This document shows, one piece after another, positions 1 through 64,000 of a DNA stretch of 64,000 nucleotides (positions within the stretch are counted from its first letter, which is position 1; each line of letters begins with the position of its first letter). The notes beneath the pieces are model-generated. The model was not told the DNA's origin and did not search any database. It saw only the letters and a program-made list of their open reading frames with translations. This DNA comes from Deltaproteobacteria bacterium (GTDB taxonomy: Bacteria; Myxococcota; JACRCW01). The stretch spans positions 24,915 to 88,914 of the forward strand of contig JACRCW010000038.1 of NCBI GenBank assembly GCA_016218805.1. The letters are read 5' to 3'. The translations under genes and the position numbers were made by a program.

Positions 1-561
1 TTCTACAACTATTTCTCATCCAAGGAAGACGTGCTTTTTGCACTGCAACAGGGCGCGTTTGAGGCGCTCATTGCGCGCGCGGAGCAGGGCGTGGCGGCCG
101 TCCCCTCCCCCGCGGGGCGGCTCCACGCGCTCATCCTCAATCACGTGCAATACGTGGCGGAGCACCCGTACGTGATGCGTGTGCTGGTGCACGAGGCCGG
201 GGCACTGCCGCCCGCACGGCGCCGCGCGGTCCGCGTGCTGAAGGAGAAATACTTTGATATCGGCCTGGGCATTGTGCGGGACATCCTGCACGAAGCCGCC
301 GGTACGCCGCCGCCGGCGTTGGAGATTGAGCGCGCGGCGTACTCGGTGTTTGGCATGATCAACTGGGTGTGGGGCTGGTACGAGCCCGACCGCCACGGTT
401 CCGCCGAAGACGTGGCGCGCACCATCAGCCGCGTGGCGCTGTCCGGTCTGGTCGGCACCGCGCGGCACGCTGGGATGCAGGAAGCCGTGGAAAAGAAACT
501 GGTGAAAGTCGAACGGCGGCCGCTGATCACATCGCAGCCGCATGCACAGGGAGGTGGTTGA
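1..561 (+). CDS. TetR-family transcriptional regulator, 5' end cut by window edge
   Basis: Frame 1 is open from base 1 (FYNYFSSKEDVLFALQQGAFE...), which reads like the end of a TetR HTH region followed by a helical ligand domain. The TGA stop overlaps the next ATG (TGATG). Confidence 0.7.
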   Translation, partial: FYNYFSSKEDVLFALQQGAFEALIARAEQGVAAVPSPAGRLHALILNHVQYVAEHPYVMRVLVHEAGALPPARRRAVRVLKEKYFDIGLGIVRDILHEAAGTPPPALEIERAAYSVFGMINWVWGWYEPDRHGSAEDVARTISRVALSGLVGTARHAGMQEAVEKKLVKVERRPLITSQPHAQGGG

Positions 562-1772
562 TGGAACCCACGGGTGGCGCCCCCGGGCGCACCGCAGCGG
601 ACCCCGCGGCGGACGTGCTGGAGAAGGCACGCGTGCTGGCGGAGGATCTTGCGCTGAACACGGTGAAAGCCTGGAAACAGAAGAACCCGGGAATGCTGGC
701 CATTGGCCACCTCCCCGTCTACACGCCGCGCGTGATGTTTGAAGCCATGGGCTGCCTGCCCGTCGCGGTGTTCGGCGCCGGCGAGATCGACATCATCAAG
801 GGCGACTCGTACTTCCAGTCCTACATCTGCCACATTCCGCGCTCCACGGTGGAACTGGGCCTGGGCGGCCAGCTGGATGTGCTGGACGGCATGGTGTTCC
901 CGTCCATCTGTGACGTCATCCGCAACCTGGGCGGCATGTGGAAACTCATGTTCCCAGCGAAGATGTCCGCCTACCTGGACCTGCCGCAGAACTTTGCGTG
1001 GGGCCTGGGTGGCCGCTTCTACATGGGCGAACTCAAGCGCATTGCGGCCGAGACCGAGAAGCGCGGCGCGCGTCCCCTCACCGAGGAGGGCCTGCGCCGC
1101 GCCATCAAGGCGGAGAACGCCCGGCGGCGCGCCCTGGCCGAGCTGGACGCCCTGCGCCGGGAAGAGCCGCACAAGGCGCGCGCCTCGGAAGCGTACCTGG
1201 TGGCCCGCGCCGGCGGCGTGATGCTGGCAGAGGAGCACGAGAAGCTCATCCGCGAGTTCTTGGCCGCCGCCCGCAAGCGCACCGGCCGCCCCATGGACAA
1301 CGTCCGTGTCGTCGTGGCGGGCTCGTTCTGCGAACAGCCTCCGCTGGGCCTCATCAAGACGCTGGAGAAAGCCGGTTGCGACATCCTGGAGGATGACTTC
1401 CAGCTTGGCCTGCGCATGATTGACGGGGACATTGAACTCAAGGACGGCATGCCTGCGCTGGAAAGCCTGGCGCGCGCGTTCACGGAGCGCGGCCGTGACA
1501 CGGCGTCCCGCTACGTTCCCGACGACACCAAGGGCCAGGCGCTCATCCGCCGCGTGAAAGAGTGCAAAGCGGACGGGGTGGTCTTTGCCGCCGCCAGCTT
1601 CTGTGACCCCGCCCTGCTGGACCAGCCCATGCTGGAGCACGCACTCACCCGCGCGGGCATCCCGCATACCAGCTTCAAGTTTGCCGAGAATACCGGCCAA
1701 TTCCAGGTCATCCGCGAGCAGGCCGGCGCCTTCTCCGATTCCGTTCGACTCTGGGGAGGACAGGCAGCATGA
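561..1772 (+). CDS. bcrC: Benzoyl-CoA reductase-type (class I) subunit C / 2-hydroxyacyl-CoA dehydratase family
   Basis: ATG 561 follows GGAGGTG. 403 aa with family-like motifs LAIGHLPVYTPRVMFEAMGCLPV, SYICHIPRS, FPSICDVIRN and FCDPALLDQP. First gene of a C-B-A-D four-gene set; ATGA overlap with the next gene. Confidence 0.6.
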   Translation: MEPTGGAPGRTAADPAADVLEKARVLAEDLALNTVKAWKQKNPGMLAIGHLPVYTPRVMFEAMGCLPVAVFGAGEIDIIKGDSYFQSYICHIPRSTVELGLGGQLDVLDGMVFPSICDVIRNLGGMWKLMFPAKMSAYLDLPQNFAWGLGGRFYMGELKRIAAETEKRGARPLTEEGLRRAIKAENARRRALAELDALRREEPHKARASEAYLVARAGGVMLAEEHEKLIREFLAAARKRTGRPMDNVRVVVAGSFCEQPPLGLIKTLEKAGCDILEDDFQLGLRMIDGDIELKDGMPALESLARAFTERGRDTASRYVPDDTKGQALIRRVKECKADGVVFAAASFCDPALLDQPMLEHALTRAGIPHTSFKFAENTGQFQVIREQAGAFSDSVRLWGGQAA

Positions 1773-3070
1773 CGACGACCACCACCACCGTGAAGTCCGA
1801 GAAGGAAGCCCAGAAGGACCGCAGCCAGGCGCGGCAGAAGGAGATGATTGCCAACCATTTCAAGAAGCTGGCGCGCGCCAAGGAGGACGGCAAGAAGGTG
1901 GTCTACACCTTTGTGCCGGGGAATCTTGCGGAATTGATCTCCGCGTTGGACATGCTGCCCGTGCTCCCGGAGATCAACGCGCTGCAGTCCGGCATGCGCA
2001 AGCGCTCCGGCGCGTTCATCCAGGAGGCTGAGAAAGCGGGCCATTCCGAGGACGTGTGCACGTACGTGAAGTGCGACCTGGGCATGCTCAAGAAGGGCAA
2101 CATTGGCCCCACCGACGAGCCGCTGCCGCCGCCGGACCTGCTGTTGCTCAGCTACACGGGCTGCTTCACGTTCATGAAGTGGTTTGAGTTGCTGCGCGAG
2201 GAATACAAGTGCCCGGTGGTGATGCTGCACGTGCCCTACCAGGCCGGCGGCGAGATCACCCAGGAAATGCGTGATTACGTGGTGGCCCAGCTGCGGGACG
2301 AGGTCATCCCGGTGATGGAGAAGGTGGCCGGGAAGAAGCTGGACATGAAGGTGCTGCAGCAGCACCTGGCGCTGAGCCGCACCGCGGAGGACGCGCTGGT
2401 GCAGGTGTGGGAGTCCGCGCGGCACCGGCCCTCCCCTATCGACGGGTATTTTGGCGGTGTCTATTACGTGGGCCCCATCTTCTCTTCATTCCGCGGCGGC
2501 CAGGATGCCGTGGAGTATTACAAGGAGTTGCTGGAGGAGACCAACGACCGCATCAGCAAGGGTCTGGGGCCCATGACGCCGGACGGCGTGATGCCCAAGG
2601 AGAAGTACCGCCTGGTGGTGGAAGGCCCGCCCAACTGGACCAACTTCTACGACTTCTGGCGCATGTTCTCCCGCGAGGGCGCCACCATTGTCAGCTCCAC
2701 GTACACCCGCGTGGGCGGCCTGTATGACACCGGCTTCCGGCATGACCCTGACAAACCCATGGAATCGCTGGCCGACTACTGCCTGGGCTGCTACACCAAC
2801 CTCAATCTCCCGTCGAGAATTGACCTGCTGGAGAAGTACATCAAGGACTACCAGGCTGACGGGTTCCTCATCAATTCCGTGAAAAGCTGCAATTCGTTCA
2901 GCGTGGGGCAGCTGTTGATCCTCCGCCAGCTGGAGGAGCGCACCGGGGTGCCCGGCGGTTTCATTGAGAGTGACCTGGTGGATCCCCGCTATTTCGGCAA
3001 GGCGAACATTGAGAACCGCGTCCAGAGCTACCTGCAGATGCTCGAAGCGCGCCGGAACGGAGGCCGCTGA
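1769..3070 (+). CDS. bcrB: Benzoyl-CoA reductase-type subunit B / 2-hydroxyacyl-CoA dehydratase family
   Basis: 433 aa with VVYTFVPGNLAELI, CTYVKCDLGM, LSYTGCFTFMKW and VKSCNSFSVGQ. SD GGGGAGGA upstream. Size and position match the beta subunit. Confidence 0.6.
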   Translation: MTTTTTTVKSEKEAQKDRSQARQKEMIANHFKKLARAKEDGKKVVYTFVPGNLAELISALDMLPVLPEINALQSGMRKRSGAFIQEAEKAGHSEDVCTYVKCDLGMLKKGNIGPTDEPLPPPDLLLLSYTGCFTFMKWFELLREEYKCPVVMLHVPYQAGGEITQEMRDYVVAQLRDEVIPVMEKVAGKKLDMKVLQQHLALSRTAEDALVQVWESARHRPSPIDGYFGGVYYVGPIFSSFRGGQDAVEYYKELLEETNDRISKGLGPMTPDGVMPKEKYRLVVEGPPNWTNFYDFWRMFSREGATIVSSTYTRVGGLYDTGFRHDPDKPMESLADYCLGCYTNLNLPSRIDLLEKYIKDYQADGFLINSVKSCNSFSVGQLLILRQLEERTGVPGGFIESDLVDPRYFGKANIENRVQSYLQMLEARRNGGR

Positions 3071-3072
3071 CC

Positions 3073-4440
3073 ATGAAGTGCGTCGTCGGGATTGACCTGG
3101 GGTCCACCACCACCAAGGCGGTGATCCTGGATGAGCAGGGGGAGATGGTGGGCCGCGGCATCACCAACAGCCGCAGCAACTACGAGGTGGCCTGCCAGGT
3201 GGCGCACCAGGAGGCGCTCATCAGCGTGCGCTTTGCCATGCTGGAGCGCGTGGGCGCCGCGTCAGAGAACGGCACGGGTGAGCGGGTGAAAGCGCTGGTT
3301 CCCGCCGTGAAGAGCGCGTACCGGTTGGAGTTGTACCTGCACGGGCTGGATGACCTGGAGCAGGTCATTGCGGCCCAGATGGGGCGCAGCCTGCTCAACC
3401 GGGGGCGCGCATCCCTGGAGCCATCCGTCAAGCGCATCCTGGCCATGGCGCGTGAGAACGCGCCGGCGCTGTTTGCCGCCAACGCGCCGCGCCGCAGTGA
3501 CTTCTTCCGGGACCTGGCCGGTGCCGCATACGTGGCGGGCGCCGAGAAGCTGGCCAAGGAGAACGGCGAGGAGTTTGAGCCGCTGGTGGCGGCGTATGAC
3601 CGCGCCATCCTGGAGGTGGAGACCCACGCCCTGCAGCAGGACATCTCCACCGTGCTCAAGCGCGCGGTGAACCGCGTGGCGCGCGAGCAGAAAGACGGCG
3701 AACCGGTGGCGCTGGCGCTGGTGCGCGCGGCCGACCAGGCGCTCAGCCAGCCGTTGCACGAGGTGGCGTTTGTGGGCACCGGGTACGGACGTCAAACGCT
3801 GCCGTTCCCGCGCGAAGCGGTGCGCAGCGAAATCCTGTGCCACGGCCGCGGCGCGCACCGCATCTTCCCGGGCACGCGCACGGTGCTGGATATTGGCGGA
3901 CAGGACACCAAGGCCATCCAGGTGGACGGGCACGGCGTGGTCACCGGGTTCCAGATGAATGACCGCTGCGCTGCGGGTTGCGGCCGTTACCTGGGCTACA
4001 TTGCCGACGAGTTGAACCTGGGCCTGCACGAGCTGGGACCGCTGGCGCTGCAGGCGAACACCATGGTGAAGGTGAACTCCACGTGCACGGTGTTTGCGGG
4101 CGCGGAGCTGCGCGAGCGCCTGGCACTGGGCCAGCGCCGCGAGGACATCCTGGCCGGCCTGCACCGCTCCATCATGCTGCGCGCCATGTCCCTGCTGGCC
4201 CGCAGTGGCGGCGTCAACAACGAGTTCACGTTCACCGGTGGCGTCTGCAACAACCCCATGGCCGTGAAGGTGCTGCGCGAGCTGGTGGTGCAGAACTACG
4301 GCGACAAGATCCACCTGAACATCCACCCGGATTCCATCTACATGGGTGCGCTGGGCGGGGCGCTGTTTGCGCTTGATGACCTGCGTGCTGACAAGCCCTC
4401 CCTGCTGCCCACCACGTGGGCCGCCGGCGCGGCGGCGTGA
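3073..4440 (+). CDS. bcrA: Benzoyl-CoA reductase-type subunit A (BadF/BadG/BcrA/BcrD ATPase)
   Basis: 455 aa. ASKHA-fold ATPase motifs VVGIDLGSTTTKAVILD, DIGGQDTKAIQV, NDRCAAGCGRYLGY (cluster-bridging Cys) and FTGGVCNNP. Contains the long insert typical of the alpha subunit. Confidence 0.7.
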   Translation: MKCVVGIDLGSTTTKAVILDEQGEMVGRGITNSRSNYEVACQVAHQEALISVRFAMLERVGAASENGTGERVKALVPAVKSAYRLELYLHGLDDLEQVIAAQMGRSLLNRGRASLEPSVKRILAMARENAPALFAANAPRRSDFFRDLAGAAYVAGAEKLAKENGEEFEPLVAAYDRAILEVETHALQQDISTVLKRAVNRVAREQKDGEPVALALVRAADQALSQPLHEVAFVGTGYGRQTLPFPREAVRSEILCHGRGAHRIFPGTRTVLDIGGQDTKAIQVDGHGVVTGFQMNDRCAAGCGRYLGYIADELNLGLHELGPLALQANTMVKVNSTCTVFAGAELRERLALGQRREDILAGLHRSIMLRAMSLLARSGGVNNEFTFTGGVCNNPMAVKVLRELVVQNYGDKIHLNIHPDSIYMGALGGALFALDDLRADKPSLLPTTWAAGAAA

Positions 4441-4450
4441 GGAGGACACC

Positions 4451-5356
4451 ATGGCCGAAAACACTCAATTGACGGCAGGACTGGACGCGGGCAGCGCGGC
4501 GGTGAAGGTGGCCATCCTGCGGTCGCAGGCGGGCAACCACGCGGAGGTGGTGGCCACCAGCGTGCAGCGCATCCGCCGCCGCGAAGTGGCTGAGGTGTGC
4601 CGGATTGCATTTGCCGAGGCGTGCCAGCGCGCGGGCGTGCAGCCCACCGCGTTTGACTACGTGGCCAGCACCGGCGAGGCGGACCAGATGGACTTTGCGC
4701 ACGGGCACTTCTACGGGATGACCACGCACGGGCGCGGCGCCCTGGTGCTGGACCCGGCCACGCGCTGCGTGATGGACGTGGGCGCGCTGCATGCGCGCGC
4801 CATCAAGGTGGATGAACGCGGCCGCGTGCTCGGTCACCGCATGACCAGCCAGTGCGCCAGCGGCTCCGGGCAATTTGTGGAGAACATTGCGCGGTACCTG
4901 GGCGTCCCGCTGGAGGATGTGGGCGCGCTGTCCGTCACCGCCAAGAAGCCGGAGGAGGTCTCCTCCATCTGCGCGGTGCTGGCGGAGACGGATGTCATCA
5001 ACATGGTCAGCCGCGGCGTGTCTACGGCGGACATCCTCAAGGGCATCCACCTGTCCAGTGCCGGGCGGCTGGCGCGGCTCATCCGCGCCGTGGGTGCGGA
5101 GGGCACGGTGCTGCTCACCGGCGGCATGGCGGCGGACAAAGGCCTCATTGCGGCGCTGAAGGAATCCCTGTCCGAGGCGCCCTCCAAGAAGAAGGACGCC
5201 GCGGTGACCATTGATGTGCACGCGCACGAGCTGTCCCCGCTGGCCGGCGCCGTGGGGGCGGCCGCGCTGGGCGCGTTCCGGTTTGATCAGTTACGCCGCG
5301 CCGGCCGCTGGGACGTGCTCAAGGGCGCCAGGGAAGGCGCCGCCGCCGCGGTGTGA
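4451..5356 (+). CDS. bcrD: Benzoyl-CoA reductase-type subunit D (second BcrA/D-type ATPase)
   Basis: ATG 4451 with GGAGGA SD. 301 aa with GLDAGSAAVKVAIL, SQCASGSGQFVENIARYLG and LLTGGMAADKG. Confidence 0.65.
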   Translation: MAENTQLTAGLDAGSAAVKVAILRSQAGNHAEVVATSVQRIRRREVAEVCRIAFAEACQRAGVQPTAFDYVASTGEADQMDFAHGHFYGMTTHGRGALVLDPATRCVMDVGALHARAIKVDERGRVLGHRMTSQCASGSGQFVENIARYLGVPLEDVGALSVTAKKPEEVSSICAVLAETDVINMVSRGVSTADILKGIHLSSAGRLARLIRAVGAEGTVLLTGGMAADKGLIAALKESLSEAPSKKKDAAVTIDVHAHELSPLAGAVGAAALGAFRFDQLRRAGRWDVLKGAREGAAAAV

Positions 5357-5481
5357 GCCCCCGCACGTGACAGGACGCACGTCGTGGAGCGGTGCGGCAC
5401 CCGCACGGCGCGGCATCCTTGCGGCCACCGCGCATCCGGCGGCATGGTGAACACCCGCAACGTTTGTTTAGGGAGGACTCC

Positions 5482-7371
5482 TTGACCACGCTCGGCCCCT
5501 GGCTGTTCGCCACTTTCTCGTCGGCGCTCGCGCCCGCGCAGGCACCCACTCAAAGCCCCTTGCGGATCATGGTTCCGGACGTCGTCATCGCCAAGGGCGC
5601 GGCGGCGGCGCTGCCCGTCACCCCCGGCGCGTTGGCCACCATGCTGGCGCAGGGCGCGCTGCAGGCGCGCGCGGGCCAGGTGTTGACGGAGCAGGACGCG
5701 CAGGCGGTGCTCAACGAGGCCGCCCGCGCGCAGCTCACCGGCTGCACGGAGATGCGCTGCGCACTGGACCTCTCCAAGCTGGCCGGCGCGGATCTGCTGC
5801 TCCGCGCCGAGGTGGGCATGCTGGGCCCGCGCGTGCTGGTGAACGCGTCACTGGTCCATGTGGCGGAGGCCCGCGTGCTCTCCGTGGCCACGCGTTCCAT
5901 GGCGCCCGAGCAGCTGGGGACGGGCGGCCTGGGCGCCATGGCCATGGGGATGTTTGGCCAGGCCGGTGGTGCCGGGGATGCACCGCCGGCGCCACCCCCC
6001 GCGGTGCCGCCGGGACCGCCGCAGCGCGTTGTGGTCACGTGCCGCCAGTGGGCCAACGAGGCGGGTGATCCCGCGGCGCGCGCCACCGCCATGGGACGCT
6101 CCGCCGAGGTGGTGGGCAGCGTGGGGGGATACAAGGCCATCAGCGCCGAGGAGCTGGCGACGGTGGTCAAGAGCGAGGCGGAGCAGCAGGCGCTGGGCAA
6201 CGGCGACGCATCGCTGCTGCAGCGCGTGGCGGACCAGCTCAAGGCGCCCTACCTGGTGAGCCTGGACGTCGGGCGCGCGGGTGACGCGTTTGTCGTCGGC
6301 GCGGCGCTGCTGGACGTGCAGAAGGCGGACGCGGTCAACCGCGCGTCCATCGTGTTCAAGGAGGGCAAGCAGCTGCTGGAGGCCATCACCGTGGTGACCA
6401 AGCGGTTGTTCGGCGTGAGCGCGCAACTGCCCCCGCCCGACGCGGACCCCAACCGGTTGGAGGCGCGCCTGCAGGCGCTGGCGCAGGACGTCCTGGGCAA
6501 ATACGGCGCATTGCCCCAGGGCGGCGCGGCAGGCCTCGTCATTCTCCCGTTCGGCGAAACGGCGCCGGAGCCCAAGCAGCGCAAGCTGGGCAATACGCTC
6601 GCGCAATTCATGCAGAGCGCCATGCAGACCCAGCCCGGCATCACCGTGGCTCCGGCGGAGAAGGTGGCCGCGTTGGGAAAGAGCCATGACCTCAGCAATC
6701 CGCTGGGCCTGGACGCCGGTGCCTTGACGGAAATTGGCATGTTTCTGGGCGCGCAGGCGGTGCTCGTTGGGAACGTGGGTGACTTTGGGACGGACTACGT
6801 GCTGCAGGCCAAGCTGGTAAAGGTGGCCGGCGCGCAGGCGCTGTGGTCCGGCAATGTCGTGTTTCCCAAGGCCAAGCCGGGATCACTGCTGCCCAAGAAA
6901 GTCCGCATTTCCCGCTCCCGCGCAGACGCGCTCACGCGCGCGGTGGTGCCCGGGCTGGCGCAGTTCACCGGTGGACCGCTTGGGATCGTGAAGGGCGCGT
7001 TGTTTGACGTCATTCTCGTTGGCGGCCTCGCGCTCCTGGTTCCGGCAGCCGCCTCCATCGTATTCGGGTCGCTGCTGTTCATTGCCAACTTCCCCCGTGC
7101 GGATGGTACGCGCATCCCGTTGTTGACCGTCACGTACAAGGACCCGGGGGGCGCCGTGGGTGACGACCCTGACTGCTCGTTCCAGGAGCACCCCACGGAC
7201 GCCAATGTCTGTGGCATGCCGCGGAATGTTGGCATGGCGGTGGCGGGCGTGGGGGGAGCGCTGGTTGCCGCGGGCTTGGCAAGCGCTGCGCTGGCCTACC
7301 TGGTCTCCTTTGTGGACGCCGGCATCTTCGGCGTGCGCGAGGAAGAAGTCAGCTTTGAAGCGGCCGAGTGA
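5482..7371 (+). CDS. Envelope protein with three tandem LpoB/CsgG/FlgO-like modules and a C-terminal membrane anchor
   Basis: TTG 5482 lies 4 nt after GGGAGGA (GTG 5392 is an alternative start). Hydrophobic N-terminus. Three modules each end in a G-x-x-G-x-x-[FY]-V/L-x-x-A-x-L-V/L-x-V motif: LLLRAEVGMLGPRVLVNASLVHV, YLVSLDVGRAGDAFVVGAALLDV and AVLVGNVGDFGTDYVLQAKLVKV. Two or more hydrophobic helices near the C-terminus. Confidence 0.5.
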   Translation: MTTLGPWLFATFSSALAPAQAPTQSPLRIMVPDVVIAKGAAAALPVTPGALATMLAQGALQARAGQVLTEQDAQAVLNEAARAQLTGCTEMRCALDLSKLAGADLLLRAEVGMLGPRVLVNASLVHVAEARVLSVATRSMAPEQLGTGGLGAMAMGMFGQAGGAGDAPPAPPPAVPPGPPQRVVVTCRQWANEAGDPAARATAMGRSAEVVGSVGGYKAISAEELATVVKSEAEQQALGNGDASLLQRVADQLKAPYLVSLDVGRAGDAFVVGAALLDVQKADAVNRASIVFKEGKQLLEAITVVTKRLFGVSAQLPPPDADPNRLEARLQALAQDVLGKYGALPQGGAAGLVILPFGETAPEPKQRKLGNTLAQFMQSAMQTQPGITVAPAEKVAALGKSHDLSNPLGLDAGALTEIGMFLGAQAVLVGNVGDFGTDYVLQAKLVKVAGAQALWSGNVVFPKAKPGSLLPKKVRISRSRADALTRAVVPGLAQFTGGPLGIVKGALFDVILVGGLALLVPAAASIVFGSLLFIANFPRADGTRIPLLTVTYKDPGGAVGDDPDCSFQEHPTDANVCGMPRNVGMAVAGVGGALVAAGLASAALAYLVSFVDAGIFGVREEEVSFEAAE

Positions 7372-7488
7372 TTCGGCCCCCCGGGCCGCACACCCGGCAC
7401 GCAACGTAACCTTCCCCGGATCCCGGCCGGCTCCCCTTAAGCGCGGCCAACAACGTGCCGAAGGCGCGTCCCAGAGAGGCGGGGCGCC

Positions 7489-7986
7489 ATGGACGAACTG
7501 TACGTTTTGAGCGCGGAGGCCCAGGCCATCCGCACGCTGGGAGCAGAAGTCGAAGCGGATCTGGCCGGGGGACGTGACGCGGAGGCGGCGCGCCGCGTCC
7601 GCGACCTCGCCGTCATCTGGCACGACGCCCTGGTGGTCCAGGAAGCCCGCGTACTGCAGCCTTCCGGCGTGGCTGACGTGGGCCTTCCGCACGCGGAGGT
7701 GGAGCGGGCCCGGCACATCGGGCTGCGGCTCATGGAGGCCGTGGCCGGTGCAGGCGCCCCGGGCTTCCCCCACGCCGCGGTGACGCGCGGCTTGATTGCG
7801 GAGATGCGCGCCCACGCTGAGCTGCTGGCCGAGCGGGTGCTCCCGGTTCTGTACGCCCGCTCCTCCGAGGAGGAGCGTTGGGAACTGGCGCGCGCCCTGG
7901 ACCGCACCCTGGATGACCTGGGGCGGTCCCGCTGGCAGCACCTGGTATTGGGCGCCAAAACGGCAGACCCCGGTTACCCGGCTTGA
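7489..7986 (+). CDS. Hypothetical helical protein, possibly hemerythrin/HHE-like
   Basis: 165-aa ORF, ATG after AGAGAGGCGGGG, with coding-like codon bias. His/Glu-rich helices (IWHDALVVQE, HAEVERARH, HAELLAERVLPVL). Weak assignment. Confidence 0.4.
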   Translation: MDELYVLSAEAQAIRTLGAEVEADLAGGRDAEAARRVRDLAVIWHDALVVQEARVLQPSGVADVGLPHAEVERARHIGLRLMEAVAGAGAPGFPHAAVTRGLIAEMRAHAELLAERVLPVLYARSSEEERWELARALDRTLDDLGRSRWQHLVLGAKTADPGYPA

Positions 7987-8016
7987 CGCACGCGCCGGGT
8001 CGGCGATGATGGCGCC

Positions 8017-9312
8017 ATGCCCATCAACCTGCCCTTTCCCTCCCTTCCCTCGTTTCCCCTGCCGCCCAGCTTTCCGGGGATTCGGCCGCATTCCACCTTC
8101 CCGGACAATGACCCCATTGCGTTTCCCCACGACGAGGGTGTCCACCCGCACATGAAGACGGAGTGGTGGTACCTCAACGGCCACCTGGGCGGGACGCGCG
8201 GCGAACAATTCGACTTCTTCTGTGCGTTGGCCCACCTGCCCAACGTGCTCACCGTGAAGGCCAACCCGGACCACTGGAAGGTGCCGCTGCCCGTGCCGGA
8301 CCTGATGGGAGCCACCGCGTGGGACGGGGGGCTGACGTCGCGCCGGGCGGGCGCCACGGGCCCCGGTCACCATTGGATCCGGCAGGTGCGGCCGTACGTG
8401 GTCCCGTGGAGCCCGCAGTGCAACCACGGCCTGCTCCCGGAACGGCTGGATGTGAACTTCCCCACGTGGCAGGGACCGGTGGCGCGCATGAAGCGGATGG
8501 ACAACCAGCACATTGCCGCGGACGTGCCCTTTGGCCCCAACGCGCGCCTGGTGCTGGAGCTGACGCAGTCCCTTCAGATGCCGCCCCTGCTGGTGGGCGG
8601 GCAGGGGACCATTGACATGGGGCCCAAGGGCCGGTCGCGGTACTACTCGCTGCCCAGCCTGCAGGCGCACGGCACGGTCAATGAGAACGGCAACGTTGCC
8701 GTGGTGGATGGCACGGTGTGGATGGACCACCAGTGGGGGGACATGGCGTTCTTTGACGGGTGGACGCATTGGAAGTGGTTTGGCGTCCAGCTGGACGGTG
8801 GCACGGAGATTGTCACCTTTGCGTTCTGGAATGACCGCGGGCACGTGCAGAGCAACGCCAGCATGCTGTTGCCGGACGGCCGCAGCGAACACCTCGTGGC
8901 CACCGCGGACAAAGCGCCGGTGCTGCGGGTCACAGACGACGCGTCCCGGTGGGAGAGCCCGCGTACGCACGTCAAATGGCCGCTGAAGTGTTCCATTGAT
9001 ATCCCGCCATGGAACCTCAAGCTGGACGTGGAACCCGTGGCCCAGGACCAGGAGGTCCCGGGCAGCGGACCGCACGGTTTCATCACGCCCGGGCCGTTCT
9101 TCCCCAACTACTGGGAAGGCGGCGTGACCGTGAAGGGCCAACTGGACGGCAAGCCGGTCACCGGCAAGGCGTATGAAGAGATGCTGGGCTACTACGCCGA
9201 CAATGACCGCGCGCTGCCCGCGCCCGCCACCGTCCTGGGTGACATGGCCGCTGCGCTGTCCCGCTGGTTGGTGGACGCCAAGACGGATATCCACGGGCAT
9301 ATCTGGAGTTGA
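8017..9312 (+). CDS. AttH/CrtC-like (lipocalin-like hydroxyneurosporene-synthase family) protein
   Basis: 431 aa. FPHDEGVHPHMKTEWWYLNGHL and VWMDHQWGD match the signature of the AttH/CrtC family. Pro-rich N-terminus PINLPFPSLPSFPLPPSFP. Confidence 0.6.
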   Translation: MPINLPFPSLPSFPLPPSFPGIRPHSTFPDNDPIAFPHDEGVHPHMKTEWWYLNGHLGGTRGEQFDFFCALAHLPNVLTVKANPDHWKVPLPVPDLMGATAWDGGLTSRRAGATGPGHHWIRQVRPYVVPWSPQCNHGLLPERLDVNFPTWQGPVARMKRMDNQHIAADVPFGPNARLVLELTQSLQMPPLLVGGQGTIDMGPKGRSRYYSLPSLQAHGTVNENGNVAVVDGTVWMDHQWGDMAFFDGWTHWKWFGVQLDGGTEIVTFAFWNDRGHVQSNASMLLPDGRSEHLVATADKAPVLRVTDDASRWESPRTHVKWPLKCSIDIPPWNLKLDVEPVAQDQEVPGSGPHGFITPGPFFPNYWEGGVTVKGQLDGKPVTGKAYEEMLGYYADNDRALPAPATVLGDMAAALSRWLVDAKTDIHGHIWS

Positions 9313-9323
9313 TGCGGCCGCGG

Positions 9324-10412
9324 TCAGGTGGCCGCGTGGACGGCACGGTCCCGCCCGGCGCGCTTGGCCGCGTACAGGCACTCATCCGCGCGCTCCAACC
9401 ACCGCGTGGGATCATCGGACGGGCGCGCTTCGGCGCCGCCTACCGAGACGGTCACCTTGATGGTTCCCGCGCCACGCGGCACGCGGACTGCCCGCACGGC
9501 ATCCAGCAGGCGCGCCACCGGGGCCCCGGCGTCCTTGGCCGGCGTGTCTGATAGGAGCACCGCGAACTCCTCGCCTCCGTAGCGGCACACCACGTCGGAC
9601 CGGCGGGGGAAGGTGCGGGTCAGCGCGTCAGCCACTGCCCGGAGCACCTCGTCCCCGGCCACGTGGCCGTGCTGGTCGTTGATGGCCTTGAAGTGGTCCA
9701 GGTCCAGGAGCAGAACGGTGGCGGGGTGCTGGAAGCCCACCAACAGTGACAGCGCTTCACCCATGGCCGCGTCCAGAACCCGGCGGTTGAACAGGCCGGT
9801 CAACGGGTCGGTCTGCTTCTCGCGCTCGGCTTCGGTGAGCCGGTGGCCCATAGCCATGACCTTCTGGCTCAGCTCCGCCATCTGCTGGCGGTGGCGCAGG
9901 CGGCGCCGCTCAACTAGGCCCTCCAGCGTCCGCACAATCCGCGCCACCTGGTCCTGCACTCCGGCCACCACGCCGCGCTCCAGGCGCGCCCGCAGACCTT
10001 CCATGTCGTCCAGCAGTGCGCGGTCGGACTCCTCGTCTTCGGCCACGGACAGGTTCAGCGCCTGGACAAACGTGACCACCGCCTGGCGCAGATCACCAAC
10101 GGACTGCCGCACCAGCCGTTGCTCCTGCTGGCGCTGCTCGGAGACGAACCGCCGCAGGCCGGACCAGTCCCTGCGCGAGCTGGTGCCGGCCGGCAGGCCC
10201 GGTGGCGGCGTGACCCGCAGGACGTGGCTTGCCCAGCCCTCGCAGTGGTGTTGCACGCGTTCCGGCTCCAGGTCCGCCACGTCCAGTGCGTAGCGGCCCA
10301 GCGTCCGCACCACGTCCGCCAGCGTGTCCAAAGCCTCCTGGACGTGGAGGTCAGCCGGCGGCGCCGGGGGCTGGGGCCTGAGATCCACCGGGTCGTGGTG
10401 CGGCATTCTCAT
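9324..10412 (-). CDS. Diguanylate cyclase (GGDEF) with coiled-coil N-terminal region
   Basis: C-terminal LFNRRVLD...LLLDLDHFKAINDQHGHVAGDEVL...RRSDVVCRYGGEEFAVLL. Active-site GGEEF, with an RxxD I-site five residues upstream. Start taken at the ATG 6 nt after AGGAGG, which overlaps the upstream gene by about 60 nt; 10406 is an alternative. Confidence 0.85.
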   Translation of the reverse strand: MRMPHHDPVDLRPQPPAPPADLHVQEALDTLADVVRTLGRYALDVADLEPERVQHHCEGWASHVLRVTPPPGLPAGTSSRRDWSGLRRFVSEQRQQEQRLVRQSVGDLRQAVVTFVQALNLSVAEDEESDRALLDDMEGLRARLERGVVAGVQDQVARIVRTLEGLVERRRLRHRQQMAELSQKVMAMGHRLTEAEREKQTDPLTGLFNRRVLDAAMGEALSLLVGFQHPATVLLLDLDHFKAINDQHGHVAGDEVLRAVADALTRTFPRRSDVVCRYGGEEFAVLLSDTPAKDAGAPVARLLDAVRAVRVPRGAGTIKVTVSVGGAEARPSDDPTRWLERADECLYAAKRAGRDRAVHAAT

Positions 10413-11385
10413 CCGGCTCCTCCTGGTGCGCGCCTTCCCCATCCGCCGCCGGGCGGAGTTCCTCCGCGTCCAGCGAAAGGAGGGCCTCGGCCATGGAGTG
10501 GAAGGCGCGGCTGTTGTCATCCATGGCATCCTCCAACAGGAACGGCCGGCGGTGGTTGATGCTGTCGTGAACGCGGCGTGACGCGCGCAACACGCCCAGC
10601 ACGTCCACCGGCGCACCCAGGTAGTCGCGGAACATGCGGCAGACCGAGTGCACCACGGCGCGGTCCTTGTCATGGAACACGTTGTTCCCGACGACGCGGA
10701 CCGCGAGGCGGCCCAGCGCGGCGCGCGCGCGGGCCGCGGCCGCAGGGTCCTCGCGGGAGGTGCGCGCCAGCCAGACGGCCACCGGTTCCACGGCGGGTGC
10801 GCGCGCTTCGTCGGCCAGCGTCATGGCGTGCACCTGAAGCACGGACCGTTCCACGTGGCGGTGGAGCGCCGCCTTGAGGAACGCGTAGGCGTTCTGGATG
10901 GAAGTCATCTGCGGGGTGAGCACTACCAATTGCTGGTCCGCCAGCAGGAAGAAGTCCAGCGTGTTGAAGGCAATGCCCGCACCCACGTCTATCACCACCA
11001 CATCACCGCCCGCGGCGCGCACGGCGGCCAGCAACTTCTGTTTCTGGCCGTGGTTGAAGTTGGCGGACCCGGGGACCGCTCCCAGCCCGGGCAGCAGCGT
11101 CACGCCGGGGACACTGGTGCGGCAGAGCACTTCGGCCACGGTGCGCGCATGGCCGGACAGCAGGCCACCCAGTCCAGGGCCGGGCCGGTCAATGCCAAAC
11201 AGGGTGTGCAGGTTGGCCGCGCCGAAGTCCGCGTCCACCAGCGTGACGCACCGGCCGCGCTGCGCCAGCGCCACCGCCAGGTTGGCGGCCACCACCGTCT
11301 TGCCCACGCCGCCCTTGCCGCCACCCACGGCGATGACGCGCCGCGGTGGCGGGTGTCCGGGAATCCTGGCTCCGGCGGTCAGCAT
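10351..11385 (-). CDS. MinD/ParA-family P-loop ATPase (second FlhG-like paralog)
   Basis: Deviant Walker A GGGKGGVGKT, VTLVDADFGAANL, VVVIDVGAG. 344 aa with a C-terminal extension. SD GGGAGGGGAGGG. Confidence 0.8.
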   Translation of the reverse strand: MLTAGARIPGHPPPRRVIAVGGGKGGVGKTVVAANLAVALAQRGRCVTLVDADFGAANLHTLFGIDRPGPGLGGLLSGHARTVAEVLCRTSVPGVTLLPGLGAVPGSANFNHGQKQKLLAAVRAAGGDVVVIDVGAGIAFNTLDFFLLADQQLVVLTPQMTSIQNAYAFLKAALHRHVERSVLQVHAMTLADEARAPAVEPVAVWLARTSREDPAAAARARAALGRLAVRVVGNNVFHDKDRAVVHSVCRMFRDYLGAPVDVLGVLRASRRVHDSINHRRPFLLEDAMDDNSRAFHSMAEALLSLDAEELRPAADGEGAHQEEPDENAAPRPGGSQAPAPGAAG

Positions 11386-11404
11386 CGGCGGCCCTCCCCT
11401 CCCG

Positions 11405-11674
11405 TCAGCTCACCCGGTACGCACAGGACGCGCCACGGGCGCGGCCCAGTCTCTCCCGCAGGCGGAGAACCTCAGTGCGGCGGGCACTTGCGAGTTCCAG
11501 CAGGGCACGCACCTCCTGCTGAACCGCGGGGCCCGCCGGCCACAAGGCGGCCGCGCCGCCACACACCTCGGCCTCCAGGGCCGCAGCCAACTCAGCGGCA
11601 GCCGCTGCATCGTCGGCGCGGAGCGCGGTACGCAGCGCGTCCAACCGTTGTTGGAGCGTCTGGGCCAAGGTCAC
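11405..11674 (-). CDS. Small helical protein in the fliT position (putative FliT-like chaperone)
   Basis: 89 aa, Ala/Leu-rich helices. GTGA overlap with the fliS stop. The call rests on position only (fliD-fliS-fliT synteny). Confidence 0.35.
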   Translation of the reverse strand: MTLAQTLQQRLDALRTALRADDAAAAAELAAALEAEVCGGAAALWPAGPAVQQEVRALLELASARRTEVLRLRERLGRARGASCAYRVS

Positions 11675-12054
11675 CGGGCCTCCGCGGCGGCCGGCGCGTT
11701 GGTCACCTGTTCAAACGCATCGGCCACGGGTTGAACCACGCGCAGCGCCTCGCGCGCGGCCGTTGCGTTGCCCGAGGCCAGCGCCAGTGTGATGCGGTGC
11801 AGCGTGAACTGGTAGACGTCAGCAAGCTGGCGGCACAGCTCGGGCGCGGCGGCAGAGTCCAGCGTTGCCAGCAACTCCGTGATGATGTCCATGCAACGGC
11901 CCAGGGGTGCGGCGGCCTCGGCGCGGCGGCCCGCTTCCAGTGCCCGCGCGGCGGTGTCCAGGTGGCGGCAGGCCGCCTGCAACAGCAGCACCAGCAGGCG
12001 TTCCCTGCTGGCGGTTTCATTCTGCACGCGGGTGTAGGCGGTGGAGCCTCGCAT
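11671..12054 (-). CDS. fliS: Flagellar export chaperone FliS
   Basis: 127 aa. YTRVQNETASRERLLVLLLQAACRHL and VYQFTLHRITLA fit the FliS four-helix pattern. Lies immediately after fliD. Confidence 0.85.
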   Translation of the reverse strand: MRGSTAYTRVQNETASRERLLVLLLQAACRHLDTAARALEAGRRAEAAAPLGRCMDIITELLATLDSAAAPELCRQLADVYQFTLHRITLALASGNATAAREALRVVQPVADAFEQVTNAPAAAEAR

Positions 12055-12060
12055 GGTGCG

Positions 12061-13407
12061 TCATCCCTTCTTGCTGGCGGCAGCTTCCTGTGAGGAGAGG
12101 AACGCGTTCACCGCGTTGAGCGAGTTCACCACCTGTTCCATGGCGGCAAACTGCGCCTCCAGCGTGGCGCGGTAGCGCTCGACCCGGTCGGCCATCTGGA
12201 GTTGCTGCTGCGTGAGCCGGTCAATGCTGCTGCGCATGGCCTCCTGGGTCTGCGCCAGGATGCCGCCGGCAGCGGCGTACTGGTCCGTCAGCTCCTTCAC
12301 GCTCGCCGCCAGCCCATCGGTGGCGTCGGAGAACATGCGGTCCAGGGAGACAGGATCACGTTGCAGCGCCCGCTCTAGGGTCAGGGTGTCCACGCTCAGC
12401 GAACCGTCCCGCGCGGTGCGGACGCCGATCTCCGCCAGCGTCTTGAACGTGCCGGCGCCCGCCACCGCGTGGACGCCCACGGCCTGCAGGCGGGACTGCA
12501 ACGAGCGGACGGCGCTGTTGCCCACCAGCAGCGTGTCACGGTCGGACCCGGCGCTGGGCGTCAGCTGCGCGGCCAGCGTGCGGTGGAGCGCGTTGTAGGC
12601 GTCCACGTAGCGCTGCAGCGCCTGCGCGGTCTTCTCCTTGTCCACGTTCAGCACCAGGTCCTCGGGAAGACCCGGCTTCGCCTGGCTGAGCGCCAGCGTC
12701 ACGCCGGGAATGGCGTCGGACACCACGTTCTGCTGCCGTTCAAACGTGAGGCCGTCCACCTTCAGGACAGCGTTGCGCGCCGCCTGCGTGGTGGCCAGGC
12801 CCAGCGGCTGACCCAGCAGCCCGGTGCTGGTCTCCGTGAGCACCAGCGCGTCCGCAGCGGGGCTGCCCACCGGGTGCCCCGTACTGAGACCGGCCACCGC
12901 CAGGTACGAACGCGTGCCATCAAACAGGACGTTGGCCCGCACCGGTGCCCCGGACGCATTGATGGCGGTGGCGGCCTGGTCCAGCGAAGTGCCGTCCTCC
13001 AGCACCACCTGCCAGGCCGTGCCATTGACACTGATATCCAGCGTGCCACCGCGCACGGTGACGGCGTCATCAAACGCGGCGGACTGGGCGCGTGCCGCCG
13101 CGGCAAGCTGTTCCACGGAAACGGCAAACCGTCCGGCGGTCCCGCCCGTCACGTCCGTGACGCTGAGCTGGGAGTGCGTGCCGGTCTGGCTGCTGGCCAC
13201 CACGCCGGTGCGGGCCAGCGCGGCGGCCGCGTCCGACAGGGACCGCAGCTTGGTCACCATGTCCGCCACCGTCGACAGCTGGGTGCTGAACGCCTTCTGG
13301 CGCGCCTGCATCTGCTGGATGGGCCGCTGCTCCAGCGCCACCAGCTTGTCGACGATGCTGGCGGTGTCCAACCCCGAGGCGAGACCGCCGACCTTGAACG
13401 TGGACAT
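12061..13407 (-). CDS. fliD: Flagellar filament cap (hook-associated protein 2) FliD
   Basis: MSTFKVGGLASGLDTASIVDKLVALEQRPI N-terminus and a C-terminal heptad region. ATG 13407 follows GGAGG. Confidence 0.9.
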   Translation of the reverse strand: MSTFKVGGLASGLDTASIVDKLVALEQRPIQQMQARQKAFSTQLSTVADMVTKLRSLSDAAAALARTGVVASSQTGTHSQLSVTDVTGGTAGRFAVSVEQLAAAARAQSAAFDDAVTVRGGTLDISVNGTAWQVVLEDGTSLDQAATAINASGAPVRANVLFDGTRSYLAVAGLSTGHPVGSPAADALVLTETSTGLLGQPLGLATTQAARNAVLKVDGLTFERQQNVVSDAIPGVTLALSQAKPGLPEDLVLNVDKEKTAQALQRYVDAYNALHRTLAAQLTPSAGSDRDTLLVGNSAVRSLQSRLQAVGVHAVAGAGTFKTLAEIGVRTARDGSLSVDTLTLERALQRDPVSLDRMFSDATDGLAASVKELTDQYAAAGGILAQTQEAMRSSIDRLTQQQLQMADRVERYRATLEAQFAAMEQVVNSLNAVNAFLSSQEAAASKKG

Positions 13408-13422
13408 CGCGCCTCCGCAGAA

Positions 13423-13457
13423 GGCGGCGCCGGGTCCGTGCTTCACCCGGCGCCGCC
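13423..13457 (-). terminator. Strong stem-loop between fliC and fliD (terminator/attenuator-like)
   Basis: Perfect 13-bp inverted repeat GGCGGCGCCGGGT / ACCCGGCGCCGCC with a 9-nt loop, 28 nt after the fliC stop. On the transcript it is followed by TTCTGCGG, so the U-tract is weak. Confidence 0.5.
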
Positions 13458-13484
13458 CGGTTCAGGGAACCCACCGCCGGGTGT

Positions 13485-14309
13485 TCAGCCAAGCAGCTTC
13501 AGTGCCATCTGCGGCTGCTGGTTGGCCTGGGCCAGGACGCTGATGCCGGCCTGCATCATCACGCTGGCGCGCGTGAGGGAGCTGGTCTCCTCGGCCACGT
13601 CCACGTCCTTGATGCGGCTGTTGGCGGCCGACACGTTCTCCGCCGCGGTGTTGATGGTGGCCGTCACGCTCTGAAGCCGGTTGCCCACCGCGCCAAAACC
13701 CGCGCGCACGTTGGACACGCCCTCAATGGCCGTGTCGAGGGCGGCCAGGGCGGTGGTCGCGCCCGCCTTGGTGGACAGGTCCACCGCGTCCACGCCCAGC
13801 GTGGCCGTGGTCATGTCTGCGGTGGTGAAGCTGATGATGTCATTGGCAGTGGCGCGGATGCCCACCTGGAAGTCCAGCGTGGCGGCGGAGCCGTCCAGCA
13901 GCATCACGCCGTTGTACTCGGCGGTCTGCGCAATGCGGTCAATCTCCAGGATGAGCGCCGCCGCTTCCGTCTGCACATAGCCGCGCTCGGTGTCGCGGAT
14001 GCCGTCGGACGCGGACTGCATGGCCAGCTCGCGCATGCGGGTGAGGATGTTGCTGACCTCGGCCGTGCCGCCCTCCGCCGTCTGCACCAGGCTGACGCCG
14101 TCCGCCGCGTTGCGGGCCGCCTGGCCGTAGGAGCGGATCTGCGCCACCAGGTTGGCACTCACGCCCAGCCCGGCCGCGTCGTCACCGGCCTTGGTGATGC
14201 GGTAGCCGCTGGAGAGGCGGGACATGCTGGACTCAAGCCGGTTCTGGGTCTGGTACAGGTTCTTCTGCGCGTTGAGGGACATGACGTTCGTCTGGACGGA
14301 CATGACCAT
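13485..14309 (-). CDS. fliC: Flagellin
   Basis: MVMSVQTNVMSLNAQKNLYQTQNRLESSMSRLSSGYRITKAGDDAAGL at the N-terminus; C-terminus ...VLAQANQQPQMALKLLG. 274 aa, so D0/D1 only. SD AGGAGGA. Confidence 0.95.
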   Translation of the reverse strand: MVMSVQTNVMSLNAQKNLYQTQNRLESSMSRLSSGYRITKAGDDAAGLGVSANLVAQIRSYGQAARNAADGVSLVQTAEGGTAEVSNILTRMRELAMQSASDGIRDTERGYVQTEAAALILEIDRIAQTAEYNGVMLLDGSAATLDFQVGIRATANDIISFTTADMTTATLGVDAVDLSTKAGATTALAALDTAIEGVSNVRAGFGAVGNRLQSVTATINTAAENVSAANSRIKDVDVAEETSSLTRASVMMQAGISVLAQANQQPQMALKLLG

Positions 14310-14374
14310 GGTGGTCCTCCTGTTGTGGGCGGCTCCTTGGGGGTTCCCTCGGCCGTGCCCTGGGTTCGCACTTG

Positions 14375-14403
14375 GGATCGGAACGCGGCGTGGAGGCGCT
14401 AAG
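14375..14403 (-). promoter_or_regulatory. Candidate sigma-28-type promoter upstream of fliC
   Basis: On the - strand: CTTAG-N16-TCCGATCC (consensus TAAA-N15-GCCGATAA), about 66 nt upstream of the fliC ATG. Same 16-nt spacer as the fliJ-like candidate. Weak -35. Confidence 0.3.
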
Positions 14404-14499
14404 CGGGGGGCGGTGCGGATCGCGCGGGTGACGGCGGCACGGCAGGCGCCCGTCCGCGGCCAGGCCGCGGCGCACCGGGTGATCAGCTTGGCGGGGGCG

Positions 14500-15384
14500 T
14501 CACTTCAGGACGTCAAGGAGGGACGCCTGGAAGCTCTTCTGCGCGGCGGCGATGGACGCCTCCAGCGCGCGCTGCGCCAGCGCAAGGCGGCTGGCGGACT
14601 GCACGGTGTCCGCATCGGACAGCCGCCCCACGGCGATTTCCTGGTTGGTGCGGGCCTGGGCGGACATGGACGCGGAGAGCGTGAACAGTGCGGATTGCGC
14701 CCCGGCGCGCGTGCGCGCGTCAATCACCTGGCGCAGTGCCTGGTCCAGCCGCGGGATGGCGGCGGTGATTGCCACGGCGTCATTGTTGGTGAGCGCGGTC
14801 TGCAGGTCATCCAGCGCGGCAAAGACGTCCACGCCGGTGGCGCCGCCCTTCAGCGCCTGGTCCGCGCGCACACTGGCATCCGCCCACGTGCCCGGGGCAA
14901 TCTCCACCTGGCGCGTGCCGGCGTCACCCACGTAGGCCGCCGCCGCATCAAACGGCGCCGCCTGGTCCGCGCGCCCGCCAAACAGGTAGCGGCCGCCGAA
15001 TTCCCGGTTCCCCAGCGCCAGCAGCCCGTCGCGCAGCGAGCGCACCTCAGGCGCGGACGCGCCCCGATCCGCCGCACTGTACGTCCCGTTGGCCAGCTGC
15101 ACGGCCAGTTCCCGCGCGCGCGTGATCACATCCGTCATGGATCCCAGTGCGGCGTCGGCCGCGTCCAGTTCGTCCGCGGCGGTCGCGCTGGCGTCAGACA
15201 GGGACTGCAGCCGCTGCAGCTCTGCGCGGCCCGTGAGAATCAGGCCGGCCGCGGCGGGCGCGTCCCCGGCGTGGATCACCTTGCGGCCGGTGGACAGTTC
15301 CTCGGAGGCGCGGGCCAGCCGGGACTGTGCGCCCAGCACCCGCGCCGCTCCCGTCTCAAACACCATCCGGTCGGTCACCCGCAT
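14500..15384 (-). CDS. flgL: Hook-filament junction protein FlgL
   Basis: MRVTDRMVFE...LSTGRKVIHAGDAPAAA is a flagellin-like N-terminus. 294 aa, follows flgK. Confidence 0.9.
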   Translation of the reverse strand: MRVTDRMVFETGAARVLGAQSRLARASEELSTGRKVIHAGDAPAAAGLILTGRAELQRLQSLSDASATAADELDAADAALGSMTDVITRARELAVQLANGTYSAADRGASAPEVRSLRDGLLALGNREFGGRYLFGGRADQAAPFDAAAAYVGDAGTRQVEIAPGTWADASVRADQALKGGATGVDVFAALDDLQTALTNNDAVAITAAIPRLDQALRQVIDARTRAGAQSALFTLSASMSAQARTNQEIAVGRLSDADTVQSASRLALAQRALEASIAAAQKSFQASLLDVLK

Positions 15385-15394
15385 GGGCTCCTCC

Positions 15395-16798
15395 TCACCG
15401 CAGCTTCATCAGCGCGTCCAGCATCTGGTCCGCGGTGGTGATGACCTTCAGCGTTGCCTCGTAGGCCCGCTGGGCCTGCATCAGCGTCACCATCTCCTCA
15501 TCAACATTCACGCCGCTGGTGCTCTCACGCAGCGCGCCCAGCTGGGCCAGCTGCGCGGCAGCTCCATCCGCGCGCGCTTGCGCCTGTTGCACCGCCGCGC
15601 CGTAGCTGGCGGACAGCGCTGCCGCCGTGCCGCCCGGCGTGTCACCTGACGCGCCGGCGGTGGTGTCCACGGCCAGCAACGCCTGCAGCGTGGTGTTGCC
15701 GCCCGGCAGGTCTCCGGCGGAGCCCGCGGCGGCCAGCGCGGAGGGGTTTCCCGCGACGTCAACAGAGACCGCCAGGCGCCGCGCCGCGGACGCCGCGGTG
15801 GCGCCCGCGTCCAGCAGATTGCGCCCGGACACGCCATCCAGGCCCACCCCGGCGCTGTGCGCCACGTTGAGGCGCCCCGCCAGGTCAAACGCCAGCGCAT
15901 CCAGCGCGGCGCCGGCGTTGGCCAGCGCGCCGTCACGCGCCGCCAGTGCGCCGCCCACCTGGCCGCCCAGCTGCGCGGCCTCCACCACCTGCGGGCCTGA
16001 ACCATCCGTGCGCGTGAGGAGCACCACCACGTGACCCGCGTTGGCCGGGTCCGCCCGGGTGGTCATGCTCGCGGCCTCCTGCCCCTGCACCAGCGCCATG
16101 CCACCGGGCAACCCCACGTTGAGGTTGCCGTCGGCGTCCTCCAGCGAGGTGGCGCCGGTCAACTCGGCCAGGCGGTCACGCACCAGGGTGCGCTGGTCCA
16201 ACAGGGTGTTGGGCGTGGCACCCGTGCCGCGGGCCACGCGGACCTGGCGGTTGAGCTCGGCCAGGCGTGCCGTCAGGTCAGTGACCTCGCGCGCCGCATC
16301 CGTGACAATCACGTCCTGGCTGCGCCACGCGTCTTCCACGGCGGCCGCGGTCCGGTTGAACGCCTGCGTCATGGTGGTAGCGGCGCCCAACACGGACACA
16401 CGCCAGGAGGCGTTGGCGGGGTCCTGGCTCCACCCACGCAACGCGGCAAAGAACGCACCCACGGCGTCGGCCACGCCGCCCGCCGCCTCGGGGTCCAGCG
16501 CGCTCACCGCGCCCAGCGCGGCGGCGGCGGACCGGGCCGCGGCGTCCTCACCCAGTGCGCCGGGCATGCGGTTCTCCAGCCAGCGGTCCCGCGCCTGCCG
16601 CACATCCACCGCCAGGACCCCGCTGCCCACACGCCCGCCCCTGTCCGCCGTGTCCGCGCCGGCCACCAGCAGCGCGCGCTGGCGCGCGTAGCCCGGGGTG
16701 TTCACGTTCTCCAGGTTGTTGGACGCCGTGGCGGACGCCAGCCGGTGCGCTGACAGGCTCACCGCCGCGTTCCCCAACACCGCAAACACGCCAACCAT
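15395..16798 (-). CDS. flgK: Hook-filament junction protein FlgK
   Basis: SATASNNLENVNTPGYARQ at the N-terminus and EEMVTLMQAQRAYEATLKVITTADQML at the C-terminus. 467 aa. Confidence 0.9.
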   Translation of the reverse strand: MVGVFAVLGNAAVSLSAHRLASATASNNLENVNTPGYARQRALLVAGADTADRGGRVGSGVLAVDVRQARDRWLENRMPGALGEDAAARSAAAALGAVSALDPEAAGGVADAVGAFFAALRGWSQDPANASWRVSVLGAATTMTQAFNRTAAAVEDAWRSQDVIVTDAAREVTDLTARLAELNRQVRVARGTGATPNTLLDQRTLVRDRLAELTGATSLEDADGNLNVGLPGGMALVQGQEAASMTTRADPANAGHVVVLLTRTDGSGPQVVEAAQLGGQVGGALAARDGALANAGAALDALAFDLAGRLNVAHSAGVGLDGVSGRNLLDAGATAASAARRLAVSVDVAGNPSALAAAGSAGDLPGGNTTLQALLAVDTTAGASGDTPGGTAAALSASYGAAVQQAQARADGAAAQLAQLGALRESTSGVNVDEEMVTLMQAQRAYEATLKVITTADQMLDALMKLR

Positions 16799-16801
16799 GG
16801 G

Positions 16802-17233
16802 TCACCCTCTCACGGCCAGCGTCGCCGGCAGCGCCGCCGCGCCCGCGCCGCTGCGCCCGTAGGCCACCGCGGGACCCGCCAGCGCCGCGCGCCAGGACGA
16901 CACAATGGCGTGGGCCTGGCGCAGCCACGTGACGGCGTTGCGGTTGATGTCAGCCAGTTCGGCGGAGCGCGCGCGCACCCGCTCCAGCGCGTCCTGCAGC
17001 TCCGCCGGGTAAGGACGCGAAAGCGCCTCCAGCCGGCGCGCGAGCCCGGCCGCGCCCGCCTGCAGCGCACCCAGCTCCTGCTCGCGCCACAGCGCCATCT
17101 CCAGCAGCGCGGGTCCCTTCAGCTGGCTGGCCAGCTGCAGGCAGGCCCGCCCGCGCACCTTCTCCTCCTCCAGGCTGGCCACCAGCGCGCGCGCGGCTTC
17201 CACCGCGTCCGCCACGGCGGTGCCCGGGCTCAT
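16802..17233 (-). CDS. flgN: FlgN-like export chaperone
   Basis: 143-aa helical protein sitting between flgM and flgK (conserved flgM-flgN-flgK synteny). ATGA overlap with flgM. Confidence 0.5.
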   Translation of the reverse strand: MSPGTAVADAVEAARALVASLEEEKVRGRACLQLASQLKGPALLEMALWREQELGALQAGAAGLARRLEALSRPYPAELQDALERVRARSAELADINRNAVTWLRQAHAIVSSWRAALAGPAVAYGRSGAGAAALPATLAVRG

Positions 17234-17532
17234 GGGATGCTCAACAGCACGCGGAGCCGCGCGTCCAGCTCCGCGCTCGCCAGGATCTGCGAGGCGATCT
17301 GCGCCGCGTTGGGCACGTAGTTGCCCGACCGCACGGCGGCTTCAATCTCCTTGAGCCGGGTGGCGCGTTGCTGTCCCGCCAGGCGCCTGGCCGCGTCCAC
17401 CGTCAGCGCCGCCTCCGTGGCGTGCTCCTGCACCGTGGCCGCAGCGGTACCGCCTTCCGGGGCCTTGGCCGTCCCGGTCTCCCGGCGCACCTGCACTGAA
17501 GCCTGGATTCCCGTGGTGTCCTTGACGTTCAT
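17230..17532 (-). CDS. flgM: Anti-sigma-28 factor FlgM
   Basis: 100 aa. C-terminal RLKEIEAAVRSGNYVPNAAQIASQIL matches the FlgM sigma-28-binding region. Confidence 0.8.
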   Translation of the reverse strand: MNVKDTTGIQASVQVRRETGTAKAPEGGTAAATVQEHATEAALTVDAARRLAGQQRATRLKEIEAAVRSGNYVPNAAQIASQILASAELDARLRVLLSIP

Positions 17533-18167
17533 GGCGCCCTCCTGGCCGCCGGGCCTGGGCCCTGCGGCTGGGGAATCGTCACGTGGCTGTAAACGCTTAG
17601 TGCGCGGGTGGGATCCACAACCACACCGTCCTGCCGCAGCTCAAAATGCAAGTGAGGTCCAGTGCTTCGTCCGCTGCTGCCCACCGTGCCCAGGATCTGG
17701 CCCGCGCGGATCTGCTGGCCCGGCTGCACCGCGGCGCCCTCCAGATGGGCGTAGCGGGACTCCAGCCCGGACGCGTGCCGGAGGGTCACCATCCGCCCGT
17801 AGTCCGCCGCGTCCTCCACGCGCGCCACCCGCCCGTCTGCGAGCGCGCGCACCGGGGCGCCCCGCGGTGCCGCCACGTCCACGCCGGCGTGCTGCGTGGG
17901 CGCATGCGTGAACGGGTCACGGCGCGGGCCAAACGGGCTGCTTACCTGGCCGCCGTCAACGAGCCCGGGCCCCGGCACCGGCGCCGCCGGCAGCAGCGAC
18001 ACGTCCCGCGCGACCGCGTCCGCCAGCGTGTCCAGGAACAGGCCCTCATGCACGGCGGTGCCGCCCGCCATGGCCCGTCCCATCCCGCTGGCGGCGAGCA
18101 ACTGCTTCACCAGCAGCGCGGTCATGGCGGTCTCCGCGTTGCCCGGCGCTGGGAGGGTGGCGTCCAT
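17529..18167 (-). CDS. flgJ: FlgJ-like rod-assembly protein with M23 (LytM) peptidase domain
   Basis: N-terminal rod-binding-like ETAMTALLVKQLLAASGM. C-terminal M23 motifs HAGVDVAAPRGAPV, GRMVTLRH and STGPHLHFELR. In the flgI-flgJ position, with an ATGA overlap. Confidence 0.7.
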   Translation of the reverse strand: MDATLPAPGNAETAMTALLVKQLLAASGMGRAMAGGTAVHEGLFLDTLADAVARDVSLLPAAPVPGPGLVDGGQVSSPFGPRRDPFTHAPTQHAGVDVAAPRGAPVRALADGRVARVEDAADYGRMVTLRHASGLESRYAHLEGAAVQPGQQIRAGQILGTVGSSGRSTGPHLHFELRQDGVVVDPTRALSVYSHVTIPQPQGPGPAARRAP

Positions 18168-19264
18168 CAGATGACCTCCAGGTCCGCGTCCAGTGCGCCG
18201 GCCGCCTTGATGGCTTGCAGGATGGAGACCAGGTCACGCGGCGTGGCACCCAGCGTGTTGAGGGCCTTGACCAGGTCCTGCACGGTGGCCGCCGCCGGCA
18301 GCGCCACGGTGGGCGAACTGCCCTCCCTCACGTCAACACTCTGCACCGGCACCACCACGGTGCGGCCACCGGCCAGCGGGTTGGGCTGCGAGATGATGGG
18401 CGCCTGGCTGATGACCACCTGCAGGCCGCCGTGGGCCACGGCCACCGGGCGGATGCGGACGTCGGTGCCTGCCACCACCGTGCCGGTGCGGTCGCTGACG
18501 ACGACGCGCGCGCGCCGGTCCGCCTCCACCTCCAGCCCTTCCAGGTGGGACAGCAGCGCCACGTGCGCTTCAGGGGTCCTGTCCACGGCGGCAACCTCCA
18601 CCAGCGCGGGGTCCGGGGCGCGTGCAGCCGCCCGGCCCGTGGCGCGGTTCACGGCGTCCACAATCCGCTGCGCCGTGGTGAAATCCGGTTCCTTGAGGTG
18701 CAGGTACAGCGTGTCCCCGCCCAACGGCGGCACCACGGACCGCTCCACCAGGCCACCGCCGGGCACCCGGCCGCTGGCCGTCTGGTTCTTGCGCACCACC
18801 GCCGAGGCCGACGTGACGTCATACCCGCCGGTCTGCACTTCGCCCTGCGCCACCACGTAGACCTTGCCGTCCGGCCCCTGCAGCGGCGTGGCCAGCAGCA
18901 CACCGCCGGTGAGCGTGCGTGCATTCCCCAGGGACGCCACACTCACGTCAATGGCGGTGCCTTGGCGTACGTACGCGGGCAGGCGCGCGGTCACGATCAC
19001 GCCGGCGACGTTGCGCATGCGGATGTCCTGCGGGAGTACGCGCACGCCGAGGCGTCCCAGCATGCTGCTCACCGCCTGCGTGGTGAACAGCACGCGCTCG
19101 GTGTCACCCGTGCCGGGCAGCCCCACCACCAGGCCGTAGCCCAGCAGCACGTTGTCACGCGCTCCGCGGACCTCCACCAGGTCCTTGAGGCGGGTGGCGC
19201 CGGCATCTCCGGGCGCGCCCAGGACCAGCAGGGACAACATGACGCACACCAGGCGGGTGTCCAA
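18167..19264 (-). CDS. flgI: Flagellar P-ring protein FlgI
   Basis: TTG 19264 lies 5 nt after GAGGAGG. Signal peptide, then RLKDLVEVRGARDNVLLGYGLVVGLPGTGD and C-terminal LNTLGATPRDLVSILQAIKAAGAL. Confidence 0.9.
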   Translation of the reverse strand: MDTRLVCVMLSLLVLGAPGDAGATRLKDLVEVRGARDNVLLGYGLVVGLPGTGDTERVLFTTQAVSSMLGRLGVRVLPQDIRMRNVAGVIVTARLPAYVRQGTAIDVSVASLGNARTLTGGVLLATPLQGPDGKVYVVAQGEVQTGGYDVTSASAVVRKNQTASGRVPGGGLVERSVVPPLGGDTLYLHLKEPDFTTAQRIVDAVNRATGRAAARAPDPALVEVAAVDRTPEAHVALLSHLEGLEVEADRRARVVVSDRTGTVVAGTDVRIRPVAVAHGGLQVVISQAPIISQPNPLAGGRTVVVPVQSVDVREGSSPTVALPAAATVQDLVKALNTLGATPRDLVSILQAIKAAGALDADLEVI

Positions 19265-19274
19265 CGCGGCCTCC

Positions 19275-20003
19275 TCAGAACGGGCGGATGAAGCCAAAGA
19301 CCCGGCCCAGCCAGCCCTGCTCCTCGTTGTCGGTGACCACGCCGCGGCCCACAAACTCAATCTCCGCGTCCGCCACCTGGTTGCTGCGGATGCTGTTCTG
19401 CTGGTCGATATCAATGGGGCGTACGACGCCGGACACGTAGTAGTGGTGCTCTTCCTCGTTCACCAGGATGACGCGGTGCCCCTCCACAAACAGGTTGCCG
19501 TTGGGCAGCACCCGCCGCACCACCACGGGGACGGTGGCGAGCAGGCGCTCAGAGCGTCCGGTGGCGCCCTGGGTGCCGTAGGCGTCCTTGCCCTCGCCCT
19601 CCAGGCGCGTCTCCGGGTCCAGGGCAATGGGAGGGTTCACCTCCCGGCCCAGCCGGTTGAAGAACGGCAGTGACTTCACCACGTGGGAACTCTGGCTGTC
19701 CCGCTTGAACTCCACGCCGCTCTGGCGCTGCGCGTCCGCCACCTCCTCGATCCGGACGATCAGCACGTCGTTGACGCGGAACGCGCGCGGGTCCGCGAAC
19801 AGGATCCCGCCGGAGCCCGCCTCTTGCAGAAGGCTGCCCGGCGCCGCCTCTTCACGGGGTGCGGGCGCCGCCGCGGGCACCCGGTAGCTGCGCTCCCGGG
19901 GCGTGTAGCGCTTGATGTGCCGCGGGGCGCAGGCCGCCGTGACCACAAGAACGATCCCCGCACACAGCGCTGCCGGCCGTGTCCATCCCTGGCGCGTCTT
20001 CAT
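19275..20003 (-). CDS. flgH: Flagellar L-ring lipoprotein FlgH
   Basis: MKTRQGW...IVLVVTAAC lipobox, plus VNDVLIVRIEE and GNLFVEGHRVILVNEE. ATGA overlap with flgA. Confidence 0.9.
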   Translation of the reverse strand: MKTRQGWTRPAALCAGIVLVVTAACAPRHIKRYTPRERSYRVPAAAPAPREEAAPGSLLQEAGSGGILFADPRAFRVNDVLIVRIEEVADAQRQSGVEFKRDSQSSHVVKSLPFFNRLGREVNPPIALDPETRLEGEGKDAYGTQGATGRSERLLATVPVVVRRVLPNGNLFVEGHRVILVNEEEHHYYVSGVVRPIDIDQQNSIRSNQVADAEIEFVGRGVVTDNEEQGWLGRVFGFIRPF

Positions 20004-20626
20004 GGAGCCTCCACCCACAGCGTTCCAGCAAGAAGGCGGCCATCCACCTGGCGGCCGTTGCCCAACTGTGCGCACGCACGCCGTGACCCGCACGCCACCA
20101 ACCGACCGGGCTGCTGCACGGTGATGCCGGCCACCCGCGTGGCCACGGTGACGGCGGTGCCCGCCGGCGGCAGCTGCAAGCGGACGTCTGCCTGGTCCAC
20201 CGGGCGGCCCGGCTCCACGCGGTGGACAAACACGAGCGCGCCAAGGGGCCCGTCGAGTGGCTGCAGGCCCGCGCGCAGTTCCTGCTCCCGCACCTGGGTG
20301 ACGGGGCCGACCGGACTGCCTTCCGCGGCGGCGGCGGTGGTGACGGGAACCCTGCCAAACACGCGGGCCGACGCGGCAACCAGGCCGGTACAGCGGCGGC
20401 CGCGCGCGTCCGTGCCGGACAGTGCCACCACGACGCGCCCGCTGCTGCGCAGTGGCGCAGTCTCCGCGTCCCGCACAGTGCAGCCGGCGGGAAGGCGCGT
20501 GCGGACTCGGTGCAACTCCACGCGGGTGGCGGGGGGGTGCAGCGCGCGCTCGGCAGCGGCCTGCGCGGCCGCGGACGGGTCCGCGGTGACGACGGCGAGC
20601 AGCAGGGGCAGCAGGGCGGTGGGCAC
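20000..20626 (-). CDS. flgA: P-ring assembly chaperone FlgA
   Basis: Signal peptide, 208 aa, SAF-like C-terminal region (HRVEPGRPVDQADV...GTAVTV). Lies between flgG and flgH. Confidence 0.65.
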   Translation of the reverse strand: MPTALLPLLLAVVTADPSAAAQAAAERALHPPATRVELHRVRTRLPAGCTVRDAETAPLRSSGRVVVALSGTDARGRRCTGLVAASARVFGRVPVTTAAAAEGSPVGPVTQVREQELRAGLQPLDGPLGALVFVHRVEPGRPVDQADVRLQLPPAGTAVTVATRVAGITVQQPGRLVACGSRRACAQLGNGRQVDGRLLAGTLWVEAP

Positions 20627-20635
20627 GGCGGGCGG

Positions 20636-21412
20636 CTAGCGCAGGTTGGTGAGGCGTTGCAGCATCTGGTCGCCGGTCTGGATGACCTTGGAGTTCATCT
20701 CAAACGCGCGCTGCGTGACGATGAGGTCAATCATCTCCTCCACCGCCTTGACGTTTGATCCCTCCAGGTACCCCTGGGCCAGGGAGCCGGCGCCGTCCTC
20801 GCCGGGGCGGACGCGCTGCGCCTCGCCGCTGTCTTCCGTGGCGGCCAGCAGATTGCCGCCGATGGCGCGCAGCCCGCCGGGGTTGGTGAACGTGGCCAGC
20901 TCCACCTGGCCCAGGTCCACCGGGTCCGTGCGGCCGGGGACCAGCACGTGCACGCGCCCGTCGGGCTGGACGGTGAGCGCGGTGGCGTTCTGCGGGACGG
21001 TGAAGCCGGGTTCCACCGTGTCACCCTGCAGCGTGGTGAGGCGGCCGGCGGCGTCCACGCGGAACGCGCCCGCGCGGGTGTAGGCCAGCTGTCCGTCCGG
21101 CCGCTCCACCGCAAAGAACCCGTCTCCCTCAATGGCCAGGTCCGTGGGGCTCTGCGTGGCCACCATGTCCCCCTGCGAGAAGAACCGCGTGGTGGCGCCC
21201 AACCGCACGCCGGCACCCACTTCCACCGCGGCACCGCCGCGCCCGTCCAGGGAGCGGGCGGCGCGCACCGTCTCGCTCAGCAGGTCATCAAACTCCGCAC
21301 GCGCCTTCTTGAACCCGGTGGTGGACGCATTGGCCAGGTTGTTGGCGATCACGTCCATGCGGGTCTGCTGTGCGTCCATGCCGGTGGCGGCGGTGTACAG
21401 GCTCTTGAGCAC
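20636..21412 (-). CDS. flgG: Distal rod protein FlgG
   Basis: LKSLYTAATGMDAQQTRMDVIANNLANASTTGFKK at the N-terminus; C-terminus EEMIDLIVTQRAFEMNSKVIQTGDQML. GTG start after AAGGAGGAG. Confidence 0.95.
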   Translation of the reverse strand: MLKSLYTAATGMDAQQTRMDVIANNLANASTTGFKKARAEFDDLLSETVRAARSLDGRGGAAVEVGAGVRLGATTRFFSQGDMVATQSPTDLAIEGDGFFAVERPDGQLAYTRAGAFRVDAAGRLTTLQGDTVEPGFTVPQNATALTVQPDGRVHVLVPGRTDPVDLGQVELATFTNPGGLRAIGGNLLAATEDSGEAQRVRPGEDGAGSLAQGYLEGSNVKAVEEMIDLIVTQRAFEMNSKVIQTGDQMLQRLTNLR

Positions 21413-21430
21413 GGGTCTCCTCCTTGGGTG

Positions 21431-22126
21431 TCAGCGCACGCGCCCCAGCTCACCGGCCACCTGGTCCAGCCGCCGGTACGCCTGCATCGCCTGCGTCGCA
21501 TTCTCAAACTGCCGCTGCACGTTCACCATCTGCACCGCCGCCGCCAGCGCGCCCTGGCGCGGCATCTCCAGCTGCCCGATGGCGAGGTGCGGCACCACGG
21601 GCGCGGCCGCCGCGTCCGCACGCACCGCGTGGCTGGACACACGCCGCAGCGTTCCGTCCAGCCGGTCCACCTGCAGCCGCGCCGCCTCGCGCCCGTTCAC
21701 CCACACGCTGCCGTCTTCATGGACCGTGGCGGTCCCCGGCGGCAGCACCAGCGGGGCGCCGTCTTCATCACGCACCGCATGCCCGCCCGTGGTTACCAGG
21801 CCGTCCGCGCGCACCTGCAGGCTTCCGTTGCGCGTGTGCGCCAACGTCCCGTCCGGCAGCAGCACCTGCAGGAACGTCCCGTGTTCCAGCATCACGTCCA
21901 GCGGCCGGCCGGTGGACGTGGGCGTGCCCGGCGTCGCATCCACGCCGCCGTCCACTGTCACCACGTGCGGCAGCGGCGCCCCCGGCCCGGGCGCCGTGAC
22001 CTCAAACACCGTGCGGTCCGCCAGGAAGCCCGGGGTCTGCGCGTTGGCCAGGACGTCCGCCACCGCGTCCAGTTGCCGCGTTCGCGCCGTTGCTGCGGAC
22101 ATCGCCACGTACAGACCGTCACCCAT
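21431..22126 (-). CDS. flgF: Proximal rod protein FlgF
   Basis: GLYVAMSAATARTRQLDAVADVLANAQTPGF and a C-terminal VNVQRQFE..QAYRRLD motif. 231 aa, SD AGGAGG. Confidence 0.85.
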   Translation of the reverse strand: MGDGLYVAMSAATARTRQLDAVADVLANAQTPGFLADRTVFEVTAPGPGAPLPHVVTVDGGVDATPGTPTSTGRPLDVMLEHGTFLQVLLPDGTLAHTRNGSLQVRADGLVTTGGHAVRDEDGAPLVLPPGTATVHEDGSVWVNGREAARLQVDRLDGTLRRVSSHAVRADAAAAPVVPHLAIGQLEMPRQGALAAAVQMVNVQRQFENATQAMQAYRRLDQVAGELGRVR

Positions 22127-22147
22127 GGGACCTCCTGCGGCCGTTTG

Positions 22148-22163
22148 TGCACGCGGCGCGCCA
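22148..22163 (-). promoter_or_regulatory. Sigma-54 (-24/-12) promoter upstream of flgF operon
   Basis: On the - strand: TGGCGCG-CCGC-GTGCA (consensus TGGCACG-N4-TTGCA), with correct GG-N10-GC spacing. About 11 nt separate it from the AGGAGG SD of flgF. Confidence 0.6.
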
Positions 22164-22253
22164 CGCCGAAACCGAGCGTTTCCTCGGGCATTTGACCCGG
22201 CGGGTCAGCGCCGTGACGGGCGGGGTGCCATGAACGTGGCGCGGATCAGCCCC

Positions 22254-22281
22254 TAAAGCCGGCGCGTGGCCGAGCCGACAG
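22254..22281 (+). promoter_or_regulatory. Candidate sigma-28-type promoter upstream of fliJ-like gene
   Basis: TAAA-N16-GCCGACAG (consensus TAAA-N15-GCCGATAA). It ends 9 nt before ATG 22291, which implies a very short or leaderless mRNA. Confidence 0.35.
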
Positions 22282-22290
22282 GGCTGGAAG

Positions 22291-22716
22291 ATGCCCCACG
22301 ACGCGCTCCACGCGCTGGTCACCGTGCGCACCCACAAGGAGCGCGGCGCAGCGGCGCGCGTGGCCACCGAGTCCGCGGCGCTGCAACGCGTGGAGGCCGA
22401 GGCGCGCGAAGCCGAGTCCGTGTTGCGCGCGGTCCCCGCTGCGCGCGACGGCAGCAGCGACGAGTGCCACCTGGTAGAGGCGTTCCGTGAACGGGCCAGC
22501 CAGGCGCTTGCCGCCGCGCGCGAGCGGGCGGTGGATGCGCGCCGGGTGGTGGAGGAGGCCCGCCAGAGCCACGCCGCCGCGCGCCTGGAGCGCCGCGTGG
22601 TGGAGCGCGTGGTGGAGCACCGCGCCGAGGAGCGGACGCTTGCGCAGCGGCGGGCAGAACAGCGCCAGGTGGATGAGTTGTTCCTGCTGACGTGGAAGAC
22701 ACCGGCGTGTCCTTGA
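22291..22716 (+). CDS. fliJ: FliJ-like coiled-coil export protein
   Basis: 141 aa, all-helical and charged. C-terminal LERRVVERVVEHRAEERTLAQRRAEQRQVDEL resembles the FliJ C-terminal signature (...E.k..DE). The only + strand gene in the flagellar block. Confidence 0.5.
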   Translation: MPHDALHALVTVRTHKERGAAARVATESAALQRVEAEAREAESVLRAVPAARDGSSDECHLVEAFRERASQALAAARERAVDARRVVEEARQSHAAARLERRVVERVVEHRAEERTLAQRRAEQRQVDELFLLTWKTPACP

Positions 22717-22788
22717 AGGGCCCACTCCGCCCCCAGGAAGAACACCGCCGGAGGAGGGCGGGCTCCCCAGTCCTGCCGACGCATCAAC

Positions 22789-22915
22789 GCGCCGGCGGGT
22801 ATGCAACCTGACGGGGGTACCCAAAAACCGCACCGGCGGGTGTGGTACACGCTGCGGGGTACCCCCAAAGCCGCGCCGGCGGGTGTTCAACGTGATGCGA
22901 GTCACCCCCCGGCGG
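22789..22915. repeat. Three tandem imperfect direct repeats of about 42 bp
   Basis: GCGCCGGCGGGTATGCAACCTGACGGGGGTACCCAAAAACC / GCACCGGCGGGTGTGGTACACGCTGCGGGGTACCCCCAAAGCC / GCGCCGGCGGGTGTTCAACGTGATGCGAGTCACCCCCCGGCGG. They lie in the convergent gap between the fliJ-like and fliA 3' ends. Confidence 0.8.
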
Positions 22916-22983
22916 TCGCGTGGCCCGGATACCGCGCCCCGTTCAAAAGCGTCCTTGTCACGGGCTGTTCAGGGTCCTTGACC

Positions 22984-23676
22984 TCAGGTGATGTTCTCCA
23001 TGGCGGCGCGCACCAGCTTGAGCGCCTGCGCGTGGAGCTGGCAGACGCGCGGCTGACTGACCCGCAGGATGTCGGCGATCTCGCGGTAGGTGAGTCCATC
23101 AACGTAGTGCAGGGATAGCAGCAGTTGCAGCCGGTCCGGCAGTCCGGTGAGCGCCTTGGCAAGCGCCTCCTTCATTGCGCCGGCCTCCGTCGCCATGGCG
23201 GGTGAAGGCAAGTCGTCCGGGCCGGACTGTTCGCCCAGCATGGGCAGCGGTGCATCGGACACGTTGTCCATGCCGGCCAGGGTCTCGGCGTCACACTGCA
23301 GGCGCGCGCACTGCTCCTCCGTGGTGGGCTCCCGGCCCAGCTGTTGGCGCAGTTCCTCCCGCGTTCGGCGGAAGTGCTCCGCGCGCGCGCGCAGCCGGCG
23401 GGGGAGGTGGTCGTTGCGGCGCAGTTCGTCCAGCATGGCGCCGCGGATGCGGTACCCCGCGAACGCAATGAACGGCACGCCCCGCGCCGCATCAAAGCGG
23501 TGGTGGGCGTCCACCAGAGCGACGGCGCCCGCGACCCACAGGTCATCCTCCAGGTCCCACAGACCCGTCCGCGTCACAATGCGGCGTACCCACCGTTCCA
23601 GCAGTGCCGCGTGGTCCGCGAGCACGCGCGAGCCCGCGTCCCGCGGCGAGGCGTACCGGTGCAGCGCCACGTGCAT
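22984..23676 (-). CDS. fliA: Flagellar sigma factor sigma-28 (FliA/WhiG family)
   Basis: Region 2: VALVDAHHRFDAARGVPFIAFAGYRIRGAMLDELR. Region 4: LLLSLHYVDGLTYREIADILRVSQPRVCQLHAQAL. Starts 2 nt after the flhG stop. Confidence 0.9.
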   Translation of the reverse strand: MHVALHRYASPRDAGSRVLADHAALLERWVRRIVTRTGLWDLEDDLWVAGAVALVDAHHRFDAARGVPFIAFAGYRIRGAMLDELRRNDHLPRRLRARAEHFRRTREELRQQLGREPTTEEQCARLQCDAETLAGMDNVSDAPLPMLGEQSGPDDLPSPAMATEAGAMKEALAKALTGLPDRLQLLLSLHYVDGLTYREIADILRVSQPRVCQLHAQALKLVRAAMENIT

Positions 23677-23678
23677 GG

Positions 23679-24536
23679 TCACAGGTCCCCCAACGACGTC
23701 TCGCGCAGCGTCCGTTCCCACATCAACTTGATGCCGCCGTCCGGTGGCGGCGGCGCCGACGCCAGCAGGTGCGCGTGGAGCAGGTGGAACGCCCGCGCCG
23801 CCGGCGCATCCGGGTACAGGCGCACCAGCGGGCGCTGGGCCATCACGGCGGCATGTACGCGCCCGTCGCGCGGGACGTGACCGGCATAGCTGACGCGCGC
23901 GCGCAGGAAGCGGCCCGTGACGGACGTCAGCCGCGCGAACACGTCACGCGCGCGCGCCTCACCGCCCACCATGTTCACCAGGATGTGGAAGCGCGTGACG
24001 CCGCCGGTCTCGCTGAGCACCTTGATGGTGGCGTACGCGTCGGTCAGCGACGTGGGCTCCGGGCTGGCCACCACCAGCACTTCGTGGCTGGCCCCGGAGA
24101 AGAACACCACGTTATCTCCAATGCCGGACGCGTTGTCGACGACCACCAGGTCAAAGCGGTCCTGCAGCGGCGTGAGCGCATCCAGCAGCGATTGCTTCTG
24201 CGCGTCCTTGAGTTGCGTGAGGTACTGCACCCCGCTGCCCGCGGACAGCACGCGCAAGCCGTCCGGCCCCTCCTCCAGCGCCTCCTCCATGCCCACCCGC
24301 CCCTGCAACACGTCACCCAGGTGCCAGCGCGGCTGCAGGCCCAGCATGAGCTGCGCGTTGGCGAGCCCCAGGTCCGCGTCCAGCAGCAGCACGCGCTGGC
24401 CGCTGGCCGCGGCGCAGCACGCAAGGTTCACGCTCACCGTCGTCTTGCCCACCCCGCCCTTGCCGGACGTGACGGCAAAGACACGGAGCGGCCGGCTGGG
24501 CGGCACTTCCTTGGGCGCGTTGCGCGGGTCGTTCAT
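23679..24536 (-). CDS. flhG: Flagellar number regulator FlhG (MinD-like ATPase)
   Basis: Deviant Walker A TSGKGGVGKT, LLLDADLGLANA, LVVVDNASG. Lies between flhF and fliA. Confidence 0.9.
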   Translation of the reverse strand: MNDPRNAPKEVPPSRPLRVFAVTSGKGGVGKTTVSVNLACCAAASGQRVLLLDADLGLANAQLMLGLQPRWHLGDVLQGRVGMEEALEEGPDGLRVLSAGSGVQYLTQLKDAQKQSLLDALTPLQDRFDLVVVDNASGIGDNVVFFSGASHEVLVVASPEPTSLTDAYATIKVLSETGGVTRFHILVNMVGGEARARDVFARLTSVTGRFLRARVSYAGHVPRDGRVHAAVMAQRPLVRLYPDAPAARAFHLLHAHLLASAPPPPDGGIKLMWERTLRETSLGDL

Positions 24537-24550
24537 GGCCTCTCCGGCGT

Positions 24551-25576
24551 TCAAGGAAGGATGCGCTCAACGAGACGGAGCCCGTCAGCGGGGTGGAGGT
24601 CCTCGGGGATGTTCTGGCCGTCGGTAAGACCGACAAACGGGCAGTGCGGCCCCAGGTCAGTGGAGAACACGCCACCGGGTGCGGCGGCCTCGTCCAGCTT
24701 GGTGAACAGCAGGCCGCTGGGACGCATCAGGGCGTAGCGCTGCCCAGCCACGCCCATGTCGCGGTGGCCGGCCACCACGCTGTGGGCCAGGAACAGGCGC
24801 AGCTCGCTGTGGCCCAGCAGCATCTCGGCTTGGCGGGCCAGCGCGGCCGTCTCAGTGCGGCCCGCCGTGTCCACCAGGACCAGGCTGTGGGCGGCGGCCG
24901 CCTGCAGCGCGCGCGCAAGCTCCTCGCGGTTGCGCGCGGTGCCGCAGCGCACGCCCAGGATGTCCCCGTAGCGCGCCAGCACGTCCAGCGCGCCCACGCG
25001 GAAGGTATCCGTGGTGATGAACGCCACCGACCGGCCGGCCATGCGCGCGCGCGCCGCCATCTTGGCCAGCGTGGTGGTCTTGCCGGTCCCCGTGGGGCCC
25101 ACCAGGCCAAACACCTGCCGGCCCGGCTCCAGCCACGGCGCGGGGCCCGTGGGAAGGCGGCGCAGCATGGCGTGACAGGCCTCCTCGCGCAGCAGGTGGT
25201 GGCGGTTGGGACCGGCGGCCGCCTCGGCGTCCCGCACCAGCGCGCGGGCGATCACCGGTGCCACGCCACCCTCCACCAACTCGTCCACCAGTCCGTCTGG
25301 CAAGCGCTGCGTCGCCGCGCCGGCTCGGGGCCGCGTCTCGTCGCGGAACAACTCCTCCAGCGCATCCCCGCGTGGCCGCGGCACCACCACGGAGCGCGTG
25401 GCGGCGGGCGCGGGTTCCGGCGGCGCGGCGGTGATCTCCACCTCCGGGTCCGCCAGCAATGCGGGGCGGACCTCGCGCGTGGCCAGGATGATGGCCTCGC
25501 CGCCCAGGGCGGCCCTCACCTTGGCAAGCGCCGCTCGTGACGTGGGAGCGCGAAAGGTCTGGGCAAGCGCGTTCAT
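24551..25576 (-). CDS. flhF: Flagellar biosynthesis GTPase FlhF (SRP-type)
   Basis: GLVGPTGTGKTTTLAKMAA, ITTDTFRVGA, LVDTAGR and FTKLDE G-motifs. SD GGAGG. Confidence 0.9.
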   Translation of the reverse strand: MNALAQTFRAPTSRAALAKVRAALGGEAIILATREVRPALLADPEVEITAAPPEPAPAATRSVVVPRPRGDALEELFRDETRPRAGAATQRLPDGLVDELVEGGVAPVIARALVRDAEAAAGPNRHHLLREEACHAMLRRLPTGPAPWLEPGRQVFGLVGPTGTGKTTTLAKMAARARMAGRSVAFITTDTFRVGALDVLARYGDILGVRCGTARNREELARALQAAAAHSLVLVDTAGRTETAALARQAEMLLGHSELRLFLAHSVVAGHRDMGVAGQRYALMRPSGLLFTKLDEAAAPGGVFSTDLGPHCPFVGLTDGQNIPEDLHPADGLRLVERILP

Positions 25577-25594
25577 GGTCGGCCTCCGGCCCAC

Positions 25595-27718
25595 TCACCG
25601 AGCAAGGCGTGCGCCAGCGGCTTCCGCCTCGCCAACATCCAGCACGCCCACCGTCTGCAGCGAGGCGCCCGGAGCCAGCTCGCGCGCGGCGAGCACGTGC
25701 AGGTCAGGGACGAAGCGGTGGAACAGCTCAAACAGCGGGCGCCGCAGGTCCGGCGGGGCAAGGAGAACGGGCAGCAGGCCCGCCGCCGCGCGCGCGCTGG
25801 CCAGCTTCTCCAGCGCGGCCACCAGGCGCCGCGCCGTGTCCACGTCCGGCGCGAGCACCGGCTCGCCGTCCTGCGTCACCAACGTGGCGCGTAGGGTTTC
25901 TTCGGCGCGGCGCGCCAGGGTCATGACACCCACCACGCCGTCCGCGCCCTTGAGCCGCGCGGTGATCTGCGGGCCCAGGCGCCGGCGTGCGGTCTCAGTG
26001 AGCCAACCGATGTCCTTGCTGCGGGGCGCGTTGTCCGCAACGGCCTCCAGCACCGTGCGGAAGTCGCGCACGCTCACGCCTTCGCGCAGCAGCGCGCGCA
26101 CCACGGCCACCACCTCCGCCAGCGTCACCACCCCGGGGAGCACCGTCTCCACCAGCTTGGGCGCCGCCTTGGCAGTCAGCGCCACCAGTTCCTGCACCTC
26201 CTGGCGGCCCACCAGTTCTGCGGCGTGGCGCCGGACAATCTCGGACAGGTGCGTGGTGACAACCGACGGCGGGTCCACAACGGCCAGGCCTTCCGCCTCC
26301 GCCTGCGCCTTACTTTCGCGCGGGATCCACGTGCACGGCAGGCCGAACGCCGCCTCGGTCTCGCGGATGCCGTCGATGGCCGGCGCCTGCCCGGCGGGAT
26401 GCAGCGCCATCAGGCGGTCTGCGAACGCGCGCCCGCGACCGAGTTCGACGCCGCGCAGCACCACGACGTACGCGTGGGCGTCCAGCCCCAGGTTGTCGCG
26501 CAGGTGCACGGCAGGCATCACGAACCCCAGGTCCTGTGCCACCTGCCGCCGCAGCGCGGCGATGCGCCCGGGCAGTTCGCCGCCCTTGTCCGTGTCCAGC
26601 AGCCCCAGCAGGCCCGGTCCCACCTGCACCTCCAGCGCCTCCAACCGCAGCAGGTCCTCCACCTTCTCGTCGCCGTCGCGCCGCTGGCGCTCGTTCGGCA
26701 GGCCGGCCGCAACGGCCCGCGCTTCGCCGCGCCGCGTGCCCGCATGCCGGGCCAACCCCAACACCGCCGCCCCCAGCGCGGCGAACACCAGCAACGGCAT
26801 GCCGGGCAGCAGGCCCAGGCCGATGAGCACGGCCCCGGCGGCCTGCAGCACGGGCTGTTGCCCCAGCACCTGGGCGCCCACCTGCGTACCCAGCGGCGCG
26901 CGGTCACCGGTGCGCGTGACCACCAGGCCCGCCGCCATGGACACCAGCAGCGCGGGCACCTGTGTCACCAATCCGTCACCCATGGTGAGCACGGTGTAGG
27001 TGGACGCTGCCTGCGCCAACGTGAGGTGGTCACGCAGCACGCCCGCCACCAGGCCGCCCAGGATGTTGATGCCCACAATGACCAGCCCCGCCACCGCGTC
27101 GCCACGGACAAACTTGGAGGCGCCGTCCATGGCGCCAAAGAACTCCGCCTCCTGCTCCAGCGTCGCGCGGCGCCGGCGCGCCTCGGCTTCGTTGACCAGC
27201 CCCGCCGCCAGGTCCGCGTCAATGGCCATCTGCTTGCCCGGCATGGCGTCCAGGGCAAACCGCGCCGCGACTTCGGAGATGCGCCCGGACCCCTTGGTGA
27301 TGACGGCGAAGTTCACCACCATCAGGATGAGGAACACCACGCACCCGACGACCAGACTGCCGCCGGCGGCAAAGTGCCCGAACGCCGCGATGACCCGGCC
27401 CGCGGCCGCCTCGCCGCGGCTGCCCTCGGTGAGGATGAGGCGGGTGGAGGCCACGTTGAGCCCCAGGCGGAACAGCGTGGTGATGAGCAGCAGCGCCGGA
27501 AACGCGCTGAACTCCAGCGGCCGGCTCAGCCGCAGCGCCACGAGCAGCATCAGCACGCTGGCGCCGATGGACACCACCAGCAGCGCGTCCAGCACCGCCG
27601 CGGGCAGCGGGAGCAGCAGCACCGAGAGCACGCCCAGCACGCTCACCGCGACGAGCCGCTCGGTGGCCTCGTTGACCGGGGCGGGGGCCACACCGGCTGC
27701 TGCGCTGTCCGTGTTCAT
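25595..27718 (-). CDS. flhA: Flagellar export gate protein FlhA
   Basis: 707 aa with N-terminal TM region. FHFAAGGSLVVGCVVFLILMVVNFAVITKGSGRISEVAARFALDAMPGKQMAIDADL is the conserved FlhA signature. Confidence 0.97.
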   Translation of the reverse strand: MNTDSAAAGVAPAPVNEATERLVAVSVLGVLSVLLLPLPAAVLDALLVVSIGASVLMLLVALRLSRPLEFSAFPALLLITTLFRLGLNVASTRLILTEGSRGEAAAGRVIAAFGHFAAGGSLVVGCVVFLILMVVNFAVITKGSGRISEVAARFALDAMPGKQMAIDADLAAGLVNEAEARRRRATLEQEAEFFGAMDGASKFVRGDAVAGLVIVGINILGGLVAGVLRDHLTLAQAASTYTVLTMGDGLVTQVPALLVSMAAGLVVTRTGDRAPLGTQVGAQVLGQQPVLQAAGAVLIGLGLLPGMPLLVFAALGAAVLGLARHAGTRRGEARAVAAGLPNERQRRDGDEKVEDLLRLEALEVQVGPGLLGLLDTDKGGELPGRIAALRRQVAQDLGFVMPAVHLRDNLGLDAHAYVVVLRGVELGRGRAFADRLMALHPAGQAPAIDGIRETEAAFGLPCTWIPRESKAQAEAEGLAVVDPPSVVTTHLSEIVRRHAAELVGRQEVQELVALTAKAAPKLVETVLPGVVTLAEVVAVVRALLREGVSVRDFRTVLEAVADNAPRSKDIGWLTETARRRLGPQITARLKGADGVVGVMTLARRAEETLRATLVTQDGEPVLAPDVDTARRLVAALEKLASARAAAGLLPVLLAPPDLRRPLFELFHRFVPDLHVLAARELAPGASLQTVGVLDVGEAEAAGARLAR

Positions 27719-28776
27719 GCCGCCCGGCCTCCTTGCCGCCCGGTCACCCGGAAGACGAACGCCAGGACCGCGGCCACGGCGCGGAACGTCTCCGCCGGCA
27801 CCTCACGGCCCACCTTCACCCGGCGGTACAACAGCCGTGCCAGCGGCACATCCACCACGACGGGCACGCCGTGCTCGTTGGCCAGGTCGCGGATGACCTG
27901 CGCCTGGGCGCCCTTGCCCTTGGCCACCACGCGCGGCGCGCGGTCACGGTTGCGCTCGTAGCGGAGCGCCACGGCAAGGTGGGTGGGGTTGACCACCACG
28001 ACATCCGCGGTGGGCACCGCGACGCGGACCCGGTTGCGCACCAGTTCGCGCGCGCGGGACTTGCGGCGGGACTTCAGCAGCGGGTCGCCCTCGTCCTCCC
28101 GGTGTTCGCGCTTGAGGTCCGCGCGGCTCATGCGGTGCCGGCGCAGGTAGCGCCACCGCGTCAGCGCAAAGTCCGCCGCCGCCAGGCACACCATCACCGT
28201 CACGGTGGCGACGGCGACCTCCAGGGCCAGCGCCGCGGCCTCCGCCCACGCTGCCGCGGGGTCATGACTGATGAGACCGGCCAGCCGGGTCCACCGCCCG
28301 CGCGTGAACGCCCACGCGGCCGCGGACAGCACCAGGAGCTTCCCCAGGCCTACGCCGACGTCGATCCAGAAGTCCGCGCCGACGATCCGTGACACGGTGC
28401 GCGCGTTCCACAAGCGCGCCAGGTCCGGCGCCACCTTCTCCGGCCAGGTGCCACCACCCGTCTGCGCCAAGCCCAACACCACGGCACCCGCGGCAGCCGC
28501 CAGCAGCAGACCCGCCGCCGGTGCCGCCGCGTGCAGGAACGGCCCCGCGTCCCACACGGCACCGCGCTGCGCCAGGCCCAGCACGTTGCCGGCCACCAGC
28601 TCCTGCAGCGCGCGCACCCACGCGCCACCCAGCAGCGGCACGGCGGCAAGGAAGAAGAACAACCCACCGACCGCCGGGACGTCGCGGCTGATCGGGATGT
28701 CGCCTTCCTCGCGCGCGCGCTGCAGGGCGCGTTCACTGGGGGCTTCCGTCCGTTCGCCGGCATCAGAATCGGCCAC
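27715..28776 (-). CDS. flhB: Flagellar export switch protein FlhB
   Basis: GTG 28776 lies 5 nt after GGAG. ERTEAPSERALQRAREEGDIPISRD at the N-terminus. NPTH autocleavage site (VVVNPTHLAVALRY). Confidence 0.95.
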   Translation of the reverse strand: MADSDAGERTEAPSERALQRAREEGDIPISRDVPAVGGLFFFLAAVPLLGGAWVRALQELVAGNVLGLAQRGAVWDAGPFLHAAAPAAGLLLAAAAGAVVLGLAQTGGGTWPEKVAPDLARLWNARTVSRIVGADFWIDVGVGLGKLLVLSAAAWAFTRGRWTRLAGLISHDPAAAWAEAAALALEVAVATVTVMVCLAAADFALTRWRYLRRHRMSRADLKREHREDEGDPLLKSRRKSRARELVRNRVRVAVPTADVVVVNPTHLAVALRYERNRDRAPRVVAKGKGAQAQVIRDLANEHGVPVVVDVPLARLLYRRVKVGREVPAETFRAVAAVLAFVFRVTGRQGGRAA

Positions 28777-28793
28777 GTGCGCTCCACGGGCAG

Positions 28794-29528
28794 CTACCGC
28801 GCCGCCACCTCCAGCACGCTGCGGGCCACCGTCACGCACAACGTGGGCGTCGTTCCACCCAGCACCACACCGCCCACCACCACCGTGGCCAGGAAGCCCA
28901 GCGTGGAGAGGTTGAGCTGCGCCGCGGTGCGTCCCACCGCCGCCAGCCACAGCTGCACGGCGAGCACCGCGGCCAGCGCGGGCAGCGCCAGCTGCGTGCC
29001 CAGCACCAGCGCGCCCAGCACGGTCTCCACCACGCGGTCAAACAGGTCGCGCCACGGCACGCCGCCGCCCACGGGGACCAGCTCCATGCTCCGCCACAGC
29101 CACGCGACCACGGCGCGGTGGAACCCCATGGCGACCGCGGTGCCCAGCGCACCCACCTCGACGATCTGCGCCCACGCGGGCGCTTCGTGCCCGCTGAGCG
29201 GGTCCAGCGTGGCGGCGTAGGTGAAGCCCATGGCGCTGCCGGCCAGTTGCCCCGCGTGAAACGCCGCCGCCAGCGCGAAGCGCACGGACAGGCCGAACGC
29301 GAGTCCGATGGCGAGTTCGCCCAGTGCGCGGGGGCCCCACTGCACCAACGGCGGCGGCGCCACCGCGACGGACGGGAACACGAACGCGGCCAACGCCAGC
29401 GCCAGCACCGCGCGCACCGCGGCTGGCACGCCGCGCGTGCCGATGAGCGGCAGGGTGACCACCAGGCCCGAACAACGCATCAGCGCCATGAGCGGGCCGT
29501 GGAGCAGGCGCAGCGCGTCGTCAGTCAC
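28794..29528 (-). CDS. fliR: Flagellar export apparatus protein FliR
   Basis: Polytopic membrane protein of 244 aa. GTGA overlap with the fliQ stop. Position is fliQ-fliR-flhB. Confidence 0.85.
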   Translation of the reverse strand: MTDDALRLLHGPLMALMRCSGLVVTLPLIGTRGVPAAVRAVLALALAAFVFPSVAVAPPPLVQWGPRALGELAIGLAFGLSVRFALAAAFHAGQLAGSAMGFTYAATLDPLSGHEAPAWAQIVEVGALGTAVAMGFHRAVVAWLWRSMELVPVGGGVPWRDLFDRVVETVLGALVLGTQLALPALAAVLAVQLWLAAVGRTAAQLNLSTLGFLATVVVGGVVLGGTTPTLCVTVARSVLEVAAR

Positions 29529-29794
29529 GGGCCGCTCCCGCCCAGCCCGGCCAGGTTGCCCGCCACCATTCCCGCCAGCCGTTCCAGCATCCAGCCGCCG
29601 GTGAGCCACACAGTGGCCACCAGCGCCACCACGCGCGGCAGGAAACCCAGCGCCGGGTCATTCACCTGCGTGGCCGCCTGCAGGATGCCGGTGACCAGGC
29701 CCACCGCGGCCAGCACCCCCACCAGCGGCCCGGCGAGCACCATGACGGTGGTCAGCCCGTCGGTCAGCAGCGACGCGGTGGGCATCCCATTCAC
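29525..29794 (-). CDS. fliQ: Flagellar export apparatus protein FliQ
   Basis: GPLVGVLAAVGLVTGILQAATQVNDPALGFLPRVVA is the FliQ core. The start may be ATG 29785 rather than GTG 29794. Confidence 0.9.
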   Translation of the reverse strand: MNGMPTASLLTDGLTTVMVLAGPLVGVLAAVGLVTGILQAATQVNDPALGFLPRVVALVATVWLTGGWMLERLAGMVAGNLAGLGGSGP

Positions 29795-30462
29795 ACGAAG
29801 CTCCGCACCAACGACGACACCAGGAGGCGCCAGCCGTCCGCCAGCGCGAACACCGCCAGCTTGAGGGGCAGGGACAACAGCGCGGGGGGAACCATCATCA
29901 TGCCCAGCGACAGCAGGATGGACGACACCAGCAGGTCAATGAGCAACATGGGAACCAGCAGGTGCAGGCCCATGCGGAAGGCGGTCTGCAACTCTGAGAG
30001 CAGGAACGCCGGCGCGGCCACCGTCATCGGGATGTCCTCGCCGCGCGCGGGGCGCGCGCGCCGTGACAGGTCGTAGAACAGGCGGATGTCCTCGGCGTCC
30101 GTCTGCGCCAGCATGAACGCCTTGACGATCCCCGACGCGCGGTCCACCGCCTCCGGCGTGGGCATGCGGTCTTCGGCCCACGGCGTCCATGCCTCGGCGT
30201 GGACGCGCGTGGCGGTGGGCGCCATGACGAACGCGGTGAGGAACAGCGCCAGACCGATGAGAACCTGGTTGGGCGGGGTCTGTGGCGTCCCCAGCGCCTG
30301 GCGCATCAGGCCCAGCACAATGATGATGCGCGTGAAGCTGGTCATGCACAGCAGCACCGCGGACACAAAGCTCATGGCGGTGACCAGCAGGAACAGCTTC
30401 ACCGCCGCCGGCGTGGGGGATGCCGCCAGGGACTGCAGGCCGTCCACCGCGGAGGCGTCCAT
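29791..30462 (-). CDS. fliP: Flagellar export apparatus protein FliP
   Basis: MTSFTRIIIVLGLMRQALGTPQTPPNQVLIGLALFLTAFVMAP and FLLSELQTAFRMG signatures. Confidence 0.95.
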   Translation of the reverse strand: MDASAVDGLQSLAASPTPAAVKLFLLVTAMSFVSAVLLCMTSFTRIIIVLGLMRQALGTPQTPPNQVLIGLALFLTAFVMAPTATRVHAEAWTPWAEDRMPTPEAVDRASGIVKAFMLAQTDAEDIRLFYDLSRRARPARGEDIPMTVAAPAFLLSELQTAFRMGLHLLVPMLLIDLLVSSILLSLGMMMVPPALLSLPLKLAVFALADGWRLLVSSLVRSFV

Positions 30463-31343
30463 CAGTGCACCTCGCTGTGCGCGGCCGCAGCCATCTTGCG
30501 TCGCAGCAGCTCGTCCTCGCCCACCTCATCCAGCACGCGCTCAAACGCACCGCGCATCACGGCCGCGGCCTGGCCCGGTTCATTGCGCCCGGGCAACGGC
30601 GACGCAGCCACGGACCGCGCGCCCTGCACCTCGGTGACCAGGTGGATGCCCGCCTCGCTGTTGGACAGCAGCAGCATCCGCCCGTCCACGCGCGCCATCA
30701 CCAGGCTCCGCCGCGGTCCCAGGCTGAAGGTCTGCACGACGCTGAGCAGGTCCGGCGGCGCCCCCCGGCGACGGCGCATCCACAGCGCCACGGCTCCCAG
30801 CACCAGCAGCAGCGCGGCGGCCAGCGCCACACCCACCGGGCTGCGTGGCTCCGCTGCCACCGGTGACACCGCCGCCGCAGTGACGCCGGGCGCGACGGGG
30901 ACCGGGGGGGGCTGGGCAGGAGGCGGCTCACGGATGGCGGCCGGCGGTGTGGTGGCCTCCGGCACCGCCGGGGACGGCGGCGGCGGCGGCGCGCAGTTGA
31001 CGCGCAACACAAACCCCTCCGGTACCGGCGTCACCACCGGTGCTGCCCCGCAACGCGCCACGGCGGGGAGCCGCGCCGTCACGTCCACGCTGGCGCGCTC
31101 GGGGTACGCCTTGAGCCGCACACCGCGGGACGTGCGCGCGGTCCCCGCCAGTGCCGCGGGCAGCCGCGCGTACAGCAGCGCGCCCTCAGCAGACGCGCGG
31201 ATGGCAGTGCGGTCCGGCGGCACGTTGGTGCGCACCAGCAGCGCCGCGCCCTCCGCAATGTCCAGGAATGACGCGCCCTCGACGGTGACGGTCGTCGACG
31301 TTGACGCGGCCAGGCAGGCGACCAGCGCAGCGCACAGTCCCAT
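30462..31343 (-). CDS. fliO: FliO-like protein with long N-terminal periplasmic extension
   Basis: The C-terminal third has a TM helix, RRRRG and LSVVQTFSLGPRRSLVMARVDGRMLLLSNSEAGIHLV (FliO core). The N-terminus has a signal/lipobox-like MGLCAALVAC, an approximately 110-aa domain and a Pro-rich linker of about 60 aa. ATG follows GGAGGA. Confidence 0.7.
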   Translation of the reverse strand: MGLCAALVACLAASTSTTVTVEGASFLDIAEGAALLVRTNVPPDRTAIRASAEGALLYARLPAALAGTARTSRGVRLKAYPERASVDVTARLPAVARCGAAPVVTPVPEGFVLRVNCAPPPPPSPAVPEATTPPAAIREPPPAQPPPVPVAPGVTAAAVSPVAAEPRSPVGVALAAALLLVLGAVALWMRRRRGAPPDLLSVVQTFSLGPRRSLVMARVDGRMLLLSNSEAGIHLVTEVQGARSVAASPLPGRNEPGQAAAVMRGAFERVLDEVGEDELLRRKMAAAAHSEVH

Positions 31344-31353
31344 CGCGTCCTCC

Positions 31354-31659
31354 TCAGCGCAGCCGGGCCACGCGCTCGGCCGGGTTGACGATGTCCGTGA
31401 TGCGCACGCCAAAGCGGTCGTTCACCACCACCGCTTCGCCACGCGCCAGCAGCTGGCCGTTGACCATGATGTCCAGTGGCTCCCCGGCTTCCTTGTCCAA
31501 CTCGACGACGCTGCCCGGCCCGAGCGACAGCAGGTGCCGCAGGCTGACCCGGCTGCGCCCCAACTCAACGGTGATGTCCAGTGGGATATCCAGGACGCGG
31601 TTGAGCTTCTCTTCGTCGCGTGCCGCGGGTTGCGGATTGGGGGACGGTGCCTGCGCCAT
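31354..31659 (-). CDS. fliN: Flagellar motor switch protein FliN
   Basis: VLDIPLDITVELGRSRVSLRHLLSLGPGSVVELDKEAGEPLDIMVNGQLLARGEAVVVNDRFGVRITDI is the SpoA/FliN domain. Confidence 0.95.
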   Translation of the reverse strand: MAQAPSPNPQPAARDEEKLNRVLDIPLDITVELGRSRVSLRHLLSLGPGSVVELDKEAGEPLDIMVNGQLLARGEAVVVNDRFGVRITDIVNPAERVARLR

Positions 31660-31664
31660 GTTGT

Positions 31665-32687
31665 TCAGCCTCCCGGGACTTGCGTGTCAGCCGTGGGCTC
31701 CTCGCCCTGCCCGGCCGCCTGCTGCATCACCAGGGCCAACCCACCCGCCACCACCTGCGGCCGGCCCCGGAACTTGTGGACGCCCTGCACCAGCAGCGGG
31801 AGCGGGCGCGCCTCGGCCGTGTCCAGCGTGATGACCTGGCCCTGCCCCACGGCCAGGAAGTCCTTGAGGGACATGCGCGCGCGCCCCAGCACGCCGCACA
31901 GCTCCATGGGCAGCTCCATGATCAGCTCGCGCAGGTGTTCGGCGTAGCGGCCGTCGGTCACGGATGAACTGCGCGGAGATGCGCTCAGCTGCTTCTTCAC
32001 CGTCTCCACGGACGCAAACGGGATGCTCAGCGTCAGGCGCGCCGTCCCGCCGCCCTCGCCCAGCTTGACGTCCAGCCCGGTGACAATGGCCACGTCTGAG
32101 GGGGGGGCCACCACCGCCAGACGCGGGTCCGTCTCCAGGCGCAGCACCTGCGGGCGGACGGGCAGCACGGGCGCCCAGGCGCGCCCCACGGCGTCACAGA
32201 TCACACCAAGGATGCGTGAGAACACGCTGCGCTCCACACCGGTGAGGTCGTGTCGCGTCTGGGATGGCGTGTCGTCGATCCGCGCCTGCCGGTCGCCCAG
32301 CGCCGCCGCGAGCAGCGCGCGCGTGAGTTCCTCGGGCACCACCAGCACCGCCTGGCCGCTGACGCTCCCCAGGCCCAGGACCACAAACGTGGCAGGCGGC
32401 CCGACCTGCGAGTGGAAATCCGCAAACTTCATCAGCCGCGCCGGCTGGGTGGTGACGTCCACGGGCGCGCGCAACCGGCCCGCCAGGCCCACGGCAACCT
32501 GCGACGCGATGTGATCGTTGATGCTGTCCAGCGTCGGCAGCTGGCCGCGGATGACGCGGTCGGAGCTGGTGAGATCGTAGGGATGCACCTCGCGCGTGGG
32601 CGGGTCGGAGCCGGGAGCGTCCAGCTGGCCTTCGCGCATGGCCTGCAGCAGGGCATCCATCTCGTTGGGCGTCAGCGTCGGGGTCAT
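31665..32687 (-). CDS. fliM: Flagellar motor switch protein FliM
   Basis: N-terminal CheY-P-binding-like LTPNEMDALL, then HPYDLTSSDRVIRGQLPTLDSINDH. 340 aa. Confidence 0.95.
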   Translation of the reverse strand: MTPTLTPNEMDALLQAMREGQLDAPGSDPPTREVHPYDLTSSDRVIRGQLPTLDSINDHIASQVAVGLAGRLRAPVDVTTQPARLMKFADFHSQVGPPATFVVLGLGSVSGQAVLVVPEELTRALLAAALGDRQARIDDTPSQTRHDLTGVERSVFSRILGVICDAVGRAWAPVLPVRPQVLRLETDPRLAVVAPPSDVAIVTGLDVKLGEGGGTARLTLSIPFASVETVKKQLSASPRSSSVTDGRYAEHLRELIMELPMELCGVLGRARMSLKDFLAVGQGQVITLDTAEARPLPLLVQGVHKFRGRPQVVAGGLALVMQQAAGQGEEPTADTQVPGG

Positions 32688-32697
32688 GGGGCCGGCC

Positions 32698-33297
32698 TCA
32701 CTGCAAGACGAACTCGGTCAGGAACACGGTGCGGACCGCGCCACCAGGCAGGACCTCGCGGACCTCCTTGGCCAGCCGCGCCTTGAGCGCGTCCAGCTCG
32801 GCGCGGCTGCGCACGGCGTCCACCGTGAGGTCGGTGAGCACGCCGATGAAGCGGTCCCGCACCTCAGGGAGCTGCTGCTTGAGGACGTCGGCCTCGGGTT
32901 GCCCGCGCACCTGCGCTTCAAACACGAACCGCGCGTAGCGCTCGCCCTCCGGCGATGACAGCCGCACCACAAACTCACCGATTGGGACGTTGGGCGGCGG
33001 CGCGGTCGGGGGCAACGATGACGCGACTTCAGCGGGCGCTTCCGCGCGGCTCTTGTCGCCGCCTTCGCGCCTGGCGCCATCCGCTCCAACCGCCGGCCCA
33101 GTGCCGGCGGCGTGCTCGCCTGCCGGCGGCGCCGCGTGCTGCGCGCGCGTCCCCATCACGACCGCCAGGGCAATTGCTGCCATGACACCGACCGTGTTCA
33201 CCAAGCCCAGGATGACCAGGACCTTTCCGGATCCGCCCGGCCTGGGTTTCTCCGCCGCCTCATCCACCGCCACATCGCTGACCGCCGCGTTGCTCAT
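32698..33297 (-). CDS. fliL: Flagellar basal-body-associated protein FliL
   Basis: Single TM helix (VLVILGLVNTVGVMAAIALAVV). C-terminal ...RYARFVFEAQV...QLPEVRDRFIGVLTDL...VFLTEFVLQ. ATG follows GGAGG. Confidence 0.85.
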   Translation of the reverse strand: MSNAAVSDVAVDEAAEKPRPGGSGKVLVILGLVNTVGVMAAIALAVVMGTRAQHAAPPAGEHAAGTGPAVGADGARREGGDKSRAEAPAEVASSLPPTAPPPNVPIGEFVVRLSSPEGERYARFVFEAQVRGQPEADVLKQQLPEVRDRFIGVLTDLTVDAVRSRAELDALKARLAKEVREVLPGGAVRTVFLTEFVLQ

Positions 33298-33320
33298 GGA
33301 GCCTCCACGGTGTCGACGAG

Positions 33321-33336
33321 AGCAACCCCCGTGCCG
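33321..33336 (-). promoter_or_regulatory. Sigma-54 (-24/-12) promoter upstream of fliL operon
   Basis: On the - strand: CGGCACG-GGGG-TTGCT (consensus TGGCACG-N4-TTGCW), with exact spacing. About 12 nt separate it from the GGAGG SD of fliL. It sits in a 147-nt gap after motB. Confidence 0.65.
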
Positions 33337-33444
33337 GGGACCCACGCGGCACGCGCTCCATGGGGTGGCGCCGTTGCGGCCGTGGCGCGGCGGCGCGGGT
33401 CATGGGTATGACGGCAGGCCAGGTCGGGTCCCGTCAGGGACCTG

Positions 33445-34215
33445 TCAGAGCGTGCCCACGGGGCTTTCGCTGCCGAACTCCAAGCACAGCTCGATGCGCC
33501 GGTTTCGCTCGCGGCCACCGGCGGTGTCGTTGGTCGTCACCGGCCGGGAGGCGGCAAAACCGCCGAGCGACAGCAGTTCCTGCGGGTAGCCGTGCGCCAG
33601 TTCGAGGTAGCCCACCACGGCGGCGGCCCGCAGCGCGGACAGCTCCCAGTTGGAGCGGACGCGCAGGGCGGTGGGGGTACGGTCGTCGGTGTGACCGTCC
33701 ACGCGCAGCGGCCGGCGGTAGCTGGCCAGCTCCTCCATGACCGCGTCCAGGATGGGCAGCGCCTCGGGCCGGAGCGCGGCGCTTCCCGGGTCAAAGAAGC
33801 TCCCCGCGGTGATGCGCACCCGCAGCATGGGGCCCTGCGCTTCGACGATGACCGGGCGTGACCCGGAGGCGTCCCGGCTGCGGATGGTCGGCGCCAGGCG
33901 GGCCTCCAGCTTCCGCCGCGCGGCCTCGGCCAGGCGGGTGCCGACGGTGGGAGCCGCGGTTTCCCCTCCCTCCAACACGCCGTTCCCGCCGCTGGGCGGC
34001 CCCTTGTAAAGGGGTAGCTGCGCCAGCCCACCGGTCCCCTTGAAGTGCATGGCCCAGCGCACGCTCTTCTCCGCCTGCACCACCCGTTTCTGGTCCACGC
34101 TGCTCACCGCGTACAGCACCACAAAGAACGCGAACAGCAGCGTGATGAAGTCGGCATAGGACACCAGCCAGCGTTCGTGGTTCTCATGCTCTTCGTGGTG
34201 CGGTCGCCGGGCCAT
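33445..34215 (-). CDS. motB: Flagellar stator protein MotB
   Basis: HERWLVSYADFITLLFAFFVVLYAVSS (plug/TM with conserved Asp), plus a C-terminal OmpA-like RVDGHTDD...SNWELSALRAA...NRRIE. Confidence 0.9.
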   Translation of the reverse strand: MARRPHHEEHENHERWLVSYADFITLLFAFFVVLYAVSSVDQKRVVQAEKSVRWAMHFKGTGGLAQLPLYKGPPSGGNGVLEGGETAAPTVGTRLAEAARRKLEARLAPTIRSRDASGSRPVIVEAQGPMLRVRITAGSFFDPGSAALRPEALPILDAVMEELASYRRPLRVDGHTDDRTPTALRVRSNWELSALRAAAVVGYLELAHGYPQELLSLGGFAASRPVTTNDTAGGRERNRRIELCLEFGSESPVGTL

Positions 34216-34245
34216 GGCCGTCTCCGTCGCCGCACGTGCGGCGGA

Positions 34246-35019
34246 TCAGCCGCCCGCCTTGGCGGCGTGCGGCACATGGCCCCCCGTGAGCGCGTGGAGC
34301 TTTTCCTCCAGCACGCGGGGGTTCACGCCCTCTTGGATCGACAAGATCCCTTCGGCGATTAAGATCTTCCGTTCCTTGGCCTGTCCCACTTTCACCTTCA
34401 GCTTGTTGGCCAGCGGCAACAGGATGAGGTTGGCGATGCCCACGCCGTACACGGTGGCCACAAACGCGGTGGCGATGCCGCCGCCGAGCTTGGACGGGTC
34501 AGACAGGTTCTCCATGACGTGGATGAGGCCCAGCACCGCGCCCAGGATGCCCACCGTGGGCGCAAAACCACCGGCGGATTCAAACACCTTGGCCGCCACC
34601 AGGTTCTCCTCAAACTCGGCGTAGATCTCTGCCTCCAGCGTGTCGCGCGTCAGCTTGGCGTCCACGCCGTCCACCACCAGGCGCAGGCCCTTCTTCATGA
34701 ACGGGTCATCAATCGTGTTGATGCGTGACTCCAGCGCCAGCACCCCGTCGCGCCGGGCAAGGCCCGCCAGCTCTACAAGGCCGGTGACCAGCTGCGGCAG
34801 GTCACTGCGGCGGGCCTGCAGCGCGTCCTTGATCATCCCCACGCCCTTTTTGAGGACGGGCACCGGGAACCCCACGATGGTGGCCCCCGCGGTGCCGCCA
34901 AGCACGATGATGGCCGCGGTGGCCTGCACCAGGCTTCCGGCGTGGCCGCCCTCCAACGCCTGGCCGAACAGGATGCACGCGATGGAGAGAACCACGCCGC
35001 CGATGGTGCCGAAATCCAT
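34246..35019 (-). CDS. motA: Flagellar stator protein MotA
   Basis: 257 aa, MotA/TolQ/ExbB family with four TM segments. GGFAPTVGILGAVLGLIHVM and ATAFVATVYGVGIANL. Confidence 0.9.
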   Translation of the reverse strand: MDFGTIGGVVLSIACILFGQALEGGHAGSLVQATAAIIVLGGTAGATIVGFPVPVLKKGVGMIKDALQARRSDLPQLVTGLVELAGLARRDGVLALESRINTIDDPFMKKGLRLVVDGVDAKLTRDTLEAEIYAEFEENLVAAKVFESAGGFAPTVGILGAVLGLIHVMENLSDPSKLGGGIATAFVATVYGVGIANLILLPLANKLKVKVGQAKERKILIAEGILSIQEGVNPRVLEEKLHALTGGHVPHAAKAGG

Positions 35020-35028
35020 GACTGTCTC

Positions 35029-35244
35029 CTACTCGCTGGGCTGTTCGTGTACGTGGAGCAGACCCGTCACCACGGCCTGCTTGAACTGCAGGACCCGTGC
35101 GCGGACCTCGTCCAGTGACTCGCGCACCATCAGATGCTCGCCGTTGGTGAAGATGAGGGTGGTGTCCGGCGTGGTTGACGCCATGACAATCAGGTCCTCG
35201 TTGACCAGCACTTCCGTCCGGTCCAACCGCGTCACGGTGATCAT
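35029..35244 (-). CDS. flbD: Flagellar protein FlbD
   Basis: 71 aa. MITVTRLDRTEVLVNEDLIVMASTTPDTTLIFTNGEHLMVRESLDEV is the FlbD signature. Position is flgE-flbD-motA. Confidence 0.85.
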   Translation of the reverse strand: MITVTRLDRTEVLVNEDLIVMASTTPDTTLIFTNGEHLMVRESLDEVRARVLQFKQAVVTGLLHVHEQPSE

Positions 35245-35258
35245 CGCGCGCGCTCCTT

Positions 35259-36557
35259 TCAGCGCTTGAGGGTCATCAGTTCCTGGAGCATCTGGTCGGC
35301 GGTGCTGATGGTCTTGCTGTTGGCCTGGAACGCGCGCTGTGCGCCGATCATGTTGATGAACTCCTCCGCCAGGTCCACGTTGGATTGCTCCAACGCTCCC
35401 GCCAGCACGCTGCCGCGCCCACCGGTGGCCGCCACGCCAACCTGCGGCGGCCCGCTGGCGGCGGTTTCGCCGTAGAGGTTGCCGGACAGCCGCTGCATCT
35501 GGTCCGCCGCGGAGAAGCTCGCCACCACGAGCTGCGCCAGCACCCGCGTCTCGCCGTTGGTGAACGTGGCGGTGACGTTGCCGGAGGTGTCCACCTGCAC
35601 CGCCGCCAGCGCGCCCGCCGGATGGCCGTCCTGCTGGATGAACGTCACCGTAGACGCGCCGGCATACTGTGTGATGCCGTCCGCCCCCGTCCCGCCGCCT
35701 CCCGTTGGGCTGCCAAAGTTGAAGGTCAGCGGCTGCGGCGCGGTGGCGCCCACGGGGCTGAAGGTGGAGGTCTGTGTCATCGCCGTGAGGTTGCCGTTGG
35801 TGTCGTAGGTGAGCGTGCCGTTGCCAATCTCCACGGTGGTCCCCGCGGTCCCGCCCGCCACTGCCGCGCCGTCGGTTACCGCGTGGAACTCCCACGCCCC
35901 GGCGGCGGTCTTGCGGTAGTAGACGTCCACCTGGATGGCGTTGCCCAGGCTGTCGTAGATCGTCGTGGGCTGCATGAAGTTGGCGTTGGCGCTGGGACCG
36001 GTCAGCGCGGGCGCCGCGGGGTCCCACGCCGCGGTGGGCGCTGTGGCCTCCGCGTCCAGGTTGCCACGGAGCGTCAGCGTCGTGGTGGCCACGGGCGGGT
36101 CCTGCGCGTCGCCCACCAGCAGGTCACCCGTCGTGCCGCCCACCTGGCCCGTCGGATCGGCCAGGAACCCCTGCACGCGCAGACCGTCAAGGTTGACCAG
36201 GTATCCCCCGTTGTCCACGGTGAACTGGCCGGCGCGCGTGTAGTAGTTGCCGGTGATGCCGCCGTGGGTGCCGCGCAACATGAAGAACCCCTCGCCGTCC
36301 AGCGCGAGGTCCGTGGGCACACCGGTCTGGACGATGGCGCCCTGGCTGAGGATGCGCTGGATGGCCTGCAGGCGGGTGCCCATGCCCAGGTGCCCGGCGC
36401 CCATCATGGTCTGGGCCAGCGCCTCCTCAAACATGGCGCGGCTGCCCTTGAAGCCAATGGTGTTGCCGTTGGCGATGTTGTCGCCGATGACGGACAGCTG
36501 CGTGCTGGAGGCGGTGAGACCCGACCACCCGGCGTACATGGAGCTCATCAGTGCCAT
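35259..36557 (-). CDS. flgE: Flagellar hook protein FlgE
   Basis: SSMYAGWSGLTASSTQLSVIGDNIANGNTIGFKGSR at the N-terminus; C-terminus LEQSNVDLAEEFINMIGAQRAFQANSKTISTADQML. Confidence 0.95.
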   Translation of the reverse strand: MALMSSMYAGWSGLTASSTQLSVIGDNIANGNTIGFKGSRAMFEEALAQTMMGAGHLGMGTRLQAIQRILSQGAIVQTGVPTDLALDGEGFFMLRGTHGGITGNYYTRAGQFTVDNGGYLVNLDGLRVQGFLADPTGQVGGTTGDLLVGDAQDPPVATTTLTLRGNLDAEATAPTAAWDPAAPALTGPSANANFMQPTTIYDSLGNAIQVDVYYRKTAAGAWEFHAVTDGAAVAGGTAGTTVEIGNGTLTYDTNGNLTAMTQTSTFSPVGATAPQPLTFNFGSPTGGGGTGADGITQYAGASTVTFIQQDGHPAGALAAVQVDTSGNVTATFTNGETRVLAQLVVASFSAADQMQRLSGNLYGETAASGPPQVGVAATGGRGSVLAGALEQSNVDLAEEFINMIGAQRAFQANSKTISTADQMLQELMTLKR

Positions 36558-36599
36558 GGAGTTCTCCTCTTGCCGCGCGGGGGCGTGCCGCGCGCTTGG

Positions 36600-37271
36600 T
36601 CACGGCGCACGCACTTCCAGAACGTCCGCCAGGTTGAGCGTGGTGTCGCCCACCACCAGCTGCGGGAAACCGCCAGCGTACGACACCGCATCCACGCGAC
36701 GCGTCCGGCACGCCTCCGCCGCCACGTTGTTGCCGTTCTTACTCGCCGTCACCTGCACCGAGTACGCGCCGGCCGGCACCGGCTTCCCGTCGTCATCCAT
36801 GCCGTCCCACTTCACGGAACCGATACCCGCGTCCATGTTGCCCGAGCGGAGGGTGCGCACAACGTTGCCCCGCGCGTCTTTCACCACCACCGTGACGGCG
36901 TCAGCATCCGCCTCCAGGCGTACGCCAACCGTTGCCTGGTCACCGGCAACGGCCAGCTCCACCGCATCCGTGGCGTAGGTCACATCCTTCCCGACCAGAC
37001 CCGCGGTTTGCAGCTGGTTGTTGGCCGCCTGGGCCACCAGCATGGATTCCAGCCGCGCGTTGGCCCCCTGCAGCTGTTCCACGCTCGCCAGCGTGGCCAG
37101 CTGCGCAACAAACGCCTGCGCATCCATGGGAGACGACGGGTCCTGCTGGCTCATTCCCGCCATGAGCAGGCGCAGGAAGTCATCCTTGCCCACCTGATTG
37201 GAGGGCGGCGCGCCGCCGGGGGCCTGGCCAGCCGCCGCACCGAGCGAGGACACCACCGACGACGAACTCAT
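36600..37271 (-). CDS. flgD: Hook capping/assembly protein FlgD
   Basis: GKDDFLRLLMAGMSQQDPSSPMD is the FlgD N-terminal motif, followed by an Ig/FlgD-like C-terminal domain. ATGA overlap with fliK. Confidence 0.9.
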   Translation of the reverse strand: MSSSSVVSSLGAAAGQAPGGAPPSNQVGKDDFLRLLMAGMSQQDPSSPMDAQAFVAQLATLASVEQLQGANARLESMLVAQAANNQLQTAGLVGKDVTYATDAVELAVAGDQATVGVRLEADADAVTVVVKDARGNVVRTLRSGNMDAGIGSVKWDGMDDDGKPVPAGAYSVQVTASKNGNNVAAEACRTRRVDAVSYAGGFPQLVVGDTTLNLADVLEVRAP

Positions 37272-38173
37272 GCGTACCTCCCGGGTCCGCGCGCTGGCGT
37301 GGACGGCTGCGTGCGCGTCTGCGCTGGCGCCGTCTCCGGACGCTGAGCATCTCCCGTGCCGTCCCGCGGGGACTGCCACGCCGCGCCGCCGCCGCCGTCG
37401 TCGTGGCGGAAGGTTCCCAACTGCAGACCGTCGCCCCGCAGGGCCGTCACCAGGTCGTTGACGCGGCCGTGCAACACCGCCGCGCCCGGACCCCGTGCGT
37501 CCACGTGGACCATCCCGTCATGCAGCTTCAGGCGGACCTCCAACGAGGCCGCGTCCTCACTCACCACGCGGATGCAGGCCAGCTGCTGGCCTACGCGCAC
37601 GGCGGTGCCCTCGCTGACCAGCAGCGTGTCAGGGACCTGACGGACGTCGACGTTCCTGACACCCGCAGATGCTTCGGTGGCCGGCATGTCCGTGGCGGCC
37701 GGCGCCGTCGGCGTCAGCATCCCCGTGTCCCCGGGCGGCAGCAGCGGCGCCGGCGGCGTGGGAAGTTCACCGGTTCCGGCGACCTCCACGTCGCGCGCGG
37801 GAGGTTTGCCGGCGCGCAGCGGGGCCACGGACGTCACGGGGGCATCCGCGGGGGCCGGTGGCGGTGCCGCCGTGAGCATGGACAGCTCCGCGCGCCATGC
37901 AGTGCCCGCACGCCCCTCCGTGGGCCGCTCGTCCACGTTACTGGCCGGTTCTCCATGCCGACGTCCACGGACCGCGCGCGCGGGGGTCGCGACCTTCGCG
38001 TTGCCGCGGGTAGCGCGCTTGCTCGTGTCCTGAACGCCCGCCGCCCTTGGGTCCAGCGCCTCGCCGAGCGCGTCTCCGAACCGGGCAGTGCCGGGCGCGG
38101 CATGGCGGTGCGCAGCGGGGGGCGGTCCAGGCGCGCCGGCGGGCGGGGCCGGGGCGACCATGGACGCCGTCAC
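37268..38173 (-). CDS. fliK: Hook-length control protein FliK-like
   Basis: Pro/Ala-rich N-terminal two-thirds. C-terminal LEVRLKLHDGMVHVDARGPGAAVLHGRVNDLVTALRGDGLQLG resembles the FliK C-terminal domain. Lies upstream of flgD. Confidence 0.65.
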   Translation of the reverse strand: MTASMVAPAPPAGAPGPPPAAHRHAAPGTARFGDALGEALDPRAAGVQDTSKRATRGNAKVATPARAVRGRRHGEPASNVDERPTEGRAGTAWRAELSMLTAAPPPAPADAPVTSVAPLRAGKPPARDVEVAGTGELPTPPAPLLPPGDTGMLTPTAPAATDMPATEASAGVRNVDVRQVPDTLLVSEGTAVRVGQQLACIRVVSEDAASLEVRLKLHDGMVHVDARGPGAAVLHGRVNDLVTALRGDGLQLGTFRHDDGGGGAAWQSPRDGTGDAQRPETAPAQTRTQPSTPARGPGRYA

Positions 38174-38832
38174 GGAGCCTCCGTGGGCGCGGTCATCTCC
38201 TCCGCAACCGCGACGGCGGACGAAGCGCCCATGGACGCGAGGATGGCGCCCGCCTGGCGCGCAGGAAGTTCCTTCAGCACCGCGGCGGCGACCCGGCGGT
38301 CAAGCTTCTCCAGGATCACCGCCGCCTGCCTTGGCTTCACCGTTTTCAAGCTCCGGGTCAGCGCTCCCACCTGTGACGGCGCCGGGCCGCCGCGCGCTGC
38401 CGCCGCACGCTTGGCCGGTTCGGACTCCGGCAGCGGGGGTGCGGGCGCCGCAACAGGCGGCGGCGCGGAAGCAGGACCGGGACACGCAGCCTGACGCGCC
38501 GCCAACGCCTCAATGAGGGCGGCAAGCCGGTCGCTCTCCGCGCGCAGTTGCTGCCGTGCAGTCTCCATCTGACCAACGAGTTCCGGCGCTTCCGCAGCTC
38601 CGGGCTCCCCACCGTGCGGGCGCGCGCGGGCCTGCAGCGCGGCCTGGAACGTCGCGGGGGACACGGCGGGGCGGCCCGCTGGCGGTGGGCTGTTCAGGGG
38701 CGCCACCGGGGGCGCGCCGGGCGCGGGAACCGGCGCCACGTGCGGTGCCGCGGGCGGGGTGGGCGTGGCTGTGGGCGCTGAGGCCAGCAGCCAACCGGAG
38801 CACGTCCACAGTGCAGCAAGGGGGCTAGGCAC
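38170..38832 (-). CDS. MotE/YlxF-like (MgtE_N-type) flagellar protein
   Basis: GTG 38832 lies 4 nt after GGAGGA. Signal-like N-terminus, Pro-rich spacer, coiled coil. C-terminal LKTVKPRQAAVILEKLDRRVAAAVLKELPARQAGAILASM matches the MgtE_N/MotE repeat. Confidence 0.6.
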   Translation of the reverse strand: MPSPLAALWTCSGWLLASAPTATPTPPAAPHVAPVPAPGAPPVAPLNSPPPAGRPAVSPATFQAALQARARPHGGEPGAAEAPELVGQMETARQQLRAESDRLAALIEALAARQAACPGPASAPPPVAAPAPPLPESEPAKRAAAARGGPAPSQVGALTRSLKTVKPRQAAVILEKLDRRVAAAVLKELPARQAGAILASMGASSAVAVAEEMTAPTEAP

Positions 38833-40174
38833 GGCTTCCTCCGGGCCGCGGAGCGGGGCGCGGCGCCAGCAGCGTCCTGACCCGCGCAAGCGCTTCCTCC
38901 AACGGCGTCTTCTCCGCGCTCGCCTGGCGGCAAAACGCGTTGAGTTCGTCCAGCACGGACAGCGCAAAGTCGAGCCGCGGGTTGCTCCCCCGCTGGTAGG
39001 CGCCCACCTCGACGAGGTCCGCGCTGTCCTTGTACGTCGCCAGGATGTCCCGGACACGCCGCGCCAGGTCCAGGTGCTCGCCGCTCACCACGTCCGGCAT
39101 GACGCGGCTGACGCTCTGCAGGATGTCCACCGCGGGGAAGTGTCCCCGGTTGGCCAGCGAACGCGACAGCACAATGTGTCCGTCCAGCAGCGACCGCGCC
39201 GAGTCGGCGACAGGGTCGGAGAGGTCATCACCCTCCGCGAGCACGGTGTAGAAGCCGGTGATGGAGCCAGCCCCGGCGTCATTGCCCGCGCGCTCCAACA
39301 GCCGCGGCATCAACGCGAACACGCTGGGCGGATAGCCCTTGGCGGTCGGCGGCTCACCGGCCGCCAGGCCAATCTCGCGCTGCGCCATGGCCACCCGGCT
39401 GAGCGAATCCATGATGAGCAGCACGCGCTTGCCACGCGCGCGGAAGTGCTCAGCCACGGCGGTGGCCGCCAGCGCGGCCCGCACTCGCAGCAACGGCGCG
39501 CTGTCTGACGTCGCCACCACCACCACGCTGCGCGCCAGGCCCGCCGCCTGCAGATCTCGCTCAATGAACTCCTTGACCTCGCGGCCGCGCTCGCCCACCA
39601 GCGCCACGACGTTGACGTCTGCTTCCGCGTGCCGTGCCATCATCCCCAGCAGCACGCTCTTGCCGACACCCGGCCCGGCCATGATGCCTACGCGCTGGCC
39701 CTCGCCACAGGTAAGGAATGCGTCCAGGACCCGGATTCCCAGCAACTCGGTCCGGCTGATGCGCCGCCGGGCCAGGGCGCCGGGGACGCTACCGTGCAGG
39801 GTGCGCCGCGAGGTGCGCGCCGGCCGCGGGCCATCGTCCAGCGGCTGCAGCTCCGCGTCCACCACGCGCCCCAGCAACGAATCCCCGACGGGTACCGTAT
39901 CACCGTCGGAGTGCATCCGGACCGGGCTGCCGTTGCGCACGCCTTCCAGGCCGGTGAACGGCATCAGCATGGCGCTGCCCGCCGTCACGCCCACCACCTG
40001 CGCCAGGATGCTGCGGCCGCCGCGCGCCTCCACCTCGCACACGTCTCCCACCGAGGCCGTGGGCATCCGCGCCTCCAGGATGAGGCCGGCGGCGCGCACC
40101 ACGTGGCCCTGCACGCAGACGGTGTCCGCGGACTCCACGGCGGTGCGCATGCGGCGCATGTCAACCAGCGTCAT
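38825..40174 (-). CDS. fliI: Flagellar export ATPase FliI
   Basis: Walker A GIMAGPGVGKSVLLG, Walker B VLLIMDSLSR; F1/T3SS ATPase family, 449 aa. Confidence 0.97.
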   Translation of the reverse strand: MTLVDMRRMRTAVESADTVCVQGHVVRAAGLILEARMPTASVGDVCEVEARGGRSILAQVVGVTAGSAMLMPFTGLEGVRNGSPVRMHSDGDTVPVGDSLLGRVVDAELQPLDDGPRPARTSRRTLHGSVPGALARRRISRTELLGIRVLDAFLTCGEGQRVGIMAGPGVGKSVLLGMMARHAEADVNVVALVGERGREVKEFIERDLQAAGLARSVVVVATSDSAPLLRVRAALAATAVAEHFRARGKRVLLIMDSLSRVAMAQREIGLAAGEPPTAKGYPPSVFALMPRLLERAGNDAGAGSITGFYTVLAEGDDLSDPVADSARSLLDGHIVLSRSLANRGHFPAVDILQSVSRVMPDVVSGEHLDLARRVRDILATYKDSADLVEVGAYQRGSNPRLDFALSVLDELNAFCRQASAEKTPLEEALARVRTLLAPRPAPRPGGSRA

Positions 40175-40881
40175 GCGTCCGTCCCTTGCAGGGCGCCGGC
40201 CACCACGCGGCGGACCTCGCGCAAGCGCGTCTCCAGGCGCGCATCCACCACGCCCATGTCTCCCTCCACCACCACGTCACCGCGGGACAGGGTCGCGTCT
40301 CCCACCAGCTCCACGTGCGCCAGGGACAGGTCGTCGTCCGCCTCGCGCACGGCGGCTTCCAACGCGGGTATGTCCAGGGGCGACACGCGCACCTTCAGCG
40401 TGCGGCTGTCCGCCAGACCGCGGATGGCGGTGCGCACCAGGCCCATCAGCGATCCCACGTTGCTGGCCACCTCGTGCTCCAGGATCCGGCGCGCCACCTC
40501 GAACCCGATCTCCAGCGCGTCGGCGCGCGCCGCCTCGGCGAGGATGTGCGCGTGCAGCTTCAGCGTCTCCAGCGCGTGCGCCACGCGCTCGGTGCCGGCT
40601 TCCCCGGCTGGCGCGGGTGGGTTCCCCGCGGCCGGCATGGCTGGCGTCTCCAGACAGGGTGGCGCCGCGTCGGTCTGCGTGTCGTCGCCAAACAGCAGGT
40701 CCGCGTCCAGGCCAGGACGCGGCGGCTCCGTCGGGGTCGGATCGGCGGAGCAGTTGCGGCGGGCGGGCTGCACCGGGTCGGGGAACGGCGGCCCGGGCCG
40801 CTCGTAGGACGGGCCGACGATACGCGGAGAGCCAACGTGGCGCTCCAGAAAGGTCGGCGTGCGAGTCATGTTGGCGACCAT
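40171..40881 (-). CDS. fliH: Flagellar export protein FliH
   Basis: 236 aa. C-terminal ...VRVSPLDIPALEAAV...VELVGDATLSRGDVVVEGDMGVVDARLETRL matches the FliH/YscL C-terminal domain. ATGA overlap with fliI. Confidence 0.8.
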   Translation of the reverse strand: MVANMTRTPTFLERHVGSPRIVGPSYERPGPPFPDPVQPARRNCSADPTPTEPPRPGLDADLLFGDDTQTDAAPPCLETPAMPAAGNPPAPAGEAGTERVAHALETLKLHAHILAEAARADALEIGFEVARRILEHEVASNVGSLMGLVRTAIRGLADSRTLKVRVSPLDIPALEAAVREADDDLSLAHVELVGDATLSRGDVVVEGDMGVVDARLETRLREVRRVVAGALQGTDA

Positions 40882-40896
40882 CTACAACCCACCTCC

Positions 40897-41910
40897 TCAC
40901 ACCATCTTGTCCGCCGGCCCGATGAGCCGGATGCGGCCTTCGCCCGCCAGGCGCATGACCACCGCGACCAGCTGGTTCTGGGCCTGTTCCACGTCGGCGA
41001 GCCGCAACGGGCCCATCGCCGCCATGTCGTCCCGCAGCATGTCCGCCGCGCGGGAGGACATGTTCTTGAAGATCTTCGCGGCGATGGCCGGCGACGCGCC
41101 TTTGAGCGCGATCATCAGCACCTTGGTGTCAAACTCGCGCAACAGCGCCTGGATGTCGCGGTCCGGCAGGTGCACCAGATCCTCGAACGTCAGCAGTTTG
41201 GTCCGCAGTTCCGCGGCGAGGTCCGCGTCGCGCTCCTCGATCCGCTTCATGAGCTCGCCCTGCTCGGCCACTGGCTTGTTGCGCAGCACGTCCAGCGCCA
41301 CCTGCCGGCCCTCCACCTTGCGCACGCCGCCCATGGTGGCCGCGCGCAGCTCGGCGGCCAGCGCCTGGCCCACCTCCTTGAGCAGCTCCGGGCTGATGGC
41401 CTCCACCTTCGCCATGCGGAACACCACCTCGGCCTGCACGGCGGCGGGCAGGCGGTTGAGCACGTTGAGCGCCTTGTCCGCATTCAGTGCGGACAAGACC
41501 AACGCCACGGTTTGTGGCTGCTCGCGGCCCAGCACCATGGCCAACGCTTCCGCATCCACACCGGAGACGGGACCCAGCGCCTCGTCGGGCGTGGGGGCCT
41601 GGGGCAGCTCCTCCAGCACGCGCGCCGCGGTATCCGTGCCCAGGCTCTCCTGCACCCACTGCCGCAGCAGCCCGTCGGCGGCCTGCCACGGCGCGGCGGG
41701 CGCGGACATCGCCGTGGAGAAGTCCTGGAGCGCCAGCGGGAGGACCTCTTCGGCAGGTCCCTTCACGCGCGCGCCCACGGCCAGCCGCCGCAGGTCCTGC
41801 TCGCTGAAGTGCCGGATGACCTCGCGGGCCGTGTCCTTGCCCAGCACCAGCAGCACCGCCATGGCGCGTTGTGCGCCCTCCCGCTCCAGCGCGGTGGTTT
41901 CAGCCGTCAT
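40897..41910 (-). CDS. fliG: Flagellar motor switch protein FliG
   Basis: EGAQRAMAVLLVLGKDTAREVIRHFSEQDL, plus a C-terminal torque helix region ...IALKGASPAIAAKIFKNMSSRAADMLRDDM. Confidence 0.95.
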   Translation of the reverse strand: MTAETTALEREGAQRAMAVLLVLGKDTAREVIRHFSEQDLRRLAVGARVKGPAEEVLPLALQDFSTAMSAPAAPWQAADGLLRQWVQESLGTDTAARVLEELPQAPTPDEALGPVSGVDAEALAMVLGREQPQTVALVLSALNADKALNVLNRLPAAVQAEVVFRMAKVEAISPELLKEVGQALAAELRAATMGGVRKVEGRQVALDVLRNKPVAEQGELMKRIEERDADLAAELRTKLLTFEDLVHLPDRDIQALLREFDTKVLMIALKGASPAIAAKIFKNMSSRAADMLRDDMAAMGPLRLADVEQAQNQLVAVVMRLAGEGRIRLIGPADKMV

Positions 41911-43495
41911 GGCGCGCCTCCGTCGTCACCGGTGCGGTTGCCGGTTCATGGCTCATCCACGTGCGCAGCACCCATGCGGCGCGCTCCGGGTCCTTGAGCG
42001 CCAGTGCGCGGGCGCGCTCCACCAGCACGCGGGCCTCAGGCGGCGCCGCCACGGCGGGAACGTCCACCACCGGGGCCGGCGCGCTGGACGTGTCCGGCGG
42101 AAGCAGCAACTCCGCGTCCACCACGCGTTGCCCCGGCCGCAGTGCGGGGAATGGGTCCACCCGACGATGCCGGCGCAACAGCAGCCACGCGAGCCCGGCC
42201 AACCCCACAACGCCCGCGCCGGCGGCGCCCAGCGTCCACGCGGGCAACGGGCTGGCCGCGGCCTCCGCAGCCTCCGCCGCCGCCCCAGACGCGGCAAACG
42301 CACTGGTGACAATCTCCACGCGGTCACCGCGGGCCTCCTCCATGCCCAGGCCTGAGCGCACCAGCGCCTGCAGCTTGCCCACGTCGGTGCCGGCGGCCAG
42401 CGCGGCCTGGTCCACAATGACGGCGACGGACTGGCGCGCCACACGCGGCTGGTGTGACCGGGTCACGGTCACGGTCTTGCCGATCTCATAGTTGCGCGTC
42501 TCGTCGGTCTGGGTGCTGGATTGCGAGGCGCCGCCGCCGGGGCTTGCCGTGACGCCCGGAGCCTGGTTGGCCGCCGCCCCCGCAATGCCGCCCGTGCGGC
42601 CGCCCTGGGTGCCGTTCTGCTGCACGTTTTGGGTGCGCTCAGAGCGGACCACGGGCGACTCGGCGTCAAACACCTCCTGCGTCACATCTTGCTCGCGCGC
42701 GTCCAGTTCCACGCTCGCCCGCGCCAGCACGCGCCCGGTACCCACCACCGGCTCCAGCAGCTCCACGGCGCGCCGTTCCAGGTCGCGCTCCAGGGCACGC
42801 TCCCGCCGAAGGGCGCCGTCGGAGCCCTCGTCCCCGGACAGCACGGCCCCCGCGCCGTCCACCACGTGGACGTTTGCGGACACCAAGCCCGGCACCGCGG
42901 CGGCCACCAGGTGGCGGATGCCGGCAAGCTCGCGCGGGTTCAGGGACAAGCCGGGGCGCAGGTTGACGACGACCGCAGCCGCCGAGGAGCGGTCATCCTC
43001 CGGGTGCAGTCCGCGTTCCGGGAGCGTGAGGTGGACACGCGCGCGTGTGACCGGGGACAACGAGCCCACGGTGCGCGACAACTCACCTTCCAGCGCCCGG
43101 CGCAGGTTCACCTTCTGGGTGAACTGGCTCACACCCATGTCGCCCTTGTCGAACAACTCGAAGCCGACGTGCCCGGCGCGCGGGATGCCCTGCGTGGCCA
43201 GCAGCAGCCGGGCGTCATGCACGCGGTCCGACGGAACCAGGATGGCGGAACCGCCGGCCTCCAGGCGGTGTGGGATGCCGGCGGCGCGCAGCGTTACGGC
43301 GGCCTCCTGGCCGTCCTCCTGCGCCAGGTTTGTGTACACGTACGCGTCGCGGGAAGCTGCCAGGTCGCGCACAGACGCGGCCAGGCCCGCCAGGAGTGCC
43401 AGCGCCGCCCCCACGACAATGAGCGTGCGCGTTGGGGCGGGCAGGGCCCTGAACGCGGCGGGAAGTTGCCTGAGCTGCCTGAGGAGCGGTTCCAT
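41900..43495 (-). CDS. fliF: Flagellar MS-ring protein FliF
   Basis: 531 aa. N-terminal TM helix, LTLPERGLHPEDD, RNYEIGKTVTVT, and a second TM helix near the C-terminus. Confidence 0.93.
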   Translation of the reverse strand: MEPLLRQLRQLPAAFRALPAPTRTLIVVGAALALLAGLAASVRDLAASRDAYVYTNLAQEDGQEAAVTLRAAGIPHRLEAGGSAILVPSDRVHDARLLLATQGIPRAGHVGFELFDKGDMGVSQFTQKVNLRRALEGELSRTVGSLSPVTRARVHLTLPERGLHPEDDRSSAAAVVVNLRPGLSLNPRELAGIRHLVAAAVPGLVSANVHVVDGAGAVLSGDEGSDGALRRERALERDLERRAVELLEPVVGTGRVLARASVELDAREQDVTQEVFDAESPVVRSERTQNVQQNGTQGGRTGGIAGAAANQAPGVTASPGGGASQSSTQTDETRNYEIGKTVTVTRSHQPRVARQSVAVIVDQAALAAGTDVGKLQALVRSGLGMEEARGDRVEIVTSAFAASGAAAEAAEAAASPLPAWTLGAAGAGVVGLAGLAWLLLRRHRRVDPFPALRPGQRVVDAELLLPPDTSSAPAPVVDVPAVAAPPEARVLVERARALALKDPERAAWVLRTWMSHEPATAPVTTEARHDG

Positions 43496-43514
43496 CGCGC
43501 GGCCCTTTCGCGGC

Positions 43515-43796
43515 TCAGACGCTCATCCGCATGACGTCGTTGTACGCCTCTACGGCCTTGTTCCGGACCTTGATGGCCAGCTTCATGGCGATGTCCGCCT
43601 GCTCCACGGCCAGCGCCGCCGTGTGCAGGTTGCCCTCGCCGCGGGCCAGCTTGACCGCTTCGCCCTCAGCGCGGGCCTGCCCCTCCTCCAACGCGCGCAA
43701 CTCCTGGGCGAACGACGGGCCGCCGGCCGCCGCGTCCTGCGGGCGGTCGATCACGGGGGGACGCACCTCGGTAAACGCGGGGGCTTTGATCAACAC
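43515..43796 (-). CDS. fliE: Flagellar hook-basal body protein FliE
   Basis: 93 aa. C-terminal LAVEQADIAMKLAIKVRNKAVEAYNDVMRM is the FliE signature. GTG start after AAGGAG. Confidence 0.85.
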   Translation of the reverse strand: MLIKAPAFTEVRPPVIDRPQDAAAGGPSFAQELRALEEGQARAEGEAVKLARGEGNLHTAALAVEQADIAMKLAIKVRNKAVEAYNDVMRMSV

Positions 43797-43808
43797 GGTG
43801 CGTCTCCT

Positions 43809-44237
43809 TCAGCGCATGATGTCCAGCGCGCGCTGTGCCAGTGCCTTCACGGTTTCAAACGCGGTCGCGTTCGCCTCGTACGAGCGCGTCGCGCCCAACA
43901 GGTTCACCACCTCATGCACGGGGTCCACGTTGGGCAGCGCCACAAACCCCTGGCCGTCCGCATCTGGATGTCCTGGCAGGTACACGCGGCGCGGGGCCCC
44001 GGGGTCTTCCACCACGTCTGCCACCCGGACGCCCACGGGCGCCTCGGGACCCATCACCTGGCCCAGCGCGCCCTCAAACGACGCCGCCTCCAGCACCGGG
44101 TCGCGGCGGCGGTAGGGCTGGCCGTCCGCTCCGCGCGTGCTCTCCGCGTTGGCAAGGTTGGCGGTGGCAATGTCCAGCCGCGTCCGCTGCGCGGTGAGGC
44201 CGGAGGCGCTGACCTTGAGGGCGGAGAAGAAGTCCAC
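43809..44237 (-). CDS. flgC: Proximal rod protein FlgC
   Basis: FSALKVSASGLTAQRTRLDIATANLANAEST and C-terminal HEVVNLLGATRSYEANATAFETVKALAQRALDI. Confidence 0.95.
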   Translation of the reverse strand: MDFFSALKVSASGLTAQRTRLDIATANLANAESTRGADGQPYRRRDPVLEAASFEGALGQVMGPEAPVGVRVADVVEDPGAPRRVYLPGHPDADGQGFVALPNVDPVHEVVNLLGATRSYEANATAFETVKALAQRALDIMR

Positions 44238-44248
44238 GGGTAGCCTCC

Positions 44249-44653
44249 TCAGCTGTTTCCATCGCTGGCGACGTAGCGCAGCAGGGCCAGGTGCCGCTGG
44301 GTCACCCGGGCGGCAGCCGCGTACTGCAGGGCGTTCTCCGCCAGGACCGCCATGGTGCGGTCCAGGTCCACGCGGTTGCCGTCCAGTCCCGGTGCGCGCG
44401 CGGGCCCGTCGATGATCGGTGCCGGGCCGCCCTCATCAGGCAGCCCCAGTTCCAGGTGCCCCGCGTGGCGTGGGACGGCGGCCACGGCCATGCGGCCCGC
44501 CGGCCCCGCCAGACCCGCCGCCAGGTCCACGTCAACGGGGGAGAAACCCGGAGTGTCCAGGTTCGCCACGTTGCTGCCCAGCACTTCCTGCCGCTGCAGC
44601 CGCACGTCCAGGCTGCGCTCCAGGCTGTCCACGACGGGTCCGATCACGCGCAT
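44249..44653 (-). CDS. flgB: Proximal rod protein FlgB
   Basis: ATG 44653 follows GGAGG. LDVRLQRQEVLGSNVANLDTPGF and C-terminal AVLAENALQYAAAARVTQRHLALLRYV. Confidence 0.9.
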   Translation of the reverse strand: MRVIGPVVDSLERSLDVRLQRQEVLGSNVANLDTPGFSPVDVDLAAGLAGPAGRMAVAAVPRHAGHLELGLPDEGGPAPIIDGPARAPGLDGNRVDLDRTMAVLAENALQYAAAARVTQRHLALLRYVASDGNS

Positions 44654-44744
44654 GACCCGCCTCCATGCCAGCCGCATGCCGGGCCAACACGCGCAGAAGG
44701 CCTGCGGGATGGGGCCGGATCGCCATCCCGTCGACGGAGCGGCG

Positions 44745-46118
44745 TCATTTCCGTGGCACCTGCGGTCCGTCTGCCGACAACGTGGCGGCACGGGCAGTCA
44801 GGGTCCTGGCAAGCGCCAGGTCCAGCAGCGCGCGTCCTTCGGCCGCGGGGGCCGCAGCGGTGGCAACGGGCGGAGCGGCGGGCGGGGCCAGCAGCGCCTG
44901 GTCCAGGGCCGGCCAGGGCGCCCGGCGGGTGACCCGCGCGCCCAGTTCTTCCTCGGCCCAGTCTCGCACCGAACGGGCGCGCACCCGGTCGCCGTCAGCC
45001 AGGAAGAGTTCCACGACACGGGCCAGGTGTGGCGCCAGGGCTTGCCGGGGCACGGAGGCGGTGTGGTGCGCGAGCAGCGTCGCTCCCAGCGCGGGCACCC
45101 CCAGGGACGCCAGCCGCTCTGCCGCAGCGCGCGCCGCGTCCAACGCCAGCGGGGAGGGTTCCTCCAGCGCCACCAATGCCAGGTACGCTTCCAGCGCGGC
45201 CACCTGCCGGGGTTTGTCCGTGCCGGCGGTTCCCGCCAGGCCCCGCGCCAGGATGGCGTGGCAGGCGCTCCAGCTGCCTGCACACGGCCGCGCAGCCACC
45301 TCACTCCGGGCCGCCAGGTACAACGCCCCGTCCTCCGGGCGGGCGGACAGCAGGGCGCGCGCGCGCGCGATGCGCAACGCCAGCAGGGGCTGAATTTCCG
45401 GGGGGGCGCTCACCAGCGACGGCGGCACTCCGCCGACGACGGGAGCGCACTCGCCGCCCAGCTCGCACCGGGCCACGCGCACCAATGCCAGCCAGCGCCC
45501 GGTGCCAAACGCACGCTGGTACCACAGCAGCGCCTTGCCTGGTTCGCCCGCCTCCTCCGCCAGCGACCCCAGCAGCACCGCCGCTTCCGCGGCGTCCGGC
45601 CCGTCCACGCGCGCCAGCGCCCGCGCGGCATCCGACACGCGGCCGGCGTTGAGCGCACACGCGGCGCCCGCCAGCGCGGATGACCCGCCACAGCGGGCGC
45701 CGGTGACCAGTGCCGACCATAGCGACGGCAGGCGCCAGTGCAGGAGGTCCCGTGGGACGCCCCGGAGCGCCTGGATGTCCAGGTAGGTGCGGCCGCGGCG
45801 CCGGGTCAGTGCCACGTGCAACCGGTTGTGCACGCAGTGCAGCACCGCGGCCCCCCCGGACACCTCCGCGCGGGGACACAACGCGGACCGCGCGCGCACC
45901 GCGGCCACCACGCGGCCGGACGCGCCCGCCGCGTGGACCGTGACGGTGGAGGTGATGGCATCCACCGCCACGGGAACCGTAGGCGCCACGTCCACCGCGA
46001 GCGCCTCCAGGTGTTCCACGGACGTCAGCAGCGCGTTGCGCTGCACGCGGTGGCCTGGTGGCCACGGCAGCGCGGCCGCGCCTGCCACCACCAGCAGCGC
46101 CAACGCCGAGGTGATCAT
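44745..46118 (-). CDS. Hypothetical secreted protein (signal peptide, beta-rich N-domain, Ala/Leu-rich helical-repeat C-domain)
   Basis: 457-aa ORF. ATGA overlap with the upstream sigma-54 activator; ends 91 nt before flgB. N-terminus [17 protein letters not shown]. Multiple Cys residues and a TPR-like segment (AAVLLGSLAEEAGEPGKALLWYQRAF). I recognise no family. Confidence 0.6.
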   Translation of the reverse strand: MITSALALLVVAGAAALPWPPGHRVQRNALLTSVEHLEALAVDVAPTVPVAVDAITSTVTVHAAGASGRVVAAVRARSALCPRAEVSGGAAVLHCVHNRLHVALTRRRGRTYLDIQALRGVPRDLLHWRLPSLWSALVTGARCGGSSALAGAACALNAGRVSDAARALARVDGPDAAEAAVLLGSLAEEAGEPGKALLWYQRAFGTGRWLALVRVARCELGGECAPVVGGVPPSLVSAPPEIQPLLALRIARARALLSARPEDGALYLAARSEVAARPCAGSWSACHAILARGLAGTAGTDKPRQVAALEAYLALVALEEPSPLALDAARAAAERLASLGVPALGATLLAHHTASVPRQALAPHLARVVELFLADGDRVRARSVRDWAEEELGARVTRRAPWPALDQALLAPPAAPPVATAAAPAAEGRALLDLALARTLTARAATLSADGPQVPRK

Positions 46119-47263
46119 GCCGCGTGCGGCGCCGCGCCCGGAAGCATGGGCTCCGCCTCTTCCTCGCCGCCACGGCGCGCCGGCGCACCCGCCGCGCGTT
46201 CACGTCGGCGCAGCTTCTCCACCAGCGTGGTGCGCTGCAAGCCCAGCATGTGGGCGGCCAGGCGCTTGTTGCCGTGGCTTGCGGACAACGCGGCGTCCAC
46301 CATCACCGTCTCAAACCACTCCAGCAGCTCCGGCATCCGGCGCGGCAGACCGTGGCGCTCCAGGACGCCGCTCAGCGCGCCGCGGAACTCGCCCAGGGCT
46401 TCCTCACCGGAGCCGGCCAGCGGCATGGTCGGCGGGACGGGCACTGCCGGGGTCAGCGTGGCCGGCACCGGGGTGACGGACAGCACGCCGCGCAGCTGCG
46501 GAAACTGCGCCAGGTCCGCCAGCGTCACCGTCCCGGACTCCACAATCACGCTCATGCGCTCGACCAGGTTCTCCATCTCGCGCACGTTGCCCGGCCAGCT
46601 GTAGCGGCACAGCGCCTCCACCACGGCCGCGTCCACCGGGCGGTCCTGGCCGCGCTCCGCCCAGAAGGTCTGGAACAGCAGCGGCACGTCCATGGGGCGC
46701 GCGCGCAGCGGAGGCAGCTCCACCGGGCACACGAACAGCCGGTAGTACAGGTCACGGCGGAAGCGGCCGGCGGCGGCGTCCGCCTCCAGGTCCCGGTGCG
46801 TGGCGGCGATGACCCGCACGTTGGTGGCCACGCTCTCCACGCTGCCCACCGGTTCGTACGCGCGCTCCTGCAGCACGCGCAGCAGCTTCACCTGCATGGC
46901 CAGCGGCAGTTCGCCCACCTCGTCCAGGAACAGCGTGCCGCCCTCCGCCGCCGCAAACCGCCCCTTGCGGTTGCGCGTGGCGCCGGTGAACGCGCCGCGC
47001 TCGTAGCCAAAGAACTCGCTCTCCAGCAGTGTCTCCGGGATGGCGCCGCAGTTGACCGGGACAAACGGGCCGGACGCGCGCGAACTGTGCTCGTGGAGGA
47101 ACCGCGCAAAGACCTCCTTGCCCGTGCCCGTCTCGCCGGTGAGCAGCACGGTGGAGTCGCTGCGGGCCACGCGCGCGCAGATGTGCAGCAGCGCGGCCAC
47201 GGGGGAGGACTCAGCGTGGATGATGCGCGGGGCGCGGAAATGCGTCCGGGGGAGGTTCTCCAT
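46115..47263 (-). CDS. Sigma-54-dependent transcriptional activator lacking a receiver/sensor domain
   Basis: 382 aa that starts directly in the AAA+ core: [24 protein letters not shown] loop (ERGAFTGA), [20 protein letters not shown]-terminal Fis-type HTH ([20 protein letters not shown]). Confidence 0.9.
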
Positions 47264-47268
47264 GGGGG

Positions 47269-48369
47269 CTACTCCTGGACACCGGCAAGGGTCAGTGACC
47301 GGCGGAAATCTGTGGGAGACGCAGCGTGCAGCGCGGCGTGGTCCGCGGCCACCAGGCCCTCCCGGACGAGCGCCATCAGCGACTGGTCAAACGTGTGCAT
47401 GAGCTGCTCGTTGGACTTCTCCAGCACTTGCGGGATGCCGGAGACCTTCTGCGGGTCCCGGATGGCTTCCTTGATGCGGTAGTTGTTCACCAGCACTTCC
47501 GTGGCCAGCACACGCTGGCGCAGGCCCCGGCGCTGCAGCAGCAGCTGGCTGATGGAACCGCGCAGGCAGTCCGCCAGGCGCGCGCGCACCGCCGGCTGCT
47601 CCACGGGAGCGTGCATGCCAATGATCCGCTGCACCGTCTTGAGCGCGCTGCCTGTGTGGAACGTGGAGAACACGGCGTGGCCGCTCTCCGCCGCGTGCAT
47701 CACCACCTCCAGCGTCTCCGTGTCCCGGATCTCGCCAATGAACATCACGTCCGGGTCCTCGCGCAGCGCCGCCTGCAGCCCCTCGCGGAAGGTGGGCACG
47801 TCCCGGCCCAGCTCGCGCTGGGTGACGCAGGACCGTGTGCCCTGGAAGCGGTATTCGACGGGGTCCTCCAGCGTGAGGATGTGCAACGTCTCCTGGGCCG
47901 CCATGTGGTGCAGCATGGACGCCAGCGTTGTGGACTTGCCGCTGCCGGTGGCCCCCGTCACCAACACCAGGCCGGGTTCCGCCGTGGCCAGCGCCTTGAC
48001 CACCGGCGGCAACCGCAGTTCCTGGAACGCAGGCACGCGGAACGGGATGGCCCGCAGGCACACGCCCAGCTGCGCGCGCTCGCGGAACGCGTGCACGCGG
48101 AAGCGCGCGGTGTTGGCCTGCTCATAGGAATACTCAAAGCTGGAGGCGCCCGCAGGGACGGGCGTGTCACCCACGGTGAGGCGGATGACCTCCTGCACGG
48201 TGGCCGCGCTGAGCGGTGGGCACTCCAGCCGGATCAGCTGGCCGCCGGCACGCATGAACGGCGGCGCGCCCGTGCGCAGGTGCAGGTCCGACCCGCCGTG
48301 CGTCACCACCGCGGTGACCAGCTGGTTGAGCAGGTCCACGGAGGTGCTGATGGGGATGGCCACGCTCAT
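47269..48369 (-). CDS. PilT-family (type IV pilus retraction-type) hexameric ATPase
   Basis: 366 aa. Walker A GATGSGKST, Asp box/Walker B DPDVMFIGEIRD, His box GHAVFSTFHT, and a C-terminal NNYRIKEAIRD PilT-like motif. The stop lies 5 nt before the activator ATG. Confidence 0.85.
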   Translation of the reverse strand: MSVAIPISTSVDLLNQLVTAVVTHGGSDLHLRTGAPPFMRAGGQLIRLECPPLSAATVQEVIRLTVGDTPVPAGASSFEYSYEQANTARFRVHAFRERAQLGVCLRAIPFRVPAFQELRLPPVVKALATAEPGLVLVTGATGSGKSTTLASMLHHMAAQETLHILTLEDPVEYRFQGTRSCVTQRELGRDVPTFREGLQAALREDPDVMFIGEIRDTETLEVVMHAAESGHAVFSTFHTGSALKTVQRIIGMHAPVEQPAVRARLADCLRGSISQLLLQRRGLRQRVLATEVLVNNYRIKEAIRDPQKVSGIPQVLEKSNEQLMHTFDQSLMALVREGLVAADHAALHAASPTDFRRSLTLAGVQE

Positions 48370-48419
48370 GGCATCCGGTTCGGCACGTGCGTCACGTTCC
48401 TGAAGGGCGGATCCGGCTG

Positions 48420-49541
48420 TCACCCCGCCAGGCGCGTGACGACCCGCACCTGCTGTCCGGCGGGCACTCCGTATCCCACCAGGCGGTCCACCAGGCCCGG
48501 TGTCACCTCGTGCCCGCGGGCCACCAGCAACACCCCGCTGGGGCCGCGGATGTCCTCCACCAGCGCCATCCCCGGGCGCAGCTCCACCAGCCGCACCTCC
48601 AGCACACGCTCCGCCGCACGCGCCCCGCCGGAATCCAGGAACGCGTCCAGCACCTTGGGATCGTACAACCCGTGGCGGTCGCGCAGCGTCGCCGCCACCG
48701 TGGCCGCGTCCAGCCCGCGCGCCTCCAGCACGTCGTAGTCCAGCGCCACCTTCAGGATGCGCGCCCCCAGGCACGGCGGTCCGGCGGGGTCCTGCAGTGA
48801 CTGCTCCATCCCCTCCAAAGCCGCCCGCACTGCCTCCATACGCGGGAGCTTCTCCAGCAGCTCCGCCGCCACGCGCGGCACGTGTGCCACCTGGCGCTGC
48901 TCGTCCACGGACAGCGGCCGGCCCAGGTAATGCCGCTCCGCCGTGGCCGGCGGCAGCGTGATGCAGCCCACCTGGGACAGCAGCGCCGCCACCTCAATGG
49001 TCCACGCGTCCGTGAGCTTCAGCCACGCTGCCGTGCGCAACGCGTGGTCCTTCATGCGCGCCGCCCGCCCAAACCCCACAGGGCTGGCCAGCGCCAGCAC
49101 GTCCGCCAGCATCTTCACTGCGCCGCGCAGCGTCTGCTCCAGCAGCACCCGCTCCGCCGTCACAAGCCGGTGCTGCTCGGCGCCCGCCAGCATGGCTGCC
49201 ACCAGCTGGTCCGGCGGGCAGGGCTTGGTGAGGAAGCGGAAGATGTTGCCCTCATTCACCGCTTTGATGGCCGCGTTCATGTCCGTGTAGCCGGTCAACA
49301 GCATCCGCACCGTGTCCGGCGCCGTCTCGCGGACGCGGGACAGCAGCGTCGCCCCGTCCATCCCGGGCATGCGCATGTCCGACAGCAGCACCGCAAAGGG
49401 CCCGTCGCGCGCCACCACCTCCAGCGCCTGCGGGCCGCTGGTAGCGCTGTGCACGTCAAAGCGGCGCCGCAGGTGCAGCGTCACGCCGTCAATAAGCGCC
49501 TGCTCGTCATCCACCAGCAGGACCCGCGGCAGCACGGTCAT
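48420..49541 (-). CDS. Response regulator: receiver + degenerate HD-GYP-like output domain
   Basis: REC: VLLVDDE...LLSDMRMPGMDG...FLTKP. The output domain aligns to HD-GYP, but AALLSQVGCITLP replaces ..HDIGK.., and I saw no HHE/GYP motif. ATGA overlap with the upstream gene. Confidence 0.7.
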   Translation of the reverse strand: MTVLPRVLLVDDEQALIDGVTLHLRRRFDVHSATSGPQALEVVARDGPFAVLLSDMRMPGMDGATLLSRVRETAPDTVRMLLTGYTDMNAAIKAVNEGNIFRFLTKPCPPDQLVAAMLAGAEQHRLVTAERVLLEQTLRGAVKMLADVLALASPVGFGRAARMKDHALRTAAWLKLTDAWTIEVAALLSQVGCITLPPATAERHYLGRPLSVDEQRQVAHVPRVAAELLEKLPRMEAVRAALEGMEQSLQDPAGPPCLGARILKVALDYDVLEARGLDAATVAATLRDRHGLYDPKVLDAFLDSGGARAAERVLEVRLVELRPGMALVEDIRGPSGVLLVARGHEVTPGLVDRLVGYGVPAGQQVRVVTRLAG

Positions 49542-50755
49542 GGCGCCACGCCTCCCAGCTCGCGCTTGGCAATGGCCAGCCACGCCTCCAGTTGTTGCTC
49601 GCCCATCCCTGCGGCCGCCAGCCACTCCGGGTCGGGACCCGGGGCGGGGTCCCCGGGGAACAGGTGCGCCGTGGCCAGCGCGGCGCCCACGTGCACCGCC
49701 TCGGCCACGCCAAACTCATCCCGCCGCAGGCGCCGCGCATCGTGGTGGAACGCCACCGCTTCGACGATGGGATACGGCAGGCCCCACAGCCCCAGCAGGT
49801 AGGCACCCTCTTCGGCATGGCTGAAACCGTGCTGGCGGACCTCCACCGCCCACGGTGGAATGCCCTCCTCCGCGGCCGTGGCGTGGATCAGGGACCAGAT
49901 GGCAGGGCGGCGCGTGGCGGCCACCAGGTCGCCAATGTCATGCAGCAGACCCGCCGTGAAGGCGTCATTGGCGGCCGCCGTCTGCGTCAACAGGCGGCGT
50001 GACACGGCGGCCGTGGCCAACGCGTGGCGCTGGAACGCGTTGGGGTCAAACCCCGCCGCCGCCTCGCCGCCGCGCATGGAGTGGAACACGTCCAGGGACA
50101 GCGCCAGGGACCGGATCATGTGGAGCCCCAGGTACGCCACCGCTTCCTGCACGGACGTGACGGGGCGGGCCAGCCCAAAGAACGCCGAGTTCACGACGTG
50201 GAGAACCCGGGCGGCCAGCGCCACGTCAGATTCCACGATCCCAGCGACGTCCCTGGCGGACACACCGGGGTCCATCAACGCCTGGGTGAGCGCCTGATAG
50301 GTCCGCGGCACCGAGGGCAGCGTGGACACCTCGCCCATGCGCTCGCGCAGCGTCTCATCCTGCAGCAGGTTCTGCAGGTCACAAGCGCGCTGCACCACCG
50401 TCTTGAGGTGCGCCGGGTTGCAGGGCTTGGAGAGGAACTGGTGCGCTATGGGCACCGCGCGGATGGCGGAGGCCATGTCCGCGTGCCCGGACAGGATGAT
50501 GCGCGCGGACCGCGGCGAGCGCGCCTGCACCGCCTTGAGCAGCGCGGACCCGTCCATGCCGGGCATGCGCATGTCGGACACCACCACGTCAAAGGCGGTG
50601 CGCTCCATCAATGCCAGCGCCGCCTCGCCCCCATCGGCAAAGTGCATCTCCCAGGCGCCCCGCTGGGACCGCAGCAGGTCCCGCAGGCCGTGCAGCACGT
50701 GCGGTTCGTCGTCCACAAACAGTACCCGCCGGCGGGTGACCAGGGGCGCGCTCAT
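49538..50755 (-). CDS. Response regulator: receiver + HDOD domain
   Basis: REC: VLFVDDE...VVSDMRMPGMDG...FLSKP. HDOD-like: LPSVPRTYQALTQALMDP..., VLHVVNSAFFGL, LLHDIGDLV. Confidence 0.8.
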   Translation of the reverse strand: MSAPLVTRRRVLFVDDEPHVLHGLRDLLRSQRGAWEMHFADGGEAALALMERTAFDVVVSDMRMPGMDGSALLKAVQARSPRSARIILSGHADMASAIRAVPIAHQFLSKPCNPAHLKTVVQRACDLQNLLQDETLRERMGEVSTLPSVPRTYQALTQALMDPGVSARDVAGIVESDVALAARVLHVVNSAFFGLARPVTSVQEAVAYLGLHMIRSLALSLDVFHSMRGGEAAAGFDPNAFQRHALATAAVSRRLLTQTAAANDAFTAGLLHDIGDLVAATRRPAIWSLIHATAAEEGIPPWAVEVRQHGFSHAEEGAYLLGLWGLPYPIVEAVAFHHDARRLRRDEFGVAEAVHVGAALATAHLFPGDPAPGPDPEWLAAAGMGEQQLEAWLAIAKRELGGVAP

Positions 50756-52350
50756 GACGGCTCCGCCCGCCCGTGCACGGGCAGGTGCACGTGGAACGTG
50801 GTCCCCTTCCCCAACTCGGAATCAAAGTGGATGCGGCCGCCATGCTTGTCCACAATGATGCTCCGCGCGATGGCCAACCCCTGGCCCGTGCCCTTGCCCA
50901 CCTCCTTGGTCGTGAAGAACGGGTCAAACACGCGGCTGCGGATGGCCTCGGGAATGCCCGTGCCGGTGTCGGCAATGCTGATGTGCACGTGGTCGCCCTC
51001 CAGGCGGCTGCGCACGGTGATGCGCCCGCGCGCGCCCGTGGCCTTCATCACGTCACCCACGGCGTGCGCCGCGTTGACCAGCAGGTTCAGGAACACCTGG
51101 TTGAGCCCGTTCACCCGGCAGATGACCGGCGGCAGCTCGCCCAGGTCCTGTTCCACGTCCGCCACGTACTTGATCTCATTCCGCGCGACGACGAGCGTTG
51201 CCTCCAAGGCGCGGTTCAGGTCCGTGCTGGTGGGCGCATCCCCGCCCGGGTGCCCGAACTCCTTCATCGCCCGGACAATGGTTGCCACGCGCTCCACGCC
51301 GTCCAGCACGCGCGTCACCGCGGCGGGCGCGCTCTCTTCAATATAGGGCACGTCCAGGGCCGCTTCGCCCTCTTTCAGCGCCGCCACCTCCGCGGGGAGG
51401 CCCTCCCGCACACGCTCGGCGAAAGCCCGGTAGCGCCCCAGCATGGCAATGAGGTCACCCAGGGCGCCGCCCAGGAAATGCGCGCTGTCACCGACAAACT
51501 GGATGGGCGTGTTGATCTCATGCGCAATGCCCGCCGCCAGCGTCCCAATGGCCACCATGCGGTCAGACTCCAGCAGCCGCGTCTCCAGCTGGCGGCGCTC
51601 CGTCAGGTCTCCCACCGTGCCCAGCACCGCCGGTCCGCCGTCAAAGAAAGACGGGATGAGCGACACTTCTGCCAGCATCACCGCACCGGTGACGCGCACC
51701 AGGCGCCACTCCTGTGACAGCGGCTCCCGCCCGTCGCCCGCGGCCGCCAACGCGGCGGCCACTGCGTCGCGCTGGTCGGGCACCACCAGGTCCAGAACCG
51801 GTCGGGTCAGCAGCTCGGCCTGGTCGGTGTAGCCCAGGGACTGCACCAGTGACGGGTTCACGTACACAAACCGGCCATCACGCTGGACCGCGATGCCAAT
51901 GGGGAGATGATCCGTCAGCGCATGGAAGCTGGCTTCCCAGGCGCGCTGTTTCTCCGCGGCGCGGCGGAACGCGCTGATGTCCCGCTGGATGGTGACCAGG
52001 TTGGTCGTCCGTCCGTCGCGCCCGCGGACCGGGGAGGTGGTGCAGCGGGCCAGGTAGGGCTCCCCGGATGCGCGCAGGCACCACATTTCGCCGTGCCACG
52101 CGCGGCCGGCCCGCAGGGTCTCGGCAATGACGGCCACATCCTTGGAGGTGGTCAGCGGGGACACCAGGGTCATGCAATCCACTCCCAGCACCTGCTCCAG
52201 GGAGAAGCCGGTGAGCCGGTACCAACTGTCATTGGCATAGACAATGTGCCCATCCGCCGTGGTGATGGTGATGGCATCATCCACGCTGTCCAGTGCCGCC
52301 GCCTTCACGGCGGGGTCACAGGCGGTCTGGCACGGCGGGACGGCATTCAT
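50752..52350 (-). CDS. Cytoplasmic PAS-PAS sensor histidine kinase
   Basis: Two PAS-like segments. H-box GIAHEINTPIQFV; N/G boxes NLLVNAAHAV, DTGTGIP and GKGTGQGLAI. No TM segment seen. Confidence 0.85.
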   Translation of the reverse strand: MNAVPPCQTACDPAVKAAALDSVDDAITITTADGHIVYANDSWYRLTGFSLEQVLGVDCMTLVSPLTTSKDVAVIAETLRAGRAWHGEMWCLRASGEPYLARCTTSPVRGRDGRTTNLVTIQRDISAFRRAAEKQRAWEASFHALTDHLPIGIAVQRDGRFVYVNPSLVQSLGYTDQAELLTRPVLDLVVPDQRDAVAAALAAAGDGREPLSQEWRLVRVTGAVMLAEVSLIPSFFDGGPAVLGTVGDLTERRQLETRLLESDRMVAIGTLAAGIAHEINTPIQFVGDSAHFLGGALGDLIAMLGRYRAFAERVREGLPAEVAALKEGEAALDVPYIEESAPAAVTRVLDGVERVATIVRAMKEFGHPGGDAPTSTDLNRALEATLVVARNEIKYVADVEQDLGELPPVICRVNGLNQVFLNLLVNAAHAVGDVMKATGARGRITVRSRLEGDHVHISIADTGTGIPEAIRSRVFDPFFTTKEVGKGTGQGLAIARSIIVDKHGGRIHFDSELGKGTTFHVHLPVHGRAEPS

Positions 52351-52676
52351 CAGTGCACCTCAAGGTCCGCGCTCCCGCCCCGCGGCGGACCATGTCTGCA
52401 CCCGGGCCATCGGCACTGCCGGCCTTCCCGGTAAGGCGCCCGGGCTGCGTGCTGCGCCCGGCGACGGGCGGCGGTGTTGCACGGAGCGGGCGTCCACAGC
52501 GTGGTGCGGTGTGGTCCATCAGGGCACGCAACGGGGCGGCTGTGACAACGGGCACCGACGGCAGCGGCCTGCTCCGCCGGGCTGGCTGGCAGGTAACGCT
52601 TGATCAGGGCGGGCGCGGACCCGCTCGCGGAACCTGGGGCCGCGCGGGGCCAACGCGCATGCATGAACCGGGCGCC

Positions 52677-53069
52677 TCACGGAACGTAGAAGATGGGCTC
52701 CCGCATGGCCACAAAGACCCCAATCGCCTCCGCGTCCCCCGCCGTCAGGCCCAGGAAACGCAAGCCAACGCCCGGCAGCAGGTCATCCGTGGACACGTCC
52801 GGTTCCCGGCGCCAGCGCACCTCTGCCTGGCAGCGGACGCGTGCGCCACCCGGCAGCGAGAAACTCAGCTCCACCGCGGTCCCCACCGCCGGCAACTGGT
52901 CAAACAGGGTCACAAACAGCCCGCCGGTAGACACGTCAAACGCAAACCCGCCGTAGAAGTTGGACTCCGAATGGAGATCCACCTCCGCGGTCAGGCGCAC
53001 GCGCGCGGCAGTGCGGCTGTCGGGCACGGCAGGGGCCACGGTCACATCAGATGGCGACGTATCCGGCAT
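52677..53069 (-). CDS. Single-domain PilZ protein (c-di-GMP receptor type)
   Basis: 130 aa. RTAAR (RxxxR) followed by DVSTGG (DxSxxG). C-terminal PGVGLRF...REPIFY. ATG follows GAGGTG. Confidence 0.75.
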   Translation of the reverse strand: MPDTSPSDVTVAPAVPDSRTAARVRLTAEVDLHSESNFYGGFAFDVSTGGLFVTLFDQLPAVGTAVELSFSLPGGARVRCQAEVRWRREPDVSTDDLLPGVGLRFLGLTAGDAEAIGVFVAMREPIFYVP

Positions 53070-53089
53070 CAAGCACCTCAGTTCCGGGC

Positions 53090-54691
53090 TCAGCCCGCCG
53101 CCAGGATGGCAGTGCGCGTGTCCACGCCCGCCGCGGGGAGTTCAATGGTGACCAGTGTTCCGCTCCCCGCGGTGGACCGCAGCGTCATGCGGCCACCGTG
53201 CTTCTTGATGATGTTCCGGGACACGGCGAGCCCCAGGCCCAACCCCTGGCTGACCGGTTTGGTGGTGAAGAACGGGCTGAACACGCGGGACACCAGCGCC
53301 TCCGGGATACCGCGTCCGTTGTCCTTGACCTCCACCACCACGCTGGAACCGCGCTGCATCCCCCGGATGGTGATCTGACCGGCAGCGTTGCCGTCCATCG
53401 CCTCGCCCGCGTTTGCCAGCAGGTTCACCAACACCTGCACCAGGTCACCCGCGGTGCCGCGCACTTCCAGGTCATTGGGCACCTCCACCTTGACGCGCGC
53501 CTTGCTCCGCAGCGTGCCCGCCGCAATGCGCACGGCGGACTGCACCGCCACATCCAGGGGCAGCAGCGCGTCCGGCTCGTCCAGGTTCATGCGCGCCAGC
53601 GCGTGCAGGTCCCGGACAATGTCCCGCACCTTCCCGGCGCCGCTCTCCGCGTCGCGCAGCGCGCTGCGGATTTCATCCAGGTTGGCGGCCGGGCGCCCCA
53701 GCTGCGCCAGCGCGTACTGCACGTTGTTCAGGACGTATGAAATGGGATTGTTCACGTCGTGCGCCACGCCAGCGGCCATCTGCCCCACGGTGACGTACTT
53801 GTCGGCCGCCCACACGCGCTCGCGGATGTCCTGGGTATCCAGCGCCAGTGCCGCCTCCGCGGCCAGCAGTTCGGCGCGGCGCAGGTCCTCGTCGCCAAAC
53901 TCGGACTCCACGCGGATGCGGTTGAGGCACAGCACGCCGCGCAACTCGTCCTGGTGGACCAGGGGGACCACCAGCGCGGAGCGCATGCGGCCGTTCAGCG
54001 CCCCCAGCGTGGCCGCGTCCGGGTCCAGCCCCGCCAGGCTGGTGGCTCCCAGCCGCCCGTCGTTGACCAGCACGGTGCGGCGTTCCAGCGCCGCGCGCCC
54101 GGCAATGCGCTGGCCCAGCTGGGTGAAGTTGTCGTCGCGCGCCCCGGGGGAGCAACGGACGGAATGCGCTACGTAAAGCCGGTCGTCACCCAGCGTGGGC
54201 AGCATCAGGCAACCGTCATCCGCCGCCAGGTACCGCAGCGCGGTCTCCAGAATGCGCCGGTGCAACTCCGCCGCGCCCACGCTGGCCAGCAGCGTGGCCA
54301 ACGCATTGGGGCCCGCGGACATCCGTTGCTCGTGGCGGGCCATGGCCCGTGTCAGGGCGGGGGACAGCGCAGGCTCCGCGGCGTCCCCCGGGATGACCGC
54401 CAGCACACCCGCCTGCACGCACCACAGCGCCAGCGGCGGGTCCAGCTCCGGCACGCCCAGCACAATGTCCAGGTCTGCGTTGGCCGCGCGCGCGGCCTCC
54501 AGCCAGCGCAAGGCGGGCGCCGCACCGGCCGCCGCGTCCACCCGGAGCACCACCGCATGCACCGGTGCATCTGTGCCGGTGGGGACGGCGTCTAGCAGGG
54601 ACTCCACGCAGCGCGCGTGGACCCGCCCGGTATCCAGCACCTTCAGGACCGCGTCACGCCACGCCGCACAACCCGCCACGAGGAAGTTCAT
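53090..54691 (-). CDS. GAF-domain sensor histidine kinase with N-terminal receiver-like region
   Basis: H-box GVAHDVNNPISYV, then NLLANAGEA, DNGRGIP and GLGLGLAV. The central region is GAF-like. The start overlaps the upstream EAL gene by 38 nt, so the start is uncertain. Confidence 0.75.
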   Translation of the reverse strand: MNFLVAGCAAWRDAVLKVLDTGRVHARCVESLLDAVPTGTDAPVHAVVLRVDAAAGAAPALRWLEAARAANADLDIVLGVPELDPPLALWCVQAGVLAVIPGDAAEPALSPALTRAMARHEQRMSAGPNALATLLASVGAAELHRRILETALRYLAADDGCLMLPTLGDDRLYVAHSVRCSPGARDDNFTQLGQRIAGRAALERRTVLVNDGRLGATSLAGLDPDAATLGALNGRMRSALVVPLVHQDELRGVLCLNRIRVESEFGDEDLRRAELLAAEAALALDTQDIRERVWAADKYVTVGQMAAGVAHDVNNPISYVLNNVQYALAQLGRPAANLDEIRSALRDAESGAGKVRDIVRDLHALARMNLDEPDALLPLDVAVQSAVRIAAGTLRSKARVKVEVPNDLEVRGTAGDLVQVLVNLLANAGEAMDGNAAGQITIRGMQRGSSVVVEVKDNGRGIPEALVSRVFSPFFTTKPVSQGLGLGLAVSRNIIKKHGGRMTLRSTAGSGTLVTIELPAAGVDTRTAILAAG

Positions 54692-55856
54692 TCCCGTCGC
54701 CCCTCTCGTCCCGCCCCTGGGTGGAAGCCACCAGCACTGGACCCGGCAATTCCAGCGTGGGACGTCCAAAGTGGTACCCCTGCAGCAGGTGTGCGCCGCT
54801 CGCCCGCACCACCTCCGCCTCCTCCTCGCATTCAATCCCCTCGGTGATGACCGTGGTCCCCGTGGCCTCACCAAAGCGGCACAGCATCTCCAGCAGGCGC
54901 CGCTTGCGCGGGCTCTGGTGCACGTTGCGCACAATGCTCATGTCCACCTTGAGGAAGAGCGGGTCCAACTCGGCCAGCACGCTGAGGGAGTTGTAGCCCG
55001 ACCCTACGTCATCCACCGCGATGGGGAACCCGCGGTCACCCAGCAGCTTCACGCTGGTCTCCCACTGCTCCAGCTCCGTGACCGCGCTGCGCTCGGTGAT
55101 CTCCACCACAATCCGCCGCTCCGCGCCGCGCCAGTGGTCCAGGCGCCGCCGCAACGCCTCGGTATCCTCCAGTTCCCGCGGGTGCAGGTTGACAAACAGC
55201 CGCACGTCCGGTGGCACCTTCTCCATCCACGCGCACGTGAGCCGCGCCACCGTCTCCGCCACGTCCGCCACCCGGTCGCAGCGCTCGGCCGCGTCCAGGA
55301 TCTGCATGGGTCCCTTCAGCACCGGATGCGTGCTGCGCAGCAGCAGTTCGTACGCAAACAGCTCACTACCCATCGCCTGCACAATGGGCTGCACGGCCAG
55401 CCGTGCGGCGCCGGCCAGTGTTTCGGTCAGGGCCTGGTGCAGCGCTGCATCCGCCTCCCGCGCGCGCAGCCCCAGCAGCGTCTCCATCTGCCGGTGCGCG
55501 TGCAGTGACTCATCCACCATGCGCGTCAGCTGCGCCTCATCAAACGGCTTGGTCAGGATCCGCGTCACTTCCCCGCAGTTCACCGCCTCCGTGAGCATGG
55601 GGACGGCCAGGGAGCCGGACATCAGCACCCGCGCGCACGCGGGCTGCTTCAGGCGGATCTCGTTGAGCACCCACAGCCCGTCCGGCGGCGGGATGCCGTA
55701 ATCCACCAGGGCCACGTCAAACCGGTCCTGCGCCAGCGCCGCCACCGCGCCCAGGCCGTCCACCGCACTCCGCGGCCGGTGCCCTCCCGCCGCAAGGATC
55801 CGCTCCACCATCCGGCACAGTTCGGGCTGGTCATCCACCACAAGCACGGCGGCCAT
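54654..55856 (-). CDS. Response regulator: receiver + EAL phosphodiesterase domain
   Basis: REC: VLVVDDQ...VALVDYGIPPPDG...ILTKP. EAL motifs YELLLR, FVNLH, VVEITER, AVDDVGSGYNSL, FLKVD, ITEGIE and LLQGYHFGRP are all present. Confidence 0.85.
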   Translation of the reverse strand: MAAVLVVDDQPELCRMVERILAAGGHRPRSAVDGLGAVAALAQDRFDVALVDYGIPPPDGLWVLNEIRLKQPACARVLMSGSLAVPMLTEAVNCGEVTRILTKPFDEAQLTRMVDESLHAHRQMETLLGLRAREADAALHQALTETLAGAARLAVQPIVQAMGSELFAYELLLRSTHPVLKGPMQILDAAERCDRVADVAETVARLTCAWMEKVPPDVRLFVNLHPRELEDTEALRRRLDHWRGAERRIVVEITERSAVTELEQWETSVKLLGDRGFPIAVDDVGSGYNSLSVLAELDPLFLKVDMSIVRNVHQSPRKRRLLEMLCRFGEATGTTVITEGIECEEEAEVVRASGAHLLQGYHFGRPTLELPGPVLVASTQGRDERGDGNELPRGGLCGVA

Positions 55857-55938
55857 TGGCGCCTCCTGACCCGGAACCTGCCCCGGCCGTCCTTCCTAAT
55901 CGGCCGTGCCCGGTCCGCGGATAAGGGCCGCCGCCCGA

Positions 55939-57414
55939 TCAGTGGATGTCCTCCTCGGTTTCGCCGCCCCGCGGCTCCGCCCCGGCGCGGCCACGGCTGT
56001 CCTGCAGGCCGTGCCGCTTGAGCATCCGCCACAGCGTCTTGCGGTCCAGACCCGCGTGGGCGGCCGCATCCGACATGCGGTCAAATGCCGCCAGCAACGT
56101 CCGGAAATACTCAAGATCAAACGCCTGCAGCGCCGCGTTGCGCGCCTCCATGTATCCCTGCGCGGGTGGCGCAGCGCGGCCATCTGCCGCGGGTGCGGCC
56201 GGCGGCGGCGCGCGCGGTGGCGGCGCGGCCACGCTGTCCTCCAACGCCAGGTCCTGAGCGCCAATGGCCGGTCCAATGCACACGGCTGCCGCACTGAACA
56301 CCGTGGCCTGCAGCTCGCGGATGTTGCCCGGCCAGGTGTGCCGCAGCAGCAGGTCGGTGGCCTCAGGCGAGAACGCCACCGCGGAGCTGCCCACCTCCTC
56401 GCGCGCGCGCTCCAGGAACAGGCGTGCCAGCATCAGGATGTCGTCAGGGCGCTCGCGCAACGGGGGCAGGCGCACGCGCGCCACCTTCAAGCGGTAATAG
56501 AGGTCTTCGCGGAACTGCCCATCCCGCACCATCTGCTGGAGATCCCGGTGGGTGGCCGCCACCACGCGCACATTGACGCGCACCGGTTGCACACAGCCCA
56601 CCGGGCGCACCTCTTTCTCCTGCAGCACCCGCAGCAGCTTGGCCTGCGCCCCCGCCGCCAGGTCACCAATCTCATCCAGAAACAGCGTGCCGCCATCCGC
56701 CGCACGCACCAGGCCGGCGTGGTCCTTCTGCGCGCCGGTGAAGCTGCCTTTTTCGTGTCCAAACAGCTCGCTGTCCACCAGGCTGTCCGTCAGCGCCGAG
56801 CAGTTCACCGCCACCATGGGCCCCGCCGCGCGCCGGCTGAGCGCGTGCAGCGCGCGCGCCACCAACTCCTTGCCGGTTCCCGTTTCCCCAACCACCAGGA
56901 CCGGCAGCTCAGTCCGGGCCAGCTGCGGCAGAGCGCCCACCGCCTGCAGGAACGCGGGTGACCGCCCCACCAGACCCGGCAGCTTGCACTCCGCGCGCGG
57001 CGCCACCTCGGTGAGCCCACGCGCCAGCGCCAGCTGCGCGGCCAGCGTGTGGGCATGCTTCAACAACAACTCCAGTTCCGGCAGCGCAAACGGCTTGCGC
57101 AGGAACAGCGTGGCGCCCTCCACCAGCAGCCGCTCAATGTCGTTAAGGCTGGCCACCGCGCTCATCACCAGCACCGGGATCCACGGCTGGCGCTGCCGCA
57201 CCCGCTTCACCACGTCATGCCCCGTGGCCCCGGCCATGCGGATGTCTGTCACCACCAGATCAAACGCATCCAAGTCGTCCAACAGGATGAGCGCTTCATC
57301 GCCGGACGCGGCCGTCGTGAGGTCAAATCCTCCCATGGAATTCATGATCCGCTCGAACACGCGCAGGATGGGCGCTTCGTCATCCACCACCAGGCAACGA
57401 ACAACCTGTTCCAT
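55939..57414 (-). CDS. NtrC-family sigma-54-dependent response regulator
   Basis: REC: CLVVDDE...VVTDIRMAGATG...FLRKP. AAA+: [43 protein letters not shown]-terminal HTH (AAHAGLDRKTLWRMLKRHG). Confidence 0.9.
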   Translation of the reverse strand: MEQVVRCLVVDDEAPILRVFERIMNSMGGFDLTTAASGDEALILLDDLDAFDLVVTDIRMAGATGHDVVKRVRQRQPWIPVLVMSAVASLNDIERLLVEGATLFLRKPFALPELELLLKHAHTLAAQLALARGLTEVAPRAECKLPGLVGRSPAFLQAVGALPQLARTELPVLVVGETGTGKELVARALHALSRRAAGPMVAVNCSALTDSLVDSELFGHEKGSFTGAQKDHAGLVRAADGGTLFLDEIGDLAAGAQAKLLRVLQEKEVRPVGCVQPVRVNVRVVAATHRDLQQMVRDGQFREDLYYRLKVARVRLPPLRERPDDILMLARLFLERAREEVGSSAVAFSPEATDLLLRHTWPGNIRELQATVFSAAAVCIGPAIGAQDLALEDSVAAPPPRAPPPAAPAADGRAAPPAQGYMEARNAALQAFDLEYFRTLLAAFDRMSDAAAHAGLDRKTLWRMLKRHGLQDSRGRAGAEPRGGETEEDIH

Positions 57415-57577
57415 GGCCGCGCATCCTGTCGCGCGGGACCGCGGTTTGCCAATGCCCCGCGGCTGCGTGGCCGCGCGGCCGCACGCCGGGCAGCGCGAGG
57501 CCCGCGCGCCACGCGCAACAGGGTGACTCACCGCCCCCAGCCTCAGTGATCCCGCCGATCTCCGCGCTGCGGGGATC

Positions 57578-57593
57578 TGGCCCCGCGCGTGCT
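57578..57593 (+). promoter_or_regulatory. Candidate sigma-54 (-24/-12) promoter upstream of second fliA-like gene
   Basis: TGGCCCC-GCGC-GTGCT with correct GG-N10-GC spacing, about 35 nt upstream of the proposed TTG start. Divergent from the NtrC-type regulator. Confidence 0.45.
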
Positions 57594-57628
57594 CTGGGCG
57601 CTTGCACCACGTGCCCCAGAGGTGTCCC

Positions 57629-58342
57629 TTGTCCATTGCCCGCCTCACCTTCCACCGAGCCACGCCCCGTCCCCCGCGCGATGACGGCTCCGCCGCGGTC
57701 CAGGCCCACGGCGCGCTGTTGCAGCGCTGCGTGCGCGTGGCCGTGGCGCGCACCCGGATGTGGCACCTGCGGGATGACTTCTGGGTGGCCGGCGCCATGG
57801 CGTTGCTGGACGCCCGGGGACGCTGGGAGCCCGCCCGCGGCGTGCCGTTCGCAGTGTTTGCGGAGCGCCGCATCCGTGGCGCCATTGTGGATGAGCTGCG
57901 GCGCCATGATCACCTGCCGCGCCGCCTGCGCCTGCGCGCCAACACCGTGCGGCACGGGCGTGACGGCCTGCGCATGACGCTGGGACGCGAACCCACCGGT
58001 GACGAGGTCTCCGCGCACGTGGGGATGGCGCCGGACCTGCTGAGCCGGATTGACGCGGTGGCCACACCGCCCGCGCCATTGGACGAACTTCCGGCCGTGG
58101 CACAGGACGGGGACACGGCGATGGAGCACCTGCAACGCCGCCAGGACCGCGAAGCGGTGGCCATGGCCGTGTCGACCCTGCCGGACCGCCTGCGGGGTCT
58201 GGTGCGCATGCGTTACGTGGAGGGCCTCTCCAGCAGTGAAATCGCCCGGCGGATGGGTGTGAGCGAACCGCGCGTCAGCCAACTGCACGCCAGCGCCATC
58301 AAGCGCCTGCGCTCGGCCATGGGCGGTCAGCGCCGTTTGTGA
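57629..58342 (+). CDS. Second FliA/WhiG-family (sigma-28-like) sigma factor
   Basis: Paralogous to the fliA at 22984-23676: MALLDARGRWEPARGVPFAVFAERRIRGAIVDELRRHDHLPRRLR and LVRMRYVEGLSSSEIARRMGVSEPRVSQLHASAIKRL. Start taken at the TTG 4 nt after AGAGGTG; TTG 57602 and GTG 57611 are alternatives. Confidence 0.8.
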   Translation: MSIARLTFHRATPRPPRDDGSAAVQAHGALLQRCVRVAVARTRMWHLRDDFWVAGAMALLDARGRWEPARGVPFAVFAERRIRGAIVDELRRHDHLPRRLRLRANTVRHGRDGLRMTLGREPTGDEVSAHVGMAPDLLSRIDAVATPPAPLDELPAVAQDGDTAMEHLQRRQDREAVAMAVSTLPDRLRGLVRMRYVEGLSSSEIARRMGVSEPRVSQLHASAIKRLRSAMGGQRRL

Positions 58343-58412
58343 ACCCAATCAAACCCAACTCCAGGCTTCAGGCGGTGGACCATGGCGGCGGCCCTTCCCC
58401 GGCACGCAGGTT

Positions 58413-58829
58413 TCAACGCCCAGGGGCCGCCCGGACAAACGCCGCAAATACGTGGTCCTCCCCTGCGATGTGATTGACGAGCAGCCCTACCAGCCACCGG
58501 TTGAGCTGGATCACCAGCTCCTCGCCGGCGCCTTCTTCCGCGAGCAAACCTGACAGTTCGCTCAGGCTGCGGAGCAAGAACTGGTGCGATTCCCTGTGTG
58601 CGCTCCGGTTGGGGTAGCGGATCACCTCCTGAAGACGCTCCTCTGCGGCAAAGTGCTCGACGACAAGACCCTGCATGAACACCAGCAGGGTCTTTGCCTC
58701 CTCCGCGCCCTTTCCCTTGACGCACGCCTCAAACAAGGCGTTGGCGCGCCGGAAGATCTCCCTGTGTTGCTCGTCCACCTCTTCAACCCCGGTCAAGAGG
58801 CCGGGCGGCCAATCGAAACGGACTGTCAT
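58413..58829 (-). CDS. Bacteriohemerythrin-like protein
   Basis: 138 aa. [35 protein letters not shown] and NHIAGEDH look like hemerythrin His/Glu iron ligand motifs. Confidence 0.75.
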
Positions 58830-59187
58830 ACCGCGACTCCCGGGCCCCACCCCGGAACAGACCACGTTCCAGATGCCCGTGCCAAGGCCGGGCATCGCCG
58901 GGCACACGCGCGCGCCAGCGACGTCGTTATCGACGTCATCAAGTCCGCTTCCGTCACGACGAGGTGCAGCCGGGGAGGCCCGGCCGCAGGCCGCCCGGCG
59001 GTGGACGCCAGCGCGTGGGACACGCGCCCTCACGCAGTGGACCCAACTGCTGATGAATCACCTCGCGCCACCCAACGCGGACTGGAAGCGGAGTCGGTAT
59101 TCTGCCCACTGGACAACGCCAGGACGCGGCGTAACCATGCCGCGCCGCGCTGGGCAGCACGGCAATCGAGGCGGGAGGCCGCACCGC

Positions 59188-61608
59188 ATGCGCGCCGCAG
59201 GTGATCTGGTGGACCGCTCCAGCGTGTTGGTGCTGGAACGGATCAGCCGCGCCGCCGCCGCCGCATGCATGGCGGTTGGGGCGGTGGTCCTCCTGGGCTG
59301 GGCGCTGAGCATCCCCGTTCTCACCAGCCTGCACAGTGACCTCATTGCCATGAAGGCCAACACGGCGCTGGGGTTGTTCCTGATTGGCGTGGCCGTGTGG
59401 CGCGTCCCCGCTGGGACGGGGCGGCCCCGCTGGCTCCTGGCCGCGTGCGGGGCGGTGCTTGCCTCCCTGGGCGGCTCCACGCTGGCGGAAGACGTGGCCG
59501 GGCTGGACCTGGGAATTGACCAGTTGTTGTTCCAGGAGGCACCGGGCGCCATCGGGACGGTGTCTCCCGGGCGGATGTCTCCCATCACCGCATTGTGTTT
59601 CCTGTTGCTGGGCGCGGCGCTCCTGCTGGTTGACGCGAAAACCAAGGAGGGATGGCGTCCAGCGCAGGCCCTGGCACTGGGCGCGGGAGCCCTTTCGTGC
59701 CTGGCCGTTGCCGGGCACCTGTACGACGTGGACGCGCTGTGGAGGACCGGTGCCTACACCCCAATGGCCATCCACACCGCCATCTCCGTGGCCATTGGCA
59801 GCTTTGGGCTCCTGGCCGCGCGGCCCCTGGACGGCGTGATGGCGGTGGTGACCAGCGCCACCAGCGCGGGAGCGCTTGCGCGGACACTGGTCCCCTCGGT
59901 GATGACGGCGCCATTCGTGATTGGCGGACTGCGAACCGCCGGCGTCCACACTGGCCTGATGGGTGACAGTTTTGGTGCGGCGCTCGTCGCCGTTGCCAAC
60001 GCCGTATGCATCACGGGCCTGGCGTGGTGGGCCGTGTTGTGCATGCACCGCTCGGAACTGGCGCTGCAACAGGCTGGCGAGTCACTGCGCCTCAGCGAAG
60101 AAAAATACCGCACGATGTTCGAAAACGCCGCCGTGGGGATGTTCCGCGCGCGCCTGGATGGGAACGCAATTATCGACGCCAACCGCAAGAGCGCACAGAT
60201 TCTCGGCACCACGCCGGAGCAGATGATCGGCAAGCCGGCTGCGGGCTTCTATCAGGACAGGGCCCGGAGTGAGGCGTTCGCGCGTGCGTTGCAGACCCAG
60301 GGGGCGGTTGAGGAGTTTGAACTGGAATTGGTCCATGCCACCGGTCAGTCACGGACCGTGCTGGTCTCCGCCCGCGCCGACGTCGTCCAGGGATTCGTTG
60401 AGGGTACCCTGGTAGACGTGACGGAGCGCAAGCAGGTGGCTGCCGCACTGGCCGCCAGCGAACTGCGCTTCCGCACGCTGGTGGAGCAGGCGTCGGATGG
60501 CATCGTCGTCATGGACCACAACGGGCGCTGCGTGGACGTCAACCCGGCCGCTTGCGCCATGCTGGGCTACACGCGTGAGGAGTTGCTCACCCAGAACCTG
60601 ACGGAGATGTTGGCGCCAGGACACCGCGCGGTCGCGCCGCTCCGGCTGCCTGAGGTCCCTGACGGAGAGACCGTCCGCACTGAGGGCGAGTTGCGCCGCA
60701 AGGACGGCCGGCACCTCAGCGTAGAACTCAGCGGCCGGATGCTGGCGGATGGCCGGTTCCAGGCCATTGTCCGTGACGTGTCCGAACGGAGGCACGCCGA
60801 GGCGGAACTGGCGCGTTCGCTGGCGGAACTGGAGCGCTCCAACAAGGAACTGGAGCAGTTCGCTTACGTGGCCTCGCATGACCTGCAGGAGCCGCTCCGC
60901 ATGGTCTCCAGCTACACGCAGCTGCTGGCCAAGCGATATGAAGGCCAGCTGGACGACAAAGCGACGTCCTACATTGCCTACGCCGTGGACGGTGCGGTGC
61001 GCATGCAGCGCCTGATCAACGACCTGCTGGCGTACTCGCGCGTGAGCAAGGGCAGTGCGCCCATGCAACCCGTGGACACCCACGCCGCGCTGGATGAAGC
61101 CCTGCGAAACCTCAAGACCGCCATGGAGGAGAGCGGCGCACAAGTCACCCATGACCACCTTCCCACGGTGCGCGCCAACGCCGCCCAGCTGACCCAGCTG
61201 TTCCAGAACCTGGTTGGCAACGCCATCAAGTTCCACGGGGCGTCTCCGCCGCGCGTCCACGTCAACGCTGTGGAGTCAGATGGGGGATGGCACTTCTCGG
61301 TCGCTGACAACGGCATCGGCATTGACGCGCGCTACGCGGAACGCGTCTTTGTCATTTTCCAGCGTCTCCACACGCGCCAGGAATACGACGGCACGGGAAT
61401 CGGGCTGGCCGTCTGCAAGCGCATCGTGGAGCGCCACGGCGGCCGGATCTGGTTCGAGTCCGAGTTGGGAAAGGGCACGACGTTCCACTTCACGGTCCCC
61501 AAGAAGGAAGGAAGCGCCCATGACAGCAACACCCAAAACCAAACCGATCGAGATCCTGCTGGTGGAGGACAACCCGGGAGACGTGGAGCTGGCGAAGGAC
61601 GCGTTTGA
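59188..61608 (+). CDS. Membrane sensor histidine kinase (multi-TM N-domain, two PAS, HisKA, HATPase)
   Basis: ATG 59188 lies 9 nt after GGGAGG (ATG 59137 is an alternative). About 7-8 hydrophobic helices and two PAS domains. H-box [32 protein letters not shown] and GTGIGLAVC. Confidence 0.85.
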
Positions 61609-61975
61609 GTCCAGCAAGGTATGCAACCGGCTGTATGCCGTCAGCGACGGCGTGGAGGCGATGGAGTTCCTCAAGCGCCAGGGGAGGTTCCACACAGCCC
61701 CACGTCCCGGCCTGGTCCTGCTGGACCTCAACCTGCCCAGGATGGACGGGCGAGAACTCCTTGCTGCCATCAAGTCAGACGACGACCTCAAACGCATCCC
61801 GGTGGTCATCCTGACCACGTCAAGAGAGGCGGAGGACGTGCTGCGGACCTACAACCTGCACGCCAACTGCTACATCACCAAGCCCATTGAACTGTCCCAG
61901 TTCCTGCGGGTGGTGCAGTCCATTGAGGACTTCTGGCTGACGGTGGCCACGCTCCCCAATGGAGCCGCGGCATGA
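61520..61975 (+). CDS. Single-domain CheY-like response regulator (Rcp1-like)
   Basis: [52 protein letters not shown]. The start lies inside the 3' end of the kinase gene. Confidence 0.85.
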
Positions 61976-64000
61976 TGGAAACACTGGAGGTCCTCCTGGT
62001 GGAGGACAATCCTGGGGACCAGGCACTGATCCGGGAACTGCTCACCCCGGATGAGGGCACGCACTACCACGTCGAGGCGCTGTCGCGTCTTGCGGATGCG
62101 TGCGGCCGCATCCGCTCCCAGCCGTTTGACCTGGTGCTGTTGGACCTGTCGCTGCCCGACAGCCAGGGCCTGGACACGTTCACCCGCATGCGTGACGCGG
62201 CGCCGGGGCTGCCTATTGTGGTGCTCACCGGCAACAGTGACGAAACGGTGGCCACGCACGCGGTGCAGGCGGGAGCACAGGACTACCTGGTCAAGGGCAG
62301 CGCGGGGCGGGAACTTGCGCGGGCCGTCCGTTACGCCGTGGAGCGCAACCGCCTTGAGGAGAAACACCGCAGCCTGTTTGAGAACGCCGAAGTGGGGATG
62401 TTCCGGACGGCTTTGGATGCGTCCGTGGTGATTGACATCAACCGCAAGGGCGCGGAGCTGTTCGGCCGGACGCGCGCCCGGATGGTTGGCGTAGAACTGA
62501 CCTCGTTCTGTGTGAGTCCGCCGCGGACGGAGCTGTGGGAGGTCCTGCGGACCGCGGGTGCGGTGCGCGGCTTTGAGCTGGAAATCAGGACGGGAGCGGG
62601 CGAGCCCAGGACGCTCCTGCTGTCGGCGCGTGCGTTCCCGAGCCAGGGCATCGTCGAGGGCTCGGCCATAGACATCACCGAGCGCAAGGTTGCCGCCGAG
62701 GCCGCGCGTCGCGCCAAGGAGGAATGGGAGCGCACGTTTGACGCGGTCCCCGATCTCATCGCGCTGATTGATCAGGACCACCGCATTGTCCGGGCGAACC
62801 GCGCCATGGCCACGCGCCTGGGCGCGCAGCCTGATGCCCTGATGGGGCGCCGCTGCTTTGAGGTGATTCACGGCACCTCAGAGCCCGCCACCGACTGCCC
62901 GCACGAGCGCATGATCCGCAGCGGCCTGGAGGAATACGCTGAGCTGGCCGCGTCCCGCCTGGGCGGCTTCTTTGCCATGACCGCCACGCCGCTGAGGGAC
63001 GGCGCGGGCAACCTGGTGGGCTGCGTCCACATTGCGCGTGATATCACCGAAAGGCGGCAGCACGAGGAGGCGCTGCTGGCAAGCGAAACCCGCTTCCGGG
63101 CCATCTTTGACAACGTGTCCGACGGGCTGCTGCTGGCGGACCCGGGAACCGGTGCGCTCATCATGGCCAACCGCTCCATCTGCAGGATGCTGGGCTACTC
63201 CGCGGATGAACTGACCGGCATGTCCATCCGGGACCTCCTTGGCGCAGGGGACCCGGCGGGCACTGTGGATCCGTTCGACAGCCTGATGCACGGCGCGGCA
63301 GGAACCATCATTGAGCTGCCCGTCATGCGAAAGGACGGAGCGGGGCTGGTGATGGAAGTGGGTTCGGCGCCCATTGTCATTGAGGGACTGCGGCTGGTGA
63401 TGGGGAGTTTCCGCGATGTGACGGAGACCCGCGCCCTGGAGGCCAGCATGGCCCGAGCGGACCGCCTGGCAACCATGGGAATGCTGGCCGCGGGCGTGGC
63501 GCATGAGATCAACAACCCCCTGGCCTACGTGCTGGCCAACGTGGACGACCTGGCATCCTACCTGCCACAACTCTCGCGGTCCCTTGACGCGATCCGATCC
63601 GGCCAGCCGTTGGGGGACGCCGCCGCGCTCGACCCGGCCGCGCTGGCCGGCGCCGTGGACCGGGTGCAGGACGCGCTGGATGGGCTGCGGCGAATCAAGG
63701 AGATTGCACGGGGTCTGGGCAGCTTTTCCCGCGTGGAGAGCTCTGAGCGCGGCCCGGTGGATCTTGCCGGGGCCATCCGGGCGGCGGCGGCCATGGCGCA
63801 CAATGAGGTCAAGTACCGTGCCACCCTCAGCGTGCAGGTCGACGACGCCCCGCAGGTGCTGGCGTCGGAGGGCAAACTGTCCCAGGTGTTCCTGAACCTG
63901 CTGGTCAACGCGGCCCACGCCATTCCCGAGGGCGACCTGGAGCACAACCGCATTGTGGTCCGGAGTTGGACGGAGGGGCCGCATGCCCTCGTCGAGGTCT
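61972..64000 (+). CDS. Hybrid sensor kinase: receiver + three PAS + HisKA/HATPase (3' end beyond window)
   Basis: Read by hand; it is not in the ORF track because no stop lies inside the window. ATGA overlap with the previous gene. [12 protein letters not shown]...LVLLDLSLPDSQG...DYLVKG, then PAS segments. H-box GVAHEINNPLAYV and N-box NLLVNAAHAI. The frame stays open to base 64000. Confidence 0.8.
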   Translation, partial: MMETLEVLLVEDNPGDQALIRELLTPDEGTHYHVEALSRLADACGRIRSQPFDLVLLDLSLPDSQGLDTFTRMRDAAPGLPIVVLTGNSDETVATHAVQAGAQDYLVKGSAGRELARAVRYAVERNRLEEKHRSLFENAEVGMFRTALDASVVIDINRKGAELFGRTRARMVGVELTSFCVSPPRTELWEVLRTAGAVRGFELEIRTGAGEPRTLLLSARAFPSQGIVEGSAIDITERKVAAEAARRAKEEWERTFDAVPDLIALIDQDHRIVRANRAMATRLGAQPDALMGRRCFEVIHGTSEPATDCPHERMIRSGLEEYAELAASRLGGFFAMTATPLRDGAGNLVGCVHIARDITERRQHEEALLASETRFRAIFDNVSDGLLLADPGTGALIMANRSICRMLGYSADELTGMSIRDLLGAGDPAGTVDPFDSLMHGAAGTIIELPVMRKDGAGLVMEVGSAPIVIEGLRLVMGSFRDVTETRALEASMARADRLATMGMLAAGVAHEINNPLAYVLANVDDLASYLPQLSRSLDAIRSGQPLGDAAALDPAALAGAVDRVQDALDGLRRIKEIARGLGSFSRVESSERGPVDLAGAIRAAAAMAHNEVKYRATLSVQVDDAPQVLASEGKLSQVFLNLLVNAAHAIPEGDLEHNRIVVRSWTEGPHALVEV

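Follow-up and report, generated by a model that had tools for sequence, protein, structure and literature searches.

To our knowledge, the coordination of pilus and flagellum in bacteria that have both is an open question, and the known links are either transcriptional or act via c-di-GMP. MrpJ and PapX are motility cross-regulators encoded in fimbrial operons, and in Pseudomonas aeruginosa the receiver proteins PilG and PilH of the Pil-Chp system control the pilus ATPases. PilT proper is defined by the motif AIRNLIRE; many canonical pilT genes are not linked to pil genes, and the PilT-like ATPases DotB and TraJ have been recruited by type IVB secretion systems. In Myxococcus xanthus, PilT paralogues encoded outside of pil clusters affect pilus motility (PMC13584747). 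Accessory paralogues of this kind modulate pilus retraction in some cases (PMC13584747) and have no known role in others (PMC5065972, PMC6060248). In Xanthomonas, rpoN2-pilRX sits in the flagellar cluster (PMC7170775), and PilT was recovered in a pull-down with a receiver whose gene is in the flagellar cluster (PMC9218911). The gene clusters of Anaeromyxobacter include one for a type IVa pilus and one of 55.7 kb for the flagellum (PMC2330069).

The window, which is the whole 64-kb stretch of DNA analysed here, has a PilT/PilU-family ATPase gene (47269..48369, 366 amino acids; this and all other features described below are on the minus strand) at the head of a flagellar cluster of about 45 kb. 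The gene belongs to a distinct flagellum-linked clade and is conserved in the flagellar clusters of this myxobacterium and of uncultured relatives. Such a conserved link between PilT and flagellar clusters is new within the literature searched: no description of it was found, and searches for PilT together with flagellar gene clusters, HDOD, sigma-54, flbD/motA or the flagellar regulon returned nothing relevant.

The coding sequence runs from an ATG at 48369, a start that is backed by homologues, to a TAG at 47269-47271; a longer reading frame from a GTG at 48774 was discarded, its extension being of low complexity and running into the upstream gene. The PilT hallmarks named in the original prediction (GATGSGKST, DPDVMFIGEIRD, GHAVFSTFHT and IKEAIRD) are confirmed by motifs, family profile and fold. 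Walker A (GATGSGKST), Asp box (LEDPVEY), Walker B (DPDVMFIGEIRD) and His box (TFHT) are all intact, and K145 (Walker A), E168 and E172 (Asp box), E213 (Walker B) and H238 (His box) are invariant among 20 aligned clade members. The profile of the PilT/PilU family, TIGR01420, matches the ATPase with 364.9 bits (cut-off 319.1), with residues 14-353 corresponding to profile positions 2-342 of 343. Among PDB entries, the PilT4 structure 5zfq matches with E=6e-77 across residues 9-360 and 6ojx is also matched over the full length; bit scores decrease from PilT (262) to PilU (204) and DotB (125). An AF2 model (pLDDT 88.7, pTM 0.83) has the two-domain PilT fold, with a PAS-like N-terminal and a RecA-like C-terminal domain: Foldseek aligned it to 6ojx_A (PilT4) with a TM-score of 0.90 and an rmsd of 2.0, with lower values for PilU and DotB. 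Identity with DotB or TraJ was rejected, as the scores were far below the cut-offs (127.1 versus 463.3 and 138.3 versus 368.3, respectively) and no type IV secretion genes are nearby. By its intact motifs the ATPase is a predicted catalytically competent PilT-type enzyme, which would act as a hexamer. Its GC3 of 0.92 is similar to that of the adjoining genes.

In the ATPase, Pfam matches are limited to the T2SSE core (residues 124-279) and generic P-loop families. The first 110 residues align with the N-terminal domain of PilT, and the MshEN/T2SSE_N c-di-GMP-binding N-terminal domain of the MshE/PilB type was absent in the Pfam search; neither structure alignments nor the AF2 model revealed an inserted segment or additional domain that would point to a new interface. 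The proposed nucleotide- or c-di-GMP-responsive role of the ATPase is thus without direct support, as it has no MshE-type N-terminal domain and only its neighbours are related to c-di-GMP.

By identity and tree, the ATPases form a small and distinct PilT clade: identity within the clade is 47-66%, compared with a plateau of about 43% for canonical PilT, and the members are split off from other PilTs in a neighbour-joining tree. At the AIRNLIRE position, the window ATPase reads YRIKEAIRD, as against a clade consensus of xxKECIRD; the core I-R-[DE] is kept, and the other positions are changed but conserved in their own way. Further clade-specific residues at otherwise conserved PilT positions are H93, EY79-80, C181 and ERSxDQxMH, in addition to the AIRNLIRE region. 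A search of representatives clustered at 50% found only about ten above the general PilT plateau; it mostly returned generic PilTs and tandem double-PilT fusions and is informative only on the clade being small. All clade members found are from high-GC metagenome contigs, and the divergence of the ATPase clade resembles that of core flagellar proteins. The clade-bearing assemblies include GCA_044230055.1, GCA_038206395.1, GCA_046766215.1 and ERZ25039495.

FlhA places the window in the Myxococcota, with Anaeromyxobacter as the closest cultured relatives. The top matches of the homologue search contained no Anaeromyxobacter-named clade member and no M. xanthus protein inside the clade, and a pilT in the flagellar cluster is not mentioned in the supplements to the paper on the 2CP-C genome. 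From the silence of these supplements and the missing Anaeromyxobacter match, it appears that cultured relatives may lack the flagellum-linked ATPase gene.

In 13 of 16 independent contexts, the clade gene is found within or beside flagellar genes. None of 80 generic pilT loci (canonical PilTs of 36-44% identity, among the matches listed from a profile search of genome contigs) has flagellar neighbours (Fisher p = 1.4e-13; all positive contexts are from one high-GC lineage of metagenome contigs and the contexts behind this p-value are therefore not phylogenetically independent). The position of the gene varies: it precedes the activator-unknown-flgB operon, precedes flbD-motAB or follows fliS, and with at least three different cluster positions the linkage has survived rearrangement. 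In five loci (L002, L089, L090, L092 and L095) the ATPase gene is directly upstream of motA-motB; FlbD is recorded in between in three loci, and gaps are 7-46 nt where gene calls exist (n=3). Nested in the clade tree are two members, L003 and L005, whose gene has no flagellar neighbour within 10 kb; this fits a function that is not tied solely to the flagellum. The original prediction, that the arrangement is not a textbook one and has a link to the flagellum, is therefore supported by the comparison of clade and control contexts.

Genes for HDOD, receiver and PilZ domains recur near the clade ATPase. HDOD-domain genes are no more than three genes away in L001, L002, L089, L090 and L094, and about 4 kb (four genes) away on L088, which also has a PilZ gene directly upstream of the ATPase. 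The HDOD neighbours are only 25-31% identical to each other, except for the L002/L090 pair at 55%, indicating an association at the level of domains rather than a conserved gene pair.

Pilus genes were not found around the ATPase. As had been claimed, the 64-kb window has no PilB/C/M-Q, pilin or secretin families (Pfam, scanned over the majority of predicted ORFs and almost every large one). The same holds for orthologues: the clade loci with Pfam annotation contain no pil family, and a second pilus-type ATPase gene was found at the DNA level in none of 14 clade loci, compared with 22 of 80 control pilT loci. Within the window and these 14 loci, the ATPase is thus not encoded together with a type IVa pilus machine. 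The organisms that carry the clade probably have pili.

The ATPase gene is preceded by a series of signalling genes. Furthest upstream are a GAF histidine kinase, a REC-EAL protein and a second sigma-54 activator with a receiver (together 53090..57885, Pfam matches; receiver-bearing activator at 55939-57885), followed by a PilZ-domain protein (52677..53072, E=3e-12) with intact c-di-GMP binding motifs RTAAR and DVSTGG. After an intergenic region of 326 nt comes a string of overlapping genes: a PAS-PAS histidine kinase (50752..52350; PAS_9, PAS_4, HATPase_c) and two response regulators. The receivers of the latter had been recognised correctly; the proteins themselves are now assigned as REC-HDOD (49538..50755; HDOD E=3e-53 and Response_reg) and REC-HD_5 (48420..49541; Response_reg and HD_5). 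The HD_5 domain is a degenerate HD-GYP-like domain without HD and GYP motifs, and a similar protein is encoded on L088. ATGA overlaps join the kinase to REC-HDOD (50752-50755) and REC-HDOD to REC-HD_5 (49538-49541), and REC-HD_5 is 50 nt upstream of the ATPase, all as originally described.

Downstream, the ATPase gene is followed by a sigma-54 activator of 382 amino acids (46115..47263; AAA+ and HTH_8). The junction reads ...CAG GAG TAG CCCCC ATG: at sequence level, the predicted 5 nt between stop and start are correct, and AGGAG indeed lies over the last codons of the ATPase. The activator has a Sigma54_activat domain (E=2e-69, residues 17-181) with intact Walker A and GAFTGA at residue 90, and HTH_8 at residues 314-353. 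Only 16 residues precede the AAA+ domain and the reading frame has no start codon further upstream, indicating that the receiver is truly lacking, in agreement with the original prediction; the architecture is that of a PspF-like receiver-less enhancer-binding protein. Its label as class-I master regulator is an assumption, with a second, receiver-bearing activator at 55939-57885. In L002, L091 and L094 the flgB operon is headed by a homologue of the receiver-less activator (53-58% identity), and L088 has a partial copy.

An ATGA overlap (46115-46118) joins the activator to a conserved unknown protein of 457 amino acids (44745..46118), and flgB (44249..44656, Flg_bb_rod match), the first structural gene of the early flagellar operon, comes next, in the predicted order. 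The 457-residue protein has no Pfam or NCBIfam family except for a weak TPR_16 match. Its signal-like N-terminus and eight cysteines that are invariant in an alignment built from the loci suggest that it is probably periplasmic; homologues are in the same position in L002, L089, L090 and L091, and a homologue search found a single relative. After flgB follow flgC/fliE (43515-44240, named by position and by resemblance to loci with Flg_bbr_C and FliE in their Pfam annotation) and then fliF, fliG, fliH and fliI.

The flagellar cluster is complete, reaching from fliS at 11671 to flgB at 44656 (Pfam), with two-component and c-di-GMP genes in addition. Apart from flgB, the cluster (11671..44240) contains fliS, fliD, fliC, flgL, flgK, flgI, flgG, flgF, a fliA-like gene, flhG, flhF, flhA, flhB, fliR, fliP, fliN, fliM, fliL, flgE, flgD, fliI, fliH, fliG, fliF and flgC/fliE, all by Pfam except the fliA-like sigma factor, which was identified by reading the sequence, and flgC/fliE. 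It includes a stator operon flbD-motA-motB (33445..35244; FlbD E=8e-20, MotA and MotB matches) and an FlhG/FleN-type ATPase (23679-24566, Pfam). At the far end is a GGDEF diguanylate cyclase (9324..10820; E=6e-41, GGEEF motif), a homologue of which (50% identical) divergently adjoins the ATPase in L091. No terminator-like site was found between the operon genes, bar one weak match inside the REC-HDOD gene. The sigma-54 promoter pattern is not enriched in the window (7 matches, 9.8 expected), and no convincing promoter for sigma-54 or sigma-28 was seen when the intergenic regions were inspected. With no promoter assigned and an uninformative promoter and terminator scan, the operon structure is read from spacing only; by this spacing the ATPase would be co-transcribed with its neighbours, and it is probably expressed together with the flagellar genes.

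We prefer, tentatively, to read the ATPase as an active retraction-type motor that is expressed with the flagellar genes and couples pilus retraction to swimming. Its partner would be a type IVa pilus platform whose genes lie at another place in the genome; docked there, the enzyme would drive retraction. Under flagellar control, such a motor could couple retraction to flagellum assembly or rotation and act as a mechanical motility-mode switch, the most plausible of the roles originally suggested, and the adjoining receiver, HDOD and PilZ proteins may gate it on two-component and c-di-GMP signals. Family, motifs, fold and clade linkage all point to this reading, as do the presence of both systems in Anaeromyxobacter, the non-flagellar contexts of L003 and L005, the effect of PilT paralogues on pilus motility in M. 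xanthus and the ties of receivers to pilus ATPases in P. aeruginosa and Xanthomonas; the evidence from the sequences is one of genomic context, from a single lineage of metagenome contigs. Against a pilus motor speak the AIRNLIRE motif, which appears only half conserved (KEAIRD; clade consensus KECIRD), and the absence of any pilus gene from the scanned ORFs of the window and of any pil family or second pilus-type ATPase gene from the 14 related loci; the adjacency to flbD-motAB, seen in five loci, would be just as compatible with a stator-related role. The ATPase could then have been co-opted in this Myxococcota lineage as a pilus-independent accessory of the flagellum, at the stator (MotAB/FlbD), the C-ring or the export gate, with the hexamer as brake, clutch, remodelling or disassembly motor and the HDOD and receiver proteins as its regulators. 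The short gaps to flbD-motAB, the 13 of 16 flagellar contexts with no pil family or second pilus-type ATPase nearby, and the clade-specific substitutions, including those in the AIRNLIRE region, would all agree with this, and there is a precedent in Helicobacter pylori, where PilM/PilN/PilO form a cage round the stator (PMC10823254). However, no PilT-family protein was found in any flagellar motor in the literature searched, the ATPase has no insertion or extra domain for a new interface, L003 and L005 lack flagellar neighbours, and with no Anaeromyxobacter-named top match the protein may not belong to every myxobacterial flagellum. We regard a flagellar accessory as less likely than the retraction motor.

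That the ATPase is instead an anti-activator or co-activator of the receiver-less activator, supplying the control that the missing receiver would have exerted, in the way that PspA does for PspF, is improbable. The 5-nt spacing and common ribosome-binding region in the window would fit, as would an activator that itself has no sensory domain; however, direct adjacency is restricted to the window and L091 (same order ATPase-activator-unknown-flgB), with one gene in between in L094 and flbD-motAB in between in L002. In most members of the clade the ATPase does not have the activator as a neighbour (L001, L006, L089, L090, L095, L096 and L097), and L090 still has the ATPase while its flgB operon has no activator at that place. 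Judged by the refuting conditions set in the original prediction, a pairing not conserved in relatives or orthologues in pil clusters, the finding mostly stands; with adjacency to the activator in two to three relatives only, the anti-activator role is weakly supported. FlhG/FleN is a known anti-activator of flagellar activators in Pseudomonas, and an ATPase of this type is already encoded in the window; we know of no precedent for an interaction of PilT with an activator. It is also unlikely, if less so, that the gene encodes an ordinary surplus paralogue of PilT, or a signalling ATPase acting with the HDOD and receiver proteins on another target, with a merely historical linkage and no coupling. 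All positive contexts are from one lineage and the HDOD neighbours are not clearly orthologous; orphan PilTs are often found among odd neighbours, such as Geobacter pilT1 in the recA operon (PMC5065972), and myxobacterial PilT homologues have been called 'randomly distributed' (PMC6060248). Yet, the linkage persists over at least three positions and about 50% protein divergence, arguing for selection rather than inertia, it distinguishes 13 of 16 clade contexts from 0 of 80 controls, and the short same-strand gaps to flagellar genes suggest shared transcripts.

A retraction-type motor kept by selection in flagellar clusters would mean either direct post-translational coupling, in which the flagellar programme sets the time of pilus retraction, or a cytoplasmic part of the flagellar motor that is new. 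Were it a flagellar accessory, no pilus motor ATPase would have been found at work in a flagellar motor before, and flagella would have taken over pilus parts for a second time, PilMNO of H. pylori being the earlier case. The clade also offers a handle on the function of orphan PilT paralogues and on the HDOD domain that recurs beside the ATPase; we know of no established partner of this domain.

Compared with PilT (Geobacter PilT4 6ojx/5zfq, P. aeruginosa PilT 3jvv), the window ATPase is about 38-45% identical over the full length and shares the fold and four motifs; it differs in forming a separate clade, in the change from AIRNLIRE to KE[CA]IRD and in being encoded in a flagellar cluster rather than near pil genes, and its retraction activity is putative. 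PilU, M. xanthus MXAN_0415/6705/6706 and Geobacter PilT1-3 are likewise extra PilT-family genes away from the main pil cluster, but none of these has been reported in a flagellar cluster; PilU has, in addition, a C-terminal extension that the window ATPase lacks, and the ATPase scores lower with PilU than with PilT. DotB and TraJ have a related fold (TM-score about 0.76) and are cases of a PilT-fold hexamer serving a non-pilus machine. The H. pylori cage (PMC10823254) places a pilus component at the MotAB stator, and here the ATPase often precedes flbD-motAB; however, the cage consists of alignment-complex proteins in an organism without pili and was seen by cryo-electron tomography, whereas here the component is an ATPase linked to the flagellum by gene order only, in organisms that probably have pili. 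MrpJ/PapX in fimbrial operons and Xanthomonas rpoN2-pilRX (PMC7170775) follow the same logic, a gene in one motility cluster controlling the other, but these are transcription factors, whereas the motor ATPase described here would act post-translationally.

The PilT-like gene of the window is located on the minus strand (ATG at 48369, TAG at 47269-47271) and encodes 366 amino acids; its homologues share this start. A longer, GTG-initiated ORF (from 48774) runs into the gene upstream and is an artefact of low complexity. The protein is a genuine PilT-family ATPase: it has the PilT motifs quoted in the original prediction, passes the curated PilT/PilU model TIGR01420 (364.9 bits, cut-off 319.1), fails each of the DotB, TraJ, GspE and PilB models and aligns over its whole length with Geobacter PilT4 (E=6e-77), while its scores against PilU and DotB are lower. 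The AF2 model (pLDDT 88.7) reaches a TM-score of 0.90 on PilT4. The window protein should be active as an ATPase, since 20 relatives show no variation at the lysine of Walker A, the glutamates of the Asp box and Walker B, or the histidine of the His box. Pfam detects no extra domains, and there is no MshE-type c-di-GMP-binding N-terminus.

The ATPase belongs to a distinct clade. A homologue search identified about 45 proteins with 47-66% identity to the ATPase (310-542 bits), followed by a long run of ordinary PilTs at about 43% identity and about 285 bits. In a neighbour-joining (distance) tree, the 45 or so proteins form one clade, separate from a sister clade and from the reference PilTs of Pseudomonas, Marinobacter, Rubrivivax, Sorangium and Geobacter. 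The clade also differs in sequence: H93 (RGHAFRE), E79-Y80, C181, TFHT, ATEVLVNNY and ERSxDQxMHTFDQ are conserved specifically in the clade, and the canonical AIRNLIRE is replaced by KE[CA]IRD. The clade is small: when 1.84 billion representatives were searched exhaustively with a profile, no more than about ten with a single domain scored above the general PilT plateau. Those members that carry a name are all MAGs, labelled either 'Deltaproteobacteria bacterium' or Archangiaceae. The top scorers of the representative search (entries P0253 and P0255-P0260, 700-1000 amino acids) have two PilT-like stretches and are tandem double-PilT fusions, which score high because the two domains add up.

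Pfam scans of most predicted ORFs of the window, including nearly all large ones, show a single large flagellar cluster on the minus strand: fliS, fliD, fliC, flgL, flgK, flgM-like, M23 peptidase, flgI, flgG, flgF, fliA-like sigma factor, flhG, flhF, flhA, flhB, fliR, fliP, fliN, fliM, fliL, motB, motA, flbD, flgE, flgD, fliI, fliH, fliG, fliF, the flgC/fliE region (assigned from its position and its resemblance to annotated loci) and flgB. As originally noted, these scans found neither genes for pilus assembly nor a pilin or secretin. The GC content is 70.8%, and FlhA is 61-64% identical to its homologues in Anaeromyxobacter dehalogenans, A. diazotrophicus, Vulgatibacter and Myxococcota MAGs, which places the organism in the Myxococcota. 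Two HGD-D and two BcrAD/BadFG genes (330-5356, plus strand), a 2-hydroxyacyl-CoA dehydratase or benzoyl-CoA reductase-like set, suggest anaerobic metabolism in this myxobacterium. Downstream of fliS are a ParA/MinD-like ATPase gene and an ORF of about 88 amino acids without family (10351-11409 and 11408-11674, both minus strand); the ParA-like stop-to-stop ORF overlaps the 5' extension of a GGDEF ORF and gene starts there are provisional.

Signalling genes flank the flagellar cluster, among them a GAF kinase and, all on the minus strand, a GGDEF protein with a GGEEF motif (9324-10820), a PilZ protein whose RxxxR and DxSxxG motifs are intact (52677-53072) and a REC-EAL protein (54654-55856); upstream of these lies a second sigma-54 activator that has a receiver (55939-57885, minus strand) and about 170 N-terminal residues without Pfam match. 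Directly upstream of the ATPase, a PAS-PAS histidine kinase (50752-52350), a REC-HDOD protein (49538-50755) and a REC-HD_5 protein (48420-49541) are encoded on the minus strand; the last has neither HD nor GYP motif and is probably non-catalytic. Together with the GGDEF, PilZ and REC-EAL proteins it makes up the c-di-GMP parts beside the flagellar cluster. The predicted gene spacing was correct throughout: these three genes are chained by ATGA overlaps and separated from the ATPase by 50 nucleotides, and the ATPase stop is followed by CCCCC and the ATG (47263, minus strand) of a 382-amino-acid sigma-54 activator, with an AGGAG over the final ATPase codons. The activator carries GAFTGA and HTH_8 but has no receiver, as only 16 residues precede the AAA+ domain and the ORF has no earlier start codon. 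It is joined by an ATGA overlap to an unknown 457-amino-acid protein (44745-46118, minus strand), after which flgB follows. Between kinase and flgB there are no terminator-like sites, bar one weak match inside the REC-HDOD gene, and the predicted co-transcription of the ATPase with its neighbours is plausible; a search of the window yielded no assignable promoter. The GC3 of the ATPase gene, 0.92, equals that of its neighbours, so the gene is native.

The 457-amino-acid protein has a signal-like N-terminus, eight invariant cysteines and the motif GGACPGDTPA..EC, and is a candidate periplasmic protein of the flagellum, perhaps specific to this lineage. It matches no Pfam or NCBIfam family and a word-based homologue search found one relative only; homologues occupy the equivalent position in related loci (L002, 14037-15272; L089, 19269-20567, minus strand; L090, 12947-14176).

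The clade is genetically tied to flagellar clusters. Including the window, 13 of 16 contexts are flagellar, the 15 relatives all being metagenome contigs of one lineage and thus not fully independent. In contrast, an identical blastx test of 80 generic pilT loci drawn from a genome scan (mean 15.4 kb) found no flagellar gene and no HDOD gene (13/16 versus 0/80: Fisher's exact p = 1.4e-13). A second pilus-type ATPase gene is present in 22 of these 80 control loci, but never beside a clade member (14 loci examined as DNA), and no annotated clade locus has a recorded pil family. The ATPase gene is found directly upstream of (flbD-)motA-motB (L002, L089, L090, L092, L095; flbD recorded by Pfam in the first three), after fliC-fliD-fliS and an ORF of about 100 amino acids, sometimes with a glycosyltransferase (L001, L006/L007/L093, L089, L095, L097), after flhA-flhF-flhG-fliA (L096) or about 7 kb from fliC-fliD-fliS (P0010). 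The order ATPase, receiver-less activator, unknown protein, flgB is shared by the window and L091; L094 has an opposite-strand HDOD gene in between and L002 has flbD-motAB. Thus, of the proposed conserved pairing, the flagellar linkage holds, but direct ATPase-activator adjacency is restricted to the window and L091. L003 and L005, which form a derived subclade with an Archangiaceae MAG among its members, have no flagellar genes within 10 kb, and L088, an 18-kb contig without structural flagellar gene, has PilZ-ATPase with REC-HD_5, HDOD-HD and a partial activator homologue. In both non-flagellar contexts an ORF of 54-56 amino acids overlaps the stop of the PilT-like gene (L003, 11083-11253; L005, 11086-11250). 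A protein of 744-785 amino acids without Pfam family is encoded between flgL and the flagellin gene in L001 (1518-3779), L006 (4747-6981) and L097 (2958-5315) and is absent from the window.

Signalling neighbours recur too. HDOD-domain genes are at most three genes away from the ATPase in the window, L001 (both sides), L002, L089, L090 and L094, and about 4 kb away in L088; the proteins are only 25-31% identical to each other, indicating an association at the level of the domain. Single receiver domains (L006, L090), PilZ (window, L088) and GGDEF (L091) are also found nearby.

What links this ATPase to flagella? Mere historical linkage is unlikely: the clusters, whose proteins share no more than 35-68% identity by now, carry the gene at several different places, so the linkage has survived rearrangement, which argues for selection and against inheritance of a single insertion. 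Even less probable is the original proposal of an anti-activator of the sigma-54 activator, as it would suit the gene order of the window and L091 but not that of most relatives, and the window already encodes a FlhG/FleN-type ATPase (23679-24566), the usual partner of flagellar activators. The main rival is that the ATPase acts directly in the flagellum. The tight adjacency to flbD-motAB and the recruitment of PilM, PilN and PilO around the stator by flagella of H. pylori (PMC10823254) speak for such a role, and we regard it as a serious possibility, albeit not the likeliest one.

In full-text literature searches, no paper turned up that describes conservation of a PilT-family gene in flagellar clusters, and none that combines HDOD and PilT; reviews of myxobacterial pili go no further than mentioning 'randomly distributed' PilT homologues, whose function is unknown (PMC6060248). 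New is thus the conserved setting of a known enzyme family, for which no earlier description was found.

For the clade ATPase as a whole, we tentatively favour coupling of pilus retraction to flagella. The ATPase would still drive retraction in a type IVa pilus machine whose genes lie at another locus. Through the siting of its gene in flagellar operons, retraction would be coupled to the assembly or rotation of flagella, and the ATPase itself would be gated by receiver, HDOD and PilZ proteins. This reading is favoured because two clade members nested in the tree occur outside flagellar clusters and because, to our knowledge, the family members characterised so far all act on type IV filament machines or, in the case of DotB, on a type IV secretion machine. 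Further reasons come from the closest cultured relatives, in which a pilus cluster coexists with a flagellar cluster of 55.7 kb (PMC2330069), from the orphan PilT paralogues of M. xanthus, which influence pilus motility (PMC13584747), and from the docking of the N-terminal face of PilT on PilC, where a second hexamer can stack on PilT (bioRxiv 10.1101/2025.10.30.685630).

Follow-up and report, generated by a model that had tools for sequence, protein, structure and literature searches.

A second flagellar-type sigma-28 gene, fliA2, adjoins a divergent NtrC-type activator in an uncultured Myxococcota genome

The stretch of DNA that was analysed, hereafter the window, comprises 64 kb of a genome recovered from a groundwater metagenome, for which the sequencing runs found look DNA-type and include no RNA run. 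Towards one end, two sets of genes are transcribed divergently from a common intergenic region.

57629 to 58342, forward strand: fliA2, second FliA/WhiG-family sigma factor of 237 amino acids with a TTG start and Sigma70 regions 2, 3 and 4
57618 to 57622, forward strand: Shine-Dalgarno-like AGAGG, 6 nt ahead of the TTG start and intact in a variant contig
57578 to 57593, forward strand: candidate sigma-54 -24/-12 element TGGCCCCGCGCGTGCT (TGGCCCC-N4-GTGCT) with GG-N10-GC spacing; predicted transcription start at about 57603 to 57605
57415 to 57577, no strand assigned: part of the divergent intergenic region that precedes the candidate promoter, where an activator site would be expected; low-complexity GC-rich repeats only
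55939 to 57414, reverse strand: NtrC-type enhancer-binding protein (EBP) of 491 amino acids (REC, AAA+ sigma-54 interaction domain, Fis-type HTH; Pfam Response_reg, Sigma54_activat and AAA_lid_14)
54654 to 55856, reverse strand: REC-EAL protein encoded downstream of the EBP gene on the same strand, probable c-di-GMP phosphodiesterase (Pfam EAL, E 3e-44, and Response_reg)
53090 to 54691, start approximate, reverse strand: GAF-HisKA-HATPase histidine kinase, candidate cognate sensor and last gene of the EBP-side string (Pfam GAF_2, HisKA and HATPase_c)

The neighbours of fliA2 are thus two-component and c-di-GMP genes, and the flagellar cluster does not include it. The following flagellar genes of the window bear on its interpretation.

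22984 to 23676, reverse strand: fliA1, the canonical flagellar sigma-28, located right after flhF-flhG as in Vulgatibacter incomptus and another relative
17230 to 17532, reverse strand: flgM, anti-sigma-28 factor, a 100-aa open reading frame (Pfam FlgM, E 3e-4, below the cut-off)
46115 to 47386, reverse strand: second EBP, which has no REC domain and whose gene heads the flagellar cluster (Pfam Sigma54_activat and HTH_8)

The flgM gene lies between genes for an M23 peptidase and FlgN, the position that FlgM occupies in relatives, and is the only flgM of the window, as the initial annotation had stated. The second EBP matched the FlbD, NifA and NtrC-type models of NCBIfam, all under their cut-offs; by sequence it is probably the flagellar class-II activator and would represent a separate sigma-54 input. 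An rpoN gene was not seen within the 64-kb window; its presence in the genome is suggested by the two EBP genes and by sigma-54-type sites ahead of flagellar operons. No second flagellar gene set was visible in the 64-kb window.

FliA2 and FliA1 share 48% identity across 235 amino acids (BLASTP of the 57602/57629-58342 and 22984-23721 products, E 3e-64). The Pfam domains Sigma70_r2, r3 and r4 were each found above the gathering score in FliA2, and regions 2, 3 and 4 were likewise present in FliA1. With its short N-terminus, FliA2 lies within the size of about 230 to 250 amino acids expected for such a protein. TIGR02479 (FliA_WhiG) was the top-scoring family for both, with 140.8 bits for FliA2 and 162.3 bits for FliA1. 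The curated cut-off of 189.6 bits was reached by neither protein and is too strict for their clade, since even FliA1, whose flagellar identity is undisputed, scores below it. Together, the identity, the shared domains and the common top family bear out the paralogy proposed earlier from the translations. A tblastn search revealed fliA1 and fliA2 as the sole FliA-family genes in the 64-kb window. The closest solved structures to FliA2 in the PDB were WhiG as well as the FliA proteins of E. coli, Aquifex and other bacteria, with the WhiG-type chains 6pfv and 6pfj as best matches.

A related population that co-occurs in the same sample as a minor component carries an ortholog of fliA2. Its contig lacks one nucleotide at 57616, has C for T at 57602 and reads GTG in place of TTG at 57629, a set of variants that excludes upstream start codons and supports the previously assigned start at 57629. 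Between the two populations, fliA2 showed 42 substitutions, distributed 9/4/29 over the three codon positions, and a dN/dS of about 0.16 over 98 codons. This ratio indicates that fliA2 is functional and held by purifying selection.

In neighbor-joining trees FliA2 was placed inside a Myxococcota FliA clade together with FliA1 and four further proteins (P0002, P0003, P0004 and P0005), the members of which are encoded after flhG in flagellar clusters. The smallest clade containing both FliA1 and FliA2 had at most six tips in 59 of 100 bootstraps, and the branch of FliA2 was somewhat longer than that of FliA1. The protein clustered neither with ECF-like nor with sporulation-type sigma factors, nor with SigB/F/G or RpoH, so that its assignment to the flagellar FliA clade withstood the phylogenetic check. 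On account of this nesting, the sequence data identify fliA2 as a lineage-specific duplicate of flagellar fliA. Database searches outside the sample provided no ortholog. Among 5.8 billion proteins none was closer to FliA2 than about 51% identity, and the top-ranked matches besides its own protein nearly all scored higher to FliA1, with a few marginally higher to FliA2. A genome scan with FliA2 retrieved just distant FliA genes of at most 34% identity, and in the protein search the minor population of the same sample remained the only exception to the lack of a public ortholog. This isolation might suit a redundant, decaying duplicate without regulatory significance, a reading we consider very improbable. 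It is opposed by the low dN/dS and by the preservation of start codon and Shine-Dalgarno sequence across populations. Moreover, the open reading frame is intact, with a GC3 of 0.85 that is native to the genome, and FliA2 keeps 50 of the 58 family columns conserved at ≥90%, including the DNA-recognition motifs.

The divergently encoded EBP aligned to the NtrC model across residues 8-466, the C-terminal Fis-type HTH included. The phospho-acceptor aspartate of the REC domain (D57), the Walker A motif and Walker B were invariant in its orthogroup, and the alignment also showed FLDEIG and the HTH AGLDRKTLWRMLKRHG, one motif variant being common to most of the orthogroup. The protein hence combines the features of the NtrC subfamily, that is, the REC aspartate, an AAA+ domain with Walker A/B and GAFTGA loop, and a C-terminal HTH; the domain matches and the NtrC alignment both speak for the complete REC-AAA+-HTH activator that had been described. 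Visual inspection of the adjacent REC-EAL translation showed the signature residues of the EAL domain.

Orthologs of the EBP (P0122-P0130) were 54-59% identical, and the next best match reached 45%. A scan of metagenomes for the EBP retrieved 80 loci, all of which were rejected as paralogs (at most 48% identity) and kept as background sequence. In five of eight orthologous Myxococcota loci (L038, L040, L042, L044 and L045) a gene for a FliA/WhiG-like sigma factor, here termed sigmaX, lies directly upstream of the EBP gene; at the other three the sigma neighbour is absent. At four of the five sigmaX loci a -24/-12 element, good in three cases and weak in one, precedes the start by 45-73 nt: GGGCATGGCCGTTGCT at -52, GGGCACATGGGTTGCT at -73, CGGCATGGCCGTTGCG at -51 and TGGACCGGTCATTGCG at -45. 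Pattern and matrix searches served to locate these sites, as an alignment of the upstream regions with MAFFT was uninformative. The orthologous EBP modules are further marked by the palindrome GGGGCAYGCRTGCCCC, which occurs without mismatch in L038 and L040 against a background of 3 matches in 973 kb; a palindromic site was found in most sigmaX-EBP loci. At a further locus (L043) the neighbour gene of the EBP is preceded by palindromes and by CGGCACGGTTGGTGCT at -45, hence GTGCT -12 elements do occur in this EBP family. The orthogroup is recurrently linked with sigma-54-promoted FliA-like sigma genes.

The sigmaX proteins formed a monophyletic clade in 99 of 100 bootstraps and were 33-35% identical to FliA2. 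FliA2 as a sigmaX ortholog was ruled out, as the two grouped in 0 of 100 bootstraps and their signature motifs differ (LPRRAR and VTESRV in sigmaX, DHLPRRLR and VSEPRV in FliA2). The locus in the window resembles the sigmaX-EBP module, which consists of palindrome, sigma-54 promoter, sigmaX and EBP, in its orthologous EBP, a sigma factor of the FliA family and an element about 50 nt before the sigma start. It differs in the divergent instead of tandem gene order, in the separate sigma clade and in the lack of the palindrome. Given the tandem order and the different FliA-family lineage, sigmaX is an indirect analogy.

The candidate element TGGCCCCGCGCGTGCT is located on the coding strand 51 nt upstream of the fliA2 start, with GG and GC exactly 10 nt apart; the motif and its -24/-12 spacing were therefore confirmed. 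It deviates from the consensus at -22 (C for A), -20 and -15. With an approximate weight matrix modelled on the published consensus, it scored 8.1 bits, and 74 sites in the window were as good or better, compared with about 65 in shuffled sequences. The loose pattern TGGC-N8-TGCW occurred 29 times in the 64-kb window. The element ranked 15th among 21,176 intergenic positions, and about 12-15% of intergenic regions of 214 nt in this DNA are estimated to contain an equally good site by chance. It is weaker than the better-placed flagellar sites of the window (11.6-14.6 bits) and the good sigmaX promoters (10-14.6 bits). By sequence alone, TGGCCCCGCGCGTGCT is not distinguishable from chance in DNA of 71% GC.

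Three observations render the element more credible. First, its position agrees with those at the sigmaX loci; with this position prior, the chance of a site as good inside a 30-nt stretch is estimated at about 0.02. Second, the flgF promoter of the window, TGGCGCGCCGCGTGCA, shares the form TGGC-N7-GTGCW with TGGCCCCGCGCGTGCT and is a degenerate version of the strong, conserved sigma-54 promoter (17.2 bits) that precedes flgF in relatives. Third, the 16-mer is free of substitutions in the related population, compared with 6 changes in 41 flanking non-coding nucleotides, an invariance of weak significance (about 0.14, estimate). Control of fliA2 by sigma-54 and the EBP is plausible from these sequence comparisons. 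Of the sigma-54 promoter in the initial annotation, motif, spacing and position thus stand; the match is weak, and the GGGGC-N6-GCCCC palindrome, the putative binding site of the EBP family, is absent from the fliA2-EBP intergenic region.

Inspection of 57415-57577 revealed no upstream activator site and no conserved inverted repeat. An inverted repeat abutting the -24 element (GATCTCCGC-GCT-GCGGGGATC, 57557-57577) was dismissed as operator because in the related population an inserted nucleotide interrupts it. Between 57300 and 58500, no relevant sigma-70-like promoter, terminator or Rfam family was detected. FliA/WhiG sigma factors recognise sigma-28 promoters of the type TAAA-N15-GCCGATAA. 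The canonical consensus had no match anywhere in the window, for which reason neither a FliA-dependent fliA2 promoter nor the targets of FliA2 could be defined; a GCCGAT hexamer at 57553-57558 resembles the sigma-28 -10 core.

A rival explanation is a functional sigma-28 paralog whose expression is independent of the EBP and sigma-54. The -24/-12 match would then be a chance occurrence in GC-rich DNA, the EBP would act on other targets, and fliA2 would be transcribed from an unrecognised sigma-70-type promoter or from a FliA1-dependent or self-dependent one. We regard this explanation as tentative, although it is the strongest of the competing ones. It can draw on the chance-level score of TGGCCCCGCGCGTGCT, on the missing palindrome or clear activator site, and on the orthologous EBP loci with no sigma neighbour, which imply that the EBP family has other targets. 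The GCCGAT hexamer would fit as well, but lacks a TAAA-like -35 at the right distance. No sigma-70-like promoter was detected, the recurrent linkage of EBP and FliA-like sigma genes, involving two sigma lineages, is hard to ascribe to chance, and the position of TGGCCCCGCGCGTGCT agrees with that of the sigmaX promoters.

We prefer the reading, at a probability of about 0.5, that fliA2 is a functional lineage-specific sigma-28 duplicate placed under a signal input of its own via the EBP and sigma-54. The GAF histidine kinase would phosphorylate the REC domain of the EBP, its putative partner. The activated EBP would in turn remodel sigma-54 RNA polymerase at TGGCCCC-N4-GTGCT, and transcription from near 57604 would yield a leader of roughly 25 nt that carries the Shine-Dalgarno sequence ahead of the TTG. 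FliA2 would most likely read sigma-28-type promoters which are the same as, or overlap with, those of FliA1, because the region 2.4/3.0 motif DHLPRRLR and the region 4.2 motif VSEPRVSQLH are conserved between them. FlgM may be shared by both sigma factors. Late motility genes could thereby gain a route driven by an environmental signal instead of the flagellar assembly hierarchy, and in parallel the REC-EAL protein could lower c-di-GMP.

Alternatively, FliA2 may have taken over the role of sigmaX beside the EBP and direct a non-flagellar regulon, with FliA1 alone serving the flagellum. EBP orthologs pair with sigmaX on contigs that have no flagellar genes in their visible flanks, fliA2 is located apart from the flagellar cluster, and its product has diverged to some extent, as seen in the longer branch and in differences at 8 of the 58 conserved columns. 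We consider this improbable: in regions 2.4/3.0 and 4.2 the DNA-recognition motifs resemble those of FliA1 and not those of sigmaX, and no candidate target promoters were identified.

The preferred arrangement, an EBP acting through sigma-54 on a dedicated sigma-28 duplicate, has several partial counterparts. In the polar hierarchy of the Vibrio cholerae type, FlrA and sigma-54 activate flhF-flhG-fliA, and sigma-28 then drives the late genes. Expression of sigma-28 by an EBP and sigma-54 would be common to both systems, and fliA1 likewise follows flhF-flhG here, with a possible sigma-54 site at 25601-25616. However, V. cholerae has a single fliA within the flagellar operon, in contrast to the extra copy outside the cluster with its own REC-type EBP. 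Streptomyces WhiG is a FliA/WhiG-family sigma factor off flagellar duty, controlled by the c-di-GMP-armed anti-sigma factor RsiG. The proximity of fliA2 to the REC-EAL gene offers a similar tie to c-di-GMP, yet an RsiG-like partner was not seen here and by phylogeny FliA2 belongs with the flagellar FliA proteins and not with WhiG. LafK is a sigma-54-dependent EBP. In Vibrio parahaemolyticus, Aeromonas and Shewanella piezotolerans it is the regulator to which a second sigma-28, LafS/FliA2, is coupled (PMC5178100). These genomes also hold two sigma-28 paralogs, the second tied to its own regulator; there the paralogs form part of an entire additional flagellar gene set, whereas fliA2 arose by recent duplication of fliA1. 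In Actinoplanes missouriensis, FliA1, FliA2 and FliA3 are reported to be under the response regulator TcrA, and FliA1 and FliA2 share flagellar promoters (PMC13083903, citing Hashiguchi et al. 2020). Several FliA-family sigma factors activated by a response regulator would be the common trait. TcrA is not described in that paper as a sigma-54 activator, and the organism is an actinomycete in which FliA paralogs control sporangium development.

Cascades from sigma-54 to sigma-28 and multiple FliA paralogs are each already known. Less usual is that the flagellar sigma factor has a recently duplicated copy which selection maintains and which adjoins its own signal-responsive activator. The Myxococcota are a phylum famed for lacking flagella; the genome studied here is flagellated, uncultured and myxobacterium-like. 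If the proposed wiring is real, a checkpoint-controlled regulon would have acquired a second, environment-driven entry by sigma factor duplication. The module of EBP and FliA-like sigma factor with a sigma-54 promoter and, mostly, a palindrome suggests that uncultured Myxococcota contain a regulatory unit that has yet to be characterised. More speculatively, and on balance doubtful, Myxococcota may have a conserved, undescribed two-gene switch in which a dedicated NtrC-type response regulator drives a FliA/WhiG-family sigma factor via a sigma-54 promoter. Replacement of sigmaX, the original partner, by a flagellar FliA duplicate would here have wired an environmental two-component signal and the linked c-di-GMP phosphodiesterase into the late flagellar regulon, bypassing the assembly checkpoint.

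FliA2, the product of 57629-58342, was proposed in the initial annotation to be a paralog of the flagellar sigma factor FliA1 (22984-23676, minus strand), and the comparison bears this out: the proteins share 48% identity over 235 residues (E 3e-64), and sigma regions 2, 3 and 4 are present in both. The FliA/WhiG model is the best match for each, with 140.8 bits for FliA2 and 162.3 bits for FliA1, both under its strict cut-off of 189.6 bits. The closest solved structures to FliA2 are WhiG and FliA of E. coli, Aquifex and others. No third FliA-like gene was found in the window. Among 5.8 billion proteins, the best match to FliA2 besides the window's own protein reached 51% identity. Nearly all of its top-ranked matches score higher to FliA1 and a few marginally higher to FliA2; those with readable context are canonical fliA genes following flhG. 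Neighbour-joining trees placed FliA2 within the FliA clade of Myxococcota, where it shares a small subclade with FliA1 and four homologues (P0002, P0003, P0004 and P0005). The smallest clade with both paralogs comprised at most six tips in 59 of 100 bootstraps, and the FliA2 branch is somewhat longer than that of FliA1. The flagellar sigma factor was thus duplicated fairly recently and within this lineage, giving FliA2. Its placement with flagellar FliA rules out an ECF-like or sporulation-type identity, the alternative considered in the initial annotation.

Of the 58 family columns conserved to 90% or more, the duplicate has retained 50, including DHLPRRLR (region 2.4/3.0) and VSEPRVSQLH (region 4.2). 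The most deeply sequenced run from the source study (X1) also yielded low-coverage contigs of a related, less abundant population (depth about 3-5 versus 23) with about 86% nucleotide identity in the fliA2 region. One contig of 357 nt, spanning 57927-58283 at 86% nucleotide identity, lists 42 substitutions distributed 9/4/29 over the codon positions; 12 of 98 residues are altered and dN/dS is 0.16. Purifying selection on the duplicate is thus clear, and decay is ruled out. A second contig of 169 nt (57540-57675) carries T>C at 57602, a 1-nt deletion at 57616 and TTG>GTG at 57629. The sequence before 57629 is therefore non-coding and the start lies at 57629, as first annotated, with a Shine-Dalgarno sequence AGAGG 6 nt before it. 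FliA2 is very probably a functional FliA-clade sigma factor.

The fliA2 locus is situated about 10 kb past the flagellar cluster, where two-component and c-di-GMP genes form a block. The surroundings of the flagellar cluster are rich in genes for signalling by c-di-GMP and the like.

Signalling genes and features near fliA2 and the flagellar cluster
9324-10820, GGDEF protein
48420-49715, REC-HD_5 protein
49538-50821, REC-HDOD protein
50752-52359, PAS kinase
54654-55856, REC-EAL protein
55939-57414, minus strand, NtrC-type enhancer-binding protein (EBP)
57578-57593, candidate -24/-12 element TGGCCCCGCGCGTGCT
57629-58342, plus strand, fliA2
58413-58829, minus strand, hemerythrin-domain gene, convergent with fliA2
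about 59200 to 61608, PAS kinase

The hemerythrin-domain product may sense O2, NO or iron. The divergent neighbour of fliA2 is indeed a REC-AAA+-HTH activator, complete with D57 in the REC domain, Walker A and B motifs, a GSFTGA loop and a Fis-type HTH; it is followed on the same strand by a REC-EAL gene and a GAF histidine kinase. The gene rpoN is not inside the 64-kb window.

The -24/-12 motif noted earlier upstream of fliA2 is present with correct GG-N10-GC spacing; whether it is a real sigma-54 promoter cannot be told from sequence alone. The window contains 29 instances of TGGC-N8-TGCW, most of them within genes. An approximate -24/-12 weight matrix based on the published consensus scored the site at 8.1 bits, a value equalled or exceeded at 74 positions in the window, versus about 65 in Markov shuffles. 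The site ranks 15th among 21,176 intergenic positions, and we estimate that one as good arises by chance about once per 7-8 intergenic regions of 214 nt. It lies at -51 from the start.

A sigma-54 site is made more likely by three independent lines of evidence: its form, the EBP orthologs and its conservation. The form can be compared with the flagellar cluster, which by Pfam gene content is complete and occupies 11.7-47.4 kb on the minus strand (fliS, fliD, flagellin, flgL, flgK, a FlgN-like gene, flgM, an M23 peptidase, flgI, flgG, flgF, fliA1, flhG, flhF, flhA, flhB, fliR, fliP, fliO, fliN, fliM, fliL, motB, motA, flgE, flgD, fliI, fliH, fliG, fliF, fliE and a flgB/C rod gene). At its head, a second EBP without REC domain (46115-47386, minus strand; AAA+ and HTH_8 only) presumably acts as master or class-II activator of the flagellar genes. 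Sites better than that of fliA2, at 11.6-14.6 bits, occur just upstream of several operon starts, e.g. those of fliD, fliL, flhF and fliE, and others of 9.8-10.8 bits, weaker than these, precede flgB and flgF.

Sigma-54-type matches of 9.8-14.6 bits in the flagellar cluster, all on the minus strand
13492-13507, fliD
22148-22163, flgF
25601-25616, flhF (hence fliA1)
33321-33336, fliL
37346-37361, flgD
43825-43840, fliE
44890-44905, flgB

Sigma-54 may therefore control most of the flagellar cluster. In Vulgatibacter incomptus (L036, 9171) and a second relative (L037, 9282), flgF is preceded at the matching position by a very strong promoter, TGGCAAG-N4-CTTGCT (17.2 bits). In the window, the corresponding position 37 nt ahead of the flgF ATG carries TGGCGCGCCGCGTGCA; GC-enriched TGGC-N7-GTGCW forms resembling the fliA2 site are therefore in use in this genome (71% GC in the window). 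The GTGCT -12 element is also used at one orthologous EBP locus (L043).

The EBP orthogroup (P0122-P0130) shares 54-59% identity, with the next best match at 45%. In five of the eight distinct orthologous loci read (L038/L039, L040, L042, L044 and L045), a sigma-70-family gene, sigmaX, lies immediately upstream of the EBP gene on the same strand, whereas the window's pair is divergent.

sigmaX-EBP modules and -24/-12 elements before the sigmaX start codon
L038, 5174-7449, TGGACCGGTCATTGCG at -45, 7.9 bits
L040, 4805-7392, GGGCATGGCCGTTGCT at -52, 14.2 bits
L042, 4196-6464, degenerate version
L044, 3938-6479, GGGCACATGGGTTGCT at -73, 14.6 bits
L045, 4131-6482, CGGCATGGCCGTTGCG at -51, 10.2 bits

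An element thus lies 45-73 nt before sigmaX in four of the five loci. The window's site, at -51, falls in this range, and we put the probability of an 8-bit site arising by chance within a stretch of that size (30 nt) at about 0.02. A FliA/WhiG-like sigma followed by an NtrC-type response regulator forms a recurrent two-gene module of uncultured Myxococcota; the genes around it are unrelated between loci, with no flagellar gene in the visible flanks. In L040 and L044 a small ORF of 77-88 aa without Pfam match separates the two genes. The three sigmaX proteins scanned reached 161-194 bits on TIGR02479. As a group, the sigmaX proteins make up a separate clade, recovered as monophyletic in 99 of 100 bootstraps, with flagellar FliA as its sister clade; FliA2, considered as a possible member, grouped with them in none of 100. 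As to conservation, the 16-mer is unaltered in the variant population, where 41 other fully reported non-coding positions show six changes; this supports the site weakly (about 0.14 by our estimate). We assign sigma-54/EBP dependence of fliA2 a probability of roughly 0.5-0.55.

A signal sensed by the GAF kinase would lead to phosphorylation of the EBP, and perhaps also of the REC-EAL protein. The EBP would then activate sigma-54 polymerase at 57578-57593, with the mRNA starting near 57604. FliA2 would in turn transcribe from sigma-28-type promoters, because its DNA-recognition motifs are FliA1-like; there is an even chance that the two regulons overlap. FliA2 and FliA1 would be competitors for core polymerase, and possibly also for the single FlgM (17230-17532).

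A 16-bp palindrome, GGGGCAYGCRTGCCCC, common to the orthologous EBP modules 70-130 nt upstream of the sigma-54 promoter, is a good candidate for the binding site of this EBP family. L038 (5059-5074) and L040 (4628-4643, also 4594) carry it exactly, and versions with 2-3 mismatches are present in L042 (4045, 4079, 4922), L044 (3728) and L043 (6606, 6629); 973 kb of unrelated loci contained three matches with at most two mismatches. The window's fliA2-EBP intergenic region holds half-site-like fragments but no full match, no GGGGC-N6-GCCCC and no other convincing repeat. The recognition helix reads DRKTLWRMLKRHG in the window versus DRKSLYRLLKKHG in the orthologs and differs at three positions, so the window EBP possibly recognises an altered site.

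Cascades from sigma-54 to sigma-28 are classic in polar flagellates. Dual-flagella bacteria possess a second sigma-28 paralog with its own regulator, LafK and FliA2/LafS (PMC5178100), and a study on Actinoplanes describes three FliA paralogs under one response regulator (PMC13083903). New here are an extra copy that arose by recent duplication of the sole flagellar fliA seen, its position outside the flagellar cluster adjoining a REC-type EBP, and the pairing of orthologs of that EBP elsewhere with a different FliA-like sigma lineage.

The organism derives from a groundwater metagenome, and the sequencing runs located for it were of DNA type, with no RNA run among them. Gene order in the compared segment, fliM to flgL, agrees with V. 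incomptus and another relative, and FlhA identity to them is 61-63%; the organism therefore belongs to the Myxococcota as a distant, uncultured member. Between fliI and flgD are two ORFs (37268-38173 and 38170-39057, both minus strand): one encodes a Pro/Ala-rich protein of 301 aa at the FliK position without Pfam match, the other shows a weak MgtE_N/FliG_M-like match at its C-terminus and nothing else. A FliJ-family gene between fliA1 and flgF (22234-22716, plus strand) runs opposite to the rest of the cluster; in L037 an unannotated ORF takes its place, and V. incomptus has kept the inverted arrangement.
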